From contig JBBIJD010000001.1 in assembly GCA_037446135.1 (NCBI GenBank), forward strand, positions 27,156-91,155: DNA of 64,000 nt. Direction: 5' to 3'. Origin of the DNA: Candidatus Fraserbacteria bacterium (GTDB lineage: Bacteria > Bipolaricaulota > Bipolaricaulia > RBG-16-55-9 > JANLFV01). Each line of letters opens with the position of its first letter. Position 1 is the first letter of the stretch. Under the pieces are notes generated by a model. That model did not search any database and was not told where the DNA came from. It saw nothing but the letters and a program-made list of their open reading frames with translations. The position numbers were made by a program, and so were the translations under genes. Shown one piece after another: positions 1 through 64,000 of this stretch.

Positions 1-1553
1 CTGGCTCATCTCGGCGAAGATCCGGTTCATCCGCTCGAGCGAAGCCTCATTGCAGGGCATCACCTGGGTCCGGATGAAGTCGTGCCGCAAGTCGGTCATG
101 AGCATCCCCCAGGCGGAGAATTGCCCCGGGGCGCGAGGGATGACGACCTTCTTCAGGTTCAATTCTCGCGCGAGCAAGGGGGCATGGAGCCCCCCGGCCC
201 CGCCGTAGGCGATCATCGTGAAGTCACGAGGATCGTAACCCCGCTCGATGCTCACCCGCTCGAGTGCCCCGCGCATGTTGGCGTTGGCCACGCGGATGAT
301 CCCGTGGGCCGCCCGGACCGTCTCGATCCCGAAGTAGCGGGCGATCTTCTCCATCGCCTCTTCGGCCCTCTTCACCTCGAGCTTGACCTCCCCGCCGAGG
401 AAGTAGTCCGGATTGAGCCGCCCGGCCAGGAGATTGGCATCGGTGACCGTCGGCTCGGTCCCACCGCGACCGTAGCAGGCCGGGCCGGGATCAGCCCCGG
501 CGCTCTGGGGCCCGACATTCAAGGCCCCGCCCTTATCGATCCAGCCGATCGACCCCCCGCCGGCCCCGACCTCGACGATATCCACGACCGGGATCTTGAC
601 GGGGTAGCCGGCGAAGGTGGCCGTCTTCTCGATGTGATAATCCGTCTTGATCTGGAGCCGTCCATGCTCGATGAGCGAGACCTTGGCCGTCGTCCCCCCC
701 ATGTCGAAGGCGATGATGTTCTCCTCATTGATGGCCCTCCCGATCATGATCGCCCCGATCACTCCCCCGATCGGACCGGACTCGACGAGATGGATCGGGA
801 CCGCCTGGGCCTGGGCGAAGGTAGTTGTCCCCCCATTCGACTGCATCGCATACTTCACTGAGGTCAGCCCCAGCCGTTGGAGATCCTCCTCCAGAGAGCG
901 GAGGTAGCGGACGGTCGCGGGCTTGACATAAGCGTTGAGGACCGCGGTGTTCGTCCGCTCATACTCCCGCCACTCCTGGATGATCTCGTGGGAGAGGGTG
1001 ACCTGGGCCTCGGGATAAAGCTCTTCGATCAATTCTTTGACACGCCGCTCATGGGCCGGGTTAGCGTAGGAGTGGATAAAGCAGACGGCGATCGACTCGA
1101 TCCCCGCCTCCTTGCACTTCTCGATCGCCTCGCGGACCTCCTCCTCGTCCAGCTCTTGGAGGACCTCGCCCTTATAGTTGAGCCGCTCCGTCACCTCGAA
1201 GCGGTAGCGCCGGGGGACGAAGGGCCTCGGCTTCCTGTAGAAGAGGTTATACATATCGGGCCGATTGGCCCGCTGGATCTCCAGGACATCCCGGAAGCCC
1301 TTGGTGGTGATGAGCGCGGTCTTGGCCCCCTTCCGCTCGGTGATCGCGTTGATCACTACCGTAGTCCCATGGACGAATTGGTTGATCTCGCCCGGATCGA
1401 GGCCGCTCTTCTCGATGGTCTTGATCACCCCTCGAGCGAAGTTCTCCGGGGTCGTATGGTCCTTCTCGAGGAGGACCTCGCCGGTCCCCTCATCGAGCAC
1501 GACAAGATCAGTGAATGTACCCCCGATGTCGATCGCCAGCCTCTTGGCCATCG
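1..1553 (-). CDS. hyuA: Hydantoinase/oxoprolinase family protein, HyuA-like N-terminal part (partial; C-terminus runs off the window start)
   Basis: Manual reverse-strand translation from the ATG at 1553 gives MAKRLAIDIGGTFTDLVVLDEG...FIRTQVMPCNEASLERMNRIFAEMSQ, open to nt 1. The DIGGTFTD motif and overall pattern are typical of N-methylhydantoinase A/oxoprolinase. Strong AAGGAGG RBS 7 nt upstream. Not in the ORF track because no stop lies inside the window. Confidence 0.85.
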
Positions 1554-2113
1554 CTCAGCTCGCCTCCTTCTAAGAGCCTTGGTGTCAGGACCCAGATCAC
1601 CTTCGCCGGCTCGGCCCCCTCATTCCTGTAGGTATGCGGGACTTCGGAAGCGAAATGGATGCTGTCCCCCGGCTCGAGCCGGTAGTCCCTCCCTTGGATG
1701 GTGAGGGTGATCGAGCCCTCCAGGACATAGGCGAACTCCTCGCCCCGATGGGCGAACGGCGGAGTCCCATCATAATGGGGCGGGACCTCGACGAGGAGTG
1801 GTTCGAGGGCCTTGTTCCGGAGGGGGCCGCTTAAGGCGCTGTAGGTGATCGCGGAGCCCTCGATCTTGAACTGCCCATGGTTTTGGGAGCGGATGACGAC
1901 CGAGGGATTGTGGGCAATGGTGAAGAAGGTGGAGAGAGGGACGCCGAGGGCTGTGGCTACGGCGCTGAGTGAGGAGATAGAGAGCGAGGAGCGCCCCCGC
2001 TCGACCTGGGAGAGGAAGCTTACCGAGAGGCCGCTCCGCTCGGCCAGCCGCTGGAGGGTCCAGCCCTGCCGCTTGCGCAGTTCGCGAATCTGGCTGCCAA
2101 TATCCTTCACCAC
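1508..2113 (-). CDS. XRE-family HTH transcriptional regulator with C-terminal cupin domain
   Basis: 201 aa. N-terminal HTH_3 pattern (IRELRKRQGWTLQRLAERSGLSVSFLSQVERG). C-terminal cupin-like beta region (FAYVLEGSITLTIQGRDYRLEPGDSIHF). The 3' end overlaps the hydantoinase start by about 46 nt. Confidence 0.8.
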   Translation of the reverse strand: MVKDIGSQIRELRKRQGWTLQRLAERSGLSVSFLSQVERGRSSLSISSLSAVATALGVPLSTFFTIAHNPSVVIRSQNHGQFKIEGSAITYSALSGPLRNKALEPLLVEVPPHYDGTPPFAHRGEEFAYVLEGSITLTIQGRDYRLEPGDSIHFASEVPHTYRNEGAEPAKVIWVLTPRLLEGGELSDGQEAGDRHRGYIH

Positions 2114-2193
2114 GCCCCTCCGCGGCTTTCGAGTATACTGTAAAAATTCCCATATGTCAAGAGAGGGCTCGGCCCTAATCCCAATGGGGCAGG

Positions 2194-2222
2194 TTGACTT
2201 TTGATTTCTACCGGACTAAAAT
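2194..2222 (+). promoter_or_regulatory. Sigma70-like promoter (TTGACT-17 nt-TAAAAT) upstream of the proline dehydrogenase gene
   Basis: TTGACT at 2194-2199, 17-nt spacer, TAAAAT at 2217-2222, about 40 nt before the TTG start at 2262. Lies in the divergent intergenic region with the XRE regulator. Confidence 0.45.
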
Positions 2223-2261
2223 CGCGGGAAGATTTGGGACGCTGAAGGTGGGTGAGACGGA

Positions 2262-3188
2262 TTGATGAGATCTCTTCTCTTATACCTCTCGCGGAACGAG
2301 CGCTTAGAGGGGTTCGTCCTCCGCTCCAAGTTGGCCCGCCGGGCGGCCCGGCGATTCATCGCTGGGGAGACGATGGACGAGGCCTTGAAGGTCGTCCAGG
2401 GGCTGAATGAGCGGGGCTTGCTCGCCACGATCGACCACCTTGGAGAGAATGTCACGAGGGCGGAGGAGGCCCGCGCCGCCGCCGCTGAGTATCTAGAGCT
2501 CCTCCCGAAGATCGCCGCGCTCGGCCTCCAGTCCCACGCCTCTCTCAAGCTGACTCAGATGGGGCTGGATCTCGGGCTGGAGTTCTGTCAGGGGAACCTC
2601 GAGCAGATCGTGGCCCGGGCCAAGGAGTTGGGCAACTTCGTCCGGATCGATATGGAAGGCTCGGCCTATACTGATCGGACCCTCGCCCTCTTCTCCAGGT
2701 TGAGGGAGAAGTATGATAATTTGGGGATCGTCCTCCAGGCCAACCTCCGCCGGACGGAACGGGACCTCGCGAGGCTGATCGAGCTGGGAGCGAATGTCCG
2801 CCTCTGCAAGGGGGCCTATAAGGAGCCGGCGAAGATCGCGTTCCCCAAGAAGCGCGAAGTTGACGCCAACTATATCAAGCTGATGGAGATGCTCCTGAGC
2901 CGGGAGGCTCGGGCCAAGGGGGCCTACGCCGCGATCGCGACCCATGACGAGCGGATGATCGCCAAGGCCAAGGAGTTGGCGGCCCGGGAGGGCTTGGGCC
3001 GGGAGGAGTTCGAGTTCCAGATGCTCCTCGGGATCAGAAGGCGGCTGGCGGAGGAGTTGGCCGATGAAGGCTACCGCGTCCGGATCTATGTCTCCTACGG
3101 GACAGCCTGGTATCCCTTCTACATGCGGCGGCTCGCCGAGCGGCCGGCCAATCTCTTGTTCCTCTTGAGGAATGTCTTCAGGCGCTAA
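2262..3188 (+). CDS. Proline dehydrogenase (monofunctional ProDH)
   Basis: 308 aa. TIM-barrel ProDH family pattern (LATIDHLGENV, RIDMEGSAYTDRTL, YVSYGTAWYPFYMRRLAERPANLLF). Confidence 0.85.
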   Translation: MMRSLLLYLSRNERLEGFVLRSKLARRAARRFIAGETMDEALKVVQGLNERGLLATIDHLGENVTRAEEARAAAAEYLELLPKIAALGLQSHASLKLTQMGLDLGLEFCQGNLEQIVARAKELGNFVRIDMEGSAYTDRTLALFSRLREKYDNLGIVLQANLRRTERDLARLIELGANVRLCKGAYKEPAKIAFPKKREVDANYIKLMEMLLSREARAKGAYAAIATHDERMIAKAKELAAREGLGREEFEFQMLLGIRRRLAEELADEGYRVRIYVSYGTAWYPFYMRRLAERPANLLFLLRNVFRR

Positions 3189-4044
3189 CGCTAATATCTT
3201 CCGGCGCGGGGCGGCCCTCCCCAGGCCGATCCTGAACATCGCCCATCGCGGGGCCGCCTCCCTTGCCCCGGAGAATACCCTCGCCGCGGCCCGAAAGGCC
3301 CATGAACTGGGAGCCGACCTCTGGGAATGCGATGTCCGGTTCACTAAAGATGGGCTCCCGATCCTGATGCACGACGCTACCCTCCGGCGGACGACCGATG
3401 TTTATAGAAGATTCCCGACCCGCGGGCCCTGGTGGGTCCACCTCTTCACGCTCGAGGAGATCGACCGGCTCGATGCCAGCTCCTGGTTCAACGAGGTCGA
3501 CCCCTTCGGGCAGATCCGAGCCGGGGCGGTCTCACCCGAGGAGCGGGAGGGCTATCGCGGCGAGCCGGTCCCGACCCTCAAAGAGGCCCTCCGCTTCACT
3601 AAAGAGCGCGGCTGGCGGGTCAACCTCGAGCTGAAGGCCGCGGTCCACTTGGCTCCCCGAGTGGTTGCACAAAGGGTCCTCGAAATCGTTCAGGAGATGG
3701 GAATGGCAGAGAGAGTGCTCATCTCCTCCTATAATGAGCGGGTCTTGAGGGAGGTCAAGCGGTTGGACCGCGAGATCGCCATCGCCCCCTTGGTCGCTCT
3801 CCGTCCTCAAGATCCCGTCGGGTATCTCGAGCGGCTCGAAGCCGAGGCCTATCATCCCAGCCTCTGGGCCTTCAACGCCGAGGACGCGCGCGAGCTGCGC
3901 CGGTTGGGGTTCGGCGTGAACCTCTGGACCTGCGACGCTCTGGATCGCTTGCGCGAGCTCGCCGCTGGAGGCCTAGTGAGCGGGATCTTCACCAACTTCC
4001 CCCAACGGCTCGGGCCGATCCTGGAGGAGTTCTTTAGGCCCTAG
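3172..4044 (+). CDS. Glycerophosphodiester phosphodiesterase (GDPD family)
   Basis: 290 aa. N-terminal IAHRGAASLAPENTLAAARKAHELGADLWECDVRFTKDGLPILMHD is the canonical GDPD catalytic region. Confidence 0.85.
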   Translation: MSSGANANIFRRGAALPRPILNIAHRGAASLAPENTLAAARKAHELGADLWECDVRFTKDGLPILMHDATLRRTTDVYRRFPTRGPWWVHLFTLEEIDRLDASSWFNEVDPFGQIRAGAVSPEEREGYRGEPVPTLKEALRFTKERGWRVNLELKAAVHLAPRVVAQRVLEIVQEMGMAERVLISSYNERVLREVKRLDREIAIAPLVALRPQDPVGYLERLEAEAYHPSLWAFNAEDARELRRLGFGVNLWTCDALDRLRELAAGGLVSGIFTNFPQRLGPILEEFFRP

Positions 4045-6044
4045 TGAGCGGGCTCGCGGAACTCAAGGAGCCCCATCTTCTCCAGGAGCTCGAAGTGCCG
4101 GACCAGCCACTTCCCTGCACGCTCGCCGGCCTCGAGCTCCACCAGATCGATGATCTCGGCCAGGGTCCGCCTCCCATCGGCCCAGTAGAGCGCGAGTGTC
4201 GGGAGGATCGCGGGCTTCTCCTTGAAGTCCTTGCGGAGGCGATGCCAAGCCTCCCGGTCTTCCCAAGTGAGCCTCCTCAGATAGGGCTGGAGCTGAGCGA
4301 TCGGGCCGCGATAGCGCCTTACGGGGATGAGCTCCTCCGCTCGCTCTGCCCAAGGTTCGGACTCGCGCTTTAGCTCTTCGGGGAGCTTGACCTTGGTCTG
4401 ACGGGCGATCAACTCCCTGGCCCGGGCCAGCTCATGGCCGGAGAATTCCAGGATTTCCCGCCGCTCATCGGAGAGATCGAACTCCGACTTACGCGGGACG
4501 AGCTTCAGGATCGAGTCCAAGGCCTTCGCCCCCCGGTCGGCCAGGTAGTCCCCCTCCCGAGCCAGCCTCGCGGCAAGCCGCCGGACTTCTTCGGCCTTTC
4601 CCGCCGCCAGGGCCTCCGGCAGTCTCTCCTGAATCAGCTTGAGCAGCTCGGCCTTGGCCTGGGCCACCACCTCCGCAGCCAGCCAGCGAGCCTCTCCCTC
4701 CCCAGCATTGGCGACAAGGTAAGCGGAGGAGGCGGCCAAGCTCCCCACAAGATGGAGCATCTTCGGGCTCACCTTGTCCGGGGTGTCTAGGCTGGTATGG
4801 TAGAACCGGTCAGGCCACTGGATGAGCATCACCGTCGGGACACCGACCGTGGGATCGGAGAGGACATAGTGGTCGCTCCCGCCGGAGAAGGGGACATCGG
4901 CGTAGCGGAAGGGGGCATAGCCACCGCGGCTGCTGAAGCCCTTCAGCTCGTGGGTGAACTCCTCCCTTACCCTCCGGACCAAAGGCTCGATGAACCCCGG
5001 AGAGGCCCCGGGGAGCCGGTCGATCAAGAGGCTGCTCCCACATCGATCTTGGTCCTCTCCGACCATGTCCAGGTTGAGCCCCGCGATCATCCTGGGGATG
5101 GCCTCCTCATGGGAGGCGAGGTAGGCGATCGTCCCGGTCATCTCCGGGACGAGGAGGAAGCGGATCCCTCGCTTAGGCTTGCCCAATTTGCCTTGTGTGA
5201 TCAGCGCTTGCAATGCCCGGGCGGCCTCGAGCAGCGCCGCCGCGCCGGAGGCATTATCGTTCGCGCTCGGCTTGGGATGACAGAGGTGGGCTAAGATCAA
5301 AACCTCCTCCGGACCTTCACCAGGGATGAGGGCAGAGACGACCTCCAGTTTCCCGTCCCAGGAGCGGCTCTCGACTTGTGCCCTTATCTTGAGCCGCTTC
5401 CCCTCCTTGAAGAGCCGGCGGAGCCTCTCCCCCTCCCGCGGGGTGAGGACGAACCCGAAGCACTTCCGTTCGTCACCGCTCCACCAGAAGGAGGCATACT
5501 GCCTAGCATCGGGGAGGTCCAGCCTCTGCCGGATGGGGAGCTCGCGCAGCCCATCGAAGGCGATCCCCACGGCCCCGCCCCGTTCGACCGCCAGGTCGTA
5601 GACCCTCTGGAGGTCCCCCTTAGTGAGGATGGCCTTCCCTTGAAGGTCGAGGCCCTCGTATTCTTCTGCTTCCTCGCCGTCCTCGAGGAGGACTAGCTCG
5701 GCCTCTAAGTCCGCCGGTCCGCTCCGCTGGATTAGCGCGAGCGGACATTCCTGGAAGTCCGCCAGCTTCCGCTCCTCCGGCTCGATCAAGAAGAGCCTCG
5801 CCCCTTCGGCCTCCCATTCCTGGAACATCGGCAGCGCCCAGTATCTCTCCCTCGGGTCTGCAGGGAAGGCGAGGAGCTGGACCCCCAGGCCCGCCTCTTC
5901 CAACTCTGCGGCCGCGAGCTCCGCCGCGGCGCGGAAGCCCGGGCTCGCCTGGATCCGGTGGTATCTTGTGATCGTAGCTACCAAGTCCAGGGCCCGCTCG
6001 CCCGAGAGCTCGTCACGGATCGGCTCGATGATCGACTTGAGCAT
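4041..6044 (-). CDS. M28-like peptidase-domain protein (DUF4910/aminopeptidase-like family) with C-terminal helical/winged-helix-like region
   Basis: 667 aa. HLCHPKPSANDNASGAAALLEAARAL and later GGSDHYVLSD resemble the M28 zinc-peptidase fold. Long C-terminal extension. Confidence 0.6.
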   Translation of the reverse strand: MLKSIIEPIRDELSGERALDLVATITRYHRIQASPGFRAAAELAAAELEEAGLGVQLLAFPADPRERYWALPMFQEWEAEGARLFLIEPEERKLADFQECPLALIQRSGPADLEAELVLLEDGEEAEEYEGLDLQGKAILTKGDLQRVYDLAVERGGAVGIAFDGLRELPIRQRLDLPDARQYASFWWSGDERKCFGFVLTPREGERLRRLFKEGKRLKIRAQVESRSWDGKLEVVSALIPGEGPEEVLILAHLCHPKPSANDNASGAAALLEAARALQALITQGKLGKPKRGIRFLLVPEMTGTIAYLASHEEAIPRMIAGLNLDMVGEDQDRCGSSLLIDRLPGASPGFIEPLVRRVREEFTHELKGFSSRGGYAPFRYADVPFSGGSDHYVLSDPTVGVPTVMLIQWPDRFYHTSLDTPDKVSPKMLHLVGSLAASSAYLVANAGEGEARWLAAEVVAQAKAELLKLIQERLPEALAAGKAEEVRRLAARLAREGDYLADRGAKALDSILKLVPRKSEFDLSDERREILEFSGHELARARELIARQTKVKLPEELKRESEPWAERAEELIPVRRYRGPIAQLQPYLRRLTWEDREAWHRLRKDFKEKPAILPTLALYWADGRRTLAEIIDLVELEAGERAGKWLVRHFELLEKMGLLEFREPAH

Positions 6045-6143
6045 GGCCTAAGCATAGACCGGGGAGCTGGCGGAGGCAAACCAATGGATGCTTGCGCTCG
6101 TCGTTCTTGCCCGAGGGCTGCCCCCCTTGTGAAGGAGAGGGCG

Positions 6144-6420
6144 CTACCGCAGTGCCAACTCAGGGAAGAGCGGCTCCATGTCGATGGTCAGGACCCGTTC
6201 GAGGATCAAGGCCCGCTGCTCCTGGTCCCGCAGCTCCCGGATCAGGCGGTCGAGCTCCTCCAAGGGGAGGCTCTCGAGCCGCTCGACCTCCAGCCCGCGC
6301 TCGACTGCCAGGTATTGGAGGAGGCCGCGGCGGGGGATCCTCCCTCGGCGGAGGAGTTGATAAAGGCGGGAGAGGCGGTCTTCCAGCTCCAATTCCCCGA
6401 GCTCGGTGTCAGTGGACACC
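6144..6420 (-). CDS. Possible small helical protein (~91 aa), GTG start overlapping the stop of the zinc-ribbon gene
   Basis: VSTDTELGELELEDRLSRLYQLLRRGRIPRRGLLQYLAVERGLEVERLESLPLEELDRLIRELRDQEQRALILERVL has protein-like composition, unlike the Arg/Pro/Gly-rich opposite-strand ORFs. A GTG start overlaps the upstream stop, suggesting translational coupling. Confidence 0.3.
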
Positions 6421-6648
6421 TTGGGCCTCCCGCTCCAGGAATTGTTCGACCTCCGCTGTCGCCTTCTCCAGGAAGGGGGCGAGGATCGAGCGATGGCCGC
6501 AGTAGGGGCAGCGCCCGCGGTAGAGGAGGGCGTCATACTCCTGGTAGCACTTGACGCAACTCCGGCTCCGGTAGGCCTGGAGGGAATCCCTGCCGTAGAG
6601 GAGCTTGAAGGCCTCTTCCCAATCCCGCGTTCGCCTCAATTCGATCAT
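6409..6648 (-). CDS. Small zinc-ribbon protein (79 aa), function unknown
   Basis: MIELRRTRDW...CVKCYQEY...CPYCGH... has two CxxC pairs. GAGGTGA RBS upstream of the ATG. The long N-terminal extension in the ORF track (to 7299) is low-complexity and antisense to the Crp-family gene. Confidence 0.5.
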   Translation of the reverse strand: MIELRRTRDWEEAFKLLYGRDSLQAYRSRSCVKCYQEYDALLYRGRCPYCGHRSILAPFLEKATAEVEQFLEREAQGVH

Positions 6649-6798
6649 CTGATCACCTCGACCGGTTTTACCCCCCAGGGCGGCGAGAGGAGACCCCGAT
6701 CTTCCCTCAGCGAGGGGAAATTGAGGTCGATCGGAGAGAAAGGCTGCTCCAGGCTCCAGCTTGAACCTCCCGGTTTTGGCCCATAAAATAGCAAGAGC

Positions 6799-7524
6799 AT
6801 GATGCGCGAGCTTATTCCTTTCTTCTCTTTCATCTTCGAGGGCCTCCCCGAGGAGGCCCTGGCGGAGCTCAGCGAGGAGGCTCTCCTCGTCGGGTATAAC
6901 GAGGGCGACCTCGTCGTCCAGGAGGGGAGCCCCTTCTCCGGGGTCTATATCATCTACAGCGGGCTGGTCCTGATCGGGAAATACTCCTCCTCCAGGAAGC
7001 GCCGGATCCTCCGGTTCCTCGCCCCGCGCGAGTTCTTCGGCCTGGAGGCCCTCTTCATGAAGGATCAGGAGACGAATATCCAGTTCGCCCGGGCCCTCCT
7101 CGACTCGGAATTGGTCTTCATCCGCGCTGAGCCGCTTCTGGAATTCCTCCAGCGCTACCCACTGGCGATGCTCACTCTCTGCCGCTGGTTCGCCCGCGAG
7201 GTGGCGATGCTCGAATTCAAGCTCACCAGGGACGCGACCGAGGGGAGCCTCCACAACCTGGCGATGTTGCTCCTCGCCCTCTCCAATAAGTATGGCCATG
7301 AGACCCCCGCAGGGACGATCATCAACCTCGAGCTCCCGCGGGCGCTGATGGCGGAGATGGTGGGGATCTCGGAGGAGACCCTGCTCAAGCTCCTGAAGCG
7401 GCTCAGGGACCAGCAGATCATCTCGGTCCAGGACTCCAAGATCACCATCATCAATAAGGAGAAACTCGATAGCCTCGCCTTGACCGCCGACTTCTACTTG
7501 ACGATCCTAGAAGAGACACTTTAA
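6799..7524 (+). CDS. Crp/Fnr-family transcriptional regulator (cNMP-binding + HTH)
   Basis: 241 aa. N-terminal cNMP-binding beta-roll pattern (GDLVVQEGSPFSGVYIIYSGLV). C-terminal HTH (LPRALMAEMVGISEETLLKLLKRLRDQQII). Confidence 0.85.
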   Translation: MMRELIPFFSFIFEGLPEEALAELSEEALLVGYNEGDLVVQEGSPFSGVYIIYSGLVLIGKYSSSRKRRILRFLAPREFFGLEALFMKDQETNIQFARALLDSELVFIRAEPLLEFLQRYPLAMLTLCRWFAREVAMLEFKLTRDATEGSLHNLAMLLLALSNKYGHETPAGTIINLELPRALMAEMVGISEETLLKLLKRLRDQQIISVQDSKITIINKEKLDSLALTADFYLTILEETL

Positions 7525-7663
7525 CCCCGAACCACCCTGAAAAGTCCACCCAATTCGCTGGCCTTTTCAGTCGCCCGAGCGCGAAAAATAAGGCCGCTTA
7601 TATGATCCCAGTCGCGGCAAGAGCCCTATCCCTTCCTTAACCTGATAGTGAGGTGGTGCAGAG

Positions 7664-8980
7664 ATGATAGAGGTTCAAGAGTCCAAGGCCTCGGAGGCTA
7701 CGATAGTCGAGGCCGTGCCAGCGGCAAGCGTCAACCCCTATGAGATGGTCCTCACCCAGTTGAGGCTGGTGGCCGCGCGGCTCGAGCTGGAGCCGGGGCT
7801 CCTCGCGATCCTCTCCCATCCGGAGCGGGTCCTGGAGGTCTCCCTCCCAGTGAAGATGGATGATGGCCGGATCGAGGTCTTCACCGGCTATCGTGTCCAG
7901 CATAGCAGCGTCCGCGGCCCGTGCAAAGGGGGGATCCGCTACCATCCCGCCGTGACCCTCGATGAGGTGAAGGCCCTCGCCACCTGGATGACCCTGAAGT
8001 GCGCCGTGGTCAACCTCCCCTATGGCGGGGCTAAGGGCGGGATCAGATGCGATCCGACCCGGCTCTCATTGGGCGAGTTGGAGCGATTGACCCGCCGGTA
8101 TGCGGTGATGATCCGGCCGATCATCGGCCCGCAGAAGGACATCCCCGCCCCAGATGTGAATACCAACGCTGTAGTCATGGACTGGATCATGGACACCCTC
8201 TCCGTCTTCAGCGACTACTATACCGATGAGGTCGTCACGGGGAAGTCGATCGAGCTCGGCGGGGCCCAAGGTCGGCGGGAGGCGACCGGCCGAGGGGTGA
8301 TGGTCGTGACCAAGGAGATCCTCAAGCGGCTGAACCGCGACATCACCAAGACCACCGTCGCGGTCCAGGGCTACGGGAATGTCGGCTCCGTCTCGGCTAC
8401 ATTGCTCGCCCGCGAGGGCTGCCGCGTCGTGGGGGTGAGCGATATCTCCACCGGGCTCTATAACCCCAATGGATTGAATATCGCCGAGATCAACGAGTAT
8501 GTGGCCCAATCCCCCGGCCATCTCCTCAAGGGCTACTCCGCCCCGGGGGTCGAGGAGATCACCAACCAGGAGCTCCTGGCCCTCGATGTCGATGTGCTCG
8601 TCCCGGCGGCCCTCGAGGCGCAGATCACCGCTGAGAATGCCGGCTCAGTCCGGGCCAAGATCATCGTCGAAGGGGCCAACGGGCCGACGACCCCGGAGGC
8701 CGATGTGATCCTAGCGGAGAAGGGGGTCTACATCGTGCCGGACATCCTGGCGAACGCCGGCGGAGTGGTCGTCTCCTACTTCGAGTGGGTTCAGGACCTC
8801 CAGTCCTTCTTCTGGGACGAGGAGGAGACGAACCAGAAGCTCGCGAAGATCATGCAGCAGAGCTTCGCCGAGGTCTGGACCCTGGCCCATCTTGAGGGGG
8901 TCTCGCTCCGGATGGCGGCCCTGATGCTCGGCGTCCGGCGGGTGGCCCAGGCGATCAAGAAGCGGGGGATCTTCCCCTAA
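7664..8980 (+). CDS. gdhA: Glutamate dehydrogenase (Glu/Leu/Phe/Val dehydrogenase family), paralog 1
   Basis: 438 aa. Catalytic Lys motif GPCKGGIRYHP, NLPYGGAKGG, and NAD(P) Rossmann GYGNVGS. Confidence 0.95.
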   Translation: MIEVQESKASEATIVEAVPAASVNPYEMVLTQLRLVAARLELEPGLLAILSHPERVLEVSLPVKMDDGRIEVFTGYRVQHSSVRGPCKGGIRYHPAVTLDEVKALATWMTLKCAVVNLPYGGAKGGIRCDPTRLSLGELERLTRRYAVMIRPIIGPQKDIPAPDVNTNAVVMDWIMDTLSVFSDYYTDEVVTGKSIELGGAQGRREATGRGVMVVTKEILKRLNRDITKTTVAVQGYGNVGSVSATLLAREGCRVVGVSDISTGLYNPNGLNIAEINEYVAQSPGHLLKGYSAPGVEEITNQELLALDVDVLVPAALEAQITAENAGSVRAKIIVEGANGPTTPEADVILAEKGVYIVPDILANAGGVVVSYFEWVQDLQSFFWDEEETNQKLAKIMQQSFAEVWTLAHLEGVSLRMAALMLGVRRVAQAIKKRGIFP

Positions 8981-9042
8981 AGGCGGACCCCGCAAACCAA
9001 GCAGGGGGTGGATCGTGAGGAACGATCCTCCAAGGAGGGCGA

Positions 9043-9549
9043 ATGAACAGCTATGTCCCGAGCGGCCTCTTGGGCTTGAGCCTGGATGTGGTCCGGACCT
9101 TCACCTCCGCGCTCGCCTTCTGTGCCAAGAAGCTGCGGAAGCCCCCGGAAGAGGTCCTCGAGCTCCTCGCTCGGGGTGATACCTGGGTCCACAGCACCTT
9201 CCGGTATGCCCTGGTCAATCAGATCTGCCAATACCTGAGCCGGCTGGGGACGGTGGTCCGGAGCGTCTACATCTACGGCAGTTGCATGGAAGACCGGGCT
9301 CGGCCCTGCTCCGATGTCGACATCATCATCTGGGTCAATGAGAAGAGCGATGCGCTCGCACTCCTCTTGGAGCGGCTGAACTCCCTCATCTCCAACTACT
9401 ACCGGGCCCTCATGGGGGATAAGGCCGAAGGGGTAGGCCGGATGCTCGACATCCACCTCGTCGATGACCGTGAGGTCGAGGCCCGCGAGGGTTACGGCGC
9501 CGTCCTCGGCTCGCCCTATACCAGCCCGGTCCGGATCTGGAGCCGCTAA
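9043..9549 (+). CDS. Nucleotidyltransferase-domain protein (minimal NTase fold)
   Basis: 168 aa. YIYGSCMEDRARPCSDVDIIIWV fits the GS...D.D nucleotidyltransferase signature. Confidence 0.55.
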   Translation: MNSYVPSGLLGLSLDVVRTFTSALAFCAKKLRKPPEEVLELLARGDTWVHSTFRYALVNQICQYLSRLGTVVRSVYIYGSCMEDRARPCSDVDIIIWVNEKSDALALLLERLNSLISNYYRALMGDKAEGVGRMLDIHLVDDREVEAREGYGAVLGSPYTSPVRIWSR

Positions 9550-10430
9550 GGGGTCAGTTCGAGGAATTCGATCCTGTCCAGGTCCTCCAGGTCGATGAGG
9601 GCCAGATTCAGGATGTCCCGCTCGAATTGGCTCCCGGGGTTGAGGCAGATCGTCCGGCCGAGCTGGGTCCGCCACTGGCCGGAGAGCTTGTAAGAGAGAT
9701 GGACATGGCCATGGAGGGTGAGTGGCGGCTGCTCGGATTTGATGAACCTCCTGATCGCGGTGCTCCCGACATGGGGGTCGAGCTCCAAGCCCTGGTAGCG
9801 GCTCTTTCCGACCTCGATCAGGTCGAGCTCCGTTCCGTAGGGCGGGGCATGGAAGAGATAGATCGTCTCTTTCGGATCGGAGAGCCGCTTCAGCTCTAAA
9901 AGGTCTTCGGCGATCGTGGTCCTCTCGGTGAAGGGGACCGTCCGGACTCCGGTCTCGGCGATATCGAGGATCGGGTCCTGCCAGAGCGGGGCGAGCCGCC
10001 CACGGTCCTCATACTTCTCCCAGTCCTTGAGGAAGAATGGCGAAGGGGGGATGAAGGGGTAGCCGGCGATCTTGTATGGGCCGAGCCGGTAGACCCGTCC
10101 GTGCAACAGCTTGATCGTCCCTGCTGCCTCCGCCGCTTCGAGCAATTCGAGGTTCACTCGGCGATCGTCGTTGCCCATCATGATGTATAGTTCGACCGCA
10201 GCCTTCTGGCGGAACGCGGTTAAGGCGGAGATCAAGTAGTCCTGGAGGAAGGCCCGCTGCCGCTCGATTCCGGGGATGGGTTCACCGGGCTTCCAATTAT
10301 AAATCCCCTTGGGTGTGATGTCCCCCCCGATGATCACGGCCTGGCAGGCTCGAGCGGCGAGGTCCAGGAGCAGGTCATAGAGCTTCCTGTTGCCATGTAA
10401 GTCTGTGGCGTAGGCCACTATATAAGCCAT
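9546..10430 (-). CDS. Metallophosphoesterase (calcineurin-like phosphoesterase)
   Basis: 294 aa. DLHGN, GGDIT, GNDD, HAPP and GHVH motifs in canonical order. Confidence 0.85.
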   Translation of the reverse strand: MAYIVAYATDLHGNRKLYDLLLDLAARACQAVIIGGDITPKGIYNWKPGEPIPGIERQRAFLQDYLISALTAFRQKAAVELYIMMGNDDRRVNLELLEAAEAAGTIKLLHGRVYRLGPYKIAGYPFIPPSPFFLKDWEKYEDRGRLAPLWQDPILDIAETGVRTVPFTERTTIAEDLLELKRLSDPKETIYLFHAPPYGTELDLIEVGKSRYQGLELDPHVGSTAIRRFIKSEQPPLTLHGHVHLSYKLSGQWRTQLGRTICLNPGSQFERDILNLALIDLEDLDRIEFLELTP

Positions 10431-10539
10431 CGCCTCTGGGTCCCTTCGGCAGGCGGAGTCAGGAGAGGAGGGAGGGGGAGGCCCAAGGCCCGGGGTTGGT
10501 TAGGCCTTGGGCCTCAGTTGAAAGAAAGGGGGTTAGCTT

Positions 10540-11802
10540 TCAGACCCAGCCGCGGAGCTTCATCGCCTCCGCCACCCGCTGGACGGCCACGAGATAGGCC
10601 GCCAGCCGCATGTGGACCCGCTTCTTCTCGAACATCCCGATGACCTCCTGGAAGGCCTTGGTCATCTTCTGGTCGAGACGCTGGTGGACTTCCTCGAGGG
10701 GCCAGTAATCGCCTGTGACATTCTGGACCCACTCGAAGTAGCTGACAGTCACCCCGCCGGCATTACATAAGAAGTCGGGGATCACGAAGACACCCTTCTC
10801 GTGGAGGATCTCATCGGCCTCCGGGGTCGTCGGCCCGTTGGCCGCCTCGGCGATGATCTTGGCCTTGATCCTCCCGGCATTCTCCTTGGTGATCACATTC
10901 TCCAAGGCCGAGGGCCAGAGGACAGTGACATCCAGCTCGAGGAGCTCCTCGTTCGTGATCCTCTCGGAGTTGGGGAAGTCGGCGACCGTCCCCGTCTCCT
11001 TCTTGTGCTCGAGCAGGCGGTAGGGGTCGAGCCCCCGCTCGGAGTAGACCCCACCTTGGGAGTCGCTGACCGCCACGATCTTCGAGCCGAAGATCTTCTT
11101 GGAGAGGATCGCGGCGAAGCTACCCGCGTTCCCGTAGCCTTGGACCGCGACCGTAGCCTTCGCGAGGTCAATTCCCAGGTATTTAGCCGCCTCGCGGACG
11201 CAGTAGATCCCGCCCCGGGCGGTAGCATCATCTCGTCCGAGCGAGCCACCCAGCGGGACCGGCTTCCCGGTGATCACTCCCGGCGCGTTATATCCTCGGA
11301 GCTTGGAGAATTCATCCATCATCCAGGCCATGATCTGAGGGGTGGTGTAGACATCGGGTGCGGGGATATCCTTCTCCGGGCCGATGAACTCCCCCAAGGC
11401 GCGGATATAGCCCCGAGCGAGCTGCTCCAGCTCTCGCTCGGACATCTCCTTGGGGTTGCAGACCACCCCGCCCTTACCCCCCCCATAAGGGAGGTCGACG
11501 ATCGCGGTCTTCCAGGTCATCCAAGCGGCCAAGGCCCGGACCGTATCTATAGTCTCCTGGGGGTGGAACCTGATCCCACCCTTCGTCGGGCCGCGAGCAT
11601 CGTTATATTGGACGCGGAAGCCCTTGAAGACCTCGACCCGCCCATCGTCCATCCGGACGGGGATCAGGACATGGAGCTCGCGCATCGGCTCGCGGAGCAT
11701 CGCGTGGGTCGGCTCATCCAATCCGAGGATCTCTGCCGCCTCATCGAGCTGCTTCTGAGCGATCTTAAACGGATTCAGTTCCTCTACCAATACCTTCGCC
11801 AT
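10540..11802 (-). CDS. gdhA: Glutamate dehydrogenase, paralog 2
   Basis: 420 aa. [28 protein letters not shown]. About half the residues match paralog 1 by eye. Confidence 0.95.
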
Positions 11803-11978
11803 CTAATCCTCCTGAGATCTCACTTGGGCGGCCTTTGGCCCTTGCTCAAGGGTAAGTATACCATGGCTAGGTGGAGGGGTAGAATGCTCCAGCTCAGCCG
11901 GCGGCCTGACTCAGGTCAGGAATCGGTTTGGAGAAAAGTTGGGTATAGGGTTATAATCCAGGTCCGAAGGGTTAGACC

Positions 11979-12746
11979 ATGAGAGTCTGTGTCCTCGGCA
12001 GCGGGAGCGGTGGAAACTCGACCCTCATCGAGTGTGGAGGGACAGCAATCCTCATCGATGCCGGGTTGAGCTGCCTCCGGGTCCGGCAGGAATTGAGGGC
12101 ACTCGGGCTCGCCCCTCATCAGAAGGTCGCGGCCATCTTCATCACTCACGAGCATGCCGACCACTGCTGTGAGGCCGGCTCGCTCGCCCGGCGATTCGGC
12201 TGCCCGATCTACGGGACGCGGGGGACGCTGGAGGCGCTGCGGTGGTGCCTCAGCGGGCAGGAGGAGTTGCGCCACTTCGCCCTAGGGGAAGAGCTGGAGA
12301 TCGGTCCTTTTCGGATCACATCTTTCCCCATCTTCCACGATGCCGCCGAGCCTTGTGGCTATCTGGTCAGCGATGGGAAGAGCTCGGTCGGACTGGCCAC
12401 TGATCTGGGGGTGATGAGCCGGGCCGCGCTGGAGGCCCTCGCCGCCTGTGAGGTCGTGGTCCTCGAAGCGAACCACGACCTGGAGATGCTCCGCAATGGG
12501 CCCTATCCTTGGGATTTGAAGCAGCGGATCCGGAGCGAGGTCGGCCACCTCTCGAATGAGGCCTGTGGGGAGGCCCTGGCCGAGCTGGCCTCCAAAGGGC
12601 GGCTCCGGGCCGCCTTCCTCGCCCACCTCTCCCGGACGAACAACCGCCCGGAATTGGCCCTCCAGACGGTCCAGAGCTACCTGGACGGGCGGGCCGAGCT
12701 CCTCCTCACCTGGCAGGACAAGAGGAGCGAGTTGCTGATACTATGA
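11979..12746 (+). CDS. MBL-fold metallo-hydrolase (metallo-beta-lactamase superfamily)
   Basis: 255 aa. ITHEHADH zinc-binding motif and downstream His/Asp ligands. Confidence 0.85.
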   Translation: MRVCVLGSGSGGNSTLIECGGTAILIDAGLSCLRVRQELRALGLAPHQKVAAIFITHEHADHCCEAGSLARRFGCPIYGTRGTLEALRWCLSGQEELRHFALGEELEIGPFRITSFPIFHDAAEPCGYLVSDGKSSVGLATDLGVMSRAALEALAACEVVVLEANHDLEMLRNGPYPWDLKQRIRSEVGHLSNEACGEALAELASKGRLRAAFLAHLSRTNNRPELALQTVQSYLDGRAELLLTWQDKRSELLIL

Positions 12747-12796
12747 CCCTCGCCCTTAGAGGGGGTGGGGCGAGGGTGATCCTAAAGGAGGGATCG

Positions 12797-13747
12797 ATGA
12801 AGCTGGAGAAGGTGGCCGAACTGATGGAGCGACACGGTATCCCCGGCCGGGATGCCTTTGACCTCCCGACCTCAGAGAAGCGGTTCCCTGACGGGGCCTG
12901 GTATCGGATGGAGATCTCGGGGGTCGAGCGGCCCCAGGTCCTGGAGGCGGTCATCTCTGAGATGGAAAAGAGAAAAGTCCCGATCCATCGGGTGATCTCG
13001 GTCGTGATGGGCGCGACACTCCTCGACAAAGGGGAGCTCCGGGCCTTCGCCCAGATGGCGGCTGAGGCGCAATTGGAGGTAATTCTAACCCCCGGCCCGC
13101 GGGCCGCCTGGGATATCGGAAGGCAGCCGCTCACTCCGGAGGGGATCATTTCCGGCCTGAGGTTCCGCGGCTCGGAGGGCCTAAAACAGGTGATCGCCGA
13201 CATCATGCGGGGGATCGACCTCGGCTTCCGCGGCTTCCTGGTGATCGATGAGGGGCTCCTCTGGCTCTTGAATGAGATGAAGAAGTCCGGCGAGATTCCC
13301 AAGGATGTGACCTTCAAGGTCTCGATCTACGCCGGGCACGCCAACCCTGCGGGGGGGAGGCTCCTCGAATCTTTAGGGGCGGGCTCCTTCAACCCCGTGG
13401 CCGACCTGAGCTTGCCCCAGTTCGCCGCGATCAGGAAGGCCATCTCCATCCCCCTGGATGTGCACATCATGCTCACCGAATCCTTTGGGGGCTATACCCG
13501 GATCTACGACGGCCCGGAGCTCGCAAGGGTGACCGCACCGTGTTACTTCAAGATCGAGCCCGGCCCGGCCTGTGCCGTCGGGCCACAAGCTTTATATAAG
13601 CCCTGGGTGAGCGCCGGGCTGCTCGCTGACTGGGCAAGGGAGAAGGTGAAGTATGCCCAGATCATCCACGAGACGATCCAGGAGAACTTCCCCCAGGCCA
13701 CCCTCTCTAAGCAGGGCCCGGCAGACCTGGCGATCCCCAGGCCATGA
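12797..13747 (+). CDS. Conserved hypothetical protein (function not recognised)
   Basis: Start set at MKLEKVAELM, which has the AAGGAGGG RBS 4 nt upstream. The in-frame ORF-track start at 12743 lacks an RBS. Composition is protein-like throughout. Confidence 0.6.
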   Translation: MKLEKVAELMERHGIPGRDAFDLPTSEKRFPDGAWYRMEISGVERPQVLEAVISEMEKRKVPIHRVISVVMGATLLDKGELRAFAQMAAEAQLEVILTPGPRAAWDIGRQPLTPEGIISGLRFRGSEGLKQVIADIMRGIDLGFRGFLVIDEGLLWLLNEMKKSGEIPKDVTFKVSIYAGHANPAGGRLLESLGAGSFNPVADLSLPQFAAIRKAISIPLDVHIMLTESFGGYTRIYDGPELARVTAPCYFKIEPGPACAVGPQALYKPWVSAGLLADWAREKVKYAQIIHETIQENFPQATLSKQGPADLAIPRP

Positions 13748-13847
13748 CATGAGATTTGCCTCTCAAGCGGGCGGAGCACTTCATGGCATGGAGGCAATGC
13801 CGGCTTGGGTCGAGGACCGAGACTAGTAGGAAGAGGTGGTGAGAGGA

Positions 13848-13925
13848 GGGGTCGAGCAGCCTCTTGATCTGGGGGTGAGAGGTAAAGCGTGTGGATCGAG
13901 AAGCGTGCTCGACCCCCGGTTTTAA
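13848..13925. terminator. Possible bidirectional terminator: long GC-rich inverted repeat (GGGGTCGAGCA...TGCTCGACCCC) followed by GGTTTTAATT
   Basis: Perfect 11-bp arms at 13848-13858 and 13907-13917 between convergent genes, with an A/T-rich flank. The loop is unusually long (~48 nt), so confidence is modest. Confidence 0.35.
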
Positions 13926-13975
13926 TTATACCAAAAAGAGGGGATTCTTGACAGTGGTGCTGATAAACCTCATCA

Positions 13976-14851
13976 CTAGGGACTTTCTCGGAAGGCAAAC
14001 CCCATCTGGGCGGTATTGAAGGCCACGCCGTGGTTCCCGAACCGGTCGAGGGCGATCACCCCGGCGAATGAGCCGGTCTTCCGGGCTAAGAGTGCGATCC
14101 CCCGTTCCGCCGCCTCTTGGGGGTGGGCCCCCTCCTCGATATAGCGGACGACCTCACGGGCCAGACAGACTCGGATGATATCCTCCCCAGCACCGGTGGC
14201 CGAGGCCCCGCCGTATTCGTTGCAGTAGGTCCCGGCCCCGATGAGCGGGGTGTCCCCGACCCTCCCAGGGAACATGGTGTAGCGCCCGCCGGTAGAGGTC
14301 CCGGCCGCGAGCGCCCTGTCGTTTAAGGCCACGGCCCCGACCGTCCCGGTCGGTTGGAGCTTGAACCGCTCCCGGAGCTTGGCGAGCTGCTGGCGGTAGC
14401 TGAGCCCGGAGAGCTCCTCCTGGAGCCGGGCGAGCCGCTCTAAGGCCCCTTTGCTCCGCAGATCCTCCTGCTTGAAGCCGAACTCTTCGGCGAAGCGGAG
14501 GGCCCCCTCCCCGGAGAGGAGGACATGCGGCGATTCCTTCATCACCAGGAGGGCCACGGAGATGGCGTGCCTGATCCCCGGGAGGGAGGCGACCCCGCCG
14601 CATTCCAGGCGAGAGTTCATGATCGAGGCATCCAAGCGGACGACCCCATCGAGCTGGATCGCCCCGCCAAAGCCGGCATTGAACCACTCCGAGTCCTCGA
14701 GGATGTTGATCGCCCGCTCGACGGCCCGCTCTGGCCCCATCTCCAGGGCCGCGAGGCCTTCGCGGGCCGCCTCCTCTAGGATCGGCTTTCGCTTCTCCTG
14801 GACCTCGGGCGGGACCGTCCCCGCCCCGCCGTGGACGATGATCTTCCTCAA
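13976..14851 (-). CDS. Isoaspartyl peptidase / L-asparaginase (Ntn-hydrolase, asparaginase-2 family)
   Basis: 291 aa. GTVGAVALD Thr-nucleophile motif and HGGAG start. Confidence 0.9.
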   Translation of the reverse strand: MRKIIVHGGAGTVPPEVQEKRKPILEEAAREGLAALEMGPERAVERAINILEDSEWFNAGFGGAIQLDGVVRLDASIMNSRLECGGVASLPGIRHAISVALLVMKESPHVLLSGEGALRFAEEFGFKQEDLRSKGALERLARLQEELSGLSYRQQLAKLRERFKLQPTGTVGAVALNDRALAAGTSTGGRYTMFPGRVGDTPLIGAGTYCNEYGGASATGAGEDIIRVCLAREVVRYIEEGAHPQEAAERGIALLARKTGSFAGVIALDRFGNHGVAFNTAQMGFAFRESP

Positions 14852-14945
14852 CTTGGCCTCCTTGAAGGTGATCTTGACTTGGCGGATTATAGCCCTGGAA
14901 GGGGGCTTTGCAAAGGGCCCCGGCCCCTTCTATACTCCTCCCAGG

Positions 14946-15503
14946 ATGGAGATCAATCTGCCGAACCAGCTTACCCTGCTCCGGATCGCCATCATCCCCA
15001 TCTTGATGGTCTTCATCCTCATTCCTCCGGCCTGGGGGAAGATCGTGGCGATCTTCATCTTCGCCATCGCGGCCCTCTCCGATGCCGTCGACGGCTACAT
15101 CGCCCGGAACTGGCGCCAGGTGACGGACTTCGGGAAGTTCGCCGACCCCATCGCGGACAAGCTCTTGATCGCCTCCGCCTTAATCTGCTTCCTCCAGCTC
15201 GGGGAGTTCGGGAGCTGGGGGGCGGCGATCGTCATGACGATCCTCGCCCGGGAGTTCCTCGTCACCGGGTTGAGGATCTTGGCCGTCTCCCAAGACTTAG
15301 TGATCCGGGCCTCCACCTTGGGGAAGCTCAAGACCCTCGCCCAGATCGGGCTGGTCTTCGTCATTTTAGGGAAGAGCTACTTCGACTGGGGCGAGGCCGG
15401 AGAGATCGCAAAAGCGCTGTTTATCGGGCTGGCGCTTTTCTTGGCCCTCGTCTCTGGGGCCGACTATTTCTATCGCAGCCGGAGGCTCTTCCGTCGGCTC
15501 TAG
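14946..15503 (+). CDS. pgsA: CDP-diacylglycerol--glycerol-3-phosphate 3-phosphatidyltransferase
   Basis: Start at MEINLPNQLTLLRIAI. CDP-alcohol phosphotransferase motif DAVDGYIARNW...G...DPIADK. The N-terminal extension in the ORF track is low-complexity and antisense to the asparaginase gene. Confidence 0.9.
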   Translation: MEINLPNQLTLLRIAIIPILMVFILIPPAWGKIVAIFIFAIAALSDAVDGYIARNWRQVTDFGKFADPIADKLLIASALICFLQLGEFGSWGAAIVMTILAREFLVTGLRILAVSQDLVIRASTLGKLKTLAQIGLVFVILGKSYFDWGEAGEIAKALFIGLALFLALVSGADYFYRSRRLFRRL

Positions 15504-18280
15504 CCCCGGACGGAAATGGTCCTAGTCGCTGAGCTGGTATAGCCATCGTTATCGGTGACAGTCAGTGTCACGGGGTAGTCCCCGGCCTTGGGGAAGACCC
15601 ACTTGACGACCTTCCCCTCGGCGTCGGTGGCCTTATCTCCGGTGAAGTCCCATTCATACCTCACGATGTAGCCATCGGGATCGAATGAGGGCGAGCCGTC
15701 GAAGGTCACCTCCTCTCCGGCCTTCGGCTCCGCTGGGGCATAGGTGAAGTCCGCAAAGGGTGGCTGGAAGGTGACGACGATCGGGCGGGGCCGCTCGGCC
15801 GCCCCGAACTCCACTCGGAGGACCTCCCCAGGCTGGAGGAAAAGCTCGAGCCTCGTCGGGGTCGTCGGCTCATAGCGGGCCGGGAGGGTCGCAGGATCGA
15901 GGGAGAGGGAATACCTCCCGGGCAAGAGGGCGGTGAAGACGAACTCGCCCTGCGAGTCAGTGTAGGTGTCCACCAACTCGGCATCGCTCAGGATCAGTCT
16001 TACCCTCGGAAGGCCGGGCTCGCCTTCCTCTCGCCGGCCGTCCCGATTGAGGTCCTTGAAGACCACTCCCAAGATCGCCGCGGCCCTCGCTAGAGGGATG
16101 TCGAGCTTGAGGACCTCTCCCGCCTCCAGTTCGAGCTCGATCGGGAGGGCCACGGCCGGGGCCAGCTCAGCCGGGACCCGGCGGATCGTGAGGAGATACC
16201 TTCCGGGCCAGAGCGGCGGGAAGCGGTAGAACCCGGTCTTCTCCCCGTCGGAGCGGACTGTCACTTCACCGATCTGGAGGAAGACTCCGCTCACACCCGG
16301 CTCGCCGGGATCACGGGCCGAATTGCCGTCCTCATCGATGAAGATGTAGCCCTCGACCCGGGCCTTAGTGAGGATGAACGGGAGGGGGAGGTTGAACCTC
16401 AGGAGGCCTTCCAGGGCCACTCCTAGCTCCGCGGCCCCACTTACTATCGGGAGCGAGGCCCTCGTCTCGATCGCCCCTTCCCAGGCCTGGGACTCGACCG
16501 CCAGCCAGAGGGCGAGCTCGAGTCCCTCCTCGCTCCAGGCCCCGCGCAAGGCCGCGGCCAGGGCCCCCACCCGCAAGGTGAGCCCCGTCTCCAAGCCGAA
16601 GGAGGTGTCAGTGACCATCCCAGAGATGAGGTCATCGGTGAGAGCCTCGCTGAGCCGGAGGGAGAGGAGGGCCCCTCCCCCCGGCCTCAGGCTGAGCAGT
16701 TGCTCATACTGGGAGTATTGATAATCCGTCCCGGTGACGCGATCGCTCTCCCTGGTAGTGCTGGCAGTGAAAGCCAGTGTCGCCTGGCCGATGGGCTGGC
16801 TGAGGCTGGAATAGGCCGTCCTTTCCACCCGATTGACCTCGGGGGAGAGGCCCTCGCTGAACTGCTCCTCGAATTCGGCCCGGAGGCGGAGCGTGGGGAG
16901 CTCCCGCCCGAATGTATGGTAGCCGCTGAAGGAGCTGCGGATGGTGGTGATCCCCGAGACCGTCGGCCTCTGACTCAGGTTCTCCTCGCTTAAGCCAAGT
17001 GAGAGGGTGAGCAAAGGGAGGCTCGGGGAAGAGGTCCGGTAGGCCAGCTCACCGCTGACCCGATCCCCGAGGGTCGGGCCGCGGAGGGCCAGACCGAGCC
17101 GGAGGAGCGAGTCGCCGAAGTAGAACCCCAGGTGGCTGCTGAGAGCCCCGTCAATCCCCTCGGCTGTGCCACTTGCCTCCGCGGTGAGGGTGAGATCCAG
17201 GGCCCCGGCCTGGGCGATGGTGAGCCGGAGGTCATGCCGCTCCGGCGGGCCGGGATAATCCAGAAGATCGAGCTCGAGCCGCTTCAGTCCTGCCTCCGGA
17301 AGGCCGAGGTAGTTGAGCCGCAAGCTGTCGGCGGCCCGCTCGAGGAAGAAGGAGTCCCTAGCGGTGCCCCAGCCGAACAGGAGCCCCGGCTCGAGCCCCG
17401 CGAAGAGGTCGGCGAGATGGAGTTCGAGCCGGAGGGAGCTCTCTTTGCTGATCCGCCCACCGGCGAAGAGGTCGAGTGAGAGGGCCCGCTCTTCAGTGAG
17501 CAGGGGGCTCTCGAGCCGGAACTCGAGCGTCGCCGGTAGCTCGGCGTAGAGTGCCCCGCCGACCGCTTGGGGCGGTGGCGGGAGGAGGCTGATCCAGGCC
17601 GTGGCCTCGGCCTTCACCTCCGGCTTAGTGAGTGAGCTGGCCTTGAGTGTGACCCTGAGCCTCCCTATCGTGGCGGTCGGGAGGACCGTGGCGAGGACCC
17701 CGGCCCTCCGGGCCTCCCCGGGGAGGAGGTCGAGCTGGCCCTCCTCCAGCTCGGCGACGATCTCCGGTGAGCTGGTGACCTCCAGCTTGAAGGAGTCGGG
17801 GAGATTCCCGCGGTTGAGGACCACAAACTCCAGTCGGACCCGCGTGCCGGGATCGGCCTGGACCTCCGGCGGAGGGAAGACCTCGACCGCTGCTTGAGGG
17901 AGGACGATGATGATCGCAGTCGCAGAGGCAGTGATCGAGGGACTGCTCTCGGCTGTGGCCTTAAGCTGGAGGAGGTTCTCGCCCGCCTCGGCCTGAGCGG
18001 TCACGAAGACGGTGATGAAGAGTGCTTGCTCCTCATCGGTTTCCAGCTCGACCGCCGTGGGCGGGGAGACGGGCTCAAGCCCAGGAGAGGGGGAAAGCTC
18101 GAGGAGGAAGCGGTCCGCCGCGCCGCGGTTCCGGATGGAGAAGACATGGGTGACGAATTCCCCTGGTAGGGCCTGCTTCGGCGGGGAGACAGCTTCGAGC
18201 TCCACCTGGGCGAACGCGGCCGCCTGATAGAGCAGGAATAGTGATAAGATGAGGATCAGCCGGCGCATCGCGGGTCGCAC
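15500..18280 (-). CDS. Large secreted/cell-surface multi-domain protein: DUF11/CARDB-like N-terminal repeats, central beta-rich region, two Cna-B/SdrD-B-type Ig-like domains and C-terminal PKD domain
   Basis: 926 aa. Signal peptide MRRLILILSLFLLYQAAAFAQ. C-terminal PKD signature (VTFDGSPSFDPDGYIVRYEWDFGD...YPVTLTVTDNDG). Two carboxypeptidase-regulatory/SdrD-B-like repeats (YIFIDEDGNSARDPGEPGVSGV...; VFKDLNRDGRREEGEPGLPRVRL...). Middle ~350 aa has alternating hydrophobic periodicity compatible with a beta-barrel or beta-sandwich array. Confidence 0.75.
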   Translation of the reverse strand: MRPAMRRLILILSLFLLYQAAAFAQVELEAVSPPKQALPGEFVTHVFSIRNRGAADRFLLELSPSPGLEPVSPPTAVELETDEEQALFITVFVTAQAEAGENLLQLKATAESSPSITASATAIIIVLPQAAVEVFPPPEVQADPGTRVRLEFVVLNRGNLPDSFKLEVTSSPEIVAELEEGQLDLLPGEARRAGVLATVLPTATIGRLRVTLKASSLTKPEVKAEATAWISLLPPPPQAVGGALYAELPATLEFRLESPLLTEERALSLDLFAGGRISKESSLRLELHLADLFAGLEPGLLFGWGTARDSFFLERAADSLRLNYLGLPEAGLKRLELDLLDYPGPPERHDLRLTIAQAGALDLTLTAEASGTAEGIDGALSSHLGFYFGDSLLRLGLALRGPTLGDRVSGELAYRTSSPSLPLLTLSLGLSEENLSQRPTVSGITTIRSSFSGYHTFGRELPTLRLRAEFEEQFSEGLSPEVNRVERTAYSSLSQPIGQATLAFTASTTRESDRVTGTDYQYSQYEQLLSLRPGGGALLSLRLSEALTDDLISGMVTDTSFGLETGLTLRVGALAAALRGAWSEEGLELALWLAVESQAWEGAIETRASLPIVSGAAELGVALEGLLRFNLPLPFILTKARVEGYIFIDEDGNSARDPGEPGVSGVFLQIGEVTVRSDGEKTGFYRFPPLWPGRYLLTIRRVPAELAPAVALPIELELEAGEVLKLDIPLARAAAILGVVFKDLNRDGRREEGEPGLPRVRLILSDAELVDTYTDSQGEFVFTALLPGRYSLSLDPATLPARYEPTTPTRLELFLQPGEVLRVEFGAAERPRPIVVTFQPPFADFTYAPAEPKAGEEVTFDGSPSFDPDGYIVRYEWDFTGDKATDAEGKVVKWVFPKAGDYPVTLTVTDNDGYTSSATRTISVRG

Positions 18281-18357
18281 TCTCCTGGCCGATTCTAGGC
18301 GGACTTAATGGCCGGGAAGAAGGGACTGTAGGATCTGGCTCGGCTTCTTTCGGTCAG

Positions 18358-19371
18358 CTAGCCCCGGGACAGGAGTCCCCGGAGGAGGGCCACATCCTCG
18401 CCGTCGGCATCCCCGTCGTTATCGAAATCGAAGGCCGGCCAATTGTTCTGGACCCCAGCGGTGGTGAGGTTCGCCTCCAGGAGGTCCGGGTCAGCGGCGG
18501 TAAAGGCCCCATCGCCGTCCACATCCTCGTAGAAGCCGTCCCCATCGAGGTCCTGTGGCGGATTCGCCGCTCCTCCGATCGGGATGAGCTTGAGCTCAGG
18601 GACATCGAAAATGAGCTGCCCCGCGGGGAGATAATCGGGACTCCCGAAGTCGAGGACCGCCAGGGCATAGTATCGGCCCGGTGCGGGGCGAGGTGAGGAG
18701 CCCCGAGCTCGGGCCTCCCGGACCGCCCCGGGGAGGATCGGGAACTGGGCCACCTCGATCCGCTCCACTAGTTCGCCCCGAGCATCTAGGACTTGGACCT
18801 CCCCGCTCACCCGGAGGTGGATATCCCCGGTGTTCTCGAAGCCGATGAGGAAAGTGAGCGGGTTGAGCCCGAGCCGCTGGACCCCGGTGATCCGGCCGGC
18901 TCTCGTGCCGGTCCAAGGTGGGGTCTCATAGACCTTGATCCCGAACCGGGGGACCACCATTACCGTCGTCCCGCCCCGCTCTTGCGGCCGGGGCCGCCCC
19001 TCGACCATGATCATCCCCCAATAGGTCCCCTGGACATCGGGCGGGACAGTGATGGTGAACCGGACCTCGCGGGCCTCATCGGGCTTAAGGGAGAAGCTCG
19101 TGGGGGTCACGGTGATCCAGGCGGTATTCGAGCGAGGGAGGCTCCCCGGCTCATAGAAGCGGTGATTCCCCTCGACATCCCGGTCCCAGTCGACGAGGTA
19201 GACCTTGATGTCGTCGGTGATCTGTTCATCGTTGTGGACGAGGAAGGAGAAGGTCCCGCTCCCACCGGCCGGGACCTGGAGGTCGAACTCGATCTGGGAG
19301 ACCTCCAGGGCTGAGGAGGTCAGGAGCACCGCCGCAAGGGTCAAGAGGAGAATAAAGCTCTTCCTCAGCAT
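18358..19371 (-). CDS. Secreted protein with an N-terminal Ig-like domain resembling pilus-chaperone (PapD-like)/DUF916-type domains and a C-terminal dockerin-like Ca-binding repeat pair
   Basis: 337 aa. Signal peptide MLRKSFILLLTLAAVLLTSSA. LEVSQIEFDLQVPAGGSGTFSFLVHNDEQITDDIKVYLVDW parallels the chaperone pattern (RIxY...KSVSLTVxN...PYLVQSW). The C-terminus has two dockerin-type repeats: DLDGDGFYEDVDGDG...DPDLLEANL and DFDNDGDADGEDVALLRGLL. Confidence 0.6.
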   Translation of the reverse strand: MLRKSFILLLTLAAVLLTSSALEVSQIEFDLQVPAGGSGTFSFLVHNDEQITDDIKVYLVDWDRDVEGNHRFYEPGSLPRSNTAWITVTPTSFSLKPDEAREVRFTITVPPDVQGTYWGMIMVEGRPRPQERGGTTVMVVPRFGIKVYETPPWTGTRAGRITGVQRLGLNPLTFLIGFENTGDIHLRVSGEVQVLDARGELVERIEVAQFPILPGAVREARARGSSPRPAPGRYYALAVLDFGSPDYLPAGQLIFDVPELKLIPIGGAANPPQDLDGDGFYEDVDGDGAFTAADPDLLEANLTTAGVQNNWPAFDFDNDGDADGEDVALLRGLLSRG

Positions 19372-19389
19372 CTTCTTAGCTCAGGGGCT

Positions 19390-19418
19390 GGGGAGGGCCT
19401 CTCCCTGCGGCCCTCCCC
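19390..19418 (-). other. Intercistronic stable hairpin (10-bp GC stem GGGGAGGGCC/GGCCCTCCCC) between small-subunit gene A and the downstream chaperone-like gene
   Basis: Perfect inverted repeat seen directly. No T-tract follows on the coding (minus) strand, so it is more likely an mRNA stability or attenuation element than a full terminator. Confidence 0.5.
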
Positions 19419-19436
19419 AGCATTCTACTCCAAGGC

Positions 19437-19958
19437 CTAGGCGCTCGTCAGGGTGTAGACGATCTGGAGGGTATAGCTCCCCGGTGGGTCCTCTTCCCAG
19501 GCGAGGAGGACCCTGAAATGGGTATTCACGAGGATATTATTCCCTCTATTCCCCGCGGCCACCTGGACTTCGTTGATGGTCATCCCGGTATAGTCGGGCT
19601 GGGTCGCGGTCACTCGCGGGTCGGTGGAGGAGGACTTCCACTCCAGATCTTCACAGGGCTTATTCGGGTCCGGCCAAGTCCCAGTGTAAGTCCAAGTCGG
19701 GGCTGTGGCCCAGACATTGACCTGCCAGTTGACATTGCTCCTGACTTTGAGCGTCTGGGCGGGAGAGATCTCCTTATAGCCCCTCTCGTAGTCGTCTGCC
19801 GTCAGGTCCCCGAAGTCGACGAGATTGGGGTCCACCGTCAAGCGGAGAGCCGCTAGCGCGGTCGCTTGAACAGTCGTATTTTGGCTTGTCTGGGCCAAGC
19901 CCGCAAGGCCGAGGAGCAGAACCAAACCTGCTGCCAGAAGCCATCTCAATCTTGCCAT
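19437..19958 (-). CDS. Small secreted beta-rich protein, paralog A of a three-member family (pilin/SCPU-like or WxL-like C-terminal strand)
   Basis: 173 aa. Signal peptide MARLRWLLAAGLVLLLGLAGLAQT. Thr/Ser/Asn-rich. C-terminus PGSYTLQIVYTLTSA matches paralogs B (PGDYSITLEYTATSL) and C (PGDYHVTLTYTITTD). Confidence 0.8.
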   Translation of the reverse strand: MARLRWLLAAGLVLLLGLAGLAQTSQNTTVQATALAALRLTVDPNLVDFGDLTADDYERGYKEISPAQTLKVRSNVNWQVNVWATAPTWTYTGTWPDPNKPCEDLEWKSSSTDPRVTATQPDYTGMTINEVQVAAGNRGNNILVNTHFRVLLAWEEDPPGSYTLQIVYTLTSA

Positions 19959-19984
19959 TCTAGCCTCCTAAATGTGAATCTTTG

Positions 19985-20060
19985 GTGGCTTCGGCAGCCT
20001 GGCAGTCCGTGGAGGACCCACGGCTTTGCGCCCCCATGTCGCCATGGGTTCGCCTTTTCG
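19985..20060 (-). promoter_or_regulatory. GEMM-like (c-di-GMP-I class) riboswitch motif in the 5' UTR of paralog A
   Basis: RNA sense: AAGGCGAACCC-[CCCAUG GCGA CAUGGG]-GGCGCAAAGCC-[CCGUGG guccu CCACGG]...GGCUGCCGAAGCC. Shows the GEMM hallmarks GGCAAACC and GGRCGCAAAGCY around a P1 hairpin with a GNRA tetraloop, then P2. The same architecture occurs twice upstream of paralog C with compensatory changes in the P1 stem. Confidence 0.7.
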
Positions 20061-20075
20061 GTCCACTTAAACAAT

Positions 20076-20110
20076 ATTATACAAAGGCTGAGCCGAAGGT
20101 CGTCTGTAAT
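20076..20110 (-). promoter_or_regulatory. Candidate promoter (-10 TATAAT on minus strand) driving the riboswitch-paralog A transcript
   Basis: Minus-strand TATAAT (plus 20076-20081 ATTATA) lies immediately upstream of the riboswitch. The -35 is weak. Confidence 0.4.
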
Positions 20111-20137
20111 GTGGATCACATTCCCCGGCCGGGGGCT

Positions 20138-20190
20138 TGACACCCATAAAATAAAGAGAGGCCCCGGGCTCGAGTCATGAGCCCGGGGCC
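20138..20190 (-). terminator. Rho-independent terminator after paralog B (perfect 10-bp GC stem plus T-tract on the minus strand)
   Basis: GGCCCCGGGC...GCCCGGGGCC stem at 20160-20190. On the minus strand it is followed by CTCTCTTTATTTTATGGG. Sits 20 nt after the stop of 20212..20754. Confidence 0.75.
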
Positions 20191-20211
20191 CCGAAATGAG
20201 CGACTAACCGG

Positions 20212-20754
20212 TTACAGAGAGGTTGCGGTGTATTCCAGGGTGATGCTGTAATCTCCGGGGATGTCCTGTTCGTCCGAGGTATACTTGTAGGCCATATGGA
20301 AGTAGGCCGCGCCCGGCTTCTCCCCGGTCCCGGCCTTCATCATCTGATTGAATCCCGGGAAGCTGACATAGCTCCCCTGGTAGCCGCTGACATTCCCCTC
20401 GACTTTGGCGACCTTCCAGGCGAAGTCAGCGAGGATGTCCCCTTCAAAGCCCGGAGGGGTGGTAGCCTCGACGGCCTGGACGGCCAGGACATAGCCGTTA
20501 TGGCAGTTGGTCCTGAGGGAGACGATGTTCCCTTCGGTGTCCTCTAGGATCTGATCCGGCCCGGTGATCGTCCCCAGGAAGACATCCTGGTGGACATTGA
20601 GGGTGATCCAACAGTTGGCATTCCAGTAGACCGTGGTCTTCCCGCCGTCCCCGGCCCCGAGGGAGATCGTCCCCCAGAGGGCCGCGATCGCTAATGCCGC
20701 GAGGGTCGCTACCTTCAGGGTCTTTCCTATTCTCTTCATCGGTGTTACCTCCAT
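20212..20754 (-). CDS. Small secreted beta-rich protein, paralog B
   Basis: 180 aa. Signal peptide (MKRIGKTLKVATLAALAIAALWG). C-terminal PGDYSITLEYTATSL. No riboswitch upstream; instead an 11-bp-periodic TGGAAr repeat array. Confidence 0.8.
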   Translation of the reverse strand: MEVTPMKRIGKTLKVATLAALAIAALWGTISLGAGDGGKTTVYWNANCWITLNVHQDVFLGTITGPDQILEDTEGNIVSLRTNCHNGYVLAVQAVEATTPPGFEGDILADFAWKVAKVEGNVSGYQGSYVSFPGFNQMMKAGTGEKPGAAYFHMAYKYTSDEQDIPGDYSITLEYTATSL

Positions 20755-20825
20755 CTTCTCTTCCTAGGTCAGGTTTCTGACCTTTCGTCTCGCCTCGGAG
20801 TTTAAGTCACCCCCGCTGGAGGGTC

Positions 20826-20878
20826 GATGGAAGCGGGCTGAAAAGTCGGAGGAAAGCGGCTGGAAATTCCATGGAAAT
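20826..20878. promoter_or_regulatory. Array of five direct repeats (T/A)G(G/A)AA(A/G) at exact 11-bp spacing; candidate OmpR-family response-regulator binding site upstream of paralog B
   Basis: GATGGAAG cgg GCTGAAAAG tcg GAGGAAAG cgg CTGGAAAT tcc ATGGAAAT. Repeat cores start at 20828, 20839, 20850, 20861 and 20872. A related 4-repeat array lies at 22182-22220. Confidence 0.55.
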
Positions 20879-20895
20879 CCCAGAGACTGGAGCTA

Positions 20896-22158
20896 TTAGG
20901 GCTTCTTAGCAGGGAGGGCCCTGGCCCCTCCGAGCCGCTTTGCCCGGTAGAGGGCCCGGTCGGCCTGCTCGATCAGCTCGTCCGGCGAGGCCCCGTCCTC
21001 GGGGAAGCCGGCCACTCCGGCGCTGAAGCTGGCCCTGAAGGGCTCGGATTGCTCAGGGGCTTGGAACCGCTGCTCATGGAACTCCCCTTGGAGCCTGGTC
21101 AGGGCCGCCACGGCCCGGGGCTTGATGGTCTCGGGGAGGATGAGGGCGAACTCATCCCCGCCGTAGCGGGCGGGTAGGTCGCTCTTCCGTCCCTTGGACT
21201 TGATGAGCTCGGCCAGGGCCTTCAGGACGGAGTCGCCCATCCGATGGCCATAGCGGTCGTTGATCGCCTTGAACCGGTCGAGGTCGAGGAGGGCCAGGGA
21301 GAAGACCCTTCCATACCTTCTGCTCCGCTCGAGGGTGCAGCGGAGCTTCTCCTGGAAGGCCCGGTGGTTGTAGAGCCCGGTCAGGCCATCGAGGTCCGCC
21401 AGCTCGGTGAGCACCCGGTTCCGCTCGAGCCGGGCGGCGATCCGGGCGATCAGCTCCTCAGGGTAGAACGGCTTAGTGATGTAGTCGTCCGCCCCGGCCT
21501 CCAGGCCCCGGACCTTGGTCGCCACATCGCCCCTCCCGGTGAGGAAGAAGATCGGGAGCTTCTGGAACTCCACCTCCCGGCGGAGGGAGGCGCAGAGCTC
21601 CAGTCCGGTCAGCTTCGGCATCTCGATGTCCAGGAGCAAGAGGTCCGGCTTGAACTCCCTCAGGGTTGAGAGCGCCTCCGTCGGGTCTTGCAAGGCCTTG
21701 GTGGCGAACCCCGCTTGGCGGAGATGCCCCCCGACGAGCTCCAAGAGGTGAGGATCATCATCGACGATCGCGATCCTCAAGCGGTCGCCTCCTCCCTTTG
21801 GCTCTTGCTCAAGCTCGAACTTGAGCCCAAGCGCCGCTTCGGCCCGCTGGAGCTCCTCCTCCAGCTCGCGAAGGAGGGCCCGGAGCCTTCCCAGTTCCGG
21901 GGCGGCCAGCGGCCTGTTCTGAAGCTGGAGGGCCTCTTCCATCTCCTGAGCCAGCTCGGAGAGCCGAGGGTAGCCGTAGGAGCCGCCGCTCCCCTTGAGC
22001 CGATGGGCCCGCTCCAAGAGGGCCGCCATGGGGGCTTCAGCCTGAGGATCGGCCTCGAGGTCATTGAGCAACTGTCCGAAGAGGTTGAGGGCCCCGCGGA
22101 CCTCCTCGAGGTAGAGCCTTCGCAAGCCCTCCAATCCTTCTTCCATAGGTTCCACCAT
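20896..22158 (-). CDS. Hpt-REC-GGDEF signalling protein (diguanylate cyclase with receiver and N-terminal histidine phosphotransfer domain)
   Basis: 420 aa. Hpt HxxKG motif (ERAHRLKGSGGSYG). REC (IAIVDDDP...LLLDIEMP...DDYITKPF). GGDEF with intact active site RYGGDEF and a putative I-site (RRYGRV...). Confidence 0.9.
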   Translation of the reverse strand: MVEPMEEGLEGLRRLYLEEVRGALNLFGQLLNDLEADPQAEAPMAALLERAHRLKGSGGSYGYPRLSELAQEMEEALQLQNRPLAAPELGRLRALLRELEEELQRAEAALGLKFELEQEPKGGGDRLRIAIVDDDPHLLELVGGHLRQAGFATKALQDPTEALSTLREFKPDLLLLDIEMPKLTGLELCASLRREVEFQKLPIFFLTGRGDVATKVRGLEAGADDYITKPFYPEELIARIAARLERNRVLTELADLDGLTGLYNHRAFQEKLRCTLERSRRYGRVFSLALLDLDRFKAINDRYGHRMGDSVLKALAELIKSKGRKSDLPARYGGDEFALILPETIKPRAVAALTRLQGEFHEQRFQAPEQSEPFRASFSAGVAGFPEDGASPDELIEQADRALYRAKRLGGARALPAKKP

Positions 22159-22181
22159 TGGGAAGGATAAGGCCCTCAGGC

Positions 22182-22220
22182 TGGAATATCGATGGAAGTG
22201 GGCTGGAAATCTGATGGAAG
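22182..22220. promoter_or_regulatory. Four TGGAA(T/G/A) direct repeats at 11-bp spacing upstream of the Hpt-REC-GGDEF gene
   Basis: cTGGAAT atc gATGGAAG tgg gcTGGAAAT ctg ATGGAAG. TGGAA cores at 22182, 22193, 22204 and 22215, located 25-65 nt upstream of the GGDEF start codon and just after the RR stop. Confidence 0.5.
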
Positions 22221-22227
22221 CGGGGGG

Positions 22228-22905
22228 CTACCCCGCCAACTTATACCCGAACCCGCGGACGGTGAGGATCAGTTCGGGGTTCTGCGGGTCCCGCTCGATC
22301 CGCTTGCGGAGGAGGTAAATGTATTTTTGCACATCGCCGGGGCGGGCGAAGCTGCTCCCCGGCCAGAGATGGTCGATGATCTCCCGATCGGAGAAGACCC
22401 TCCCCCGCTCTGAAGCTAAGAGGAGCAGGAGCTCATACTCCTTGGGGGAGAGGCTCACCACCTCTCCTCGGACCTGGACGGTCTTGCTCTTATCGTCGAT
22501 GGTGAGCGGCCCGACCTCAATGAGCGCCTCTTTCGGGGCCGCCCCGGCCCGCCGGAGGACCGCCTCGATCCGGAGGGCCACCTCCATGAGGTCGAACGGC
22601 TTCCTGATATAGTCGTCGGCCCCGAGGGTGAACCCCTGGATCGTATCTATCGGCGAGTCCCGGGCGGTGAGCATCAGCACTGGGGTGGAGCTGCCTTCCC
22701 GGATCCGCCGGAGCACCTCCCAGCCATCCATCCCCGGGAGCATCACATCGAGGAGGACCAGGTCCGGCCGCTCCTTAGCGAAGGCCTCCAGGGCCTTTGG
22801 GCCGTCCTCGGCGGTGAGGACCTCATACCCGCGGGAGCTGAGGAAGGCTCGGAGGAGCCTCAAGATATCAGGGTCGTCATCGACGAGGAGGATCTTCTTA
22901 GCCAT
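22228..22905 (-). CDS. OmpR-family response regulator (REC + winged-helix)
   Basis: 225 aa. KILLVDDDP...LVLLDVMLPGMDGW...DDYIRKPF, plus trans_reg_C (LSPKEYELLLLLASERGRVFSDREIIDHLW...TVRGFGYKLA). About 60% identity by eye to the second RR at 39014. Confidence 0.95.
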   Translation of the reverse strand: MAKKILLVDDDPDILRLLRAFLSSRGYEVLTAEDGPKALEAFAKERPDLVLLDVMLPGMDGWEVLRRIREGSSTPVLMLTARDSPIDTIQGFTLGADDYIRKPFDLMEVALRIEAVLRRAGAAPKEALIEVGPLTIDDKSKTVQVRGEVVSLSPKEYELLLLLASERGRVFSDREIIDHLWPGSSFARPGDVQKYIYLLRKRIERDPQNPELILTVRGFGYKLAG

Positions 22906-25075
22906 CCTGATCAGTCAGTCCTCCGTCCAGCCCGAGCTTGAGCCAGCTCTTGGAGAGCGGGAGCCTGACGGTGAACTTCGTCCCCGCATTCGGCTTGCTC
23001 TCGACCCTGATCTCCCCGCCGTGACGGTCGATCGTGGCCTTGACGATCGCCAGCCCCAGGCCGGTCCCCGTGGCCTCCCGGACATAGGGGTTGGTGGAGC
23101 GGAAGAACCTGGTGAAGAGCCGGCCGAGCTCCTCCGCGTCCATCCCGATCCCGGTATCCGTGACCTCGACGATCGCCTCCCCGGCCACGGTGTCGGCCCG
23201 GGCCCGGAGGCTCACCTTCCCCTCCTTGGTGTATTTGATGGCATTGGAGAGGAGGTTGGCGAAGGCCCGAGCGAGGTAGTCGGCATCACCTTTGACCTGG
23301 AGCCCTTCCTCCAGCTCGACCTCCAGGGCCAATCCCTTCTCCCGGGCATTGACGGCGAAAGTGGCGGCCACATCCCTCAAGATTTCGTCGAGCGCGAGGT
23401 CCCTTAGCTCGATCTTCCGCTCCCCCGACTCGAGCCGCTCGATGTCCAGGAGGTCGTTGACCAGTTTGGTCAGGCGGTCGGCGTTCCGGGAGATAACCTG
23501 GAGGAACTCCTCCTGGGCCGGATTGAGGGGGCCGGTCTCCCCGGCCAAGAGGAGGTCGGCATACCCTTTGATCGAGGTGAGCGGGGTCCGAAGCTCATGG
23601 GAGACGGTGGCGAGGAACTCGGCCTTCAGTTGCTCCAGTCGCTTCTGAGCGGTGATATCCCGCATCATCCCTTGATAGCCCACCAGCCGCCCCGCGCTGT
23701 CCTTGATGGCCACACTGATCTCGTGGACCGTCCTCATTGAGCCGTCCTTGTGCTTATACGCTAGTTCCATGTCTACATAGCCGTCCCGCGCCAGTCGCCG
23801 GTGGAACTCCTCCCGCTGGGCCGGGTCGGCATAATTCTCGCAGAGGTCCATCCGGATCAGCTCCTCTTCCCTGTAGCCGAGAAGCTTCCTCACCGCCGGG
23901 TTGACATCGACGAGTCGGCCTTGAGAATCGCAGACATAGATCACATCGGCGCTATTCTCGAAGAGGTTGCGGTAGCGCTCCCCTGAGCGGCGGAGTTCCT
24001 CCTCAGCTTGCTCGCGTCTAGCAAGCATCTCATTGATCGAGCGAGCCAGGCTCGCCAGCTCATCGCCCCCTTTGGAGGGGAGGCGGGCCGAGAGGTCGCC
24101 GCTCGCCGTGACCCGGCGGACAGCCCGCTCGAGTCGGGCCAGCTTAGCCAGGACACCCCTCTCGAGCAGGAGGAGGGCGGTGGCCGTGAAGACCAGGCCG
24201 ATGGTAGAGAGGGCCAACATGAAGTAGTTCAAGCTCGCCAGCCCTTGGCTGTAGATGGTCCGCGGGAGGTCCACCCTCAAGATGAGGGCCGGCTGGCCGT
24301 AGATATCTCGGAGCAGGGCATAGCCGGCGACCCGCTCCCGGTCGAGCCGCTGGACAGGGAGCGTCGTCGCCCCTGTCCCCGCTAAGAGGGCCGTGCGGGC
24401 CGCGGCGAAGGCCGGGTCTTCTAGGGCTAGTCCTGGCTCATCAACTCGCCGGAATGCTAGTGAGAGGTCCGTCAACTCCGCCAGTTGAGCGACCTTAGCA
24501 GCATCGAGGTAGCGGCCCATGATGAGCGAGCCCCGGCTCGGGCCGGTCTTCTCGCTGGTGAGGATCGGCCTGGCGGCCAAGAGGAGTGGCCCCTCCGCTA
24601 GAAGGAGGAGCCCAGTCAGCCCCTCTTTGGGAGGCTCCTCGCGGGGCCGGAGGAGCGGGCTCTCAGGGGTGAGACTGTTCAAGAGGCCCTCTGGGACTGG
24701 CACCTCCCTTCTCTCCTGGAGGTCGAAGGCCTTGGCGAAGACGATCCTCCCCGAGGAGTGGACGAAGACCATCAAGTTCAAGCCGAGCTCGCTGAAGGTC
24801 TGATCGACGAGGTTGGAGCGGATATACTCCGGATTGGCGTCCTCGATGAAGGCATAGGTATCGTCCCAACCGGCCCAATCGCCGACGAGGGCGCTCAGCT
24901 TGGCCTGGTCATCGGCTAGCGCGTTCAGGGTTCGCTCGACCTCCCTTCGGGTGGCCTGCTCTTCCAGGGCCAGGAAGCCCCCGAGGAAGAGCGACCGGAG
25001 GACGAGATACATGATGGCTACTGAGCAGAGGAGCACTGAGCCGATAGTGATCAGCGTCTTCTTCCGTAGGGTCAT
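22898..25075 (-). CDS. Sensor histidine kinase with extracytoplasmic sensor domain, HAMP, PAS, HisKA and HATPase_c
   Basis: 725 aa. N-terminal TM segment, ~270-aa periplasmic region, a second TM, HAMP-like linker, PAS (DVIYVCDSQGRLVDVNPAV), H-box (ATVSHELRTPLTSI), and N/G boxes (LSNAIKYT, DTGIGM, GTGLGLAIV). Confidence 0.9.
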   Translation of the reverse strand: MTLRKKTLITIGSVLLCSVAIMYLVLRSLFLGGFLALEEQATRREVERTLNALADDQAKLSALVGDWAGWDDTYAFIEDANPEYIRSNLVDQTFSELGLNLMVFVHSSGRIVFAKAFDLQERREVPVPEGLLNSLTPESPLLRPREEPPKEGLTGLLLLAEGPLLLAARPILTSEKTGPSRGSLIMGRYLDAAKVAQLAELTDLSLAFRRVDEPGLALEDPAFAAARTALLAGTGATTLPVQRLDRERVAGYALLRDIYGQPALILRVDLPRTIYSQGLASLNYFMLALSTIGLVFTATALLLLERGVLAKLARLERAVRRVTASGDLSARLPSKGGDELASLARSINEMLARREQAEEELRRSGERYRNLFENSADVIYVCDSQGRLVDVNPAVRKLLGYREEELIRMDLCENYADPAQREEFHRRLARDGYVDMELAYKHKDGSMRTVHEISVAIKDSAGRLVGYQGMMRDITAQKRLEQLKAEFLATVSHELRTPLTSIKGYADLLLAGETGPLNPAQEEFLQVISRNADRLTKLVNDLLDIERLESGERKIELRDLALDEILRDVAATFAVNAREKGLALEVELEEGLQVKGDADYLARAFANLLSNAIKYTKEGKVSLRARADTVAGEAIVEVTDTGIGMDAEELGRLFTRFFRSTNPYVREATGTGLGLAIVKATIDRHGGEIRVESKPNAGTKFTVRLPLSKSWLKLGLDGGLTDQDG

Positions 25076-25187
25076 CTATCTGCTTCTGGCCTCTCGGCCT
25101 GTATCGAGAAGGAATAATAAACCAATAAAGCCGGCCATTCAAGGCCGGCTATCCAACTCTGCTCTTACTCCTGGGCAAGCAGGGCTC

Positions 25188-25709
25188 TCAATCGGTGGTG
25201 ATGGTGTAGGTCAGGGTCACATGGTAGTCTCCCGGCCTATGATGCTCGCGGTCGAAGAGGATGAGGTAGTCCACCTCCACCTTTTGGCGCCCGCTCGGGC
25301 CATGAGCGATGACCTGATCGGAGTTGCTGACCGGGCGATAGGACTCGCTCCCCACGCGGAGCTGGAAGTCGCTGAGCGGCTTGGTGTAGCGGCCGTCATA
25401 GCTCCTTCCGAGGTCGGGCTCGGCGGCCCGGACCGCCAGCCTCCAGTGGACATTGCTGGCGGCGATGAGGGTGAGCGCCCTAGGGATCTCGCGGTAGCCC
25501 CGCTCCAGGTCCGCTTCGCTCGGCTGAGGGAGCACAAATGTCGTCGTGACGGCCTGGTCGGTCTGGCCCTCGAGTGAGAGGCGGGCGAAAGGGAGGACAG
25601 TCCAAGAGATCGTCGTCCTAGCGGAGTCACCTGTCCCTAGAGCCTGGGCACTGAGGAATAACGAGAGACCGAGAAGAAGCAAGCCGGAGATGACCGCTCT
25701 TCTTGCCAT
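25188..25709 (-). CDS. Small secreted beta-rich protein, paralog C
   Basis: 173 aa. Signal peptide MARRAVISGLLLLGLSLFLSAQA. C-terminal PGDYHVTLTYTITTD. Preceded by tandem GEMM-like riboswitch motifs. Confidence 0.8.
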   Translation of the reverse strand: MARRAVISGLLLLGLSLFLSAQALGTGDSARTTISWTVLPFARLSLEGQTDQAVTTTFVLPQPSEADLERGYREIPRALTLIAASNVHWRLAVRAAEPDLGRSYDGRYTKPLSDFQLRVGSESYRPVSNSDQVIAHGPSGRQKVEVDYLILFDREHHRPGDYHVTLTYTITTD

Positions 25710-25710
25710 C

Positions 25711-25790
25711 CTTCGGCAGCCCGGCGATCCCCGAGGGACCCGTAGCTTTGCGCCCCCACCTTGCGATGGGTTTGCCCTTATCGGGATGCG
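25711..25790 (-). promoter_or_regulatory. GEMM-like (c-di-GMP-I class) riboswitch motif, gene-proximal copy of a tandem pair
   Basis: RNA sense: AAGGGCAAACCC-[AUC GCAA GGU]-GGGGGCGCAAAGCUACGGG...GGGCUGCCGAAGG-AUG. The P1 stem CCCAUC/GGUGGG differs from the other copies (CCCGCC/GGCGGG and CCCAUG/CAUGGG) by compensatory changes, and all three loops are GNRA-type (GCAA, GAGA, GCGA). Confidence 0.7.
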
Positions 25791-25801
25791 TCCCTTCCTC
25801 G

Positions 25802-25905
25802 CCCTTCGGCAGCCCGGCTGCCCTTCACCTCCTTCCCCAATCAGCCAGTGTTAGGGCCCGTGGCTTTGCGCCCCCGCCTCTCGGCGGGTTTGCCCTTATC
25901 GGAGC
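25802..25905 (-). promoter_or_regulatory. GEMM-like (c-di-GMP-I class) riboswitch motif, distal copy of the tandem pair
   Basis: RNA sense: CCGAUAAGGGCAAACCC-[GCC GAGA GGC]-GGGGGCGCAAAGCCACGGGCCC...GGGCAGCCGGGCUGCCGAAGGG. Lies immediately downstream of the promoter at 25916-25945. Confidence 0.7.
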
Positions 25906-25915
25906 TCAGCGAAGG

Positions 25916-25945
25916 TATTATACACCGAGTGAGCGGGCTTGACAA
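25916..25945 (-). promoter_or_regulatory. Near-consensus sigma70 promoter (minus strand TTGTCA-17 nt-TATAAT) for the tandem riboswitch-paralog C transcript
   Basis: Minus-strand reading: ggcTTGTCAagcccgctcactcggtgTATAATacc. Overlaps the 3' end of the HD-GYP gene. Confidence 0.6.
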
Positions 25946-27471
25946 GCCCCTTCGGGCGGGGAAGGTCCTTTCGGGCTCAGATCCAGATTGTATCCCCTCT
26001 CGAAGAGCCGGAGGCAGGCCTCGCCAGCTTGGGGGTCGTAGAGCCGCCCCTTGTGCTTGGCGATCTCTCCCAAGGCCTCCTCGATGGCATGGGCCGGGCG
26101 GTAGGGCCGGTGAGAGGCCACCGCCTCCACCACATCGGCCACCGCTAGAATTCGGGCCTCGAGCATGATCTCTTCCCCCTTGAGCCCCCGGGGGTAGCCC
26201 GAGCCGTCGAGCCGCTCGTGGTGCTGGAGGACGATCTCAGCCACCGGCCAGGGGAAGTCGATCTGCCTCAAGACCTCATAGCCGGCCTGGGGATGGACCC
26301 GCACCAGCCCCAACTCGGCCGGATTGAGCCTCCCCGGCTTGCTCAGGATCTCCGCGGGGATATAGATCTTCCCGATGTCGTGGACCTGAGCGGCCATCCT
26401 GAGCCCGGCGATCCGGTCCTGAGGGAGGCCCATCTCCTGGGCGATCGCGCAGGCCAGCTCCGCCACCCGCCGCTGGTGCCCCGCGGTGTAGGGGTCCCGG
26501 ACCTCGACGGTGGTGGCGAGGACATCGACCATCTGCTCCAGGAGCCGCTCCAGCCGCTCATGACTCTCCCGGAGGGCCTCAAACAGCCGGAGGTTCTCCA
26601 AGGCCACAGCGGTGGCATTGGCCAAAGCCTCGAGGAGCTGGCAGTCCTCGGAGGTGAAGGCATTCAACTCCTGGCTCTCGGCGTTGAGGGCCCCGAGGAC
26701 CCGCTCCCCCGCCTTCAAGGGGACGCAGAGCTCAGAGCGGTTGGCGAACCGCCCCCCGACGAACCGTGGGTCCTTGGTCACATCCGGGAGGAGGATCATC
26801 TCCCCAGAGCGGGCCACGGCGGGGATGATCCCCCGCTCGCTAGCGAGGGGGAACTCCTCCGGGCCGGGGGGCCGTCCAAGAGTGTGGGCGACACAGATGA
26901 GCCGCTCGGCCTTCTCGTCCACTAGGAAGAGGCCGCAGTCCTCGAGCCCGAGGACCTCCCGGGCCGCCTCCACCGCCGCTTGGGCGATCTCCTCCTCGCT
27001 CCGGGAGAGGATCAACCTTCGGCCCAGGGCGTAGATCCCGGCCAGGCCCCGCTCGAGCCGCTTCCGCTCGGTGATGTCCCTCAGGATCGTCTGGAGGCCG
27101 ACGACCTTCCCCGCCTGCCTGATCGGGTTGCTCCGGTAGTCCGCGATCCTCGGCCCCTTGGGGGTGGTGAGCTCGATCTCCCCTTGGATCGGCTCCCCTC
27201 GGCTTATCCGGGCGAGCTCCTCGAGCAGCCGGGGATGGTAGCGCTCGGGGACGAACTCGAGCATATTCTTCCCGACCAGGTCCTCCTTGCGGAAGCCATA
27301 TTCTGCAGCGGCCCGGTTCACGGCCGTCACATTCCCTTCAAGGTCGAAGGTGACAATGACATCCCTAGCGTCCTCGAAGAGCTCGCGATAGGCCCCTTCC
27401 GCCCGCTCAAGCTCAGCCACCCGCAGCCGGAGCTGCTCGAGCTCTAACCCCTCTCGTGCCTCCGGTCTCAA
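25918..27471 (-). CDS. PAS-GAF-HD-GYP protein (c-di-GMP phosphodiesterase, HD-GYP class)
   Basis: 517 aa. HD motif (VHDIGKI) and HHERLDGSGYP (the GYP signature). N-terminal PAS and GAF regions. Confidence 0.9.
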   Translation of the reverse strand: MRPEAREGLELEQLRLRVAELERAEGAYRELFEDARDVIVTFDLEGNVTAVNRAAAEYGFRKEDLVGKNMLEFVPERYHPRLLEELARISRGEPIQGEIELTTPKGPRIADYRSNPIRQAGKVVGLQTILRDITERKRLERGLAGIYALGRRLILSRSEEEIAQAAVEAAREVLGLEDCGLFLVDEKAERLICVAHTLGRPPGPEEFPLASERGIIPAVARSGEMILLPDVTKDPRFVGGRFANRSELCVPLKAGERVLGALNAESQELNAFTSEDCQLLEALANATAVALENLRLFEALRESHERLERLLEQMVDVLATTVEVRDPYTAGHQRRVAELACAIAQEMGLPQDRIAGLRMAAQVHDIGKIYIPAEILSKPGRLNPAELGLVRVHPQAGYEVLRQIDFPWPVAEIVLQHHERLDGSGYPRGLKGEEIMLEARILAVADVVEAVASHRPYRPAHAIEEALGEIAKHKGRLYDPQAGEACLRLFERGYNLDLSPKGPSPPEGACQARSLGV

Positions 27472-27702
27472 ATCTCCCCTCCCTCTATGGTATTTCAGTC
27501 CAGTTTATCAGATCGAGGGTCAAAGGTCAATCGACCAGCCGGAGGGACAAAAGGGAATCAGACGAGGCCCTCAGGCCAGGCCGGGGTGGGGCTCGGGCTC
27601 AGTCAGTTCAGTCAGCCGGCCTCGCCCTTCAATTTATCCACCCCCGGCCCAAGAGCAGCAGTCCCGGCACCCCGCCGGCAGGGGCTACCTCTATCTGCCC
27701 TT

Positions 27703-28371
27703 TTAAGGGCTGGGACTGGGACAAGGGACGAAGCAGGCCGCCCCGCCGAAGCTCACCATCCCGCCGATCGAGATCTCGAGGGCCGAGAGGGCCCCATTCC
27801 CGTCACAGACGCCGTCGTAAGCCCCGTCCCCGTCGACATCGAGCCAGCAGAGCGAGTTCGGCATCACCTCATACTTCAGCTCGGCGAAGATCGAGAACGG
27901 CCCGGTGGTGACCCGGAAGCCCGCCAGCTCATGGAGAGAGAGGAGCATCCCCGGACCGTAGGGGTTCCCCAGAGCGGTGAATGCCTCATAGGGGAAGGTG
28001 CCGATTCCTCCGCCGAGATAGAATCTTGCCATCCCCCGGTTGAGGAAGAGCAAGAGGCTGCTCTCGACGGAGGTGAGGTCGGCCCGGAGTAGGGCCGCGC
28101 TCAAGTAGAAGGCCACTCCCAGCCTAGCGGCCAGATCGAGGGTCAGCGGAGCCTCGGCGTAGAGGTGGATGAAAGTGAGGGCCGTAGTGAGCGTGAGTGG
28201 CGGCATGGTGATCAGCGGGAGAGAGAGGGCCAGCCCGAAGGCCGGAGAGGGGGCCGACGGGGGGGTCGCGGGCTGAGTCTGGGCCAACCCCACAAGGCTG
28301 CCGACCAGTAAAAGGACCAGCACCAGGAGCGCAGTTAAAGCCAGCTTCATCTTCTTGAACCTCCCTTCCAA
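27703..28371 (-). CDS. Secreted hypothetical protein with Ca-binding DxDxDG-type motif
   Basis: 222 aa in the track. The true start may be the internal Met of MKLALTALLVLVLLLVGSLVGLAQT (signal peptide). DVDGDGAYDGVCDGNG near the C-terminus is a thrombospondin-3/dockerin-like calcium loop. Confidence 0.5.
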   Translation of the reverse strand: MEGRFKKMKLALTALLVLVLLLVGSLVGLAQTQPATPPSAPSPAFGLALSLPLITMPPLTLTTALTFIHLYAEAPLTLDLAARLGVAFYLSAALLRADLTSVESSLLLFLNRGMARFYLGGGIGTFPYEAFTALGNPYGPGMLLSLHELAGFRVTTGPFSIFAELKYEVMPNSLCWLDVDGDGAYDGVCDGNGALSALEISIGGMVSFGGAACFVPCPSPSP

Positions 28372-28475
28372 TTCCAGCTCCTTATAGCCCCCCCGCCGGA
28401 GGGCTGGAAGGAAGGTGGTTTCGGATGCAGGTGATCTCTGTCAGTGAGCTAGGTCACTCGAGGCTCTCGAGCAAG

Positions 28476-29783
28476 TCAGAGGAGCCGCTGGAGGGCCTCC
28501 GCTAGGGTCGGGCGGCCGATCTCTTGGAGCTCATAGCGGACGCGGACGGCCGGGGCCTCAAATTCGATGAGCCGGCGGAGGTCGATCGGGGTTCCGATGA
28601 TCACCACCTCCGGTGAGGCCCGGCGGATCGTCTCCTCTAGCTCCTTGATCTGCTCTTTCCCGTAACCCATCGCCGGGAGGACCTGCTCCGCTTGGGGATA
28701 CTTCGTGAGGGTCTCGGCGAGCGAGCCGACCGCGAATGGCCGGGGATCAATCAACTCCCGCGCCCCGAATCGCTCCGCGGCCAGCCGCCCGGCGCCGAAG
28801 CTCATCCCGCCATGAGTGAGCGTCGGCCCATCCTCGATGACCAAGGCCCGCTTCCCTCGGATCAGCTCGGGCGCCTCGACCGAGATCGGCGAGGCCGCCT
28901 CGATGATCATCGCCCCAGGATTGACTTTCCGGACATTCTCCCGGACCCGCTGGACCTGCTCTTCAGCGGCGGTATCGACCTTATTGATCACCACCACATC
29001 CGCCGCGCGGATGTTGACCGAGCCGGGCCAAAAGGTCAGCTCATGGCCAGCACGGAGGGGATCAGCGACGGTGATCCACAGGTCCGGGCTGTAGAAGGGG
29101 AAGTCATTGTTTCCCCCATCCCAGAGGATGATATCCGCCTCGCGCTCCGCTTCGCGGAGGATCCGTTCGTAATCGACCCCGGCGAAGACGACATTCCCAT
29201 GATCGAGGTGGGGCTCATATTCTTCCCGCTCCTCGATCGTGCAGTTATGCCGGTCCAGGTCGGCATAGCTGGCGAACCGCTGGACCGCCTGCTTCGCTAG
29301 GTCCCCGTAGGGCATGGGATGGCGGACGATCGCCAGCCTCTTCCCTTTGGCACGGAGGAGCTCGCTCACCCTCCGGGTGGTCTGGCTCTTCCCGCAGCCG
29401 GTCCGAACGGCCGTGATCGCCACTACCGGCTTTTTGGCCTTGAGCATCGTCGAGTCTGGGCCGAGCAGGAGGAAGTCGGCCCCCGCGGCCTGGGCGATGG
29501 CCGCTCGCTCCATCACATGCTGGTGGGAGACATCGCTGTAGGCGAAGACGACCTGCTGGACCTTCTGCTCTTTGATCAATTCCGGGAGGCGCTCCTCCGG
29601 CTCGATCGGGATCCCCTCAGGGTAGAGCGGGCCCGCCAGCTCCGGAGGATACCTCCTCCCGGAGATGTTGGGGATCTGGGTCGCAGTGAAGGCCACGACC
29701 CTATAATCGGGGTTCTCGCGGAAATAGACATTGAAGTTGTGGAAGTCTCTCCCGGCTGCGCCCATGATGATCGCGCGCTTCAC
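28476..29783 (-). CDS. P-loop NTPase-domain protein resembling the cyclic 2,3-diphosphoglycerate synthetase (cPGS) family
   Basis: 435 aa. Walker A-like TGCGKS. Overall length and pattern recall archaeal cPGS-like proteins. Assignment is from memory and needs an HMM search. Confidence 0.5.
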   Translation of the reverse strand: MKRAIIMGAAGRDFHNFNVYFRENPDYRVVAFTATQIPNISGRRYPPELAGPLYPEGIPIEPEERLPELIKEQKVQQVVFAYSDVSHQHVMERAAIAQAAGADFLLLGPDSTMLKAKKPVVAITAVRTGCGKSQTTRRVSELLRAKGKRLAIVRHPMPYGDLAKQAVQRFASYADLDRHNCTIEEREEYEPHLDHGNVVFAGVDYERILREAEREADIILWDGGNNDFPFYSPDLWITVADPLRAGHELTFWPGSVNIRAADVVVINKVDTAAEEQVQRVRENVRKVNPGAMIIEAASPISVEAPELIRGKRALVIEDGPTLTHGGMSFGAGRLAAERFGARELIDPRPFAVGSLAETLTKYPQAEQVLPAMGYGKEQIKELEETIRRASPEVVIIGTPIDLRRLIEFEAPAVRVRYELQEIGRPTLAEALQRLL

Positions 29784-29972
29784 TTAAGGACCACGCTCCT
29801 TGCTTGGCTTGCCCGGCCTGGCTCGGGCTTGGCTAGCGCCCGAGATGATAGGGGAAGCACAAAGGCCGGTCAAGCCGAGCTGAGCTAAGCTAAGCGAGCC
29901 AGGCAGTCGGTCCGTCCGACCCTTGTGAGGCCCACTGTGGGCCTATATACTTAGGGAGAGCGAGGTGGAGGA

Positions 29973-30527
29973 TTGAACAAGAGCAAGCGCGGCCTCTTTC
30001 TCGGGCGATTCCAGCCCTACCATAACGGCCACCATGCGGTCATAGAGAAGATTGCTAAGGAGGTCGATGAGCTGATCATCGGGATCGGGAGCGCCCAGTG
30101 GAGCCACTCCTTCGATAACCCCTTCACCGCCGGTGAGCGGGTCTTGATGGTCCGCCGGGCGATCAAGCACCTCCCGATCGTCACTTATGTCCTGCCGATC
30201 GAGGACATCCAGCGGAACTCCCTCTATGTGGCCCACATCAAGACGATCTGTCCGCCATTCTCGGTGGTCTATTCCAATAATCCCCTGATCCGGCGGCTCT
30301 TCGAGGAGGAGGGGATCGAGGTTCGCCGGACAGAGATGGTCGAACGGGAGCTCTATTGGGGTGTGGAGATCCGGCGGAGGATGGTCAACGGCGAGCCCTG
30401 GGAGGAGTTAGTCCCCCCCGCGGTCGTGGAGGTCATCTCTGAGATCGACGGGCTGGCGCGGCTCCGGCAGGTGACCTCGACTGACACGACCGTTCCCCAG
30501 GACCTCCGGGATAAGGGGTCGAGCTAG
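29973..30527 (+). CDS. nadM: Nicotinamide-nucleotide adenylyltransferase, archaeal type (NadM family)
   Basis: 184 aa. TTG start with [23 protein letters not shown] is the (H/T)xGH nucleotidyltransferase motif in its archaeal NMNAT context. Confidence 0.85.
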
Positions 30528-30537
30528 CTCAGTCAGG

Positions 30538-31038
30538 ATGGGCTTGGAAGAGAAGGTCGGGGCGCTCCTGCGGGCGAGGGGGCTCACTCTCGCGACGGCC
30601 GAGTCCTGCACCGGCGGACTATTGGGCCACATGATCACGAATGTCCCTGGCAGTTCGGACTATTTCTTAGGAGGTGTAGTGGCCTACTCCAATGCCGCCA
30701 AGGAGCGCCTCCTCGGGGTCCGAGCCGAGACCCTGGCGAAAGAGGGGGCCGTGAGCGCGGCCGTGGCACTGGAGATGGCCCGCGGGGCTCGAAGGCTCTT
30801 CGACTCGGACCTGGCCCTCGCGACCACCGGGATCGCCGGGCCGGGTGGCGGGACGGAGGAGAAGCCGGTCGGCCTGGTCTATATCGCCCTGGTCGCCCCG
30901 ACTCGAGAATTGTGCGAGCGCCATATCTGGCAGGGCGAGCGGGTGGAGAACAAGCGCCGCACAGCGGAGCGGGCCCTGAAGCTCCTCTTAGAGCATTTGA
31001 ATCCTAGCTTGGGTGAGCCTGAGCCAAGGGTAAGATGA
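30538..31038 (+). CDS. pncC: NMN amidohydrolase (CinA C-terminal domain, PncC)
   Basis: 166 aa. [38 protein letters not shown] is the CinA/PncC signature. Confidence 0.9.
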
Positions 31039-31802
31039 TTTTGAACCTGCCTCATAACGGGAATGAGAAGCTGAGTGAGCTTGAGCGGCGGATCTCCCAG
31101 CATGAGCCGCTCAAGACCTACTGGTATTGCTCCAATGTCAATGTGATCGACAGGATGGGGATCAACGACCATGGGCCGGTCCATATCAAGATCGTGGCCA
31201 ACCTCGCCCTGAAGATCCTGAGGCTCCTCGCCACTGCCGGGATCGAGCCGAGCGTAGTGAAGCACCACAAGCTCTCGCCCGCCGACGCTGAGGTGATCGT
31301 GGTCCTCGCGGCGGCCTTGCATGACATCGGGCACATCGTCCACCGGGAGAACCATGAGGAGTTCTCGATCGCCCTCGCACCGGGGCTGATTCATGAGCTC
31401 ATCGAGGGGCTCTATGGGCCTCGGGAGATGGCGATCCTGACCGCCGAGGTCTTGCATGCGATCTATGCCCACAAGACCGAGGTCGAGCCCCTGACAGTCG
31501 AGGCCGGGGTCCTGAAGGTCGCCGATGCACTGGACATGGAGCAAGGGCGGGCGAGGATCCCCTTCCAGATCGGGGGGATCACGATCCACTCCGTCTCGGC
31601 GATGGCCATCGACAAGGTCCGGGTCCGTCGGGGGAAGGAGAAGCCGGTCGAGATCCATATCAAGATGTCCAACTCCGCGGGGATCTTCCAATTGGATAAT
31701 CTCTTGAAGCGGAAGCTGGAGCACTCCGGGATCAAGGATCATTTCGAGATCAATGTCGAGATCGGCGCGGAGCGGAAGATTGTGGAGCAGTATCGGCTAT
31801 GA
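31035..31802 (+). CDS. HD-domain metal-dependent phosphohydrolase
   Basis: 255 aa. H...HDIGH motif ([19 protein letters not shown]). Confidence 0.65.
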
Positions 31803-32107
31803 TCGCGGAATTCAGCATCACCCCCATCGGGAGGGGCGAGAGCCTCTCCGAGGAGATCGCCAGGGTCCTGGATCTGGTGGACAAGAGCGGGCTGGACTAC
31901 CGGCTCACGCCGATGGGGACGATCATCGAGGGGGAGTGGGACGAGGTCTTCGCCCTGATCAAGCGCTGCCATGAGGCAGTGCTCGAGCGGGCGAACCGTG
32001 TCTCCACTTGGGTCCACATCGACGATCGCAAGGGCGTCCCCAAGGACCGGATCCGGCACAAGGTCAAGGCCGTGGAAGAGAGGCTCGGCCGGGAGCTCAA
32101 GAAGTGA
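31799..32107 (+). CDS. MTH1187/YkoF-family protein (DUF77)
   Basis: 102 aa. [50 protein letters not shown] is the typical ferredoxin-like MTH1187 fold signature. Confidence 0.8.
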   Translation: MIAEFSITPIGRGESLSEEIARVLDLVDKSGLDYRLTPMGTIIEGEWDEVFALIKRCHEAVLERANRVSTWVHIDDRKGVPKDRIRHKVKAVEERLGRELKK

Positions 32108-32117
32108 GCCTAGAGCA

Positions 32118-33122
32118 ATGAAGGCGATGGTCCTTCGCCGGCCGAGACCGATCGCGGACCGGCCTTTAGTGCTGGAGGAGGTCCCGCTCCCCGAGCCCGG
32201 GCCGGGGGAGATAAGGCTCCGAGTCCGGGCCTGCGGGGTCTGCCATACCGACCTACATACGGTCGAGGGGGATCTCAAGCTCCCGCGGCTCCCGCTCATC
32301 CCCGGCCACCAGATCGTCGGGGTGGTCGAGAAGCGCGGGGAAGGGGTGGAGCGCTTCAAGTTGGGCCAGCGAGTCGGGGTCCCCTGGCTCAACTGGGCCT
32401 GTGGGGAGTGCGAATTCTGTCGGAAGGGGCTGGAGAACCTCTGTCCCAATGCCAAGTTCACCGGCCTCCATGTGGACGGCGGCTATGCCGAGTATGCCAT
32501 CGTCCCGGAAGCCTTCGCTTATCCCATCCCCGAGGGCTTCTCGGACTCCCAGGCGGCCCCGCTCCTCTGCGCCGGGATCATCGGCTACCGTGCCCTCCGG
32601 TTGAGTGAGGCCAAGGCGAGGGAGCGACTCGGCCTCTTCGGCTTCGGGGCCTCGGCCCATGTGACGATCCAGGTGGCCCGCCACCTAGGGTGTGAGGTCT
32701 ATGTCTTCACTCGGACGAAAGGGCATCAAGAACTGGCACAGAAATTGGGGGCAGCATGGGTCGGCCCGCCCCAGGATGAGCCGCCTCGGCAGCTCGACGG
32801 TGCGATCATCTTCGCCCCAGCAGGTTGGCTCGTCCCGAAGGCATTGCGGGCCCTCCGGCCTGGAGGGACTCTGGCCCTCGCGGGGATCCACATGACCCCG
32901 ATCCCGGAGCTGAGCTATGAGCTCCTTTACGGCGAGCGGACGGTCCGAAGCGTGGCCAACATGACCCGAGAGGATGCGCGAGAACTCCTAGAGCTGGCGG
33001 AGAAGATCCCGATCCAGACCGAGGTCGAGGTCTATCCCCTCGCCGAGGCCAACGAGGTCCTCCTTCGGCTGAAGGAGGGGCGGATTCGCGGCGCGGCGGT
33101 CTTAGATATTGCTCCCCCATAG
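32118..33122 (+). CDS. Zinc-dependent alcohol dehydrogenase (MDR family)
   Basis: Start at MKAMVLRRP. GVCHTDLH, GHQIVGVV, CGECEFCRKGLENLC (structural Zn site), GFGASAHVTIQ. The upstream extension in the ORF track is low-complexity. Confidence 0.9.
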   Translation: MKAMVLRRPRPIADRPLVLEEVPLPEPGPGEIRLRVRACGVCHTDLHTVEGDLKLPRLPLIPGHQIVGVVEKRGEGVERFKLGQRVGVPWLNWACGECEFCRKGLENLCPNAKFTGLHVDGGYAEYAIVPEAFAYPIPEGFSDSQAAPLLCAGIIGYRALRLSEAKARERLGLFGFGASAHVTIQVARHLGCEVYVFTRTKGHQELAQKLGAAWVGPPQDEPPRQLDGAIIFAPAGWLVPKALRALRPGGTLALAGIHMTPIPELSYELLYGERTVRSVANMTREDARELLELAEKIPIQTEVEVYPLAEANEVLLRLKEGRIRGAAVLDIAPP

Positions 33123-33174
33123 GCCTCCGACTATAATGGGGAAGACCCTGCGCGATCGGGAGGTAGAAGAGAAG

Positions 33175-34242
33175 ATGGAAGCCAAGCTTACGCGGAGGTC
33201 CTTCCTCAAATTCGCCGGTCTCGCCGCCCTGGGATTGCTCACCTCACCAAGGCTCCCCCGGGCTAAGACTGAGAAGCCACTCCAGCTCAGCTATCCCCTC
33301 TCGCTCGAGGCCATCCCCCTCAAGTTCGCTGAGAAGGAGGGGCTCTTCCGGGCCGAGGGGTTGGAGGTGGAGATCCTCTCCCTCCCCGAGGATCTGGCCC
33401 GCCGGGATGCCTTCATCTCGGGGAGGCTCGACGGCCTGATCTGCGACCTCTCCACGGTCGTCTTCGGGGTGGCCAACGCCGGGGCTGAGATCGCTATCAC
33501 CTCCACGGCCTTCGAGCAGCTCCCAGGGGGCCGGACCCTGGTCCTTTTAGGGAGTGGGCCATTCGGGATCAGGAGCCTGGAAGACCTCTTCAGTCGCGTC
33601 AGCGGCAGATCATTTGAGTCGATCATGATCCTGATGAGATCGGACATGCACTATGCCACGGATCAACTTTTGGCCGGTCTGGGGAGGAGCTTCGACGATA
33701 AGGTCATCTACACCGAGGGCGGGGACCTAGTGAACATCTACACCCTGCTTATCGGTGGGAGCATCCTAGCGGCCGTCCTCCCTGAGCCGCTGGCCACCCT
33801 CGCCGGCCCGAAGGACACCCTCCTCCAGGAGCGGGACCGTGCGACTTACCTCTCGACCTATGAGGGGATTAAGCTCATGCCTGCTGTGATCGCCTTCCAG
33901 AGGAAGGCCCTATCAGACCGGCCGGAGCAGCTCGAGCGGTTCTATCGGGCCTACAGCCGGGCGGTGGAGGAGATCAACGCCGCGCCGCGGGAGGAGTTCC
34001 TCGACCTTGCGGCCGATATCGGGATCGAGGTCCTCAACCAGGTGCTCCCCGATCGTCAGTATACTAGAGCGGACTTGCCCGAGGGCTTCCTCGAGATCTT
34101 TGATATCCCCCGCTTCCCTCAGCCGCGACTCCTCGCGGAAGAGGAACTCCAGGCGGTGGTGGAGTGGGCTCTGGCCAAGCGGTTCATCTTCCAGAGGATC
34201 TCCTATGCCCAAGCGACGGATAATCGTTTCCTGATAGCATGA
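33175..34242 (+). CDS. ABC transporter substrate-binding protein, NitT/TauT (NMT1-like) family, Tat signal
   Basis: MEAKLTRRSFLKFAGLAALGLL twin-arginine signal. NMT1/SsuA-like periplasmic binding fold pattern. Confidence 0.8.
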   Translation: MEAKLTRRSFLKFAGLAALGLLTSPRLPRAKTEKPLQLSYPLSLEAIPLKFAEKEGLFRAEGLEVEILSLPEDLARRDAFISGRLDGLICDLSTVVFGVANAGAEIAITSTAFEQLPGGRTLVLLGSGPFGIRSLEDLFSRVSGRSFESIMILMRSDMHYATDQLLAGLGRSFDDKVIYTEGGDLVNIYTLLIGGSILAAVLPEPLATLAGPKDTLLQERDRATYLSTYEGIKLMPAVIAFQRKALSDRPEQLERFYRAYSRAVEEINAAPREEFLDLAADIGIEVLNQVLPDRQYTRADLPEGFLEIFDIPRFPQPRLLAEEELQAVVEWALAKRFIFQRISYAQATDNRFLIA

Positions 34243-34988
34243 TCGAGGTCGAGGCCCTCCATCTGGACTATCGGCTCGGGCGGGGGCGGGGGCAGCCCAT
34301 GCCGGCGATCGCCGGCCTCTCCCTCAAGGTCGGGCGGGGAGAGAGCCTGGCGATCATTGGCCCCTCCGGCTGCGGGAAGACTAGCCTCCTTTATGTTTTG
34401 GCCGGGCTTTTGCGCCCGACCTCCGGGGCGGTCCGGATCGCCGGGGAAGAGGTCCGCGGCCCGCGGCGGGATGTGGCCCTCATCCTCCAGGAGATCGGAC
34501 TATTGCCCTGGAAGACCATCTGGAGGAATGTCGTATTAGGGCTGGAGCTGAACGGCGGGCTCGATCGGGCCCATTCGGCCAAGGTAGAGGCGCTCCTTGA
34601 GGAGCTCGGGCTGGCCGAGCTGCGGGACCGCTATCCGGCCCAGCTCTCCGGTGGGCAGAAGAAGCGGGTCGGGCTGGCAAGGGCCCTGGCCGTCGAGCCG
34701 GCGGCCCTCTTGATGGACGAGCCGCTCGCCTTCCTCGATGAGCAGACGAAGGAGGAGATCCAGGACTCGATCCTCCAGCTCTGGCAGGAACGGAAGGAGC
34801 AGTTGACGATGGTCCTCGTGACCCACGACATCGAGGAGGCCGTCTTCCTCGGGCAACGGATCGCGGTCCTCACCCCCCGTCCGGCAAAGGTCAAGGCGGA
34901 ATTGGCGAACCCCGGGCTGGGCGGGCCGGATTACCGCCGGAGCCCGGAGTTCTATGAGCTGGTAAGGCGGCTACGCGAACTCCTCTAG
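34239..34988 (+). CDS. ABC transporter ATP-binding protein (NitT/TauT family)
   Basis: Walker A GPSGCGKTS, signature LSGGQKKRV, Walker B LLMDEP. Confidence 0.95.
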   Translation: MIEVEALHLDYRLGRGRGQPMPAIAGLSLKVGRGESLAIIGPSGCGKTSLLYVLAGLLRPTSGAVRIAGEEVRGPRRDVALILQEIGLLPWKTIWRNVVLGLELNGGLDRAHSAKVEALLEELGLAELRDRYPAQLSGGQKKRVGLARALAVEPAALLMDEPLAFLDEQTKEEIQDSILQLWQERKEQLTMVLVTHDIEEAVFLGQRIAVLTPRPAKVKAELANPGLGGPDYRRSPEFYELVRRLRELL

Positions 34989-35759
34989 ATGAGCCGGCAA
35001 CGGAAGCTCTTTTATTACCTTTTGGGGCTGGTGATCCTCCTAGCAGTGTGGTTCCTCGGGAGCCTGATCATGGAGCTGGTCTTCCTCCATGAGCCGGCCA
35101 AGGCAAGGGCTTTCCCCGACCCGATCCGGGCCTTCAAGGCCCTTTACAACAGTTGGAGCGAGCTGGGGAGGAACCTCCTCGCCAGTGGGCTCAGGGTCCT
35201 GCTCGGCCTCCTCATTGCCGTCCTCGTCGCCGCCCCGATCGGACTGGTCCTCGGCCATGAGGAGTTCCTCGATCGGATCTTTAGCCCCGTCATCTACATC
35301 ACCTTCCCCATCCCCAAGATCGTCTTTCTGCCTCTATTGTTCGTCCTCTTCGGGCTGAGTGAGCTCTCGATCGTCTCGATCATCGCCCTGATCGTGGCCT
35401 TCCAGACACTCCTCGCGGCAAGGGACGCCGCGAGGAATGTCCCCCCAGACTATGTCCTGAGCGTCCGGAGCGCTGGGGCCAATAAGTGGCAGGTCTATCG
35501 CCATGTGGTCATCCCCGCCTCGCTCCCCGAGGTCCTGGCCTCGGTCCGGATCTCCATCGGGATCGCGATCGCCGCCCTTTATCTCGCGGAGACGACCGGG
35601 GTCAACTCCGGGCTGGGCTACTTCCTCCAGAGCGTCCGGCGCCAGTTCAGATATGAGGACCTCTTCGCCGGGATCATGGTCATGGGCCTCCTCGGGCTCA
35701 TCCTCTATGGGCTGCTCGACCTGCTCGAACGGCTCCTCTGCCGCTGGAAGCACCTCTGA
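34989..35759 (+). CDS. ABC transporter permease (NitT/TauT family)
   Basis: 256 aa, six hydrophobic segments, EAA-like loop region. Confidence 0.9.
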   Translation: MSRQRKLFYYLLGLVILLAVWFLGSLIMELVFLHEPAKARAFPDPIRAFKALYNSWSELGRNLLASGLRVLLGLLIAVLVAAPIGLVLGHEEFLDRIFSPVIYITFPIPKIVFLPLLFVLFGLSELSIVSIIALIVAFQTLLAARDAARNVPPDYVLSVRSAGANKWQVYRHVVIPASLPEVLASVRISIGIAIAALYLAETTGVNSGLGYFLQSVRRQFRYEDLFAGIMVMGLLGLILYGLLDLLERLLCRWKHL

Positions 35760-35768
35760 TCTCGTCTT

Positions 35769-36587
35769 ATGAACATCCACTTAAAGAGGCTGCTCCTCTT
35801 GGTGAACTTCGCTAAGCCCGGGGCCGCCCAGTTGGTGGAACGGATCTCGGTCTGGGGGAAGGAGCGGGGGATCGAGGTCGCGGTCCATGGGAGCCTCGAG
35901 GAGGGCCTCGAGGCCGGGCCCGAGCTGGGGACGACGGTGGTCGTGACCCTCGGGGGGGACGGGACCTTCCTCCGCGGGGCCCACCGCTTCGCCACACAAG
36001 CGGCCCCGCTCTTGGGGATCAATCTGGGGAGCCTCGGCTTCCTCACCCAGGTCGGAGCGGAGGAGGCCCTCCAGGCCCTGGAGCGGCTCCGGCGGGGCGA
36101 GTTCCGCCTGGAGGAGAGGATGATGCTCGAGGGCCAGCTCCGCGAGGAGAGGTTCCTCGCGCTCAATGAGCTCTTCCTCGCCCCAAAGGCGGTCGGAGGG
36201 TTCACTGAGCTCGAGCTCTTTGCCAATGGAGAGCGGGTCGGCCTCTACCCCGGAGATGGGCTGATCCTCGCCACTCCGACTGGCTCGACGGCCTACTCCC
36301 TGGCCGCGGGGGGGCCGATCGTCGAGCCCCGCCTGGAGATGATCATCGTCACCCCGGTCGCACCGCATCGGCTCGGGCTCCGGACGGCCATCTTCCCCCC
36401 CGAGGCGGAACTCCGGGTCTTAGCCCACCAACCCGCGACCCTGCTCGTCGATGGTGACTCCTCCGGGGAGCTCCTCCCTGGGGAGGAGCTCTTGGTCCGG
36501 CGCTCCCCCTCTCGGATTAGACTGGTCGTGGCTGACTCCCCGGGCTTCTTCTTCCTATTGGAGCGGAAACTCAACTGGGGCGGCTAG
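35769..36587 (+). CDS. nadK: NAD kinase
   Basis: GGDGT motif (VTLGGDGTFLRGA), NE/DG region and C-terminal beta domain. Confidence 0.9.
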   Translation: MNIHLKRLLLLVNFAKPGAAQLVERISVWGKERGIEVAVHGSLEEGLEAGPELGTTVVVTLGGDGTFLRGAHRFATQAAPLLGINLGSLGFLTQVGAEEALQALERLRRGEFRLEERMMLEGQLREERFLALNELFLAPKAVGGFTELELFANGERVGLYPGDGLILATPTGSTAYSLAAGGPIVEPRLEMIIVTPVAPHRLGLRTAIFPPEAELRVLAHQPATLLVDGDSSGELLPGEELLVRRSPSRIRLVVADSPGFFFLLERKLNWGG

Positions 36588-37495
36588 AACTCCAACCTGA
36601 GCTGGAAGGTCTGGCTCCCTAGGCCGATCGGGGTGAGGACCGAGGCCGCGGAGAGCTCCAAGTCCCCGATGGTCGCGCCGATCCTGAATTCCCCCAGCCC
36701 GGTCGTGAATGAGGCCTCACTCACCAGGCTCAGCTCACCGGTGGAGGCGCTCAGCCGGATGATCTCCCTTGTGACCCCTTGGGGTCCGACCGCGATCCCG
36801 CTGGTGATGGAGATTGGCCCGAGCTCGAATTCGACCCCCAACCGCTCCTCAGTGATGACAAACCCTTCGGGGTTAACCTCCGTCTCGCTCCTGAGAGGCC
36901 CGGTGGTGAGTGTGAGGGTGATCTGATCGACATAGAAGTTGAGGTCTTTGTCCAGGGTGAGCCTGCTCCGGCCTCCGAGGAGGACCCCCGGGGCGAGGCG
37001 GAGATCCTCCAATTTGAGGACCAAATTCAATTCCTGGCCCTCGGGGAGTGGGGGGCCACCGAGCTTCTCCAGCATCAGGCCGATGAGGGCGGCGAAGAAG
37101 TCGAGCCTCGCCTCGAGCGCGGCGATGTTTCCAAATCCCAGGGAGAGCTCCGCTTCGGGTGAGCTCTCGCCCCAGCTCCAGAGGTCGAACGAGAGGCCGA
37201 GGCCCCAGAAGAGGGCATTCAGCTCGGTCGGCGGCCGGGGCTGGCCGAGGTCTGCCGCCCTTGTGAGGAAGGCCTCGATCTCCTTCACGGTCAGCAGCGT
37301 GGCCTGGAGGCTCAGGCCCTCTTTAGTTAGGTCGCTGATGAGCGGCCCGGTCGAGGGGACCTCGCTGCAGAGCGCGAGGTAGTTCAAGGAAGGACAGGGG
37401 AGGCCGAGGCTCAGCTCGCCGCGAGTCGAGCAGAATAAGAGTAGCAATAGGAGAAACAATCCGAACCCTCTCATGACGGAGCCCCCTCTTGCCAC
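36584..37495 (-). CDS. Secreted hypothetical protein
   Basis: 303 aa in the track. The internal Met of MRGFGLFLLLLLLFCST is probably the true start (signal peptide). No recognisable domain. Confidence 0.45.
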   Translation of the reverse strand: MARGGSVMRGFGLFLLLLLLFCSTRGELSLGLPCPSLNYLALCSEVPSTGPLISDLTKEGLSLQATLLTVKEIEAFLTRAADLGQPRPPTELNALFWGLGLSFDLWSWGESSPEAELSLGFGNIAALEARLDFFAALIGLMLEKLGGPPLPEGQELNLVLKLEDLRLAPGVLLGGRSRLTLDKDLNFYVDQITLTLTTGPLRSETEVNPEGFVITEERLGVEFELGPISITSGIAVGPQGVTREIIRLSASTGELSLVSEASFTTGLGEFRIGATIGDLELSAASVLTPIGLGSQTFQLRLEF

Positions 37496-37578
37496 TTTAG
37501 CACAATTGTAAGGGCCACAATTGGGGCTGTCAAGGGGCTTTGCCGGAGGGGCGCTATCTCTGTTAAACTTGAAAGAAG

Positions 37579-39033
37579 ATGAAGCGGCGGGGGTTCAGCC
37601 TGAGGTATAAGTTCGTCCTGACCTTGGTGGCCTTCACTTTCCTCCTCTCCGCCTCCTTCGGGGCCATCTCCCTCAAGCGGCTCTCCAGCGAGCTGGAGAG
37701 CCAGCTCCTCAAGGATGGGAGGGAGCTGGTGAACACCCTGGCTGAGCGGTTCGCCGACACTACGATCCCCTTCCTCACCTGGGCAGAGAACCTCCGCTTC
37801 CTCGCGGAGACCCTCGCGGTCTCGGGCGATGTGCTCTTCATCCAGGTCACGGTCGGCGGGCAGACCTACACCGCCCCAAGGCCGGGGCTGGAGGAGGTCC
37901 CCCCGCTCGAGGTGGGCCTCGCCACTGAGGGGGCGGCCAGGCGGAAGCTGGCCGATGGGGTGAGCTACCTCGATGTCTGGGAGAGCCTCCCTTCGCGGCT
38001 GGTGATGACTGATGAGGGGATCAAACCGGCCCGGGGCTATGTGCGGGTCGGGCTCTCGTTCGCCCGGGTCCGGAGCGAGATCCGCCAAGAGCTGGGGGTC
38101 ATCGCCCTCGTCTCGCTTTGCTATCTCTTGATCGGGATCCTCGTGGCCTTCATCTTCTACGAGATGATCCTCGGGCCGGTCGAGGAGCTATCCGCCTCAG
38201 TGAGGCGGTTCCGGGTCGATCGGCAGGCCCGGGCACCCGTCAAGGGGAGCGATGAGCTGGCCCTCCTCGCGGAGGAGTTCAACAAGATGGCCGAGGCGAT
38301 CGCCGAGCGGGACGCGCGGCTCAGCGAAGCCAACCGGGTGAAGTCCGAATTCCTGGCGATAATGGGGCACGAGCTTTTGACTCCGCTCCACGCGATCCGG
38401 GGGTTCTCCCAGCTCCTCCTTGAGGGGATCGAGGGGCCTCTGACCGCCAAGCAAAGGGAGGACATCGAGGCAATCCTTTCCTCGGGGAATCATCTTCTCG
38501 AGCTGATCGAGAACATCCTGAGGTTCTCCAAGCTCGAGGCGGGTGAGGAGCGGCTCCACCTTGAGGAGGTCGAGTCGACCGGGCTAGTGGCCGAGGTGGT
38601 CCAGAGCTTCGAGCGGTTCGCCCAGGAGCGCGGGCTCCGGCTGGAATCGCGGGTCGAGCCCTTCCTCCTCCAGGCCGATCGGACGAAGCTCCGCCAAGTC
38701 CTGATGAACCTGGTGAATAATGCGTTGAAGTATACCGAGCATGGGAGGATCGAGATCGAGGCCGCGATGGCGGACGGCCAGGCCTGCTTTACCGTCGCGG
38801 ACACGGGCCGGGGGATCCCACCAGAGTATCAGGCGAAGGTCTTCGAGCCCTTCACTCAGGTCGACTCTTCCGATCGGAGGGAAGCGATGGGGATCGGATT
38901 GGGGCTGGCGATCGTCAAGAAGTATGTCGAGCTCCATGGCGGGCGGGTCTGGCTGGAGAGCGAGCTAGGGAAGGGGACGAAGTTCCATTTCACCATCCCT
39001 CAGGGGGTAGGCCATGCGGATCTTGGTCGCTGA
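37579..39033 (+). CDS. Sensor histidine kinase (two TM segments, HAMP, HisKA, HATPase_c)
   Basis: 484 aa. H-box LAIMGHELLTPLHAI, N-box LVNNALKYT, G-boxes DTGRGI and GIGLGLAIV. Confidence 0.95.
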   Translation: MKRRGFSLRYKFVLTLVAFTFLLSASFGAISLKRLSSELESQLLKDGRELVNTLAERFADTTIPFLTWAENLRFLAETLAVSGDVLFIQVTVGGQTYTAPRPGLEEVPPLEVGLATEGAARRKLADGVSYLDVWESLPSRLVMTDEGIKPARGYVRVGLSFARVRSEIRQELGVIALVSLCYLLIGILVAFIFYEMILGPVEELSASVRRFRVDRQARAPVKGSDELALLAEEFNKMAEAIAERDARLSEANRVKSEFLAIMGHELLTPLHAIRGFSQLLLEGIEGPLTAKQREDIEAILSSGNHLLELIENILRFSKLEAGEERLHLEEVESTGLVAEVVQSFERFAQERGLRLESRVEPFLLQADRTKLRQVLMNLVNNALKYTEHGRIEIEAAMADGQACFTVADTGRGIPPEYQAKVFEPFTQVDSSDRREAMGIGLGLAIVKKYVELHGGRVWLESELGKGTKFHFTIPQGVGHADLGR

Positions 39034-39688
39034 GGACGATCCCTCCTCAAGGGAGCTCCTCCGCCGCTTCCTGGAGTCGAAGGGGCATGAGGTCCTCCAA
39101 GCCGCGAACGGCACGGAGGCCCTCGAGCGGTTCACGGCCAGCGGGGCCGACCTCATCCTCCTCGATGTGATGATGCCCAAGCTCGACGGTTGGACGGTCT
39201 TAAGGGAGATCCGGAAGGACTCCTCCGTCCCGGTGATCATGGTTACAGTGAAAGACGCCACAGAGGACAAGGTCCGGGGATTGGAGCTCGGAGCCGACGA
39301 CTATGTGACGAAGCCATTCGACCTCCGGGAACTGGAGGCCCGGATTGCAGCGGTGATGCGTCGGGTCGCCCCAGGCCCACTGATCGAGGTCGGGGAGCTT
39401 TCAATCGACGATGAGAAGAAGGAGGTCCGGCTCCGGGGGGAGCCGATCGAGCTCTCCCCCAAGGAGTATGATCTCCTGAGGCTGCTCGCCTCCAGGCCGG
39501 GGAAGGTCTTCTCCCACCGGGAGATCCTGGAGAAGATCTGGGCAGGGAGCGAGTTCGCCTCCTCTGAGGATGTCAAGAAATACATCTACCTACTGCGGAA
39601 TAAGATCGAGGAGGACCCGGAAGAGCCGAGGCTCATCCTGACTGTCCGCGGCTTCGGCTATAAGCTGGCGGTGGAGGCGAGGCCCTAG
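39014..39688 (+). CDS. OmpR-family response regulator
   Basis: 224 aa. RILVAEDDP...LILLDVMMPKLDGW...DDYVTKPF, plus winged-helix (LSPKEYDLLRLLASRPGKVFSHREILEKIW...TVRGFGYKLA). Paralog of the RR at 22228. Confidence 0.95.
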   Translation: MRILVAEDDPSSRELLRRFLESKGHEVLQAANGTEALERFTASGADLILLDVMMPKLDGWTVLREIRKDSSVPVIMVTVKDATEDKVRGLELGADDYVTKPFDLRELEARIAAVMRRVAPGPLIEVGELSIDDEKKEVRLRGEPIELSPKEYDLLRLLASRPGKVFSHREILEKIWAGSEFASSEDVKKYIYLLRNKIEEDPEEPRLILTVRGFGYKLAVEARP

Positions 39689-39694
39689 AATAGA

Positions 39695-40633
39695 ATGCGC
39701 CCGAATAGGCTTAGGCTGAGACTCTGGCTCAAGGAGGCGCGAGCCCCATTCCTCCTCCTCTCGCTGGTCCTCGCCCCGATCGGGCCGCTCGCCGCGAGGT
39801 GGGAGAGCGGCCGCTTCTCGGGGGGCAGGCTGCTGTGGACCGCCCTGGGGCTCCTCTTGGCCCACATCTCCGTCAATCTCTTCAATGAATACTTCGACTA
39901 TAAGAGTGGGATAGATCTTAAGACCTTGAGGACCCCCTTCAGCGGCGGGAGCGGGGTCCTCTCCAGCGGCCTCCTCCGCCCAGAGGAGGTCTATCGGCTC
40001 GGACTGGCGACACTAGCGGGGGCCTTTGGGATCGGGCTGTATCTCACGATCCTCTCCGGGCCGCTCCTCTTGAGCCTGATCTTCGCTGGGGGGATGATAA
40101 TCTATTTCTACACCACACATCTCGCCCGCTGGGGCCTCGGCGAGCTCGCCGCCGGGCTGGGGCTGGGGAGCCTCCCGGTCCTGGGGGCCTACTTCGTCCA
40201 GACCGGCCAATTCACCCCCGTTGCGGGAGTCGCTTCCCTCGCCCCGGGCTTCCTCACGGCCAACCTCCTCTTGCTGAATGAGTTTCCCGATGCCGAAGCC
40301 GACCGGCAGGGCGGCCGGGCCCATCTGGTGATCCTGCTCGGGAGAAGAAGGGCAGCCTACATCTATGTCACCCTGCTCCTTGCGACCTATCTTGCGATAG
40401 GCGTGAGCGTGGCCTTAAGGGCGATGCCCCGCTGGTGCCTGCTCGCCTTCCTCACCCTCCCGCTGGCCTGGCGGGCTGGAAGGACGGCCCTCAAGTGCTA
40501 TAACGACCTCCCCAAGCTGATCCCCGCCCTGGCGGCTAATGTCCTGACCATCCTTGGGACCGATCTTTTGCTCAGCCTGGGCTACCTCCTGGCTGGGCCG
40601 GCGCTAGCGGACGGGACCCTCATCACTAAGTGA
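39695..40633 (+). CDS. UbiA-family prenyltransferase (MenA-like)
   Basis: 312 aa, multiple TM helices, NEYFDYKSGID (NxxxDxxxD) and a second DAEAD-containing loop. Confidence 0.8.
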   Translation: MRPNRLRLRLWLKEARAPFLLLSLVLAPIGPLAARWESGRFSGGRLLWTALGLLLAHISVNLFNEYFDYKSGIDLKTLRTPFSGGSGVLSSGLLRPEEVYRLGLATLAGAFGIGLYLTILSGPLLLSLIFAGGMIIYFYTTHLARWGLGELAAGLGLGSLPVLGAYFVQTGQFTPVAGVASLAPGFLTANLLLLNEFPDAEADRQGGRAHLVILLGRRRAAYIYVTLLLATYLAIGVSVALRAMPRWCLLAFLTLPLAWRAGRTALKCYNDLPKLIPALAANVLTILGTDLLLSLGYLLAGPALADGTLITK

Positions 40634-40735
40634 TCTATGTCACCTCGTCCGCCGACGGAGTGAAGCTCGGTGACGGCCTCCGTTCCTTCCCCACCTCACC
40701 GCCTCCCGGTATAAGAGGGGTGAGGTGAGGCGAAG

Positions 40736-40846
40736 ATGGAGAGATTAGCGAGAAAGGCCCTGCTGAAGCTTCTCCTGGCCCTGTTCCTTGCCCTCCCGCT
40801 CTACGCCCTCTTCACCATCTGCCTATGGGCCATGCTCACGCCCTAG
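40736..40846 (+). CDS. Possible 36-aa hydrophobic membrane peptide
   Basis: MERLARKALLKLLLALFLALPLYALFTICLWAMLTP, preceded by a GAGGTGAGG RBS. Below the ORF-track size cutoff. Sits between the UbiA-like and GTPase genes. Confidence 0.35.
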   Translation: MERLARKALLKLLLALFLALPLYALFTICLWAMLTP

Positions 40847-40902
40847 CCTAGCTCGGCTTGACGATCGTCCTCATCGCTAGCTAGAATCCGGGCGGGTCGA
40901 AA

Positions 40903-41880
40903 ATGCCCGCGAATCTCACCCCGGAGTATCTAGCGGCCGAGGCCCGCTACCGCGCGGCCAAGACGGATCAGGAGCGCCTGGCAGCCCTCCAGGAGATGCT
41001 CTCCACCATCCCCAAGCACAAGGGGACGGAGAAGCTCCAGGCCGAGATCAAGCGGAAGATCGCTCAGCTCCGCACCGCCCCGAGGAAGCGTGGCCCGAGC
41101 CGCTCTACCCTGGACTTCATTGAGCGCGAGGGCGCCGGCCAAGTGGCCCTCGCCGGGCTCCCCAACTCCGGGAAGTCCAGCCTCCTCGCTAGGCTCACCA
41201 ACGCCCGTCCGGAGATCGCCGATTACCCCTTCTCGACGAGCAAGCCCCTCCCGGGGATGATGGAGTTCGAGGACATCCAGATCCAGTTGATCGATCTCCC
41301 CCCGCTCGCCCGGGGATACACTGAGGGCTGGGTCTATTCTCATATCCGGAATGCCGACCTGGTCTTAGCCGTCATCGATCTCGCCGCTGAGGACCCCCAA
41401 AGGGATCTCTTGGAACTGCTCGCCCTCCTGGAGGAGGAGCGGATCCGCCTGGCAGCGGAGGCGAGCCCCGGGCTCGATCAGGGGATGCTCGTGAAGGCCG
41501 GACTGCTCTGCGGGACGAAGCTCGACCTCCCAGGGGCCGAGGAGGGCCTAGCGCGCCTTAGGGCCGAAAGCCGCGGCCTCCCGCTCGTGGCTGTCTCCGC
41601 CGGGAGGGGGGAGGGGCTGGAGGAGCTGAAGCGGGCGATCTTCACTTCCTTGAGGATCATCCGCGTCTACACCAAGGAGCCAGGGAAGAAGCCAGACATG
41701 GAGCGGCCTTACACCCTCCCGCGCGGGAGCACCGTCTTGGATCTCGCGCGAGCGATCCATCAGGAGTTCGCCCAGCGACTCCGCTATGCCCTGCTTTGGG
41801 GCTCCGGGAAGTTCGAGGGCCAGCGGGTCCCACGGGACCACCCCCTCCAAGATCGGGATATCGTCGAGCTTCACATCTGA
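40903..41880 (+). CDS. GTP-binding protein with C-terminal TGS domain (Obg/DRG-related)
   Basis: 325 aa. G1 GLPNSGKSSLL, G3/G4 regions (CGTKLD), C-terminal TGS-like RVYTKEPGK...GSTVLDLARAIHQEFA. Confidence 0.75.
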   Translation: MPANLTPEYLAAEARYRAAKTDQERLAALQEMLSTIPKHKGTEKLQAEIKRKIAQLRTAPRKRGPSRSTLDFIEREGAGQVALAGLPNSGKSSLLARLTNARPEIADYPFSTSKPLPGMMEFEDIQIQLIDLPPLARGYTEGWVYSHIRNADLVLAVIDLAAEDPQRDLLELLALLEEERIRLAAEASPGLDQGMLVKAGLLCGTKLDLPGAEEGLARLRAESRGLPLVAVSAGRGEGLEELKRAIFTSLRIIRVYTKEPGKKPDMERPYTLPRGSTVLDLARAIHQEFAQRLRYALLWGSGKFEGQRVPRDHPLQDRDIVELHI

Positions 41881-41969
41881 ATCGCCAGTTGAACCCCTGT
41901 CGGGGTGGCATTATAATCCCCTCGGCCCGAGGGGCCGGTTGCAAAGCCCTCTAGAGTAAGGCAAGTGAG

Positions 41970-43691
41970 ATGGGCGAAATCTTAAGATACCTCTGGAGAT
42001 ACCGCTTCCGGATCCTTTTGGGGATCGGGGCACTCTTTATTGTCGATGGGGCCCAGCTCGTGGTCCCCTTGATCACCAGGAAGGTGGTCGACGAGCTGAC
42101 GGCCGGGCGGGGCACGGACCTCTGGCGCTATGCCCTCTATATCGTCGGGCTCGCGGTGGTGATCCTCCTCTTCCGGTTCTACTGGAGGTATTTCATCTTC
42201 GGGAGCGCGAGGAAGATCGAGTTGGACCTCCGCGAGCGGCTCTATGCCCATCTTCTGACCCTCTCGCCCCAGTTCTATAACCGGACGCGGACCGGGGACC
42301 TCATGGCCCATGCGAACAACGATGTCGATGCCGTGAGGATGGCCTGCGGGATGGGCCTTTTGGCCCTGGCCGATGCTTTAGTGATGGTCTCCTTCTCGCT
42401 CGCGGCGCTCTTGGCGATCAATACCCGGCTGACCTTATATGCCTTTATCCCGCTCCCGTTCATCACGGCGATCGCCCTCGGCTTCGGGAGGGTGATCCAT
42501 CGCCGATTCCAAGCGGTCCAGGCGGCCTTCTCGACCCTCACGGAGAGGGTCCGGGAGAATATCGCCGGGATCAAGGTCCTGAAGTCCTTCGCTCAGGAGG
42601 AGGGAGTGGCACGGGACTTCCGCCGGACCAATCAGGAGTTCGTGGAGAAGAATATGAAACTCGTCCGGGTCTGGGGCTTCTTCGACCCGGCGATCGCCTT
42701 CCTCGCTGGCCTCTCGACCGCGATCGTCCTCTGGCTCGGGGGGAGGGGTGTGATCCTGGAGGAGCTCAGTTTGGGGGACTTCGTGGCCTTCACATCTTAT
42801 TTGGGGATGCTCACCTGGCCGATGATGGCCCTCGGCTGGGTCGTCAATCTCCTTCAGAGGGGGACGGCCTCGATGGATCGGCTCATGCGGGTCCTGGCGG
42901 AGAAGCCGGAGATCACAAGCCCGGCACGCCCTAGGCCCCTCCCGGGGAGAGGGGAGATGGAATTCCGTGCCCTGACCTTCGCTTATGACGACGGCCCACC
43001 GGCCCTCCGTGGGATCGACCTCCGCATCGAACCGGGGATGGTCCTCGGGGTAGTTGGGCTCACCGGCTCGGGGAAGTCGACCCTGGTAGACCTCTTAACG
43101 CGGCGGTTCGATCCCCCGCCCGGGACGGTCTTCATCGACGGGGTCGACATCCGCGAGGCCGATCTCCGCGAGCTGCGGGGGATGATCGGGATGGTCCCCC
43201 AAGAGGTCTTCCTCTTCTCTGCTACGATCCGGGAGAACATCGCCTTCGGCCGACCGGAGGCCACTGAAGAGGAGATCATCAAGGCGGCCAAGCTGGCCGG
43301 GCTCTGGGAGGAGATAGAGGAGTTCCCCCAGGGGCTCGACACCGTCGTCGGGGAGAGAGGGCTGGCCCTCTCGGGTGGCCAGCGCCAGCGGGTGGGGATC
43401 GCAAGGGCGCTGCTGCGCGACCCGAAGATCCTGATCTTGGACGATGCCCTCTCCTCAGTCGACGCTCGGGTCGAGGAGCTGATCTTGGAGAACCTTCGGG
43501 AGGTCCTCCGGGCGCGGACCTCGATCATCATCTCCCATCGGATCTCCGCGGTCCGCTGGGCCGATAAGATCGTGGTCCTCGAGCGAGGGAGGATCATCGA
43601 GGAGGGGAGGCATGAGGAGCTGCTGGCCCTCGGCGGGCTCTACTCCCGGCTCCACCAGTTGCAACAGTTGGAGGAGGCCCAGGTGAAGTGA
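41970..43691 (+). CDS. ABC exporter, fused permease/ATPase subunit 1 (type I exporter, MsbA/YheI-like)
   Basis: 573 aa. Six-TM N-terminal domain. GLTGSGKST, LSGGQRQRV, ILILDDALS. Confidence 0.95.
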   Translation: MGEILRYLWRYRFRILLGIGALFIVDGAQLVVPLITRKVVDELTAGRGTDLWRYALYIVGLAVVILLFRFYWRYFIFGSARKIELDLRERLYAHLLTLSPQFYNRTRTGDLMAHANNDVDAVRMACGMGLLALADALVMVSFSLAALLAINTRLTLYAFIPLPFITAIALGFGRVIHRRFQAVQAAFSTLTERVRENIAGIKVLKSFAQEEGVARDFRRTNQEFVEKNMKLVRVWGFFDPAIAFLAGLSTAIVLWLGGRGVILEELSLGDFVAFTSYLGMLTWPMMALGWVVNLLQRGTASMDRLMRVLAEKPEITSPARPRPLPGRGEMEFRALTFAYDDGPPALRGIDLRIEPGMVLGVVGLTGSGKSTLVDLLTRRFDPPPGTVFIDGVDIREADLRELRGMIGMVPQEVFLFSATIRENIAFGRPEATEEEIIKAAKLAGLWEEIEEFPQGLDTVVGERGLALSGGQRQRVGIARALLRDPKILILDDALSSVDARVEELILENLREVLRARTSIIISHRISAVRWADKIVVLERGRIIEEGRHEELLALGGLYSRLHQLQQLEEAQVK

Positions 43692-43692
43692 G

Positions 43693-45528
43693 ATGAGACG
43701 CGACTACTTCTATGAGGATGAGCGGCTCGGGAAGGCCTACGATGCCCGGCTGACCCGCCGGCTCCTCCGGTATTTGAGGCCCTACCGCGGGGTGTTCTTG
43801 GCCACACTAGCCCTGGGGCTCCTCCTGATGGCCCTGGAATTGGCCATGCCCTATGTCACTAAGGTCGCGATCGATCGCTACATGGAACCCGGGGCCGCGG
43901 CAAAGTTGCCCACCGCGGCCGCCCTCCGCGGGGTCAGCTTACTGGCCTTGGTCCTCGGCGGGCTCCTCCTCTTCCGGCTCATCTTCTCCTTCGTTCAGGC
44001 CTACCTCGCGCAATACACCGGCCAGAGGGTGATGTTCGACCTCCGCCAGGAGATCCTCCAGCACCTCTTGCGGCTCCCGGCGAGCTTCTTTGACCGGAAC
44101 CCCGTCGGGCGGCTGGTGACCCGTGCCACGAACGATGTCGCCGCGATCAACGAGATGTATACCTCCGTCTTGGTCAACCTCCTCCGAGACGGGTTCCTCC
44201 TCTTCGGGACCCTCTTCGTCATGTTCCGGCTCAACGCCCGCTTGACGATGTTCATCCTGATCCTCGCCCCGGCGATCGCCCTGACGGCCTTCCTCTTCCG
44301 GATCAAGGCCCGCGCGGCCTACCGGGCCGTCCGGAGGAGACTGGCCCAGCTCAATGCCTTCCTCCAGGAGGCGATCTCCGGGATGTGGGTCATCCAGCTC
44401 TTCGGCCAGGAGGAGCGGAGCCGCCGCCAATTCGCCGAGATCAACCGGGCCAAATACGATGCGGACATGCAGCAACTCTTCGTCTACGCTATCTTCAACC
44501 CCCTGATCAGCCTGATGCAGTCCCTGGCATTGGCCCTCCTCCTCTGGTATGGCGGGGGCGGGGTGATCCGCGGGAGCTTCACCTTGGGGGCGCTGGTGGC
44601 ATTCATCTCTTATGTCCGGATGCTCTTCCAGCCACTGGTCGATCTCTCGGAGAAATATAACATCATGCAGGGGGCGATGGCCGCGGCCGAAAAGATCTTT
44701 ACGCTCCTGGACGAGCCGGAGGAGGTGAGGGCCTCGCTCCCAGCCCCGGGCGGCCCCGAGGCCGAGACCGAGGCGGGCCTCTTCCGCGGGGAGGTAGAGT
44801 TCCAGGATGTCTGGTTCGCCTACAAGGACGAAGAATGGGTCCTCAAGGGGGTCTCCTTCAAGGTCAAGCCTGGAGAGCGGGTGGCCCTCGTCGGCCCGAC
44901 CGGCTCGGGGAAGACGACGATCATCAACCTCCTCCTCCGGCTCTATGATGCTCAGCGGGGCCGGATCCTCATCGATGGCCGAGACATCCGCGAGCTCGAC
45001 CCGCGCTGGCTCCGGGCGAAGATGGCCGTGGTCCTCCAGGATGTCTTCATCTTCTCCGGGGATGTCCTGGGGAATATCCGCCTCTTCGAGGAGGGCCTCC
45101 CGGCGGAGCGGGCGATCGAGGCCGCGAAGTTCGTCCAGGCCCACCAATTCATCAACGAGCTCCCCGCCGGATACGAGACGGAGCTGGGTGAGCGGGGTGC
45201 GACCCTCTCGGTCGGCCAGCGGCAGCTTCTGGCCTTCGCGAGGGCCGTGGCCTTCAATCCGAAGATCCTGATCCTGGACGAGGCGACGGCGAATATCGAC
45301 TCCCAGACGGAGCGGCTGATCCAAGAGGCCTTAGCGAAGGTAATGGATGGGCGGACCAGCATCGCCATCGCCCACCGGCTCTCCACGATCAGGGACGCTG
45401 ATCGGATCATCGTCTTGAGCCACGGGCGGATCGTGGAGGAGGGGCGGCACGAGGAGCTGCTGGCCCGACGAGGGCTCTATGCGGCCCTCTACGAGCTCCA
45501 GGCCCGCGCGGCGCATGTGGGAGCTTGA
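43693..45528 (+). CDS. ABC exporter, fused permease/ATPase subunit 2 (heterodimer partner)
   Basis: 611 aa. GPTGSGKTT, LSVGQRQLL, ILILDEATA. The 1-nt gap to the previous gene indicates an operon. Confidence 0.95.
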   Translation: MRRDYFYEDERLGKAYDARLTRRLLRYLRPYRGVFLATLALGLLLMALELAMPYVTKVAIDRYMEPGAAAKLPTAAALRGVSLLALVLGGLLLFRLIFSFVQAYLAQYTGQRVMFDLRQEILQHLLRLPASFFDRNPVGRLVTRATNDVAAINEMYTSVLVNLLRDGFLLFGTLFVMFRLNARLTMFILILAPAIALTAFLFRIKARAAYRAVRRRLAQLNAFLQEAISGMWVIQLFGQEERSRRQFAEINRAKYDADMQQLFVYAIFNPLISLMQSLALALLLWYGGGGVIRGSFTLGALVAFISYVRMLFQPLVDLSEKYNIMQGAMAAAEKIFTLLDEPEEVRASLPAPGGPEAETEAGLFRGEVEFQDVWFAYKDEEWVLKGVSFKVKPGERVALVGPTGSGKTTIINLLLRLYDAQRGRILIDGRDIRELDPRWLRAKMAVVLQDVFIFSGDVLGNIRLFEEGLPAERAIEAAKFVQAHQFINELPAGYETELGERGATLSVGQRQLLAFARAVAFNPKILILDEATANIDSQTERLIQEALAKVMDGRTSIAIAHRLSTIRDADRIIVLSHGRIVEEGRHEELLARRGLYAALYELQARAAHVGA

Positions 45529-45565
45529 GCCTTCGAGCCCGCAGAGCTTGTGCGCTCAGCTCAGA

Positions 45566-46387
45566 TCAGGCACGATGGGCCTCCTCTAAGCGGAGCTTTC
45601 GTCGGGGCGAAAGGAAGGAAAAGAGGAGGAAGAGCCCGCAGGCGGTGAGGGCGATGCTCGTCCCCACTGGGAGATCGGCCCAAAATGAGAGCCCAAAGCC
45701 CGTGAGCCCTGAGAGGGCCCCCAAGGCCGGGGCCAAAAAGAATTGCTGCCGAAGCTCCAAAGTAAGTTGCGAAGCCGCGGAGGCGGGGAGGAAAAGAAGG
45801 GCATAGATCAGGAGCCCGCCCACGAGGCGGAGAGAGCCCACCACCGTCGCGCCGATCAAGAAGAGGAGGGCCCAGAGGATGGGTTTGGCCGGGATCCCGG
45901 CCTCCTCGGCCAGCCTCCGCTCCACGAGCGTGGCCCAGACCTCTCGCCGGAAGAGGATGAGGAAGCCTGCGGAAGCGGCCAGCACCGCTCCTAAGACGAG
46001 GACATCACTCCAGCCCACCCCGAGGAGGCTCCCCCAGAAGAGGGTCAAAGCCGGGGAGGTCAGGGCCTGGCTCGGGCTTAAGGCGATGAAGAGGAAGCCC
46101 AGAGCCATGGTGAGCGGGAAGAGGATGGCCAAGACCGCATCCGCGGGAAGACCGGTGTAGTCCGCGACCGGGCCCAAGAGCGCGGCTACAGCCAGGGCAA
46201 AGAGGAAGGAGAGCACAAGCGGCGGGAGGCCGAGCCAGAAGGCTAAAGCCGCTCCGGCGAAGGCGGCATGGGCCATGGCATAGCCCAAGGCGGAGAGCCG
46301 CAGCCGAAGGGCACAAGAGCCGAGGAGCCCCGAGGTGGCCCCGGAGAGCAGGGCGGAGAGGAGGCTCGGGAGGATCAGCGCCCACAC
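45566..46387 (-). CDS. Metal ABC transporter permease (ABC-3 family, ZnuB/MntB/TroC-like)
   Basis: 273 aa, highly hydrophobic, ABC-3 pattern. Confidence 0.85.
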   Translation of the reverse strand: MWALILPSLLSALLSGATSGLLGSCALRLRLSALGYAMAHAAFAGAALAFWLGLPPLVLSFLFALAVAALLGPVADYTGLPADAVLAILFPLTMALGFLFIALSPSQALTSPALTLFWGSLLGVGWSDVLVLGAVLAASAGFLILFRREVWATLVERRLAEEAGIPAKPILWALLFLIGATVVGSLRLVGGLLIYALLFLPASAASQLTLELRQQFFLAPALGALSGLTGFGLSFWADLPVGTSIALTACGLFLLFSFLSPRRKLRLEEAHRA

Positions 46388-47097
46388 GGCTGGACCTCCG
46401 CCCAGATCTCGGCCAAGCGGACCTTTTGGGGAAGGGGCTGAGTCTTCCCTTCTCGGACGAGGAAGGCCCGGTCGGCCCGGGCGAGGAGCTCCTCCTCGTG
46501 GACCACCGCGAGGATGGTCAGTCCTTCATCCTTCAAGTCGAGGATGGCCTGGGCCAGGTCCAGCCGGGCTTGAGGGTCCAAAGAGGCGAAGGGCTCATCG
46601 AGGAGGAGGATCTCCGCCCCTTTGGCCATGGCCCGGGCGAGGAGGGCCTTCCGTTGCTGCCCCCCGGAGAGATGGCCGATGGGCCAATCCGCCCGCTCAG
46701 CGAGGCCGAACCGCTCCAGGGCGGAAAGGGCCCTCTTGCGCTCCTCTCGGGGGAGCCTCTGCCAAGGCCGGAGCTGGCCGAATCGGCCCATGAGGACGAG
46801 GTCGAGGGTCCGGCAGGGCGCATCCGGCGGGAAGAAGAGCTCCTGGGGGAGGTAGCCGATCCTTTTGCGGACCTCGGCCCGGTGGGCCCGAACCTCGAGC
46901 CCGAAGGTCCGAGCCCGGCCACGATAGGGGACGAAGCCGAGGAGCACCTCGAGGATCGTGGTCTTCCCGGCGCCATTCGGGCCTACAAGGAGCCCAAGCT
47001 CCTGAGGGGAGAGGGAGAGCGAGGCACCCTTCAGGGCCGCTCCTCTCCCCCCAGGATAAGCCGCCCAGACCTCCTCTAGCTCGAGGATAGGCTCCAT
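46375..47097 (-). CDS. Metal ABC transporter ATP-binding protein (ZnuC/TroB-like)
   Basis: 240 aa. GPNGAGKTT, LSGGQQRKALLARA, LLLDEP. Confidence 0.9.
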   Translation of the reverse strand: MEPILELEEVWAAYPGGRGAALKGASLSLSPQELGLLVGPNGAGKTTILEVLLGFVPYRGRARTFGLEVRAHRAEVRKRIGYLPQELFFPPDAPCRTLDLVLMGRFGQLRPWQRLPREERKRALSALERFGLAERADWPIGHLSGGQQRKALLARAMAKGAEILLLDEPFASLDPQARLDLAQAILDLKDEGLTILAVVHEEELLARADRAFLVREGKTQPLPQKVRLAEIWAEVQPCGR

Positions 47098-47510
47098 GTG
47101 AAGAGCTCCTCTTCTGGCGCGGTTAAGACCTCGTCCGTAAGGCTATCCTTAGCCCCGGAAGCGAGGAGCCGCTTCAGCCACTCCTCCTGCAAGGCCACCC
47201 GCAGGGTTTGGCCATTGGCAGAGAAGACGGCCTCCGGCCTTCCGCTCGGGAGGACCCGGAGGTTCCCCTTCCCCGCGGTGCAGCCCGTGGCCACTTGGAT
47301 CCCATCGACGAGACAAGAGATCGGCGGCTCCGTCCCGGTATGGGCCTCAGCAGCGATTCCGGTGAACCCCGAAGAGCCGAGGAGCCGCAGGGCGAGGAGC
47401 CCCATTCGGAGCCCAATCGCCAGAAATGGCCCCTTGTGGCCGTGGAGCCTCACTGCTAGAGGCATAAGCCCGGCGGGGTCGATATCTGGATCGATCCGTT
47501 CCCAGCTCAT
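47076..47510 (-). CDS. FmdE-like domain protein (formylmethanofuran dehydrogenase subunit E-like)
   Basis: 144 aa. HGHKGPFLAIGLRMG...C...C pattern typical of the FmdE-like family, which commonly sits in metal-uptake operons. Confidence 0.6.
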   Translation of the reverse strand: MSWERIDPDIDPAGLMPLAVRLHGHKGPFLAIGLRMGLLALRLLGSSGFTGIAAEAHTGTEPPISCLVDGIQVATGCTAGKGNLRVLPSGRPEAVFSANGQTLRVALQEEWLKRLLASGAKDSLTDEVLTAPEEELFTWSLSSS

Positions 47511-48406
47511 GGGGCACCTACCGGCATGAGGGCCTCGACGGCGGCGAAGATGAGCTCGGCGTTCACCCGGAGCATCGAGAGCATGTCCACTGCGCCCGGG
47601 ATGGGGCCGGGGAAGTTGGTGAGGACGATGTGGACAGCACCGATGGCCTGGGCCAGGCGGCCACCGAAGGAGACGCCGGACTGGAGGTTATCGATCACCA
47701 GCTTCACCCCGGCCTCACGGCCCTTGGCCGCAAGCTCAGTGAGGTCCTTCACGGTCAGCCGCTCCTCCGGAGGATAGGTGGCGACGATCTTCAGGCCGAG
47801 CCAGCGGGCGAACCCCTCCTGCCAGGCCATCACGATGGCCGGGACCTCCTCAAGCCTGAGCCCCCTGGCCCGGCCTTGGATCTCTTGGGCTAGGGCCTCA
47901 AGGTCCGCGAGGAACTGGTCAAGCCGGGCCTGGAAGAGCTCGGCCTTCTCCGGCCAGAGCTCCTTCATCGCTCCGGCGATGGCCTTGGCCTTTTCAGAGA
48001 GGGGCTCAGGCGAATTCCACTCGCCCCCGAGCTTGATCACCTTGGCTTGGGGGTTGATGTTGGCCAAGAGCCGCTCGATCCAGGGCTCGATCCCGTGGTA
48101 GATCACGAGCTCGGCCTTGGCGAGGTAAAGGAAGTCCGAGGGCCGAAGGTCATAGTGGGCTGGGCAGAAGCCGGCGGGGATGATGGTGATCACCAGGACA
48201 TCCTCCGCGCCGATCGTCCGGGCAAGGCTCCCGAAGACCTCGGAGGTGGCGACCACCACCGGCTTCTCCTGGCCTTGGCCCTGACCGCGGCCGAGCGGAC
48301 CGCGCACGACCGCCAGTGCTAGCAGCGCGAGAATTAAGATCCTAAGCTTGAAACCCATCTCAGCCTCCTCATCTCCTAGATAGCACCATTTTAACAAAAG
48401 TGACAC
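47507..48406 (-). CDS. Metal ABC transporter substrate-binding protein (cluster A-I, ZnuA/TroA-like)
   Basis: 299 aa in the track. The internal Met of MGFKLRILILALLALAVV is the probable start (signal peptide). TroA fold pattern (VVATSEVFGSLAR, HYDLRPSD). Confidence 0.8.
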   Translation of the reverse strand: MSLLLKWCYLGDEEAEMGFKLRILILALLALAVVRGPLGRGQGQGQEKPVVVATSEVFGSLARTIGAEDVLVITIIPAGFCPAHYDLRPSDFLYLAKAELVIYHGIEPWIERLLANINPQAKVIKLGGEWNSPEPLSEKAKAIAGAMKELWPEKAELFQARLDQFLADLEALAQEIQGRARGLRLEEVPAIVMAWQEGFARWLGLKIVATYPPEERLTVKDLTELAAKGREAGVKLVIDNLQSGVSFGGRLAQAIGAVHIVLTNFPGPIPGAVDMLSMLRVNAELIFAAVEALMPVGAP

Positions 48407-48438
48407 AAAGGGTCAAGGCTGCCGAGGGGCTTGATGAC

Positions 48439-48867
48439 CTAGCGGAGCCGCTCACCCGTCGAGGTGGCTGCCAGCTTCCCGTGCTTGACTCCCTTAAGGC
48501 CGATGAGCCGGTCGGCCAGCCCCTGGACCTCGGGCCCCGGGCCGCGGACGGTCAGGACCTCTAAGCAGTTGGCCTCGTCGAGGTGGATGTGCATCGTGGA
48601 GAGAATCAAGTCGTGGTGCTCATGCTGGAGGTCGGTCAGCCGGTCAGAAAGCTCCCGCTTGTGGTGGTCGTAGAGCAAGATTATGACCCCCACGACCTCC
48701 TCGCCCGCCTCCCACTCCCGCTGGACCAGCCTGTCCCGGACCAGATCCCTTAAAGCTTCGGAGCGGTTGGCATAGCCCATCTGGGCGATCAGCTCATCGA
48801 ATCGGGCGAGGAGCTCCTCATCCATCGAGACGCCGAAACGCACTAACTCACCCATCTTTTTCATCAT
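48439..48867 (-). CDS. nikR: Nickel-responsive regulator NikR (ribbon-helix-helix + ACT-like metal-binding domain)
   Basis: [39 protein letters not shown] (RHH). [41 protein letters not shown] (high-affinity Ni site His/Cys ligands), closely matching E. coli NikR. Confidence 0.9.
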
Positions 48868-48978
48868 ACCCGAAGGGGATGCCCCCGGCGAAGGGCCGGC
48901 CAGGCCGGGCTGAGTTGGACAACCCTTCCCCTTCTCGTTAGAGTAGTTCTGTCAGTCAGTCCAGACTCCAAGATCGAG

Positions 48979-49704
48979 GTGGTAGCGATGGCTCGAGCGG
49001 GTCCGGACCAGAAGGGGCTACGTGCGCTCCTTGGGGCGATCTATCGGAAGCCGCGGAACGAGGAACTCTTCGACCGGCTCGACGAGCTGGCCGGCTATAG
49101 CCAGGAGGCGACCCGGCTCTTCCGGCAGTTCGCCTTCGGCGACCTCCCCTTCCTGGAGGCCAAGAGCCAGATCGAGGCCGTCGAGAACAGGGCCGATGAA
49201 GCCCTCCGCCGGATCAATCAGGCCCTCTCCGCAGTCTTCCGCCCCCCGCCGGAGACGAAGGCCGGGCTGAGTGAGATCGCGGAGATGATCGATAACATCG
49301 TCGATCTCGTCCAGACGGCGGTCCGGAATATCGACTCCAGCCGGCTGATGGAGGATACCGAGGGCTTCGGGGAGTTCGCGATCATCCTTCAGAAGGCCAC
49401 GGTGGAGCTGGGGAATGCCATCCGCTGCCTCCGGCGGCACCAGGCCCAGGAGGAGGAGATGCGCCGGGCCGCCCGCGCGATGATCAGCCTAGAGCACGAG
49501 TGCGATGAGCTCCTCGCCGCGGAGATGAAGGAGCTGAGCCGACGAGAGGACGAGGCCCGGGCGAGAGGGGACGCCCTGGAGTTGGCCTGGCTCAGTGTCC
49601 TCAAAGAGCGCCGGAAGAGCGTCTATACCCCCCTGGAGGACGCGCTCGATGCGGCCAAAGATATCGGGAAGGCCCTGAGGCGCTATGTCCTGATCAACCC
49701 TTAA
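48979..49704 (+). CDS. DUF47-family protein (PhoU-like, Pit accessory)
   Basis: 241 aa, helical. Conserved pairing with the downstream PiT transporter. Confidence 0.8.
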   Translation: MVAMARAGPDQKGLRALLGAIYRKPRNEELFDRLDELAGYSQEATRLFRQFAFGDLPFLEAKSQIEAVENRADEALRRINQALSAVFRPPPETKAGLSEIAEMIDNIVDLVQTAVRNIDSSRLMEDTEGFGEFAIILQKATVELGNAIRCLRRHQAQEEEMRRAARAMISLEHECDELLAAEMKELSRREDEARARGDALELAWLSVLKERRKSVYTPLEDALDAAKDIGKALRRYVLINP

Positions 49705-49714
49705 AGGGAGGGGC

Positions 49715-50704
49715 ATGCCCGAACTGGGGTTCCTCGTTGTCGTCGTCGGCCTGGCCTGGGTGTTTGACTTCTACAACGGGATGAACGACGCGGCGAACGC
49801 GATCGCCACGACCGTGGCCACGGGTGCGCTCCCGCCGCGTCTGGCCGCATTCCTTGCGGCAGCATTGAACATGGCCGGGGCCCTCTTGACGACCGAGGTG
49901 GCCAAGACCGTGGGCGAGGGGATCATCCCCCCTGGCCTGATGAGCCAAGAGCTTCTCATCGCCGCGCTCATCGGCGGGATCGCCTGGGTCGCACTGGCCA
50001 CGCACAAGGGGATCCCAGTGAGCATCACTCATGCCCTGATCGGGGGGCTCCTCGGGGCCGGGGCCCTGAGCGTCGGCCCCTCCCAGATCAAGCTGGCCGG
50101 CTTGGCCAAGGTCGGCCTGGCAATGGTCCTCTCCCCCCTTCTGGGCTTCGTCACCGCATTCATCGTCCTCCTCGGGTTCTACTGGGCCCTGGCGGACTTC
50201 AGGCCCAGGGCCGTCAATCGAGCCCTCCGGGCCGGCCAACTCCTCTCCGCCTCCTTTGTCTCCTTCAGCCACGGCTCGAACGACAGCCAGAATGCGATGG
50301 GGATCATCACTGCCGCGCTGGTCCTGACCGGGCGGCTCGAGGCCTTCTCGGTCCCGCTGTGGGTGATCCTCGGCTCGGGGTTCTTCATGGGCTTGGGAAC
50401 CCAGCTCGGGGGCTGGAAGGTGGTCGAGACCGTAGGGATGAAGATGGCCCGGCTCGAGCCGATCCACGGGTTCAGCGCCGAGGCGAGCGGCGGATTGGTC
50501 ATCCTCCTCTCGACCCTCTTCGGGGCCCCGATCAGCACGACCCATGTGATGACCTCGGCGATCGTGGGGGCCGCCGCGGGGGAGAACCTCGGGCGAGTCC
50601 GGTTCAATTGGGTGAGACGGGTCGTGGCCGCCTGGCTCTTCACCTTCTTCGGGGCCGGGGCCTGCGCTTTGGTAGCCTATCTGATCCTCAAGCTCTTCAT
50701 GTGA
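49715..50704 (+). CDS. pit: Inorganic phosphate transporter, PiT family
   Basis: 329 aa. GMNDAANAIAT and GSNDSQNAMGII duplicated PiT signature motifs. Confidence 0.95.
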   Translation: MPELGFLVVVVGLAWVFDFYNGMNDAANAIATTVATGALPPRLAAFLAAALNMAGALLTTEVAKTVGEGIIPPGLMSQELLIAALIGGIAWVALATHKGIPVSITHALIGGLLGAGALSVGPSQIKLAGLAKVGLAMVLSPLLGFVTAFIVLLGFYWALADFRPRAVNRALRAGQLLSASFVSFSHGSNDSQNAMGIITAALVLTGRLEAFSVPLWVILGSGFFMGLGTQLGGWKVVETVGMKMARLEPIHGFSAEASGGLVILLSTLFGAPISTTHVMTSAIVGAAAGENLGRVRFNWVRRVVAAWLFTFFGAGACALVAYLILKLFM

Positions 50705-50725
50705 CCGGCCGCTTCAGTCGTTCAG

Positions 50726-52189
50726 TCAGTCGGTGAGCTGCTCGGCCAGCTCGCCCTCCTGGGGGATTGGGGCCTTCTCCTCGATGACCTTCCTCTTCCA
50801 GATCCCAGTGGAGAGCAGCGCGACCGCGAGGAGGGCCGAAGCGAAGTTGCTGATCGCCATCCCGATCCAGACCCCGGTCGAGCCCAGCCCCAAGGGGAAG
50901 GCGAAGATGTAGCTCAAGGGGAGGCGGAGGGCCCAGAGCCGGACGAGCTCCATGATCATCGTCGGGACATTGTGGCCCGAGCCGCGGAAGATGGCGTTCA
51001 CCGCGGCGAAGAGCCCGAAGAAGGGCATCCCCGGGGCGAAGAGGGCGAGGAATCTCTCCCCCTCAGCGATGATGTCCTCTCTTCCGGGGATGAAGAAGGC
51101 GATCAACGGCCTTCGAGCTAACCAGATGACCACCGCCTCCGCCACGAGCAGGAGGAACATCACGGTCGTCCCCTTCTTGGCCGCCTCGCCGGCCCGTTTG
51201 GGAAGGTCCGCCCCCAGGCTCTGGCCGAGGATCGTCGTCAGGCCCACGCCGAGCCCGTCGAGGGCGATGAAGAGCAGCCCGAGGATCCGGTCCCCGATCC
51301 CGTAGGCGGCGAGGGCCACGGTGGGATTCGGAACCCGCCCGATGACCGCCATGAGGAAGACGAACCCCAGGGCCGTCCCCGACTGGCCCACCGCGGCGGG
51401 GACCCCGATCCGGAGGATCTTCCCCACCCAGGTCCACCTCGGCCGGAGCTCAGGAAGACTAAGCTTCAGCCCCCTCCGCCCGCGAAAGAGGATCGTTAGG
51501 GCCAGGATCGAGACGAGCCCCTCGGCGATCACCGTCGCCAGGGCCGCCCCGAAGATCCCCAGCTTCGGGAATGGCCCCAGGCCGAAGATCAACAGGGGAT
51601 CGAGCCCGATGTTGAGGAGGACACCTGCGCCGTTCACGAGCATCGGTGTGACGGTATCCCCGTAAGCCGCCAAGGAGAAGTAAAAGAGGAACGGGGCGAA
51701 CATGAAGGGGAGCCCGAGGAAGATCACACGGATGTAGAGCGTCGCGACATCGGAGACCTCGCCCGCCCCGACCAGGAGCGGGAGGATATGAGGCGAGAAG
51801 AAGAAGCCCGCGACCCCGACAGCGATCCCGGAGATGAAGGAGAGGGCGAAGATCTGGCTGCAGGCCAGATTGGCCTCCGCTGGGCGCTTTGCCCCGGTGT
51901 ATTGGGAGATGAGCGCGCTCCCCGCCGCCCCGCCGAACCCCCCGATGAAGGAGATCAAGAGCCAGACGACCGGCCAGGAGATCTGGATCCCCGCGACCGC
52001 TGGACCAGATTCAGCAGGGGGGAGGTGGCCGATCCAGAAGGCGTCCGCCAGGTTGTAGAGCGTCTGGAGGACCCCGGTGACCATCCCGGGCCAGCCTAAG
52101 CGGACCATCGTCCAGATGATCGGCCCATTGAGGATCTCCTCCCGCGAGAGTCTGGCCATAATGCTTGAGCCTCCTTCCAACCAAAGCAA
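50726..52189 (-). CDS. MATE-family efflux transporter
   Basis: 487 aa in the track. The internal Met of MARLSREEIL is the probable start. Twelve TM segments with a MatE duplication. Confidence 0.85.
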   Translation of the reverse strand: MLWLEGGSSIMARLSREEILNGPIIWTMVRLGWPGMVTGVLQTLYNLADAFWIGHLPPAESGPAVAGIQISWPVVWLLISFIGGFGGAAGSALISQYTGAKRPAEANLACSQIFALSFISGIAVGVAGFFFSPHILPLLVGAGEVSDVATLYIRVIFLGLPFMFAPFLFYFSLAAYGDTVTPMLVNGAGVLLNIGLDPLLIFGLGPFPKLGIFGAALATVIAEGLVSILALTILFRGRRGLKLSLPELRPRWTWVGKILRIGVPAAVGQSGTALGFVFLMAVIGRVPNPTVALAAYGIGDRILGLLFIALDGLGVGLTTILGQSLGADLPKRAGEAAKKGTTVMFLLLVAEAVVIWLARRPLIAFFIPGREDIIAEGERFLALFAPGMPFFGLFAAVNAIFRGSGHNVPTMIMELVRLWALRLPLSYIFAFPLGLGSTGVWIGMAISNFASALLAVALLSTGIWKRKVIEEKAPIPQEGELAEQLTD

Positions 52190-52438
52190 GGGGCAAAGGC
52201 AGTCCAGTCAGTGAGCCTGCCCGAGCCTGCTGAGCTGGAACCAAAAGCTTACCCCAGGGTCATGCCAGGGGCAAGTGCCTAGCCTCACTGATCTGTCGGG
52301 GCGACCCTGCCCCGGGTTCATCATGCCAAGGGCGAGAAGGAGGCCCGCTTGACAAAAGGCTTCGCACGCTCTACGAGTAGGGCTGAGATGGCCTTACCTA
52401 GGTAGTGTGAGCGAGATCGGAGGTGAAGGGAGCGGCCT

Positions 52439-52963
52439 ATGGCTATCTATCAGTTTGAGGATCGAGTCCCCCACATCGGCGCAGGGACATATATCCATCC
52501 CTCGGCGGAGGTGATCGGGGCAGTCAAGATCGGAGAGCGGTGCTGGATCGGCCCAGGGGCGCGCTTGCGGGGAGACTACGGTGAGATCCAGATCGGAGAT
52601 GAGACGGCGATCGAGGACAATTGCGTCTTGCATGCCCGTCCCGGGGAGGCCTGTCGGGTCGGGAATCATGTCACGATCGGCCACGGCGCGATCATCCATA
52701 CCGCGACGATCAAAGATTATGCGATCATCGGGATGGGCGCGGTCGTGAGCGATTGGGCCAAGGTGGGTGAGTGGGCCGTGGTCGGCGAGGGGGCGGTGGT
52801 GAAGAACTCCCAAGAGATCCCGCCGGAGCAGATCGCCGTCGGGGTCCCGGCCAAACTCTTAGAGCGGCGAATCACTCCGGAATACAAGGAGCAATGGACC
52901 CACTTCAAGGCCACCTATGTCGAGCTGGCCCGCCGATATGCTGAGGGGCTTGAGGCGCTTTAG
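52439..52963 (+). CDS. Gamma-class carbonic anhydrase family protein (left-handed beta-helix, hexapeptide repeats; PaaY/CaiE-like)
   Basis: 174 aa with hexapeptide repeats and metal-binding His residues (HARPGEACRVGNHVTIGHGAIIH). Confidence 0.9.
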   Translation: MAIYQFEDRVPHIGAGTYIHPSAEVIGAVKIGERCWIGPGARLRGDYGEIQIGDETAIEDNCVLHARPGEACRVGNHVTIGHGAIIHTATIKDYAIIGMGAVVSDWAKVGEWAVVGEGAVVKNSQEIPPEQIAVGVPAKLLERRITPEYKEQWTHFKATYVELARRYAEGLEAL

Positions 52964-54138
52964 ATGGCTCTTACGGCCATTGAGGCAGCCGTCCCACCGC
53001 CCATGCAGATCGTGGTCAGGCCGTGCTCGAGCCCCCGCCGGCGGAGCTCATAGATCAAAGTTGTTAAAATCCTTGTCCCCGATGAGCCGATCGCATGGCC
53101 TAGCGCGAGCGCCCCGCCATTGACATTGACCCGCTCCCAATCCCAGCCCAGCTCCTTCCCATCGGCCAGGGTCTGGGCGGCGAAGGCCTCATTGACCTCG
53201 ATGAGGTCGAAGAAGTCGAGCTTGACCCCTAACTTCTTCAACAACATCCTCGTGGCGAAGACCGGGCCATAGAAGAGCTCGATGGGCTCCACCCCGGCCA
53301 CGGCGTAGCCGATGATCTCCGCCAGCGGCCGCAAGCCCCGTCGCTTGGCCTCGTCTTTCGACATCACCAGGACCGCTGAGGCCCCGTCGCAGAGCCCGGG
53401 CGAGTTCCCCGCCGTGACCGTCCCGCCCTCCTGGAAGACCGGCTTGAGCTTGGCCAGCTTCTCTAGAGCCGTATCGGGCCGGATCGTCTCGTCCCGCTCA
53501 AGGAGGCCGTCCTTGAAGGGGATCGGGATGATCTCCTCCTTGAACTTCCCTTCCTCGGTGGCCCGCGCGGCCTTCATGTGCGATTCGTAGGCGAACCGGT
53601 CCTGCTCCTCCCGAGTGATCCCCGACTTCTTGGCGGTATATTCCGCCGCTACGCCCATGTGCTTGTCCTCGAAGTTGCACCACAGGCCGTCATAGACCAG
53701 CAAATCCTTCACCTGCTGGTCCCAGAGGCGGTAGCCGGCTCGCGCGCCGGGGAGGGCGTAAGGGGCGTTGGTCATCGACTCCATCCCGCCGGCGATGATC
53801 GCCTTCGCATCCCCGGCCTTGATCGCCTGGGTCGCGAGGATCACGGCCTTGGTGGCCGAGCCGCAGACCTTATTGACCGTGAAGGCCGGGACCTCCGGTG
53901 AGAGCCCCCCGCGAATTGAAGCCTGTCTGGCCGGGGCCTGGCCTGCACCGGCCTGGACCACCTGGCCGAGGATCACCTCATCCACGCCCTTGGGGTCTAG
54001 CCCATTCCGCTCGCGCAGTGCCGCGATCACCTTCGCGCCCAAATCGGTGGCCTTATACTGAGCCAGTGAGCCCTGGAATCGCCCCGTCGGGGTCCGCACC
54101 GCATCGACGATCACTACCTCAGTCATGGGGCAACTCAT
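52960..54138 (-). CDS. Acetyl-CoA C-acetyltransferase (thiolase II)
   Basis: 392 aa. Active-site Cys (VNKVCGSATKAV), NVNGGALALGHAIGSSG and GCMGGG thiolase signatures. Confidence 0.95.
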   Translation of the reverse strand: MSCPMTEVVIVDAVRTPTGRFQGSLAQYKATDLGAKVIAALRERNGLDPKGVDEVILGQVVQAGAGQAPARQASIRGGLSPEVPAFTVNKVCGSATKAVILATQAIKAGDAKAIIAGGMESMTNAPYALPGARAGYRLWDQQVKDLLVYDGLWCNFEDKHMGVAAEYTAKKSGITREEQDRFAYESHMKAARATEEGKFKEEIIPIPFKDGLLERDETIRPDTALEKLAKLKPVFQEGGTVTAGNSPGLCDGASAVLVMSKDEAKRRGLRPLAEIIGYAVAGVEPIELFYGPVFATRMLLKKLGVKLDFFDLIEVNEAFAAQTLADGKELGWDWERVNVNGGALALGHAIGSSGTRILTTLIYELRRRGLEHGLTTICMGGGTAASMAVRAI

Positions 54139-54399
54139 CCTCCCTCTCTGTTAGCTTTCCACTAGCAATAGCCTCAAAACCGCGTCAGCCAAGAAGATCG
54201 GCCCGCTCAACTGTCGCTCTGATAGCCGGCTCTCGACTACCCTAAGCGGCGCGGGCTTGCCATGGCGAGATGATAGCATAGCAGTAGCTAAAAAGGCAAG
54301 AGCTGGACTCATGGCTCTCTCGGGCTCTCGTGGCAGTTAATCTGGGCCATCGGGAACTGCCGACCAATGAGCGTGGACGATTCTAAGCATCACACAAGT

Positions 54400-54960
54400 T
54401 TCCGGCTTCTTGGGGCTTTTCCACCGCCGCCACCACAGCTTCCTCAGGTGGGACCATCCGGGTTATCTCGCCTGTGAAGCTTATTAGTCTGGGGTAACCG
54501 TCCTATCTAATGGCTTGCACATAGCCACACGCGGAGCAAGCGAAGCCGCTGAAGGCTGGCTAGAGCCACAAGACCTCTCTTCTCCTTGACCTCGTCCGCT
54601 ACGGTTGCAAACGGCAAGGCCGTTACATATTCCGGCTGCATAATCATCGCCGTCCACTTCCATAGTCCCTTGTTGTTCATACTGAACTGCCGCGGATCAT
54701 CTGTCCACCACAGCCCTTCCACCAAAGGCATTACCGCGTAATCTACGCCAACGATCTTCTTGACCCTGAATTTGAGGGCGTAGGACAGGGGAAAGAGCGC
54801 TTCCATTGCCTGTTGATACTCCAGAGAAACATTTGGGTCGAAGGTGCCATCAACCATCAGAAAGTTCATCGGTGGAACATCTACCACGGAGACTCCCCTG
54901 GCCGATGGATTGTAGAGATGCTTGAGATCAACTCTGGCCGTTTATGCTCCTCCTTAGCGA
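54400..54960 (-). pseudogene. GyrI-like small-molecule-binding domain gene, degraded: no start codon and an in-frame TAG within the conserved GLCxxxxHIGPY region
   Basis: Track ORF 54507..54887 (VDVPPMNFLMVDGTFDPNVSLEYQQAMEALFPLSYALKF...EGLWWTDD...WKWTAMIMQPEYVT) matches only the middle of ~205-aa GyrI-like proteins. The upstream in-frame sequence (...TARVDLKHLYNPSARGVS) continues the homology but hits a TAA with no start. Downstream, ...RVWLCASH*IGRLPQ shows a nonsense codon. The segment is lower in GC than its surroundings. Confidence 0.55.
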
Positions 54961-55023
54961 GTTTTGCCGCCCAACGGCTGTCAGCTCCAGCCGCAGGTTG
55001 GGCGGCCCAACGGAATGACACCT

Positions 55024-55704
55024 CTACTCACCTAATCTTCTCTGCACCGCCTCGCTCTTAAGCTCCTTTATCACATCTGCGGCTATCCAGCGGGCTGCCT
55101 TCGAATCCATTCGCCCGATCTCCTCCGCCACCGCGAGCACCGCTCTGTTCAGATCACTGCCCCTTTTCCCAATGTTCCGCAACGCCCAACTCACCGCTTT
55201 CTTCACATAGTTCCGCTCGTCTGTTGCCCCTCGCTTTATCACCGGGAATAGCCTAATGAACTCCGCGTCCGCCGCGCCTTTGTCGTGCCATGCCAGACAG
55301 GCAATCAGCGCATACGCCGCCCGCCTCACGAACTCCTCCTCCCGTTCAGACCAGTCAACAACCTTTTTCCACGCCAACGGGCTCTTCTTGAACAGGTTCA
55401 TACACACCTGGTCACAGACATCCCATGAGTTTATCCCTGCAACCCACTCCTCCATTTGCTCCTCGGTCAATTCCTCTGGCCGATCCACCATTGCGGCCAC
55501 GATCCTCGCCTCGGGTATCCCCGTTGCCCATAACCCCAGTGCAAGTTTGTGGTCTTTCCCCGCTTCTCTTGCTATCTTCCGCATATCCGGCACAGATACT
55601 CCCAACCGCTGCTCGGCTGTCATCCCATACCTGGCCATGCCTTCCACATGATCGGGTCTGGCTTTGGCCTTTAGCTTCTTGATGACTTCCTCCACAGATG
55701 CCAT
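55024..55704 (-). CDS. DNA alkylation repair protein (AlkD-like HEAT-repeat DNA glycosylase family)
   Basis: 226 aa with the PF08713-type pattern (WDVCDQVCMNLFKKSPLAWKKVVDWSEREEEFVRRAAYALIA). Third-position A/T-rich codon usage unlike the flanking genes. Confidence 0.8.
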   Translation of the reverse strand: MASVEEVIKKLKAKARPDHVEGMARYGMTAEQRLGVSVPDMRKIAREAGKDHKLALGLWATGIPEARIVAAMVDRPEELTEEQMEEWVAGINSWDVCDQVCMNLFKKSPLAWKKVVDWSEREEEFVRRAAYALIACLAWHDKGAADAEFIRLFPVIKRGATDERNYVKKAVSWALRNIGKRGSDLNRAVLAVAEEIGRMDSKAARWIAADVIKELKSEAVQRRLGE

Positions 55705-56321
55705 GTCTCGCCTCCAAGCACTCTATAGGCCGCCCAACAGTGGTTATATCGATCCGCGTAACACACTAGACATAACTTCGATTACCGTATAAGACTCCTG
55801 CGAGTGAAGCATCGCTTTGGGCCTAGCCGGCCGGTGAGCGATCAGGCGGTTGCGTCGAGGCACTGTCCTTCTCACAACGCCTTAGCAGGGCCGGTCCTAG
55901 TGCTCCACCCCCTTGCGGGGTCCACCTCTACGGATCGGCATAACACCCCTCATGACCGCCTCCGAGCGCATCGACGGGGCTTACGAACCCCCGGCCGGGC
56001 CACAGTCAAGGGCACTAAGTGAAAACCATGGTGCTCTTCACATCCTTGATGGCCATACTGAGAACTGAGAATAGCATGCCCCCCTCATGGAGGTCAAGGT
56101 GGATCGCTCAAGACCAGAAACGAAGGCCACTGGTGCTCTGTCAGCCATGCCTTGATAGGGAGCTTCCTCCCCCTGGAGGGAGGCGGGCCTATGAGGAGGT
56201 GAGAGGGATTAGAATCATCAGCACCCCCATCCCAACTTTCTCACCCCAAGAGGAACGGCCGGCCAATCTATCAAAGAAACTGTGATAGAGCACTAGTGAA
56301 GGAACTGTAATTGCGGGGAGC

Positions 56322-57620
56322 CTAAGGGGTGAGCCGGTAGAGCATCCTGGGGAAGGGGATGGCCTCACGGATGTGCTTCAGCCCACAGATCCAGGAGACG
56401 GCCCGCTCGATCCCGAGCCCGAAGCCGGAGTGGGGGACCGATCCATATCTTCGGAGGTCGAGATACCACTCATAGGGTTCGCGCGGGAGGCCGAACTTCT
56501 TCAACCGCCTCTCCAAGAGCTTCAGATCGGCGATCCGCTGGCTCCCGCCGATCAGCTCCCCATAGCCCTCGGGGACGATCAAGTCCGCGGCCAGGACAAG
56601 CTCAGGGTTCTCGGGCATCGGCTCCATGTAGAAGGCCTTCATCTCCGCCGGGAGGGCCTCGACGAAGACCGGCTTACCAAAATGCCTGCCCAGGGCCTCC
56701 TCTTCCGGGGCCCCGAAGTCCTTCCCCCAGGGGAGTTCTAACCCCTCGCTCTTCAGGATCTCCAGGGACTCGGCATAGGTGATCCGGGCGAACGGCCCCT
56801 CGACCTCAGACCGGAGGAGCTCGCGATCCCTTCCGAGCTGCTCCAGCTCCTTCCGCCGGCGGTCGAGCGCCCTCAGGACGATGTAGCGGACCAGCTCCTC
56901 CTGGAGCCACAGGTTATCGTTGTGGTCGAAGTAGGCCATCTCGGCCTCGGCCATCCAGAACTCAGTCAGGTGTTTTCTGGTCTTAGACCGCTCAGCCCGG
57001 AAGGTCGGCCCGATCCAGTAGACCCTTCCCAAGGCCATCGCTGTCGCCTCCAGATAGAGCTGGCCGCTCTGGGTGAGATAGGCCTTATCGTCGAAGTAGT
57101 TGACCTCGAAGAGGGTGGTCGTCCCCTCGACGGCCGCAGGGGTGAGGATCGGGGCCTCAGTGGCGATGAACCCGTGCTCATTGAAGAAGTCCCGAATCGC
57201 CTGGAGGACCTCGTGTCGGACGCGGAGGATCGGGACTTGAAGGGCCGAGCGGAGCCAGAGGTGGCGATGGTCCATTAAGAAGCCTACCCCATGCTCCTTC
57301 TTCCCGATGGGGTATTCTTCGGCCAGATGGACCAGCTCCAGCCCGGTGAGGGCCAGCTCATAGCCTCCGGGGGCTCGGGGCTCGGCGCGGACCACGCCGC
57401 GGACCTTGAGTGAGGACTCCTGGGTCAATCGCTCCGCGAGCTCGAAGGCCGCGTCGGGGACCTCGCCCTTGACCAGGACGCACTGGATGATCCCTGTCCC
57501 GTCCCGGACGAGGAGGAACTGGATCTTCCCGCTCGAGCGGCGATTATAGAGCCAGCCGCAGATCAGGACCTCCTGGCCGACCTTATCGGCGATCTCTTCA
57601 ATGTAAGTCTGGCCTTCCAT
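56322..57620 (-). CDS. asnS: Asparagine--tRNA ligase (short archaeal/Thermus-type AsnRS)
   Basis: 432 aa. Class II motifs: [24 protein letters not shown] (motif 2) and [27 protein letters not shown] (motif 3). N-terminal OB fold. Confidence 0.85.
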
Positions 57621-57632
57621 CGGGTTAGGAGT

Positions 57633-58436
57633 CTATTCCCCCGCGAGGGTAGAGTCAAGCGCAGCTCGCCCGGCCAGGACGGCGACCATCTCGGGATGGA
57701 GTCGTCCGTTCGAGGCGAGGACCTCGTTCCCATAGAGTGAGAAGCCCCGCCCGCGGAAGTCCGTGACTTTCCCACCGGCCTCGCGGACGATCAGCGCCCC
57801 CGCGGCGATGTCCCAGGGCTTGAGGTCCAGCTCCCAGAAGCCGTCGAACCGCCCGCAGGCGACATAGCACAAGTTAAGGGCTGCGGAGCCATCGCGGCGG
57901 ATCGCCTGGGCCCTGTAGATGAACCGCTCGAAGAGCCTCAGGTTCAAGCCGATCCTCCCCGGGTCATAAGGGAAGCCGGTGGCGAGCAGGGCTCGGGAAA
58001 GGCTATCGATCTCGGAGACCCGGATCGGGCTCCCATTGAGGCTCGCCCCTCTTCCCCTCTCAGCGAAGAAGAGCTCTTCGAGGACCGGATTATAGACCAC
58101 ACCGAGGAGCAGCTCTTCCCCTCGCGCCAGCGCGATGGAGACGGCGAAGACCGGATAGCCATGGGCGAAGTTCGTGGTCCCATCCAAGGGATCGATGAGC
58201 CAGCGATACTCCGAATCGGCTCGGTAGGAGGAGCCCTCCTCCCCGAGGAGGCCATGCTGGGGGAACTCTGAGCGGATGGCCTTAATAATTAACTCCTCCG
58301 CGGCCCGGTCGTATTCAGTCACAAGGTCGAGCCGGCTGGTCTTTAGCGAGAATCGGTGATTCGAGCCGAACCCCTCTCGCAGGAGCTGACCCGCCCGCCG
58401 CGCGACCTCGAGCGCTACCTCAGCCTCAGTTCCCAT
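57633..58436 (-). CDS. Inositol monophosphatase family protein (IMPase/FBPase-like)
   Basis: 267 aa. WLIDPLDGTTNFAHGYPVFAVSIAL (DPxDGT motif) and WDIAAG. Confidence 0.9.
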   Translation of the reverse strand: MGTEAEVALEVARRAGQLLREGFGSNHRFSLKTSRLDLVTEYDRAAEELIIKAIRSEFPQHGLLGEEGSSYRADSEYRWLIDPLDGTTNFAHGYPVFAVSIALARGEELLLGVVYNPVLEELFFAERGRGASLNGSPIRVSEIDSLSRALLATGFPYDPGRIGLNLRLFERFIYRAQAIRRDGSAALNLCYVACGRFDGFWELDLKPWDIAAGALIVREAGGKVTDFRGRGFSLYGNEVLASNGRLHPEMVAVLAGRAALDSTLAGE

Positions 58437-59188
58437 TGCCGTATCTCCTTTAGAAGCTCATGGTCGGTGAGATCGATCCGGAGCGGGGTCAGTGTGATCC
58501 AGCCCTCCTTGCTCGCCACCAGGTCCGAATCCTCACGGTGGTCCTCATCGACTATGGCCCCGGTGAGCCAATAATAAGGCTCGCCGAAGGGGTCCTCCCC
58601 GCGGAGGAAGCGGTCATCATACCGCTGGAGGCCTTGAGCGGCGAGCTTGATCCCCTTGATCCTCTCCCACGGGAGGTCGGGGATATTCACATTCAGGCAG
58701 ACCCGGGCCAGGGCAGGCCCATGCTCGAGCAGGCCCTCGAGGAGCTTGCTCGCGATCCTCGCCGCTTCGGGAAATTGAGCCTGGGCTTGGGCCTGGGCCC
58801 GGGTCGCCAAGGAGAAAGCAATCGCGGGGAACCCATCGATTGCCCCCTCGAGCGCACCTGAGACGGTCCCGGAGTAGAAGAGGTCGATCCCCAGGTTCGG
58901 GCCATTATTGATCCCTGAGACCACCCAATCGACTTCTCGCTCTACTAGAAAGAGGCCGAGCTTGACCGAGTCCGCGGGCGTCCCGCTCGTGGCGTAGCCG
59001 AAGGCTCGACCATCCTTGTAGACCCGGCGGAGCCGGAGGGGAAAGCGCTTGGTGAAGGCATGGCCGGAGCCGCTCATCTCCTTCTCTGGGGCGACGACCA
59101 AGACCTCGCCCAGCTTCGCTAGCTCCTCCGCTAGGGCCGCAAGCCCGGGGGCATCGATCCCATCATCATTCGTCAGGAGGAATCTCAT
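58415..59188 (-). CDS. surE: 5'/3'-nucleotidase SurE
   Basis: 257 aa. MRFLLTNDDGIDAPGLAALAE N-terminal DDG motif. Confidence 0.9.
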   Translation of the reverse strand: MRFLLTNDDGIDAPGLAALAEELAKLGEVLVVAPEKEMSGSGHAFTKRFPLRLRRVYKDGRAFGYATSGTPADSVKLGLFLVEREVDWVVSGINNGPNLGIDLFYSGTVSGALEGAIDGFPAIAFSLATRAQAQAQAQFPEAARIASKLLEGLLEHGPALARVCLNVNIPDLPWERIKGIKLAAQGLQRYDDRFLRGEDPFGEPYYWLTGAIVDEDHREDSDLVASKEGWITLTPLRIDLTDHELLKEIRQWELRLR

Positions 59189-59832
59189 CTGGTGATGGGC
59201 CTCCCGTGGGCTGCGGCTAAGGCCTCGGCCTTCAACATCGCCCCCGCCGCGACCAGCTCATTGGCACGCTCACAGCAGCCTCGCACGAACTCTTGATCTC
59301 GCATCGCCTGGAGATTGATCTCCACATTGAGCAAGGCCACCTCCAAGCCCGCCGCAGCCAGCGTCGCCGCAGCCCCGGCATCGCTCGAGGCGCTCTTATT
59401 CCCCTTCTCCGCCACGAGCCGGCTCAGCTCTAGGGCCCGCAGGCAGTGCTCGGCCGTCTCTAAGGGGACCGCGCAGGCCCGCTTTAAGGCCGCTTCGATC
59501 TCGTCCGGGCGGGTTGGCTCCCCCTTGGGGAGCCGATAGGCGGCCATCACCCCATCGAAGGCCGCGGCATCTTCCTCGATGAGCTGGGCCAAGCGGTCGC
59601 GCAGCTCTCTTGCCGCGGAAAGGGCCCTTTTCATCTCCTCCTCGGACTCCTCATACCCTCGCTTGCCTAAAGTGAGGCCGGCTACCATGGAGACGAGTGC
59701 AGCGGCGAGCGCACCCGCCAAGGCCGCGGCGGCCCCTCCACCGGGGGTTGGCGAGCCGGAGGAGAGCCTCTCTAGGAACTGTGCGAGCGGCTCCTGGAGC
59801 AAGCCCATCTCTCTTATCTCTCCCGCTCCCAA
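59185..59832 (-). CDS. Cyclodeaminase/cyclohydrolase family protein (FTCD C-terminal-like, formimino-THF cyclodeaminase)
   Basis: 215 aa, all-helical. GGGAAAALAGALAAALVSMVAGLT pattern typical of FTCD_C. Confidence 0.7.
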   Translation of the reverse strand: MGAGEIREMGLLQEPLAQFLERLSSGSPTPGGGAAAALAGALAAALVSMVAGLTLGKRGYEESEEEMKRALSAARELRDRLAQLIEEDAAAFDGVMAAYRLPKGEPTRPDEIEAALKRACAVPLETAEHCLRALELSRLVAEKGNKSASSDAGAAATLAAAGLEVALLNVEINLQAMRDQEFVRGCCERANELVAAGAMLKAEALAAAHGRPITR

Positions 59833-60293
59833 TAGACCCGGACGAAGTTCTCGCCCGCCTTCTGCTTGATCACGAGATTCCCGGCATGGGCGCTATTGAC
59901 GGCCCTTCCGATCCTTCGTGCGAGGTGCTGGTTGGTCGTGGCGATCTCGAGCCCCTCATCTCGCCGCTCGACCCACATGATCCGCTGGAGCGGGCGCTTA
60001 GCCCGGGCCTGCTCCTCCTGGTTCCGGACGATGTTCATGATCTCCTCCTCTTTCTCGAGGAGGTAGCTCCCGGAGAGGTAGACGAGCCCGCCGGGGGCGC
60101 GATCGACCTCCCGGCGGCAGGCCGGACAGAGCTCCCGATTCGCGCCTCTAGGCACCTCGCCTGTCGCAAGATGCCAGGCCCCGCCGCTATAGACGAGGCC
60201 GCAGCGGGTGCAGATCGTCGGCTCGGGGAACTTCCGCTCCTCACGATAGGGGCTCTTCCGCTCCGCCCCGATATCCGACCTTCGCTCCTTCAT
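59814..60293 (-). CDS. Zinc-ribbon hypothetical protein (possible NMD3-like N-terminal fold)
   Basis: 159 aa. CTRCG...CPACRRE four-Cys motif near the N-terminus. Confidence 0.4.
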   Translation of the reverse strand: MKERRSDIGAERKSPYREERKFPEPTICTRCGLVYSGGAWHLATGEVPRGANRELCPACRREVDRAPGGLVYLSGSYLLEKEEEIMNIVRNQEEQARAKRPLQRIMWVERRDEGLEIATTNQHLARRIGRAVNSAHAGNLVIKQKAGENFVRVYWERER

Positions 60294-60367
60294 AACCGAT
60301 CACCTCGCATAGTTCCAATATAGCTTCCCAGTGCCATCCGTGCAACCCTGTCGGGCCTTTTATATCC

Positions 60368-60958
60368 TTGAAAGGCATGAGGGCTCATCTCGCGGGTGGA
60401 TTAGCTTGGCTCCTCCAGCGCGGGCCGAGTGGGCGGCGGAGCCTGGCCCGCTCTACCGGCTTAGGCGAGATCGTGGTCCGCCAAGAGCTGGAGCGGCTCG
60501 GGCGGCTCGGGCTCGTGGAGTTCGCTCGGCAGGGGACAAGGCTCACCCCTCGCGGGTGGCAGGAGTTCTCACCCATCTTGGCGCGAGTGAGGGAGGTGAG
60601 AGAGCTCCAACTCCACGAGTTGGCCCTCGACCGGTTCACTTTAGGGGCACTAGTAGCCGGGGCGGCCCGGAGCCAGAGCGGCCCGAGTCAGAGGCGCGCC
60701 TCCTGGCGGCTCCGGGACCTAGCGATCCGCGAGGGCGCGAGCGGGGCGATCCTGATCGCCTACACCGCTTCCGCACTCCGGTTCAGCGATAGTGACGAGC
60801 CGGTCGAGGCTCGGAATCCCGAGGATGCCGCCCTCCTCCGTGAGAGCTTCCCCGGATTAGAGGAGGGGGACCTCCTCATCCTCGTCTCCGCCGCGGAGAA
60901 GGGGAAGGCCTACCTCGGCCTCTGGAGGATCATCCTCGAGCTGGCCGGATGGCCCTAG
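60368..60958 (+). CDS. Hypothetical protein with putative winged-helix region
   Basis: 196 aa. LARSTGLGEIVVRQELERLGRLGLVEF resembles a wHTH recognition helix plus wing. No firm family assignment. Confidence 0.35.
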   Translation: MKGMRAHLAGGLAWLLQRGPSGRRSLARSTGLGEIVVRQELERLGRLGLVEFARQGTRLTPRGWQEFSPILARVREVRELQLHELALDRFTLGALVAGAARSQSGPSQRRASWRLRDLAIREGASGAILIAYTASALRFSDSDEPVEARNPEDAALLRESFPGLEEGDLLILVSAAEKGKAYLGLWRIILELAGWP

Positions 60959-61018
60959 GCTAGGGGCCGATCATAGGCCATTGATCTCTCCGGCCGCTTC
61001 GGTTATCATACCTCTGGG

Positions 61019-62269
61019 ATGCTGCCCTTCCAGTTTGAGGAGGAGTCTCCCACGCCAGCGGCGGGAGTCCTGACTGTCTCGGAATTGAACCGCGCGGTCC
61101 GGGAGCTGCTCGATTCGGCCTTCTCCTACCTCTGGGTCGAGGGAGAGGTCTCCAACCTCAGGCGCCACTCCTCAGGCCATATCTATTTCACCCTAAAGGA
61201 CGAGGGGGCCGAAATCGATGCGGCCATCTTCGCCGCGGAGAACCGGCCGCTCGCCTCGCTCCCCGAGGCCGGCCAGAAAGTCCTGGCCTTCGGGAAGGTC
61301 ACGCTCTTCGAGCGGCGCGGGCGGTATCAATTCGTGATCTACGAGCTCCGGCCTGCTGGGATCGGGCGGCTCCAGCTCGAGTTCGACCGGCTCAAGGCCC
61401 GCTTAGAGGCCGAAGGGCTCTTCTCTCCGGAGCGGAAGCGGCCTCTTCCCCATTTCCCTCAGAGGATCGGGATCGTCACCTCCCCGGAAGGGGCGGCGAT
61501 CCGGGATATCTGCTCTATAATCTCCCAGCGCTATCCCCTCGTCGAGCTCTTCCTCTTCCCCACGAGGGTTCAGGGCGAAGGTGCAGCGGAGGAGATCGCT
61601 CTGGCGATCGAGGCGGCCAATCGGTATCGCCATAATGGGAAGGGGCTGGACCTCCTGATCGTCGGGCGGGGCGGGGGCTCACTCGAGGACCTCTGGGCCT
61701 TCAACGAAGAGGTCGTGGCAAGGGCCATCTTCAACTCAGCTATTCCGGTCATCTCCGCCGTCGGGCATGAGATCGATTTCACGATAGCCGATTTTGTGGC
61801 CGACCTCCGGGCTCCCACTCCCACCGCCGCGGCCCAATTGGCCGTCCCCGATCGGGCCGAGCTCCTGACCAGGATTAAGGAATGCTTGAGAGGGCTGCTT
61901 GCTCACCAGGAGGCCCATCTGGAGAGGAGGGAGGCCCGTCTTCGGGCCGCCTTGCGCAGTTATGCCTTCCGCTCGGTCGGGAGGCGGATCGAGGAGGGCC
62001 TCCAGGCCCTTGATGAGCTGATGGAGCGGCTCGAGCGGGCCATCGTCCGCCTCCTCCAAGGGAGGGAGGAGCGCCTCGAGGGCCTCTGCCGACGGCTCGA
62101 AGGGGCCGATCCAAGGGGGATCCTCGCCCGAGGCTATGCGATCGTCGCTCGCGCTGCGACAGGCGAGGTGGTCAAGGCCGCAGCAGAGGTAGCTCAGGGC
62201 GAGCGGCTCCGGGTCAAGCTCCATCGGGGCGAGCTCCTCTGCGAGGTCCAGCAAGTGCTAGGAGAGTAG
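61019..62269 (+). CDS. xseA: Exodeoxyribonuclease VII large subunit
   Basis: 416 aa. N-terminal OB fold (LWVEGEVSNLRRHSSGHIYFTLKD), catalytic core (IGIVTSPEGAAIRDI...GRGGGSLEDLWAFNEE) and C-terminal coiled coil. Confidence 0.9.
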   Translation: MLPFQFEEESPTPAAGVLTVSELNRAVRELLDSAFSYLWVEGEVSNLRRHSSGHIYFTLKDEGAEIDAAIFAAENRPLASLPEAGQKVLAFGKVTLFERRGRYQFVIYELRPAGIGRLQLEFDRLKARLEAEGLFSPERKRPLPHFPQRIGIVTSPEGAAIRDICSIISQRYPLVELFLFPTRVQGEGAAEEIALAIEAANRYRHNGKGLDLLIVGRGGGSLEDLWAFNEEVVARAIFNSAIPVISAVGHEIDFTIADFVADLRAPTPTAAAQLAVPDRAELLTRIKECLRGLLAHQEAHLERREARLRAALRSYAFRSVGRRIEEGLQALDELMERLERAIVRLLQGREERLEGLCRRLEGADPRGILARGYAIVARAATGEVVKAAAEVAQGERLRVKLHRGELLCEVQQVLGE

Positions 62270-62276
62270 GTAAGAG

Positions 62277-62504
62277 ATGGCCGAGCTTGAGCCGATGAGC
62301 CTCGAGGAGAAGCTGGCCCGTCTGGAGGAGATCGTCCAGGCCCTGGAGCGGGAGGAGGTCTCTTTAGAGAGGTCCTTAGCCCTCTTTGAGGAGGGGGTTG
62401 CGCTAGCCCGCGCCCTCCGCCGTGAGCTAGAAGAGGGCCGATTGAAGGTCAAGCAGATCCTCGAAGGGGCTGAATTCCCCTTCGATTGGGAGGGTGGGCC
62501 TTGA
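62277..62504 (+). CDS. xseB: Exodeoxyribonuclease VII small subunit
   Basis: 75 aa. LEEKLARLEEIVQALEREEVSLERSLALFEEGVAL is the canonical XseB pattern. An 8-nt gap after xseA. Confidence 0.9.
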   Translation: MAELEPMSLEEKLARLEEIVQALEREEVSLERSLALFEEGVALARALRRELEEGRLKVKQILEGAEFPFDWEGGP

Positions 62505-62578
62505 ACGAAGCTCGCTCTCACAATTCTTGCTCGAAGAGCGTGCGCAGCCTAGGGGTAGAGAGAAGGCAGGTGAGACTG

Positions 62579-64000
62579 ATGGATGAGGTGCGACCTACGC
62601 GGACGATCCCCCAATTCTTCAGTGAGACGGCCGCTCGTTACCCGGAGCGGACGGCCATCAAGCTCCCCCGCGATGAGAGGTATGAGGAGATCTCCTACCG
62701 CGAGCTGGACCGGCGCTCGAGCCTTCTGGCCGGGGCCCTTATCCATCGTGGGCTAGTCAGGGGCGAGAAGGTGGCCATCTTCTCCAAGCCTCGGATCGAT
62801 TGGGCCGTCGCCCTCCTGGGGGCCCTCAAGGCCGGGGCGGTCGTGGTCCCACTCGATGCCCAGCTCGGGGCCAAAGAGGCGGAGCGGATCCTCGCCCAGG
62901 CCGAGGTCCGAGCCGTCTTCGCCTCGGGTGAGTGCCTCCGGGCCGTCCGGGGGCTCCCGTTCCAAACGATCAGCTTCGATCGCGGTCCAAGCCCGAACCA
63001 TAGGCTCCTCTACCTCGAGGAGTTCCTCCAAGGAGAGGGAGGGGAGGCTCAGGGCGAGCTCGGCCCGGACGACCTAGCGGTGATCGCCTTCACTTCGGGG
63101 ACGACCGGCGATGCTAAGGGGGTGATGCTGACCCACCGGAACTTCAATGCCGACATTTCGGCTTGCCTGGAGAGGATGCCGATCGGCCCGGAGGATGTCT
63201 TCCTCTCCATCGCCCCCTGGTATCACAGCTATGGGCTGACCGTGGGATTGTTGGTCCCCTTCTGGACCGGGGCGATGACCGTCTACACCGACAACTATAA
63301 GGAGCTGCCGCGGATCATGAAGGAGACGGGGATGACGATCCTCATTGGCGTCCCAAAGCTCTACCACCTGATGTATGACCATGTTCGAGAGGGCCTCGAG
63401 AAGAGCCTCCTTGGGCGGCTGGCCTTCCGGTTCGTCCCGAGGCTGGCCGGCCGGCGAGTGAAGCGGGCGCTCGCCTCTCCCCAGCTTAGATTCTTCATCT
63501 CCGGGAGTGCGCCCCTGATGCCTGAGGTCGCCCGGGACTTCCGGAGGCTAGGGATCGGGATCATCGAGGGCTACGGCCTCACTGAGGCCGCGCCGGTCCT
63601 GGCCTTCAGCTTCCCCTTCGACAAGAAGGTCGGGACTGTCGGCCCGATCCTCTCGGGGATGGAGGTGAAGCTCCTCGACCCGAACGAGGAGGGAGTAGGA
63701 GAGATCCTCGTCCGCGGCCCGAATGTGATGCTCGGCTATTACAAGAATCCGACCCGGACTGCTGAGGTCCTCGATAAAGACGGCTGGCTCCACACCGGCG
63801 ACCTCGGGCTGATCGACCAGGATGGCTATATCTACATCAAGGGGCGACGGAAGAATGTGATCGTCCTGGAGAGCGGGAAGAATGTCTACCCCGAGGAGCT
63901 CGAATGGGAGCTCTCTCATATCCCCTACATCGAGGAGGTCCTGGTGAAGCGCGGCTACCGCCAGGGGAAGGAGGTGGTCCAGGCCTACATCTACCCTAAC
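62579..64000 (+). CDS. Long-chain-fatty-acid--CoA ligase / AMP-dependent synthetase (partial; continues past the window end)
   Basis: Manual translation from the ATG at 62579: MDEVRPTRTIPQFFSETAARYPERTAIK...IAFTSGTTGDAKGVMLTHRN (AMP-binding box I)...GYGLTEAAP...LHTGDLGLIDQDGYIYIKGRRKNVIVLESGKNVYPEELE. No stop before nt 64000. Confidence 0.9.
   Translation, partial: MDEVRPTRTIPQFFSETAARYPERTAIKLPRDERYEEISYRELDRRSSLLAGALIHRGLVRGEKVAIFSKPRIDWAVALLGALKAGAVVVPLDAQLGAKEAERILAQAEVRAVFASGECLRAVRGLPFQTISFDRGPSPNHRLLYLEEFLQGEGGEAQGELGPDDLAVIAFTSGTTGDAKGVMLTHRNFNADISACLERMPIGPEDVFLSIAPWYHSYGLTVGLLVPFWTGAMTVYTDNYKELPRIMKETGMTILIGVPKLYHLMYDHVREGLEKSLLGRLAFRFVPRLAGRRVKRALASPQLRFFISGSAPLMPEVARDFRRLGIGIIEGYGLTEAAPVLAFSFPFDKKVGTVGPILSGMEVKLLDPNEEGVGEILVRGPNVMLGYYKNPTRTAEVLDKDGWLHTGDLGLIDQDGYIYIKGRRKNVIVLESGKNVYPEELEWELSHIPYIEEVLVKRGYRQGKEVVQAYIYPN

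Follow-up and report, generated by a model that had tools for sequence, protein, structure and literature searches.

The closest described systems to the locus analysed here are chaperone-usher pili (archaic/sigma Csu and CupE, alternate CFA/I), the TLP-1 fibrils, the WxL gene clusters and riboswitch-controlled pili. Among the last, a class II c-di-GMP riboswitch lies upstream of pilA1 in Clostridioides difficile, and GEMM RNAs typically occur as tandem aptamers and in surface-structure regulons. TLP-1a and TLP-1b are environmental fibrils from pond water, described by CryoSeek (PDB 9IKJ/9IKK) without a gene or an organism, and the closest relative predicted for them comes from a Flavobacteriales bacterium; the N-terminal strand of TLP-1 is disordered in the monomer and polymerisation takes place by donor-strand exchange (PMC11494351). 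Firmicutes have WxL clusters, in which genes for small and large WxL proteins accompany one for WxLIP (DUF916-DUF3324), and for which insertion of a DUF916 hairpin into WxL has been predicted (PMC10599100). Bipolaricaulota, the phylum to which most loci of the kind studied here belong, have a diderm envelope with a toga, and a small number of pili has been observed on strain J31 (10.1101/2025.11.21.689855). A genome study of Bipolaricaulota found no fimbriae or pili genes (PMC6092417).

In the window, which is the whole stretch of 64,000 nucleotides that was analysed, positions 15500-27471 encode, in the direction of transcription, an HD-GYP phosphodiesterase, the small secreted protein S1, a histidine kinase, a response regulator, a diguanylate cyclase, the small proteins S2 and S3, a chaperone and a large protein (Table 1). 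An earlier note had listed these genes together with RNA and DNA elements; scans for ORFs, repeats and terminators and against Pfam and Rfam found every feature on that list, all on the minus strand, and corrected the size of the large protein from the 926 aa given there. The note had also proposed an undescribed c-di-GMP-governed surface-fibre locus, which was borne out as a conserved fibre locus, and no published description of it was found in the literature. We consider it reasonably probable that the product of the locus is a pilus assembled by donor-strand exchange with the aid of a chaperone, of a chaperone-usher-like type that has diverged deeply, and that c-di-GMP riboswitches gate its expression.

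Table 1. Features of the locus in the order of transcription, with positions in the window.
Feature	Position	Strand	Evidence
Sigma-70-like promoter of S1 transcript, TTGTCA-17-TATAAT	25917-25945	-	11/12 consensus matches
PAS-GAF-HD-GYP c-di-GMP phosphodiesterase gene	25918-27471	-	Pfam HD_5 3.5e-42, GAF 4.7e-21, PAS_4 4.4e-18
Aptamer 1 (c-di-GMP-I type), first of tandem pair, 25-nt insertion in P2 loop	25804-25903	-	RF03167, 76.2 bits, E 2.7e-16
Aptamer 2 (c-di-GMP-I type), second of tandem pair	25711-25785	-	RF03167, 74.4 bits
S1, secreted pilin-like subunit, 173 aa, own transcript	25188-25709	-	
Intrinsic terminator after S1	25129-25150	-	8-bp GC-rich stem, T-rich tail
CHASE4-HAMP-PAS-HisKA-HATPase histidine kinase	22898-25075	-	Pfam CHASE4 5.6e-45, HisKA 2.5e-23, HATPase_c 7.4e-31
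OmpR-family response regulator	22228-22905	-	Pfam Response_reg 9.2e-32, Trans_reg_C 7.4e-21
Four 11-bp-phased (C/T)TTCCA direct repeats 5' of cyclase gene	22179-22224	-	TRF period 22, score 69; three exact TTCCA-N6-TTCCA
Hpt-REC-GGDEF diguanylate cyclase	20896-22158	-	Pfam GGDEF 1.1e-44, Response_reg 2.7e-29, Hpt 5.5e-13
About five 11-bp-phased TTCCA-like repeats 5' of S2	20817-20882	-	TRF periods 11 and 22
S2, secreted pilin-like paralog	20212-20754	-	Family HMM 4.9e-40, paralog alignment
Strong intrinsic terminator closing kinase-regulator-cyclase-S2 unit	20158-20192	-	14-bp stem, 12 G-C pairs, T run
TATAAT box ahead of aptamer 3	20076-20081	-	
Aptamer 3 (c-di-GMP-I type), leader of S3-chaperone-large protein operon	19989-20063	-	RF03167, 61.0 bits
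S3, pilin-like subunit, 173 aa, first gene of structural operon	19437-19958	-	Family HMM 7.5e-51
Intercistronic hairpin S3/chaperone	19387-19421	-	Perfect 13-bp stem, 9-nt loop
Secreted protein, 337 aa: PapD-like two-domain periplasmic chaperone with C-terminal type I dockerin	18358-19371	-	
Large protein, 922 aa from ATG at 18268 (ORF to 18280)	15500-18268	-	Pfam

S1, S2 and S3 are true paralogs, with pairwise identities of 23-34%, and by the family HMM they are the sole members of their family within the window. S3 has the ribosome-binding site AGGAGG 5 nt upstream; the start of S2 is more likely at 20739, giving 175 aa, the length at which the ORF is called in loci L001 and L059. Scans of S1-S3 and 34 family members against Pfam and NCBIfam gave no match, and neither the Fimbrial nor the SCPU models of these collections reached even E 0.1 on the window proteins. 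In the PDB the family profile matched only TLP-1b (E 0.002) and TLP-1a (E 0.0095), a marginal sequence link. Structures were predicted for S1 and the chaperone, and in the Foldseek search with the pilin fold TLP-1a/b came out on top with a probability of 1.00, followed by CsuA/B. Furthermore, hhalign aligned the pilin family with 12 E. coli pilins over 157 columns at a moderate probability (88%, E 2.9e-6). In the monomer model, the N-terminal strand of the mature protein adopts no structure, as reported for TLP-1. The small proteins match pilins of the chaperone-usher pathway in their incomplete Ig fold and N-terminal donor strand. The orphan TLP-1 fibrils are most likely what the subunits of the locus resemble most closely: in both, the protomers are secreted with a signal peptide and have an N-terminal strand that is disordered in the monomer and acts, or in the locus pilins would act, as the donor strand in the fibre. 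They differ in that the TLP-1 protomer has ~237 aa whereas the locus pilins have ~145 mature residues, with identities of 11-18%, and the n+4 donor geometry of TLP-1 cannot be inferred for the latter.

The fold and profile of the 337-aa protein are those of a periplasmic PapD-like chaperone with two Ig-like domains. Against seven E. coli fimbrial chaperones, hhalign gave an alignment of 199 columns at a moderate probability (85%, E 6.4e-6), in which the near-invariant K146 falls on the Lys of an IKL(F/Y)YRP-type motif, a candidate counterpart of PapD Lys112, and no Arg stands opposite PapD Arg8; in PapD, these two cleft residues bind the C-terminus of the subunit. Homologs of the protein carry the JGI name 'P pilus assembly chaperone PapD', and the PapD_N and PapD_C models of Pfam and NCBIfam found nothing among the window proteins at even E 0.1. 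In its tail, residues 281-331 matched Dockerin_1 with 24.0 bits (cut-off 22.9) and contain the duplicated calcium-binding repeat, and the chaperone family profile matched the CelS dockerin (1.6e-5). To our knowledge, no other periplasmic chaperone with a dockerin has been described.

The combination of small secreted proteins, a tandem-Ig protein and a large multidomain surface protein also resembles the composition of WxL clusters, with which the locus shares a predicted insertion of a partner strand. It might accordingly be read as a non-polymerising surface complex of WxL type, in which the small modules would be bound to the wall or surface and held by the two-Ig partner, a WxLIP-like protein anchored by its dockerin instead of a transmembrane helix, and the large protein would bind a host or substrate. 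The small proteins contain an SN(V)xWxL motif and a YTLT-like motif at the end, and distant chaperone homologs show sub-threshold matches to WxLIP_HBD and WxLIP_PGBD, with one BIG-family member reaching 1.1e-7 for WxLIP_PGBD. However, WxL, WxLIP_PGBD and WxLIP_HBD had no Pfam match on any window protein, structural comparison of the small proteins leads to polymerising donor-strand pilins and not to WxL domains, and profile homology to E. coli pilins and chaperones. In addition, the locus belongs to a diderm host, its large protein has a probable outer-membrane barrel, and it has neither an LPXTG protein, a transmembrane helix as anchor nor a peptidoglycan-anchoring context. We regard a WxL-type complex as improbable and retain the reading of the small proteins as pilins.

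The large protein consists of a signal peptide, two Ig-like domains, a middle domain of ~410 aa (residues ~228-640), two SdrD_B/transthyretin-like domains and a PKD domain, and this whole architecture is kept across phyla. The middle domain is rare, with 102 relatives among 1.84 billion cluster representatives, and its position in the protein is constant. It is probably an outer-membrane beta-barrel, because Pfam barrel models match a few distant members of its family: Porin_4 scored above the gathering score in 3 of 48, including P0198 (46 bits) and P0203 (33.7 bits, in the homologous region), and weak OMP_b-brl matches were also found among distant members. The Usher model PF00577 appeared in a single distant member, P0177, with 20.4 bits, below the cut-off of 27.1. 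On the window's own large protein, no curated barrel model of Pfam matched and Usher gave no match at E up to 0.1; the comparison of the middle domain with five E. coli ushers by hhalign gave 2.5%, i.e., no homology, and its profile found no relative in the PDB.

The genes for pilin(s), chaperone and large protein are syntenic in at least 25 of 52 loci, mostly from Bipolaricaulota and including MAGs labelled Omnitrophota, Planctomycetales and Cytophagales/Flavobacteriales. The structural genes thus stay together in the synteny comparison that the earlier note had suggested, and a chance neighbourhood of unrelated genes was rejected because of this synteny. The hairpin between S3 and the chaperone gene is conserved in L002, L059 and L061, and comparable GC-rich hairpins are present in L014, L023, L024 and L010. 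In the Bacteroidota loci, the small ORFs align with the Bipolaricaulota pilins over 28 columns only and had no match to TLP-1 in the PDB; blastp of the N-terminal TLP-1b fragment against the ORFs of all loci gave weak matches only, the best with E 0.11.

The operon is composed like that of chaperone-usher pili, with pilin gene(s), an intercistronic hairpin, a two-Ig-domain periplasmic chaperone and an outer-membrane protein of ~900 aa. The likeness extends to the fold and profile of the chaperone, to the profile of the pilins and their fold with a free N-terminal strand, and to the order of periplasmic domains, barrel and two beta-sandwich domains in the large protein. In contrast to chaperone-usher systems, the components of the locus have no Pfam-level membership, the barrel protein cannot be recognised as an usher and has distant relatives matching Porin_4, and its probable barrel is flanked by domains of the NEW3/Ig_VWA7 and SdrD_B/PKD types; a dockerin on the chaperone, a toga-bearing, deep-branching host and control by c-di-GMP riboswitches set the locus further apart. 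The earlier statement that nothing here matches a canonical chaperone-usher set still holds for the usher, as no true PF00577 protein is detectable, but not for the chaperone, which is PapD-like by fold and profile. Its corollary, an unknown assembly route with nothing chaperone-usher-like, had to be given up, since the small proteins have the features of donor-strand pilins and the layout of the large protein around its probable barrel is usher-like.

We propose that the large protein is the assembly and anchoring platform of the fibre. The pilins and chaperone may also make a fibre to which the large protein contributes no pore, being either a barrel-anchored adhesin of inverse-autotransporter-like kind that displays SdrD_B and PKD domains or a mere anchor or base; the subunits would then cross the membrane by another route or self-polymerise in the manner of TasA fibres or archaeal bundling pili. 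A barrel followed by Ig-like domains is indeed the inverse-autotransporter layout, SdrD_B and PKD are typical of surface adhesins, and the lack of usher homology by hhalign points the same way. We nevertheless find this unlikely, given that a barrel-sized domain of 410-450 aa is far larger than the 12-stranded inverse-autotransporter barrel and that the IAT_beta and autotransporter models of Pfam found no match at E up to 0.1 on the large protein and eight homologs. The two Ig-like domains N-terminal to the barrel are comparable to the usher N-terminal domain, synteny of its gene with those for chaperone and pilins is strict across phyla, the architecture of the large protein is constant, and the loci contain no other conserved candidate pore. 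A platform role for the large protein agrees better with these observations.

The three GEMM-like motifs of the earlier note proved to be real aptamers, with scores above the Rfam gathering score of RF03167 (59; c-di-GMP-I clan) and strong covariation: in the aptamer alignment 96% of cells are paired, 20 of 21 pairs have double changes, and none of 500 shuffles reached the observed covariation. Of the three small secreted paralogs, two (S1 and S3) have them immediately 5', and among the 45 aptamers of the related loci 38 have a pilin gene within the next 400 nt (23 of 27 loci). The tandem pair is conserved in L059, L061 and L010, and aptamer 3 has orthologs in L002, L059 and L061. Aptamer 2 ends 1 nt ahead of the S1 start codon, and its 3'-terminal GAAGG doubles as the ribosome-binding site; this abutting geometry is also found in 10 other loci.

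From their sequence, we infer that the window aptamers bind c-di-GMP. All 54 aligned aptamers have GCAAAGC where the RF03167 consensus is GCGAAG; we take the variable position to be the intercalating A47 of the Vc2 structure, and as this equivalent is kept, the binding site looks canonical. Such conservation argues against the possibility that the aptamers sense another ligand and that the GGDEF and HD-GYP genes are nearby by coincidence, as does the presence of c-di-GMP aptamers of other families in the loci: canonical RF01051 aptamers precede pilin genes at the equivalent position in L034, and the unrelated c-di-GMP-II riboswitch RF01786 precedes the pilin instead in L041. Another ligand would suit the better fit of all three window aptamers, and of most related ones, to RF03167 than to RF01051, RF03167 being a variant model defined for an altered binding site, and would also suit the finding that signalling genes are not kept beside the pilus genes outside close relatives; yet the cluster of this lineage has a cyclase gene inserted. 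On balance, a ligand other than c-di-GMP seems very improbable to us.

In the related loci, expression platforms are supported by compensatory changes, and two opposite-looking platforms occur in one cluster. In the tandem S1 aptamers the sequence points to an OFF switch, because P1 overlaps the ribosome-binding site and start codon. The analysis of related loci, from which alone the S3 polarity is drawn, points to an ON switch in the S3 leader; RNAfold gave no clear alternative structure for the window's own S3 leader. As in C. difficile pilA1, c-di-GMP would directly gate the mRNA of a pilus subunit. Unlike pilA1, the locus would specify a donor-strand pilus with a chaperone and not a type IV pilus, the pairing of aptamer and pilin gene is phylum-wide in Bipolaricaulota, and two opposite-looking expression platforms are found within a single cluster.

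The translations of the signalling genes have the expected motifs: the H-box SHELRTP of the kinase and the receiver Asp residues are present, the GGDEF motif of the cyclase is intact and accompanied by an RxxD I-site, and the HD and HHERLDGSGYP motifs of the HD-GYP protein are intact. The complete make, sense and break circuit that had been claimed for the locus did not survive comparison with relatives. Kinase, regulator and cyclase genes stand beside pilus genes only in L001 and the close relatives L059-L061, and the HD-GYP gene, the break arm, is lineage-specific and missing from L059/L060, which are 92% identical. For these reasons, we rejected the view that the pilus system proper includes the signalling genes. 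S2 has no aptamer ahead of it, and a TTCCA repeat array lies upstream instead. TTCCA-N6-TTCCA occurs eight times in the window, all inside the two arrays, against 2.4 expected, and none of 100 shuffles reached eight; the arrays are a putative operator for the OmpR-type regulator.

Considering these results, we propose the following model. S1-S3 would be exported via Sec, and in the periplasm (toga space) the PapD-like chaperone would cap them by donor-strand complementation. During polymerisation, the following subunit's N-terminal strand would take the place of the chaperone strand, giving a fibre of the TLP-1a/b kind. The 922-aa protein, not detectably usher-related in sequence, would provide an outer-membrane barrel as the channel or base for assembly and anchoring of the fibre; the Ig-like domains that it has in the periplasm would act like the N- and C-terminal domains of an usher, and the chaperone may be kept close to this platform by its dockerin tail. 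In this lineage, the CHASE4 kinase would phosphorylate the OmpR-type regulator, which may bind the TTCCA arrays and raise transcription of the Hpt-REC-GGDEF gene and S2, and c-di-GMP would be made by the cyclase and broken down by the HD-GYP enzyme. Binding of c-di-GMP to the S3-leader aptamer would turn expression on, the 3' strand of P1 otherwise hiding the Shine-Dalgarno sequence, as suggested by related loci, and binding to the tandem S1 aptamers would turn it off. Through these opposite switches, a change in c-di-GMP would alter both the amount of fibre and its subunit make-up. A more far-reaching proposal, which we offer tentatively and hold at somewhat less than even chances, is that the locus belongs to a separate ancient branch of donor-strand-exchange pili that includes TLP-1 and uses a PapD-like chaperone with a porin-derived, non-usher barrel, and in which, in Bipolaricaulota, oppositely wired riboswitches on the pilin mRNAs set how much fibre is made and which subunit is incorporated.

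If the locus does encode such a pilus, it would be the first identified pilus system of Bipolaricaulota, a phylum whose first isolate, J31, shows pili (10.1101/2025.11.21.689855), and it gives the TLP-1 fibrils a concrete class of candidate genes. The apparently opposite platforms of several c-di-GMP aptamers would make it a compact natural case of the control of paralogous subunits of a single structure. Furthermore, chaperone-assisted donor-strand assembly would reach a deep-branching, toga-bearing lineage with an outer-membrane component that is not a recognisable usher, and this extension to Bipolaricaulota would bear on the age and modularity of the chaperone-assisted pathway.

The genes of the locus all lie on the minus strand of the window (G+C about 64%), and every item the earlier note had listed there, namely the genes, aptamers, repeat arrays, hairpin and terminator, was borne out in the sequence, in Pfam and in Rfam (see the table). 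At its 3' end, the large-protein gene has a convergent CDP-alcohol phosphatidyltransferase gene as neighbour. The translations have an intact GGDEF with RxxD I-site, HD...HHERLDGSGYP, H-box and receiver aspartates. The three small secreted proteins S1, S2 and S3 are mutually paralogous (23-34% identity), with no further family members anywhere in the 64 kb. The only Rfam matches in the window are three RF03167 aptamers (c-di-GMP-I clan), and a near-consensus promoter, TTGTCA-17-TATAAT, lies upstream of the tandem pair. Two arrays of 11-bp-phased TTCCA repeats, one upstream of the cyclase gene and one upstream of S2, are putative binding sites of the regulator; TTCCA-N6-TTCCA occurs eight times in the window against 2.4 expected, never outside the arrays, and 0 of 100 shuffles reached eight. 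From the positions of aptamers, promoter, terminators, hairpin and arrays, there appear to be four transcription units: the HD-GYP gene; aptamer-aptamer-S1; kinase-regulator-[array]-cyclase-[array]-S2; and aptamer-S3-hairpin-chaperone-large protein. Similar hairpins were also found in related loci.

Features of the locus in the window, with selected features of related loci (L-numbers)
Feature	Coordinates	Strand	Basis or remark
PAS-GAF-HD-GYP gene	25918-27471	-	Pfam
Aptamer 1, tandem pair with aptamer 2	25804-25903	-	RF03167, 76.2 bits
Aptamer 2	25711-25785	-	RF03167, 74.4 bits; 3' end one base before S1 start codon
S1, 173 aa, signal peptide	25188-25709	-	Pfam, no family
Terminator after S1	25129-25150	-	clean
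CHASE4-HAMP-PAS-HisKA-HATPase kinase	22898-25075	-	Pfam
OmpR-type regulator	22228-22905	-	Pfam
Hpt-REC-GGDEF (cyclase)	20896-22158	-	Pfam
S2	20212-20754	-	probable start 20739 (175 aa, the call made in L001 and L059)
Terminator after S2	20158-20192	-	clean
Aptamer 3, single	19989-20063	-	RF03167, 61.0 bits; S3 start codon 30 nt downstream
S3, 173 aa	19437-19958	-	
Hairpin between S3 and chaperone gene	19387-19421	-	13 bp, perfect
337-aa chaperone, signal peptide, Dockerin_1 tail	18358-19371	-	Pfam
Large protein, 922 aa: Ig-like N-terminus, SdrD_B x2, PKD	15500-18268	-	Pfam
L041 riboswitches	6992-7075 and 8530-8612		
Ribbon-helix-helix-like gene, ~105 aa	L005:883-1206, L006:4941-5264, L007:9657-9977, L008:9677-9997		
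Same, c-di-GMP-I aptamer upstream	L027:11164-11478, L030:11039-11344		

Elsewhere in the window, 37573-39685 (+) holds a further histidine kinase and OmpR-type regulator pair; this regulator is 59% identical to that of the locus, so cross-talk at the TTCCA arrays would be possible. Upstream of the locus lie genes for a 222-aa secreted protein lacking a family match (27703-28371, -) and a protein of 435 aa that matches P-loop GTPases weakly (28476-29783, -). At 54001-56000, G+C drops to 0.569 (elsewhere about 0.64) with a strongly negative GC skew (-0.206), and Rfam found no RNA gene there.

When a 34-member profile of the small proteins was compared with the whole PDB, the only significant matches were 9IKK (TLP-1b, E 0.002) and 9IKJ (TLP-1a, E 0.0095), pond-water fibrils solved by cryo-EM as donor-strand exchange polymers, whose producer and genes are unknown (PMC11494351). 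At these marginal scores TLP-1 is the nearest solved relative rather than a proven member of the same family. The S1 model (pLDDT 87, body above 90) leaves residues 28-41, just past the signal peptide, without structure, and Foldseek ranked TLP-1a/b top at probability 1.00, with CsuA/B next. Profile alignment of the family with 12 pilins of E. coli gave 88% (E 2.9e-6) over 157 columns that take in the C-terminal G-x-Y...Y strand. These three independent methods converge on a pilin fold in which the N-terminal strand is free, that is, on donor-strand pilins, which would polymerise by donor-strand exchange. Tandem two-domain small subunits of 323-328 aa, resembling tip or adaptor subunits, occur in four related loci (L017:2468-3439, L027:8498-9469, L030:8469-9449, L032:6825-7811).

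We identify the 337-aa protein as a PapD-like chaperone carrying a dockerin. In its AlphaFold model (39-sequence alignment, pLDDT 93), two beta-sandwich domains precede a helical tail, and a profile made from seven chaperones of E. coli K-12 matched its family at 85% probability (E 6e-6, 199 columns). The near-invariant K146 aligns within an IKLFYRP-type motif, and several homologs carry the JGI label 'PapD'. The tail scores above the Dockerin_1 gathering score and matches solved dockerins; it is missing from the 257-268-aa homologs and from every homolog outside the phylum, and would have a docking role. Cluster-adjacent ORFs with dockerin-like C-termini in other Bipolaricaulota (L009:11092-12480, L017:9325-10743) suggest that such tails are a general anchoring device of the phylum.

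The large protein consists of a signal peptide, two NEW3/Ig_VWA7-type domains, about 410-450 unassigned residues, two SdrD_B/CarboxypepD_reg domains and an optional PKD domain. This layout is kept from Bipolaricaulota through to MAGs labelled as Omnitrophota, Planctomycetales, Bacillota and Bacteroidota. Profile search found no PDB relative of the middle domain (residues ~228-640), and among 1.84 billion cluster representatives its profile matched only 102 proteins, nearly all of 900-1000 aa with the domain in constant position. In Pfam scans of the most distant members, the Porin_4 gathering score was exceeded (P0198, 46 bits; P0203, 33.7 bits, inside the homologous stretch), with Porin_4 matches in 3 of the 48 members scanned; below threshold, there were OMP_b-brl matches and one Usher match (P0177, 20.4 bits vs 27.1). 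Transitively, via these distant members, the middle domain is predicted to be an outer-membrane beta-barrel, probably a pore or anchor. With the domain so read, the large protein would have the domain order of an usher but no detectable usher homology; compared directly at profile level, five ushers of E. coli gave a negative result (2.5%).

Scanning a single genome for each species yielded 52 loci, and at least 25 of them keep the order small subunit(s)-chaperone-large protein; in Bacteroidota loci the order is unchanged, with additional pilin-like genes downstream of the large gene. The earlier note had also proposed a "make, sense and break" c-di-GMP circuit as part of the system, but it is not part of what is conserved: the window and its close relatives L001, L059/L060 (92% S1 identity) and L061 (84%) are the only ones with kinase, regulator and cyclase inside the cluster, and L059/L060 lack the HD-GYP gene, S1 there coming directly after homologs of the upstream genes for the 435-aa and 222-aa proteins. 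The circuit is therefore a recent, lineage-specific acquisition, and the riboswitch-pilin link is ancestral; more distant S1-like genes are solitary, with an aptamer attached. A parallel cluster is present in five Bacteroidota MAGs (L045, L046, L050, L052, L053). It comprises 190-210-aa pilin-like genes, a homolog of the chaperone and a large protein (~900-970 aa) with the same domain layout, with two more small genes behind it and response-regulator genes nearby; no aptamers were found in these clusters. In some lineages, though not in the window, a ribbon-helix-helix-like protein (RHH_1 below cut-off) is encoded beside the pilus genes.

With the window's three aptamers as the basis of a covariance model, 45 confident aptamers were detected across 27 related loci, every one on the coding strand, with strong covariation; in 38 of the 45 (23 loci) a small-subunit gene begins within 400 nt downstream. 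Rfam agrees on these aptamers, and canonical RF01051 aptamers precede pilin genes in L034. In L041, a Bacillota-labelled MAG, a c-di-GMP-II riboswitch (RF01786, 63.5 bits) lies directly 5' of a small-subunit gene and a class I aptamer just downstream of the chaperone gene, so that one cluster holds two riboswitch classes. This unrelated riboswitch at a pilin gene provides independent evidence that c-di-GMP would be the signal for the gene family. All 54 aligned aptamers contain GCAAAGC, where the RF03167 consensus is GCGAAG; we take this position to be the intercalating A47 of the Vc2 structure, and the ligand-binding site thus looks canonical. The P2 loop of aptamer 1 has a 25-nt insertion (25835-25860, -) containing GGAAGGAGGUGA, a strong Shine-Dalgarno-like string.

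Two expression platforms were recognized. In type A (window aptamer 2, L011, L013, L015, L016, L018-L020, L022, L059, L061), the aptamer ends 1 nt from the AUG, and the start codon and codons 2-3 pair with bases immediately 5' of the aptamer (10 contiguous pairs in L013; compensatory changes among L020, L013 and L022). As the P1 3' strand contains the GAAGG ribosome-binding site, ligand-stabilised P1 should block initiation, an OFF switch. In type B (L014, L023, L024 and the second aptamer of L013, L018 and L020), CACC(U/C)CC is the 3'-side strand extending P1 and the exact anti-Shine-Dalgarno to the downstream GGAGGUG, so ligand should free the ribosome-binding site, an ON switch. The type B aptamer heads the entire pilin-chaperone-large protein operon in L014, L023 and L024. 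The window S3 leader has a loose likeness to type B (GUGG/CCAC) and its folding was uninformative on polarity, which can thus be assigned only by analogy.

MAGs of Candidatus Bipolaricaulia/Acetothermia encode identical or nearly identical proteins, and the taxon labels of several MAGs ('Thermotogae', 'Fraserbacteria') may be unreliable. Bipolaricaulota are diderms with a toga-like outer membrane and an S-layer, and a few pili were visible on the first isolate (10.1101/2025.11.21.689855); an earlier genome study did not find pili/fimbriae genes (PMC6092417). In full-text literature searches, we found no paper describing pilus genes in Bipolaricaulota or linking donor-strand pili to c-di-GMP riboswitches.

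The evidence, computational throughout and with moderate homology probabilities, shows the parts list, folds, synteny and aptamer-pilin linkage. It also shows that pilins and chaperone are akin, at the profile level, to chaperone-usher components, and the predicted fibre would work like a chaperone-usher pilus. Since chaperone and pilin were recognized at fold and profile level only and no usher was found, the locus is not placed in any known chaperone-usher clade. Fold and cluster logic are common to the Firmicutes WxL/WxLIP clusters, but their defining domains are absent here (PMC10599100). The locus may represent a separate, ancient pilus branch with a non-usher pore, to which the TLP-1 fibrils may also belong.

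What the first reader, a model, noticed from the sequence alone, without database searches (positions are those of the whole stretch)
15500..18280. 926-aa surface protein with unusual domain order: DUF11-like repeats, a putative beta-barrel-like core, 2x Cna-B/SdrD-B domains, and PKD
The middle third (roughly residues 250-620) shows dipeptide-periodic alternation of hydrophobic and polar residues with frequent aromatic or Leu-terminated strands (LRLELHLADLF, LTLTAEASGT, LAYRTSSPSLPLLTLSLGL). That pattern could be a membrane beta-barrel or a long beta-solenoid. It is flanked by clearly extracellular adhesin-type Ig modules and a terminal PKD domain. If the core is a barrel, this would be an outer-membrane platform with both N- and C-terminal surface domains, possibly the assembly/anchor component of the locus.
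Basis: inference. Interest (0 to 1): 0.6.

Follow-up and report, generated by a model that had tools for sequence, protein, structure and literature searches.

The report
Usher-like outer-membrane barrel of a pilus-type operon
The middle of this 926-residue protein is very probably a large outer-membrane beta-barrel, and its conserved gene neighbours suggest it is the outer-membrane platform of an undescribed, c-di-GMP-controlled surface-fibre system in the little-known phylum Bipolaricaulota.

Summary
The ORF is real (15500..18280, minus strand; the likely start is the ATG at 18268, giving 922 aa). The two SdrD-B domains and the PKD domain are confirmed. The N-terminal repeats are NEW3/CARDB/Ig_VWA7-like, not DUF11 by Pfam.

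The gene ends a conserved operon of small secreted subunits, then a PapD/WxLIP-fold two-domain protein with a C-terminal dockerin, then the barrel protein. This order occurs in 18 loci from Bipolaricaulota, Fraserbacteria and related MAGs. c-di-GMP-I riboswitches precede the subunit genes in all 12 related loci tested and twice in the window. The phylum is diderm.

Best reading (about 0.5): a non-canonical, usher-like assembly and secretion platform whose terminal Ig-like domains are periplasmic, not surface-exposed. The fold of the subunits, the membrane orientation and the dockerin's partner remain unresolved.

The parts
15500..18280 (-). Barrel protein 'B': longest ORF 926 aa; the likely start is the ATG at 18268 (922 aa)
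18209..18280 (-). Sec signal peptide (residues 1-24, ...AAAFA|QVE)
   Evidence: read from the sequence; modelled as a helix at 4-22
17585..18208 (-). Two N-terminal Ig-like sandwiches (residues 25-232; NEW3/CARDB/Ig_VWA7-like), followed by an LPPPPQAVGG linker
16370..17548 (-). Beta-barrel core (residues ~245-637): about 21-22 long antiparallel strands with short turns. No Pfam or PDB sequence match.
17216..17332 (-). Low-confidence insert in the barrel (residues 317-355). It lies in a segment of variable length: residues 290-361 are 71 aa here, about 105-112 aa in most homologues and up to 205 aa in a few. Possible plug or extra strands.
15791..16363 (-). Two SdrD-B / CarboxypepD_reg-like sandwiches (residues 640-830), joined directly to the last barrel strand
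15506..15763 (-). C-terminal PKD domain (residues 840-925)
18358..19371 (-). Protein 'C' (337 aa): signal peptide, a two-domain PapD/WxLIP-like fold (residues ~22-257) and a dockerin-type Ca-binding tail (residues 281-331, window 18379-18531)
19437..19958 (-). Small secreted subunit 'S1' (173 aa), a member of a new family with the motifs SNxxWxLxV and C-terminal PGxYxxxxxYTxTxx
19989..20063 (-). c-di-GMP-I (GGC variant) riboswitch aptamer directly upstream of S1
   Evidence: same arrangement in 12 of 12 related loci
20158..20192 (-). Strong terminator-like hairpin plus T-run after S2, which separates S2 from the riboswitch-S1-C-B unit
20212..20754 (-). Small secreted subunit paralogue 'S2' (180 aa)
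25188..25709 (-). Small secreted subunit paralogue 'S3' (173 aa)
25711..25903 (-). Tandem c-di-GMP-I (GGC variant) aptamers (25711-25785 and 25804-25903) upstream of S3
20896..22158 (-). Hpt-REC-GGDEF diguanylate cyclase, part of the c-di-GMP signalling genes that sit between the subunit genes
22228..25075 (-). OmpR-type response regulator (22228-22905) and CHASE4-HAMP-PAS histidine kinase (22898-25075)
25918..27471 (-). PAS-GAF-HD(HD_5) protein, a likely HD-GYP-type c-di-GMP phosphodiesterase

Best explanation
The 926-aa protein is the outer-membrane component of a chaperone-usher-like fibre or adhesin system specific to Bipolaricaulota and its relatives.

Proposed mechanism:
1. c-di-GMP acts on riboswitches in front of the small-subunit genes and switches on the S1-C-B unit.
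2. S, C and B are exported by Sec.
3. C, a two-domain PapD/WxLIP-fold protein, binds the small subunits in the periplasm, probably by beta-strand complementation.
4. C's dockerin tail docks on one of B's Ig-like domains.
5. B's wide barrel of about 22 strands passes the subunits across the toga-like outer membrane, where they polymerise or are displayed.
6. B's two N-terminal and three C-terminal sandwich domains are periplasmic handling domains, like the NTD, CTD1 and CTD2 of an usher.

Shown: the domain composition, the barrel model, the fold of C, the conserved gene order, the riboswitches, and a diderm host phylum.

Inferred: translocation of subunits, strand complementation, docking by the dockerin, and a periplasmic orientation for the terminal domains.
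For: - Whole-chain architecture. Foldseek over 350,542 PDB chains ranks FimD ushers first (9fxs_D E 1.2e-13; also 9fy9_D, 9fw9_D, 3rfz_E, 9bog_D, 6e14_D) and also finds PapC (7lhi_C, 6cd2_C). The alignments span 700-900 columns.
- Synteny. The order S(1-3), C, B occurs in 18 loci including the window. Many loci also carry a 260-350 aa S protein with an extra roughly 150-aa segment ahead of the C-terminal S motifs. This recalls two-domain tip adhesins.
- Regulation. c-di-GMP-I aptamers precede the S genes in the window and in 12 of 12 related loci. GGDEF, HD-GYP-type, CHASE4 kinase and response-regulator genes are interleaved with the subunit genes.
- Host. Bipolaricaulota carry Omp-alpha/Omp-beta outer-membrane tethers (10.1101/2021.05.31.446380). 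The first isolate is Gram-negative with a toga and shows pili at the toga ends (10.1101/2025.11.21.689855).
Against: - No sequence similarity to usher families. The barrel core hits nothing in Pfam or among PDB sequences.
- The strand count is about 21-22, not 24, and no folded plug is modelled in this protein. Residues 300-400 have pLDDT of only 33-78.
- The subunit fold is unknown. Pfam gives nothing consistent. A weak hit to the donor-strand-exchange fibril TLP-1 (E 0.02) was not reproduced with two sub-profiles.
- The sequence link from C to WxLIP is fragile: E 1.4e-3 with a 59-sequence profile, lost with a 15-sequence core profile.
- A divergent group of loci has C and S with no adjacent B.
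- Orientation, pore passage and the dockerin's partner were not tested.
Confidence: 0.5

Rival explanations
1. Outer-membrane anchor or display platform. The barrel only anchors the protein. The Ig, SdrD-B and PKD modules are on the cell surface as adhesin domains and as a docking site for the dockerin of C. C in turn holds the small S proteins on the surface. This would be a diderm analogue of the Gram-positive WxL/WxLIP surface complex or of a mini-cellulosome.
For: SdrD-B, PKD and NEW3/CARDB domains are typical of extracellular proteins. C carries a dockerin in 52 of 59 homologues where WxLIP has a membrane anchor. C's closest two-domain structural match is WxLIP, a surface protein (PMC10599100). 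Some C-S pairs occur without B, so C need not be an usher-dependent chaperone.
Against: With an even strand number, both barrel ends lie on the same side, which is the periplasm in all characterised Bam-assembled barrels (established knowledge). The last strand is fused without a linker to the first SdrD-B domain. No route is evident by which about 500 residues of folded domains at both ends, plus C, would reach the surface. Carboxypeptidase-regulatory-like domains also occur in the periplasm, in SusC-type transporters (my own knowledge). No cohesin was detected.
Confidence: 0.22
2. A large diffusion or uptake channel with periplasmic accessory domains. Its link to S and C would be regulatory co-location only, with no mechanical role in handling them.
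Against: There is no TonB-receptor plug domain and no hit to the TonB-dependent receptor Pfam families. B follows C in 18 loci. An unplugged 22-strand pore would be harmful to the cell. Riboswitch control together with adhesin-like subunits fits a surface structure better.
Confidence: 0.1
3. Not a membrane barrel at all. The core would be a soluble beta-solenoid or sandwich array, and the barrel would be a modelling artefact of a Leu-rich amphipathic hairpin repeat.
For: The alignment holds only 50 sequences. pTM is 0.58, and residues 300-400 are of low confidence. Period-2 alternation is equally strong in the soluble Ig domains. Aromatic content is low, so no clear aromatic girdle is expected.
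Confidence: 0.05

Closest known systems
Chaperone-usher pilus ushers (FimD, PapC; Pfam Usher PF00577)
   Same: A large outer-membrane barrel flanked by N- and C-terminal beta-sandwich domains. It is encoded after a PapD-fold two-domain protein and small secreted subunits. It is the best whole-chain Foldseek match in the PDB. A variable insert lies early in the barrel, roughly where ushers carry their plug.
   Different: No detectable sequence homology. About 21-22 modelled strands rather than 24. No folded plug in this member. The flanking domains belong to other families (NEW3/CARDB, SdrD-B, PKD) and number 2 + 3 rather than 1 + 2. The chaperone carries a dockerin. The hosts are Terrabacteria-type diderms without LPS genes (PMC6092417).
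Gram-positive WxL clusters (WxL proteins plus WxLIP = DUF916 + DUF3324)
   Different: No WxL domain was detected in the small proteins. C ends in a dockerin instead of a transmembrane helix. The host is diderm. WxL clusters have no outer-membrane barrel gene. The sequence link is not robust.
22-strand TonB-dependent receptors and MtrB-type barrels
   Different: No plug domain and no hit to the TonB-dependent receptor Pfam families. The turns are short on both sides. The flanking domains and the gene context are entirely different.
MSCRAMM/SdrD-type adhesins and PKD-bearing surface proteins
   Same: They share SdrD-B (Cna-B-like) and PKD modules.
   Different: No LPXTG sorting signal and no A-domain. 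The modules here follow a membrane barrel and are probably periplasmic.

Membership tests
Chaperone-usher usher (PF00577 / PapC_N / PapC_C) | Sequence match to the usher profiles | tested here: not met
   Pfam scans of the protein, of 50 family members and of 15 isolated cores give no usher hit. The core profile against PDB sequences gives 0 hits.
Chaperone-usher usher (PF00577 / PapC_N / PapC_C) | 24-stranded outer-membrane barrel | tested here: inconclusive
   The model shows about 21-22 strands, but residues 300-400 are of low confidence. Most homologues have about 40 more residues in that segment.
Chaperone-usher usher (PF00577 / PapC_N / PapC_C) | Beta-sandwich plug domain inserted in the barrel | tested here: inconclusive
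   This protein has only a disordered insert of about 39 aa (residues 317-355). Long homologues (L002, L008, L015) carry inserts of 90-150 aa at two early sites in the barrel. Their fold and role are unknown.
Chaperone-usher usher (PF00577 / PapC_N / PapC_C) | Periplasmic N-terminal and C-terminal beta-sandwich domains flanking the barrel | tested here: inconclusive
   Sandwich domains do flank the barrel, and FimD and PapC are the top Foldseek matches. Their domain families differ from those of ushers, and a periplasmic location was not tested.
Chaperone-usher usher (PF00577 / PapC_N / PapC_C) | Operon with a PapD-fold chaperone and donor-strand pilin subunits | tested here: inconclusive
   The chaperone fold is met and the synteny is met. 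The subunit fold is unresolved.
PapD-like periplasmic chaperone (for neighbour C) | Two Ig-like domains with a PapD-type fold | tested here: met
PapD-like periplasmic chaperone (for neighbour C) | Pfam PapD_N / PapD_C above the curated threshold | tested here: not met
   PapD_N hits in 10 of 59 homologues are all below threshold (best E 0.011).
PapD-like periplasmic chaperone (for neighbour C) | Cleft Arg/Lys pair that binds the subunit's C-terminal carboxylate | not tested
   R142 and K146 are invariant or nearly so in the last strand of domain 1 (RFGIKVYETP). This resembles the chaperone G1-strand motif as I recall it, but no structural superposition was available.
WxL cluster (WxLIP + WxL) | WxLIP = DUF916 + DUF3324 + C-terminal transmembrane helix | tested here: not met
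   The two-domain fold is similar, but the Pfam hits are below threshold and the C-terminus is a dockerin, not a transmembrane helix.
WxL cluster (WxLIP + WxL) | At least two WxL-domain proteins in the cluster | tested here: not met
   No WxL (PF13731) hit in 47 small-subunit sequences, even at E up to 10.
TonB-dependent receptor | N-terminal plug domain and match to the TonB-dependent receptor Pfam profiles | tested here: not met
   No such Pfam hit in the protein or in 50 homologues. The similarity is to the barrel fold only.
c-di-GMP-I riboswitch (for the leader) | Score at or above the Rfam gathering threshold | tested here: met
   RF03167 scores 61.0, 74.4 and 76.2 bits against a threshold of 59. 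Ligand binding by this GGC variant was not tested.

The most novel reading that the evidence does not exclude
Bipolaricaulota, Fraserbacteria and their relatives have their own c-di-GMP riboswitch-controlled fibre pathway. Its outer-membrane translocon is a barrel family unrelated in sequence to ushers. Its chaperone is the diderm counterpart of the Gram-positive WxL-interacting protein and is recruited to the translocon by a dockerin. On this reading, WxL clusters of monoderm Firmicutes and chaperone-usher pili are two descendants of one ancient strand-complementation system, and this locus encodes the pili seen at the toga ends of the first cultured isolate.
Probability: 0.3. Interest if true: 0.85.

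Novelty: new variant of a known kind. Interest (0 to 1): 0.68.

Why it matters
- The first genome study of this phylum reported no genes for pili, fimbriae or adhesins (PMC6092417). The first isolate nevertheless shows pili at its toga ends, and no genes have been assigned to them (10.1101/2025.11.21.689855). This operon is a concrete candidate.
- It would add a new outer-membrane barrel family. It would also extend chaperone-usher-type logic to deep-branching, LPS-less diderms.
- It offers a possible evolutionary bridge between PapD-type chaperones and the unexplained WxL/WxLIP clusters of Gram-positive bacteria. That bears on how surface systems changed when the outer membrane was lost.
- One c-di-GMP aptamer per subunit gene is an unusually clean regulatory design, and it can be tested.

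Tried and rejected
- The word-indexed homologue search with the core found only one relative. The exhaustive HMMER search was needed to find the family.
- The window protein is not on record by exact sequence.
The subunit fold therefore stays unknown.
- The small-subunit profile gave a weak hit to the TLP-1 donor-strand-exchange fibril (E 0.02; PMC11494351). Two sub-family profiles did not reproduce it, so I treat it as a lead only.
- I suspected from the motifs that the small proteins are WxL domains. Pfam gives no support.
- The WxLIP sequence hit for C disappeared with a smaller, dockerin-free profile. Only the similarity in fold is solid.
- The genome scan with the full C alignment failed. 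The repeat run used dockerin patterns, so loci L041-L082 (mostly haloarchaeal dockerin-only hits, plus a few from other lineages) are irrelevant.
- The afdb50 fold library was unavailable.
- Literature searches found nothing that links WxL to PapD, or c-di-GMP riboswitches to this phylum, and nothing useful on the ligand of the GGC aptamer variant.
- A TonB-dependent receptor, an MSCRAMM adhesin and a porin were each considered and rejected as family assignments.
Full report
**1. The observation**

The ORF at 15500..18280 on the minus strand exists and is 926 aa as the longest reading. The GTG at 18280 sits directly against a GGAGAG ribosome-binding site, while the ATG at 18268 is properly spaced from it. 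A 90%-identical homologue (P0002, 921 aa) starts at the corresponding MRRL, so 922 aa is the likelier product. A Sec signal peptide is present.

Pfam confirms two SdrD_B domains (about 645-810) and a C-terminal PKD domain (840-923). PDB sequence hits agree, with collagenase PKD domains and SdrD.

The N-terminal repeats give no DUF11 hit. They match Ig_VWA7, NEW3, FixG_C and CARDB across the family, and weakly NCBIfam 'choice-of-anchor T'.

The alternation of hydrophobic and polar residues in the core is significant against shuffles (period-2 z = 4.3; Leu is 20% of residues). It is almost as strong in the N-terminal Ig domains (z = 3.5). It therefore shows beta structure only.

**2. What the core is**

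The core has no Pfam, NCBIfam or PDB sequence match, whether searched as a single sequence or as a profile.

It is rare. A word-indexed search of 5.8 billion proteins found one relative. An exhaustive HMMER search of 1.84 billion cluster representatives found 73, of which 41 have E at or below 1e-10. Nearly all are 890-1050 aa with the core at the same position. An alignment of 50 members shows one conserved architecture:
- signal peptide;
- two Ig-like domains;
- an LPPxPxAVGG linker;
- the core;
- an FxLPxPFIxTKGRxEG junction;
- two SdrD-B domains;
- usually a PKD domain.

With that alignment, AlphaFold2 gives mean pLDDT 86.4. Residues 245-637 form about 21-22 antiparallel strands of 10-18 residues joined by turns of 2-9 residues. 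There is one low-confidence insert at 317-355. Confidence is 81-98 per 10-residue block for residues 420-640, but only 33-78 for residues 300-400.

Most strands have one hydrophobic face and one polar face.

Foldseek against all 350,542 PDB chains ranks the FimD usher first (E 1.2e-13) in several entries and also finds PapC. The alignments span 700-900 columns, which is the pattern Ig, barrel, Ig. TM-scores are only 0.24-0.33.

**3. The surroundings**

Upstream on the same strand lie four features:
- a 337-aa secreted protein, C (18358-19371);
- a 173-aa secreted protein, S1 (19437-19958);
- a c-di-GMP-I (GGC variant) aptamer (19989-20063);
- beyond a strong terminator-like hairpin (20158-20192), a paralogue, S2 (20212-20754).

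A third paralogue, S3 (25188-25709), follows tandem aptamers (25711-25903). Between these genes sit an Hpt-REC-GGDEF cyclase, an OmpR-type regulator, a CHASE4 histidine kinase and a PAS-GAF-HD_5 protein.

Protein C has about 90 detected homologues. The full-length relatives that carry an organism name come from Ca. Bipolaricaulota/Acetothermia. JGI labels many 'P pilus assembly chaperone PapD' and NCBI labels one 'molecular chaperone'. Its AF2 model (pLDDT 94.9) has two beta-sandwich domains plus a helical dockerin-type tail.

At sequence level the link is borderline:
- a 59-sequence profile hits EfmWxLIP1 at E 1.4e-3;
- Pfam WxLIP_PGBD appears below threshold in 39 of 59 homologues, and PapD_N in 10 of 59;
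- a smaller, dockerin-free profile loses the hit.

The dockerin is present in 52 of 59 homologues.

**4. Conservation of the locus**

A genome scan with C retrieved about 35 full-length loci. By record title they come from Bipolaricaulota/Acetothermia, Fraserbacteria, MAGs labelled 'uncultured Thermotogae' or Thermotogota, and one Atribacteria MAG.

Local HMM searches show the order S (one to three copies), C, B in 18 loci including the window. Many loci also have a 260-350 aa S protein just before C. In it the S-family match is stretched by an extra segment of roughly 150 aa that lies ahead of the C-terminal S motifs.

Rfam finds c-di-GMP-I aptamers in front of S genes in all 12 loci tested. 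Often each S gene has its own aptamer, or a tandem pair.

A divergent subgroup (L030, L033, L038, L032) has a different make-up. In L030, L033 and L038 the order is C, then S, then a NosD/beta-helix protein of about 810 aa. In L030 the gene upstream of C is a PAS-GGDEF-EAL protein. In L032 the beta-helix gene lies on the opposite strand and S genes sit on both sides of C. None of these loci has B within the flanks.

The barrel segment equivalent to residues 290-361 varies in length. It is 71 aa here, about 105-112 aa in most members and up to 205 aa in a few. The rest of the barrel keeps a constant length. The longest members carry beta-rich inserts of 90-150 aa at two early sites in the barrel.

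**5. The small subunits**

The three window paralogues and about 60 locus-derived relatives form one family. The mature proteins are about 150 aa. The shared motifs are SNxxWxLxV and a C-terminal (P)GxYxxxxxYTxTxx with Gly at position -14.

No Pfam family matches consistently: DUF4402 in 2 of 47 members, SEF14 in 1. The full profile weakly hits TLP-1a/b (9IKJ/9IKK, E 0.02). That is an environmental fibril assembled by donor-strand exchange (PMC11494351). Two sub-profiles do not reproduce the hit. I could not obtain a structure model. The subunit fold is the main gap in the argument.

**6. The host envelope**

Bipolaricaulota carry the split OmpM-like Omp-alpha/Omp-beta tether and CsaB, like Thermotogae (10.1101/2021.05.31.446380). 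The first isolate is Gram-negative with a toga, an S-layer and a few pili at the toga ends, and has 64.5% G+C, similar to this window (10.1101/2025.11.21.689855). The first closed genome was reported to lack LPS genes and any pilus or adhesin genes (PMC6092417).

**7. Interpretation**

The most economical reading is an usher-like outer-membrane platform. C handles S in the periplasm, docks on B (perhaps through the dockerin), and S crosses the membrane through B's wide barrel, all under c-di-GMP control.

I place the terminal Ig-like domains in the periplasm for three reasons:
- characterised barrels with an even strand number have both ends in the periplasm (established knowledge);
- the C-terminal junction has no linker;
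- the architecture mirrors that of ushers.

This is inference. Pure-porin and not-a-barrel readings are less likely.

**8. Family membership and novelty**

Membership in the usher family is not supported. There is no sequence match, the strand count differs or is uncertain, and there is no clear plug. The claim is therefore 'works like an usher', not 'is an usher'. C is a member of the PapD-fold superfamily at the level of structure and lies nearest to WxLIP.

The system is best classed as a new variant of a known kind. If the WxLIP link and the dockerin-docking idea hold, the evolutionary interest is considerably higher.

Noticed in passing
window 25711-25903 (-): Two c-di-GMP-I (GGC variant) aptamers sit in tandem directly upstream of the stand-alone subunit paralogue S3 (25188-25709). 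Related loci also show one aptamer per subunit gene, or tandem pairs (for example L017, with four aptamers for three S genes).
   Followed up: partly
window 20896-27471 (-): A dense block of c-di-GMP signalling genes is interleaved with the subunit genes: Hpt-REC-GGDEF, an OmpR-type regulator, a CHASE4-HAMP-PAS histidine kinase and a PAS-GAF-HD_5 (HD-GYP-type) protein.
   Followed up: partly
window 18379-18531 (-); loci L041-L082: The chaperone-fold protein ends in a dockerin-type Ca-binding module, conserved in 52 of 59 homologues. No cohesin partner was found. Similar dockerin modules recur in many haloarchaeal genomes, and these swamped the genome scan.
   Followed up: partly
L002 12334-14196, L008 6936-8807, L015 10531-12402: Long homologues of the barrel protein carry two inserted beta-rich segments of about 90-150 aa early in the barrel. 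Their sequence patterns (VRFRNVGLxPHSV...) look cupredoxin-like to me. They might be plug or loop domains.
   Followed up: no
L005 8954-9877, L019 5936-6919, L040 5899-6942 and others: Secreted proteins of 260-350 aa lie immediately upstream of the chaperone-fold gene. They carry an extra roughly 150-aa N-terminal segment (TGWLNPSxDxGQF...) ahead of the C-terminal small-subunit motifs. This recalls two-domain tip adhesins or 'large WxL' proteins. The window locus has none.
   Followed up: partly
L030 5003-11068, L033 5162-11129, L038 5080-11397, L032 9514-11988: In a divergent subgroup, the C-S pair is accompanied by a NosD/right-handed beta-helix protein of about 810 aa (fused to OpuAC in three of the four loci) instead of the barrel protein. 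In L030 the gene upstream of C is a PAS-GGDEF-EAL protein. In L032 the beta-helix gene is on the opposite strand.
   Followed up: partly
window 36584-37495 (-): A 303-aa secreted, Leu-rich protein has strong beta-type alternation and no Pfam hit. It does not match the barrel-core profile.
   Followed up: partly
window 27703-28371 (-): A 222-aa protein has an N-terminal hydrophobic segment, a beta-rich body, a DVDGDGAYDG Ca-binding-like motif and a Cys/Pro-rich tail. It has no significant Pfam hit.
   Followed up: no
window 54001-56000: G+C drops locally to 0.57 against about 0.64 elsewhere, with a strongly negative GC skew (-0.21). No Rfam match falls there.
   Followed up: no
window 14949-15500 (+); L002 15053-15592: A CDP-alcohol phosphatidyltransferase gene converges on the 3' end of the barrel gene. 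It overlaps the barrel gene's stop codon region by a few bases in the window and sits in the same position in a distant locus.
   Followed up: no
L001 147-3009: The only homologue found by the word-indexed search is split into a 744-aa gene and an overlapping 218-aa gene (SdrD_B + PKD). This is probably a frameshift in the metagenome assembly.
   Followed up: no

What the first reader, a model, noticed from the sequence alone, without database searches (positions are those of the whole stretch)
18358..19371. Secreted protein combining a chaperone-like Ig domain with a dockerin-type double Ca-binding repeat
After the signal peptide, the N-terminal region (LEVSQIEFDLQVPAGGSGTFSFLVHNDEQITDDIKVYLVDW) follows the residue pattern of PapD-like pilus chaperone N-domains (and of DUF916 domains in Gram-positive WxL loci). 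The last ~65 residues contain two dockerin-like segments (DLDGDGFYEDVDGDG...DLLEANL and DFDNDGDADGEDVALLRGLL). A chaperone-like module tethered through a dockerin is not a described arrangement. It may anchor the small subunits to a cohesin-like site on the adjacent 926-aa protein.
Basis: partly seen in the sequence, partly recalled or inferred. Interest (0 to 1): 0.7.

Follow-up and report, generated by a model that had tools for sequence, protein, structure and literature searches.

The report
Dockerin-tethered pilus chaperone, usher-like cluster
This gene encodes a secreted two-domain protein shaped like a pilus-assembly chaperone with a calcium-binding dockerin tail, and it sits between pilin-like subunit genes and an usher-like outer-membrane pore gene, pointing to an undescribed, c-di-GMP-controlled pilus system in the deep-branching phylum Bipolaricaulota.

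Summary
It has a Sec signal peptide, two Ig-like domains and a C-terminal dockerin. The dockerin passes the Pfam cut-off (24.0 bits against 22.9) and occurs in 53 of 60 homologues. The AlphaFold2 model (pLDDT 95) matches Enterococcus WxLIP best (E 8e-12), then FimC, Caf1M and CsuC pilus chaperones (E about 1e-9). At sequence level it falls below both the PapD and DUF916 cut-offs.

No cohesin was found, so the dockerin's partner is unknown. However, every usher-like cluster has a dockerin protein next to it.

Verdict: a new variant of the chaperone-usher kind, with a dockerin-tethered chaperone. All evidence is computational.

The parts
18358..19371 (-). Gene for the 337-aa chaperone-like protein with a dockerin: signal peptide, two Ig-like domains, linker, dockerin.
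   Evidence: ORF and translation. Ninety homologue clusters, almost all from Candidatus Bipolaricaulota/Acetothermia. AF2 model pLDDT 95.2.
19309..19371 (-). Sec signal peptide (aa 1-21, cleavage after SSA).
   Evidence: Read directly from the sequence. Helix 2-15 in the model.
18925..19308 (-). Ig-like domain 1 (aa 22-149). DUF916/PapD_N-like. It ends in the invariant R142-F-G-I-K146-V-Y strand.
   Evidence: Pfam WxLIP_PGBD weak hit covering 19-119 of 121. Foldseek hits to WxLIP and FimC/Caf1M/CsuC. Invariant residues.
18601..18897 (-). Ig-like domain 2 (aa 159-257). DUF3324/PapD_C-like.
   Evidence: The profile hit to EfmWxLIP1 spans both domains. Model strands 159-257.
18370..18558 (-). Type-I dockerin-like module (aa 272-334) with two canonical Ca loops and an extra upstream PQDLDGDGxYED motif.
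   Evidence: Pfam above the gathering cut-off. PDB dockerin hits. Column conservation.
15500..18280 (-). Usher-like outer-membrane protein (926 aa from GTG; NCBI aa from the ATG at 18268). It has a signal peptide, 2 N-terminal Ig-like domains, a beta-barrel, 2 SdrD_B-type sandwiches and a PKD domain.
16337..17548 (-). Barrel-forming middle region (aa about 245-648, about 21-23 long beta strands, with a low-confidence insert at aa 295-352).
   Evidence: Secondary structure of the model. No Pfam or PDB sequence hit. Only 22 relatives among 1.84 billion representatives.
19437..19958 (-). Small secreted pilin-like subunit (173 aa), first gene of the subunit-chaperone-usher-like operon.
   Evidence: Family HMM. 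The profile hits TLP-1a/b donor-strand-exchange pilins at E 1e-3.
19989..20063 (-). c-di-GMP-I-GGC riboswitch aptamer in the leader of the 173-aa subunit/chaperone/usher-like operon.
   Evidence: Rfam RF03167, 61 bits against gathering score 59. The same arrangement occurs in 9 of 9 related loci.
20158..20192 (-). Strong intrinsic terminator (14-bp stem plus T-run) after the 180-aa subunit gene.
20212..20754 (-). Second pilin-like subunit paralogue (180 aa).
   Evidence: Family HMM E 5e-39.
20896..22158 (-). Hpt-REC-GGDEF diguanylate cyclase.
   Evidence: Pfam and NCBIfam.
22228..22905 (-). OmpR-type response regulator.
   Evidence: Pfam.
22898..25075 (-). CHASE4-HAMP-PAS histidine kinase.
   Evidence: Pfam.
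25188..25709 (-). Third pilin-like subunit paralogue (173 aa), with its own promoter-like site (25917-25945) and terminator (25129-25150).
   Evidence: Family HMM E 3e-37. Promoter and terminator scan.
25711..25903 (-). Two tandem c-di-GMP-I-GGC riboswitch aptamers (25711-25785 and 25804-25903) in the leader of the third subunit gene.
   Evidence: Rfam, 74 and 76 bits.
25918..27471 (-). PAS-GAF-HD-GYP protein (putative c-di-GMP phosphodiesterase) bordering the cluster.
   Evidence: Pfam HD_5 E 3.5e-42.

Best explanation
The gene encodes the chaperone of a highly divergent chaperone-usher-like pilus system of Candidatus Bipolaricaulota, a diderm phylum with a toga-like outer membrane.

Shown:
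- The protein is Sec-exported and has a PapD/WxLIP-type pair of Ig domains followed by a type-I dockerin-like Ca-binding module.
- It lies in a conserved cluster between pilin-like subunit genes and a gene for an outer-membrane beta-barrel protein whose closest whole-chain structural matches are the FimD and PapC ushers.
- Subunit genes are preceded by c-di-GMP riboswitches. GGDEF, HD-GYP and two-component genes sit in or beside the cluster.

Inferred:
- After export, the Ig pair caps each subunit by beta-strand complementation, as PapD does for pilins and as WxLIP does for WxL proteins.
- It delivers the subunit to the usher-like pore, where subunits polymerise by N-terminal donor-strand exchange, as in the related TLP-1 pili, and leave through the barrel.

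More speculative:
- The dockerin replaces the transient chaperone-usher contact of classical systems, and the membrane helix of WxLIP. It would act as a Ca-dependent tether to a non-cohesin beta-sandwich domain of the usher-like protein or of another envelope component.
- This would keep the chaperone, and in other genomes accessory PKD-, cadherin- or AMIN-dockerin proteins, stationed at the platform.
For: Chaperone-like body:
- AF2 pLDDT 95.
- Foldseek top hits are WxLIP 9i1y/9i25 at E 8e-12, then FimC, Caf1M, CsuC, CfaA, SafB and others at E 1e-9 to 6e-8.
- The profile hits EfmWxLIP1 at E 1e-3 over both domains.
- Sub-threshold PapD_N, StbB and PRK09918 hits.

Dockerin.

Usher-like neighbour:
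- The model has about 21-23 long strands between N- and C-terminal sandwich domains.
- FimD 3rfz_B scores E 1.6e-13 over 767 columns; PapC 7lhg_C scores 5.7e-10.

Subunits:
- One family with three paralogues in the window.
- It lies next to the chaperone gene in nearly every locus, and some loci carry 310-aa two-domain versions.
- The 35-sequence profile hits only TLP-1a/b (E 1.1e-3 and 4.1e-3) across their donor strand. TLP-1 assembles by donor-strand exchange (PMC11494351).

Synteny: subunit(s), then chaperone, then an optional dockerin protein, then the usher-like gene. This holds in the window and in L003, 6, 9, 10, 11, 12, 13, 14, 16, 17, 19, 40, 41 and 42.

Dockerin and cluster:
- The dockerin HMM hits nothing else in the 64-kb window.
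- In about 354 kb of related loci it hits only genes beside chaperone-like or usher-like genes.
- The AMIN-dockerin protein in L042 suggests a periplasmic setting.

Regulation:
- Riboswitches, and GGDEF, HK, RR and HD-GYP genes.
- A strong terminator follows a subunit gene, as in classical fimbrial operons.

Organism: diderm, with pili seen at the toga ends (bioRxiv 10.1101/2025.11.21.689855).
Against: - No member reaches the curated cut-offs of PapD_N, WxLIP_PGBD or Usher.
- TM-scores are modest: 0.35-0.61 for the chaperone and 0.23-0.33 for the usher match.
- No plug domain was identified. The strand number is not fixed, and the model has a low-confidence insert at aa 295-352.
- No structure could be predicted for the subunits. 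Their link to donor-strand-exchange pilins rests on E about 1e-3.
- No cohesin was found anywhere, so the dockerin's partner is unknown.
- Some homologues are orphans (L001). Others lie next to subunits and GGDEF genes without an usher-like gene within reach (L020, L022 and L023).
- Dockerin-less chaperones can accompany an usher-like gene (L042), so the tether is not essential to the system.
- Everything is computational.
Confidence: 0.6

Rival explanations
1. A WxLIP-type surface adaptor rather than an assembly chaperone. The Ig pair permanently holds non-polymerising small proteins, and two-domain adhesin versions, on the cell surface, as proposed for WxLIP and WxL proteins on Gram-positive walls. 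The dockerin anchors this complex to the S-layer or to the 926-aa protein, which would serve as an outer-membrane anchor rather than a secretion pore.
For: - WxLIP is the best structural match and the only sequence-level structural match for the Ig pair.
- WxL clusters have a similar layout: small WxL, WxLIP, large WxL (PMC10599100 and PMC9772566).
- A dockerin in place of the WxLIP membrane helix looks like an anchor swap.
- The subunit family carries W-x-L and Y-T-L motifs in the same relative positions as the two WxL motifs (comparison with the paper's description).
Against: - The subunit profiles hit no WxL Pfam model and no WxL chain of 9i25. They do hit the polymerising TLP-1 pilins.
- The host is a diderm, so a Sec-exported protein without a further secretion route stays under the outer membrane.
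- An usher-like barrel is conserved in the cluster.
Confidence: 0.2
2. The dockerin-like tail has no protein partner. It is a Ca-binding EF-hand-type stability or folding module, or binds a glycan or S-layer component, as assumed for many non-cellulosomal dockerins. The protein then acts as a free periplasmic chaperone.
For: - No cohesin was detected in the neighbour or the window.
- EF-hand Pfam models also hit the tail in 29 of 60 members.
- The same dockerin subtype, about 50% identical, occurs on unrelated haloarchaeal and methanogen proteins.
- Dockerin-less homologues exist.
Against: - The tail is the most conserved part of the family, which suggests a specific conserved interaction.
- Dockerin proteins are confined to these clusters in the DNA surveyed.
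- Several different proteins (PKD, cadherin-like, AMIN, double dockerin) carry the same module beside the usher-like gene. That pattern resembles a shared docking site.
Confidence: 0.2
3. A cellulosome-like polysaccharide-degrading surface complex. The dockerin would recruit the protein to a scaffoldin, and the Ig domains would bind carbohydrate.
For: The best dockerin matches are cellulosomal, namely CelS and CelK. There are weak hits to BACON, fn3_5 and NPCBM_assoc carbohydrate-associated Ig families.
Against: - No glycoside hydrolase, CBM, cohesin or scaffoldin occurs in the cluster or in any of about 25 related loci.
- The conserved partners are pilin-like proteins, an outer-membrane barrel and c-di-GMP signalling elements.
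Confidence: 0.03

Closest known systems
PapD-like periplasmic chaperones of chaperone-usher pili (FimC, PapD, Caf1M, CsuC, CfaA)
   Same: - Sec-exported and about 230 aa, with a two-Ig-domain body.
- More than 40 of the top 50 Foldseek hits are such chaperones. CsuC gives the highest target-normalised TM-score, 0.61.
- Encoded between pilin-like subunits and an usher-like barrel.
- The last strand of domain 1 carries invariant Arg and Lys and alternating hydrophobic residues (V137, V139, F143, I145, V147). This recalls the G1 donor strand; the comparison is from memory and was not tested.
   Different: - Below all Pfam and NCBIfam cut-offs (best PapD_N E 0.011).
- Carries a C-terminal dockerin that no described chaperone has.
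- Found in Bipolaricaulota, outside the phyla where chaperone-usher systems are described, to my knowledge.
WxLIP (DUF916-DUF3324-TM helix) of Gram-positive WxL clusters; structures 9I1Y and 9I25
   Same: - Best structural match (E 8e-12), and the only sequence-profile match among solved structures for the Ig pair (E 1e-3).
- Same length class, 337-365 aa.
- Same domain order with a C-terminal anchoring element.
- Encoded beside small secreted partner proteins and a large multi-Ig surface protein.
- Binds its partner through a beta strand or hairpin according to PMC10599100.
   Different: - The anchor is a dockerin, not a transmembrane helix.
- The host is a diderm.
- The partners have no detectable WxL domain.
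- The large neighbour is a membrane barrel, not a WxL-anchored adhesin.
- The conserved NQIDKxxxYFDLK motif of WxLIP is absent.
Type I dockerins (PF00404) of cellulosomes, and non-cellulosomal dockerins
   Same: - Two tandem 12-residue Ca loops, each followed by a helix.
- Passes the Pfam gathering score.
- Aligns end to end with the CelS dockerin.
   Different: - No cohesin partner was found.
- Carries an additional conserved PQDLDGDGxYED motif.
- The putative recognition positions 10 and 11 differ between the two repeats (AA versus GE).
- Fused to a chaperone-like body, not to an enzyme.
FimD and PapC outer-membrane ushers (for the 926-aa neighbour)
   Same: - Overall plan: N-terminal soluble domain(s), large beta-barrel, C-terminal beta-sandwich domains.
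- Top Foldseek hits over about 770 columns.
- Encoded directly after the chaperone gene.
   Different: - No Usher Pfam hit and 11-13% identity.
- Plug domain not recognised.
- The flanking domains are CARDB/NPCBM-type Ig, SdrD_B and PKD rather than usher NTD and CTD folds.
- The barrel family is tiny, with 22 representatives in 1.84 billion proteins.
TLP-1a and TLP-1b environmental pili (9IKJ, 9IKK; CryoSeek, PMC11494351), for the small subunits
   Same: - The only PDB matches of the subunit profile (E 1e-3).
- They are collinear motifs: N-terminal donor strand, S-x-V-x-W-x-L, F-R-V, and PG-x-Y-x-L-x-h-x-[FY] at the C-terminus.
- Both are secreted.
   Different: - TLP-1 protomers are about 236 aa, against about 150 aa mature here.
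- The match is borderline.
- The organism and assembly genes of TLP-1 are unknown.

Membership tests
PapD-like chaperone (chaperone-usher pathway) | Two Ig-like domains in an L or boomerang arrangement, exported by Sec. | tested here: met
   AF2 pLDDT 95. Foldseek hits to FimC, Caf1M, CsuC and others at E 1e-9 to 6e-8. Signal peptide.
PapD-like chaperone (chaperone-usher pathway) | Sequence membership in PF00345/PF02753 or the NCBIfam fimbrial chaperone models. | tested here: not met
   No hit for the window protein. PapD_N hits 10 of 60 members, best E 0.011. StbB hits 3 of 60, best 0.006. All are below the cut-offs.
PapD-like chaperone (chaperone-usher pathway) | Conserved basic cleft residues (Arg8 and Lys112 in PapD) and a G1 donor strand with alternating hydrophobic residues. 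| tested here: inconclusive
   Invariant R142 and near-invariant K146 lie in the last strand of domain 1, with V137, V139, F143, I145 and V147 alternating. No residue-level structural superposition was available.
PapD-like chaperone (chaperone-usher pathway) | Encoded with pilin subunits and an outer-membrane usher. | tested here: met
   Met at fold and context level. Synteny holds in about 15 loci. The neighbour's top hits are FimD and PapC. The subunits hit donor-strand-exchange pilins at E 1e-3.
PapD-like chaperone (chaperone-usher pathway) | Binds subunits by donor-strand complementation and is released at the usher. | not testable with these tools
   No complex prediction or experiment was possible.
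WxLIP (DUF916-DUF3324-TMH) | PF06030 N-domain followed by a PF11797 domain. | tested here: inconclusive
   PF06030 gives sub-threshold hits in 38 of 60 members (best 4e-4; window protein 11.9 bits against 27.3). PF11797 was not among the 25 families listed for the 60 members. The profile hits EfmWxLIP1 at E 1e-3 across both domains, and WxLIP is the top Foldseek hit. A smaller 10-sequence profile lost the hit.
WxLIP (DUF916-DUF3324-TMH) | C-terminal transmembrane helix. | tested here: not met
   The C-terminus is an acidic dockerin with no hydrophobic segment.
WxLIP (DUF916-DUF3324-TMH) | Clustered with at least two WxL-domain proteins. | tested here: not met
   The neighbouring small proteins have no Pfam WxL hit and no match to the WxL chain of 9i25. 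The motif-level resemblance is noted but unproven.
Type I dockerin (PF00404) | Duplicated segment of about 22 residues, each a Ca-binding loop (D/N at positions 1, 3, 5 and 12) plus a helix, passing the Pfam gathering score. | tested here: met
   24.0 bits against 22.9. Present in 53 of 60 members. Loop residues are invariant or nearly so. Helices at 293-300 and 324-336.
Type I dockerin (PF00404) | A cognate cohesin in the same organism or system. | tested here: not met
   There is no cohesin in the 926-aa neighbour by Pfam or by fold. None was found among the neighbours scanned in other loci. The rest of the genome could not be searched.
Type I dockerin (PF00404) | Ca-dependent binding. | not testable with these tools
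   Requires an experiment.
Outer-membrane usher (PF00577), for the 926-aa neighbour | Sequence membership in the Usher family. | tested here: not met
   No Usher hit in any of 10 homologues. The middle region has no Pfam or PDB sequence hit.
Outer-membrane usher (PF00577), for the 926-aa neighbour | Large (24-strand) barrel flanked by periplasmic N- and C-terminal beta-sandwich domains. | tested here: inconclusive
Outer-membrane usher (PF00577), for the 926-aa neighbour | Plug domain inserted in the barrel. | tested here: inconclusive
   The only candidate is the low-confidence insert at aa 295-352. Model coordinates could not be inspected.

The most novel reading that the evidence does not exclude
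The Bipolaricaulota cluster is a living intermediate that links two systems so far treated as unrelated: classical chaperone-usher pili of diderms and the WxL surface-protein clusters of Firmicutes. On this reading WxLIP is a chaperone-usher chaperone that gained a membrane anchor after loss of the outer membrane, and the usher was lost with that membrane. The Bipolaricaulota form solves the same tethering problem with a dockerin that docks on a non-cohesin beta-sandwich of the usher-like pore. That would be a new kind of dockerin receptor and a chaperone permanently stationed at its usher. The same machinery would also be the missing assembly system of the TLP-1-type pili found by cryo-EM in pond water.
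Probability: 0.2. Interest if true: 0.85.

Novelty: new variant of a known kind. Interest (0 to 1): 0.7.

Why it matters
- It would extend chaperone-usher-type pilus assembly to a deep-branching, toga-bearing phylum. The first closed genome of that phylum was reported to have no pili, fimbriae or adhesin genes (PMC6092417). Pili have since been seen on the first isolate (bioRxiv 10.1101/2025.11.21.689855).
- It shows a new way to couple a chaperone to its platform, through a dockerin. That widens the known uses of dockerins beyond cellulosomes and implies a new, non-cohesin receptor.
- It gives a candidate gene neighbourhood and assembly route for the orphan TLP-1 donor-strand-exchange pili.
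- It offers a concrete structural bridge between WxLIP/WxL clusters and chaperone-usher systems, relevant to how envelopes changed when the outer membrane was lost.
- The riboswitch-controlled operon provides a simple and testable regulatory handle.

Tried and rejected
- **Plus-strand reading.** It gives stop codons, so the gene is on the minus strand.
- **Single-sequence PDB search of the protein.** It returned only weak dockerin hits.
- **The search for related loci with the 60-sequence alignment.** A closer 11-sequence alignment worked.
- **Profile search for homologues of the 926-aa protein.** It was swamped by PKD- and SdrD-sharing candidates and gave only 4 true homologues, which spent the last such search.
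- **Structure prediction with locus-derived sequences.** This was solved by searching the middle region against the representative library and using those ids.
- **A 10-sequence, dockerin-free profile of the Ig body.** It did not recover WxLIP. The sequence-level link to WxLIP therefore depends on profile depth.
- **Amphipathicity scan of the barrel region.** Uninformative.
- **Direct test of homology between the subunits and WxL domains.** I could not obtain WxL sequences. Pfam and PDB profile searches were negative.
- **Cellulosome reading.** Rejected because no enzymes, CBMs or cohesins occur in any related locus.
- **TasA/SipW-type fibres.** Considered and set aside. No signal-peptidase gene lies in the cluster, and a chaperone-like and a barrel gene are present instead.
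- **Literature searches.** Searches for dockerin plus chaperone-usher, and for chaperone-usher in Acetothermia, Bipolaricaulota or Thermotogota, found nothing relevant.
Full report
**1. The observation**

The coordinates delimit a real ORF, but on the minus strand (18358..19371, ATG start, 337 aa). The plus-strand translation is full of stops. The N-terminus is a standard Sec signal peptide (MLRKSFILLLTLAAVLLTSSA|LE).

The window is about 63% G+C. The protein is 100% identical to a database protein from a 94-kb contig. It has 90 homologue clusters, nearly all from Candidatus Bipolaricaulota/Acetothermia genome bins. Source annotations name these homologues 'P pilus assembly chaperone PapD' (JGI), 'molecular chaperone' or 'dockerin type I domain-containing protein' (NCBI). 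None names both features together.

**2. The dockerin**

- Pfam Dockerin_1 matches aa 281-331 at E 4.6e-5 and 24.0 bits, above the 22.9 gathering score.
- Fifty-three of 60 aligned family members match it, best E 2.5e-9.
- A family profile hits solved cellulosomal dockerins, for example CelS 2mte at E 4e-6.
- The two loops, DVDGDGAFTAAD and DFDNDGDADGED, have D/N at positions 1, 3, 5 and 12. Each is followed by a helix in the AlphaFold2 model, with pLDDT 93-98.
- This tail is the most conserved part of the family. D274, D278, G279, E282, D283, D294, A313, F314, D315, N318, G320 and D326 are among the 16 columns invariant across the 53 carriers.
- A conserved extra motif, PQDLDGDGxYED, precedes the first loop.
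- The same subtype, about 50% identical, occurs on unrelated haloarchaeal and methanogen proteins.
- Seven of the 60 homologues lack the tail.

**3. The chaperone-like body**

*Sequence level.* The signal is weak.
- PF06030 (DUF916, now WxLIP_PGBD) scores E 0.24 for this protein, although the match spans profile positions 19-119 of 121.
- It gives sub-threshold hits in 38 of 60 members. PapD_N hits 10 of 60, best E 0.011.
- NCBIfam fimbrial-chaperone models hit 4 of 60 members, all sub-threshold.
- The 60-sequence profile hits the crystal-structure sequence of Enterococcus faecium WxLIP1 (9i1y, 9i25) at E 1e-3 over both domains. A 10-sequence profile loses that hit.

*Fold level.* The result is clear.
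- The model has mean pLDDT 95.2 and pTM 0.83.
- It shows two beta-sandwich domains (aa 22-149 and 159-257), a linker, and the helical tail.
- Foldseek against the PDB ranks WxLIP first (E 8e-12 to 2e-11).
- After that, more than 40 of the top 50 chains are chaperone-usher chaperones: FimC, Caf1M, CsuC, CfaA, SafB, DraB, FaeE, YadV and CupB2 (E 1e-9 to 6e-8).
- CsuC gives the highest target-normalised TM-score, 0.61.

WxLIP is proposed to bind WxL proteins by inserting a beta hairpin or strand (PMC10599100). PapD-type chaperones bind pilins by donor-strand complementation, which is established knowledge. Both closest relatives therefore work by beta-strand complementation of a partner encoded next door.

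**4. The neighbours**

All relevant genes are on the minus strand. Three small secreted proteins belong to one family with no Pfam match:
- 19437-19958, 173 aa.
- 20212-20754, 180 aa.
- 25188-25709, 173 aa.

The family lies next to the chaperone-like gene in almost every related locus, in 1-4 copies. Some loci have 310-aa versions with an extra N-terminal domain. This mirrors the major, minor and two-domain adhesin subunits of fimbrial operons. Members share four features:
- An N-terminal strand after the signal peptide (T-V-x-h-x-h).
- An S-N-x-x-W-x-L motif.
- An F-R-V motif.
- A C-terminal P-G-x-Y-x-h-x-h-x-Y-T-h end.

A 19-sequence profile hit only TLP-1a and TLP-1b in the PDB, at E 0.39 and 0.11. 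A 35-sequence profile raised this to E 1.1e-3 and 4.1e-3, still the only meaningful hits. The alignment covers TLP-1 residues 6-71. TLP-1a/b are pond-water fibrils of unknown origin. Their cryo-EM structures show assembly by insertion of the N-terminal beta1 strand into another protomer, which is donor-strand exchange (PMC11494351).

**5. The 926-aa neighbour (15500-18280)**

Pfam sees only Ig_VWA7/NPCBM_assoc-type Ig domains at the N-terminus, and two SdrD_B domains plus a PKD domain at the C-terminus. There is no cohesin. The middle 400 residues match nothing in Pfam or in PDB sequences. That region has only 22 relatives among 1.84 billion representative proteins.

An AlphaFold2 model built on 22 of these sequences has mean pLDDT 83, and 85-97 across most of the middle. 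It shows:
- A signal peptide.
- Two Ig-like domains.
- About 21-23 long antiparallel strands (aa 245-648), with one low-confidence insert at aa 295-352.
- Three beta-sandwich domains.

Foldseek's best PDB matches are the FimD usher (3rfz_B, E 1.6e-13, 767 aligned columns, plus six more FimD chains) and the PapC usher (E 5.7e-10). The other matches are multi-Ig arrays and porins. TM-scores are low, 0.23-0.33.

**6. Synteny**

I used HMMs for the Ig body, the dockerin, the barrel region and the subunit family. The order is subunit(s), then body-dockerin, then an optional further dockerin protein, then the barrel protein. This order, with local rearrangements in L019 and L040, holds in the window and in L003, L006, L009, L010, L011, L012, L013, L014, L016, L017, L019, L040, L041 and L042.

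The extra dockerin proteins carry PKD, cadherin-like/Big_9 or AMIN domains, or a second dockerin. All 16 clusters with a barrel gene have at least one adjacent dockerin protein:
- In L042 the chaperone lacks the dockerin, and an AMIN-dockerin protein follows the barrel gene.
- In L036 a dockerin-only protein precedes the barrel gene.

The dockerin HMM hits nothing else in the 64-kb window. In about 354 kb of related loci it hits nothing outside these clusters. This is circumstantial support for a dockerin receptor within the system. AMIN domains are periplasmic peptidoglycan binders by established knowledge, which points to the periplasmic side.

There are exceptions. L001 holds an orphan chaperone-dockerin gene. 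L020, L022 and L023 have GGDEF, chaperone-dockerin and subunit genes without a barrel gene in reach. The dockerin-less chaperone of L004 sits beside a 1488-aa cadherin/DUF11 protein.

**7. Regulation**

An Rfam scan at gathering thresholds finds three c-di-GMP-I-GGC aptamers in the window:
- Two in tandem (25711-25785 and 25804-25903) directly upstream of the third subunit gene.
- One (19989-20063) directly upstream of the 173-aa subunit gene that heads the subunit-chaperone-barrel operon.

Other regulatory features:
- A near-consensus promoter-like site (25917-25945) precedes the tandem pair.
- Strong terminators follow two subunit genes, at 20158-20192 and 25129-25150.
- Hpt-REC-GGDEF, OmpR-type regulator and CHASE4 kinase genes sit between the subunit genes. 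A PAS-GAF-HD-GYP gene borders the cluster.

In nine of nine related loci scanned, 22 c-di-GMP-I or c-di-GMP-I-GGC aptamers were found, nearly all directly upstream of subunit genes. The cluster therefore behaves as one c-di-GMP-controlled unit, as expected for adhesive or biofilm fibres.

**8. Host biology**

The first Bipolaricaulota isolate is Gram-negative, with a toga-like outer membrane, an S-layer and a few pili at the toga ends (bioRxiv 10.1101/2025.11.21.689855). An earlier genome study of Acetothermia Ran1 found no pili, fimbriae or adhesin genes (PMC6092417). A Sec-exported chaperone-like protein would be periplasmic unless it were secreted further.

**9. Interpretation**

*Most likely (about 0.6).* This is the chaperone of a very divergent chaperone-usher-like pilus system. 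The fold, the context and the regulation are shown. Strand complementation of subunits, donor-strand exchange and passage through the barrel are inferred from relatives.

*Dockerin function (about 0.35 for the specific partner).* The dockerin may act as a Ca-dependent tether to the usher-like protein. This is inferred only from co-occurrence and conservation. No cohesin exists in the neighbour, so any receptor would be of a new kind.

*Rivals.*
- A WxLIP-like permanent surface adaptor (0.2).
- A partnerless Ca-binding tail, which can be true together with the main model (0.2).
- A cellulosome-like complex (0.03).

**10. Comparison with known systems, and novelty**

The protein works like a PapD-type chaperone or WxLIP, but it fails the sequence definitions of both. 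It lacks the WxLIP membrane helix and WxL partners. The dockerin passes its family definition except for the missing cohesin. The neighbour resembles an usher in architecture but fails the family's sequence definition.

No paper in the searched library joins a dockerin to a chaperone-usher chaperone, or reports such systems in this phylum. I rate it a new variant of a known kind, with interest 0.7.

The most novel reading not excluded (probability about 0.2) has three parts. The cluster would bridge chaperone-usher pili and Gram-positive WxL clusters. It would reveal a non-cohesin dockerin receptor. It would also be the assembly system of TLP-1-type pili.

Noticed in passing
window 19989-20063, 25711-25785 and 25804-25903 (minus strand); also L003, L006, L009, L014, L016, L017, L040, L041 and L042: c-di-GMP-I / c-di-GMP-I-GGC riboswitch aptamers lie directly upstream of the small-subunit genes. 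They are single or in tandem. There are three in the window and 22 in nine related loci. In L042, aptamers also precede a DUF4900 gene and a DUF7305 gene.
   Followed up: partly
window 25188-25709 (minus strand): A third paralogue of the small pilin-like subunits lies 5 kb upstream of the others. It has its own strong promoter-like site, tandem riboswitches and terminator.
   Followed up: yes
window 27703-28371 (minus strand): A 222-aa secreted protein with no Pfam family. It is hydrophobic and strand-rich, contains a DVDGDGAYDGVCDGNG Ca-loop-like motif, and has a Cys- and Pro-rich C-terminus. It may be a small outer-membrane or envelope protein.
   Followed up: no
L042 9325-10743; L009 5994-7520; L012 11044-12210; L013 11092-12480; L015 2268-3710; L024, L025 and L027: The same dockerin subtype sits on other proteins encoded beside the usher-like gene. 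These are AMIN+dockerin, PKD+dockerin, Big_9/cadherin+dockerin and double-dockerin proteins. This suggests a shared docking site in the system.
   Followed up: partly
L026, L028-L031, L033-L035, L037 and L038: Haloarchaeal and Methanoregulaceae proteins of 300-2300 aa carry a dockerin module about 50% identical to this one, including the PQDLDGDGxYED lead-in. The rest of each protein is unrelated.
   Followed up: no
L004 8001-8786 and 9350-13816: A dockerin-less chaperone homologue follows three subunit genes. After it come a small RHH protein and a 1488-aa DUF11/cadherin/DUF7507 surface protein instead of an usher-like barrel. This is a different variant of the cluster.
   Followed up: partly
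L020 15307-16746, L022 8058-9497 and L023 15409-17085: In the GGDEF, chaperone-dockerin, subunit variant of the cluster, a subtilase (Peptidase_S8) carries an N-terminal region that matches the chaperone-body HMM.
   Followed up: partly
window 54001-56000: G+C drops locally to 0.57, with GC skew -0.21. There is an ORF-poor gap at 54139-55023, and the gene at 55024-55704 has low GC3 (0.67). This may be foreign or non-coding DNA. Rfam at gathering thresholds found no RNA there.
   Followed up: no
window 51313-51398 (minus strand): ARAGORN calls a tRNA with a 4-base anticodon inside the ORF 50726-52189. Rfam does not confirm it, so it is probably a false positive.
   Followed up: partly
P0103 (1412 aa): This protein matches the first part (aa 14-139 of the query) of the barrel-region query in 10 separate stretches. 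Part of that region may occur elsewhere as a tandem repeat.
   Followed up: no
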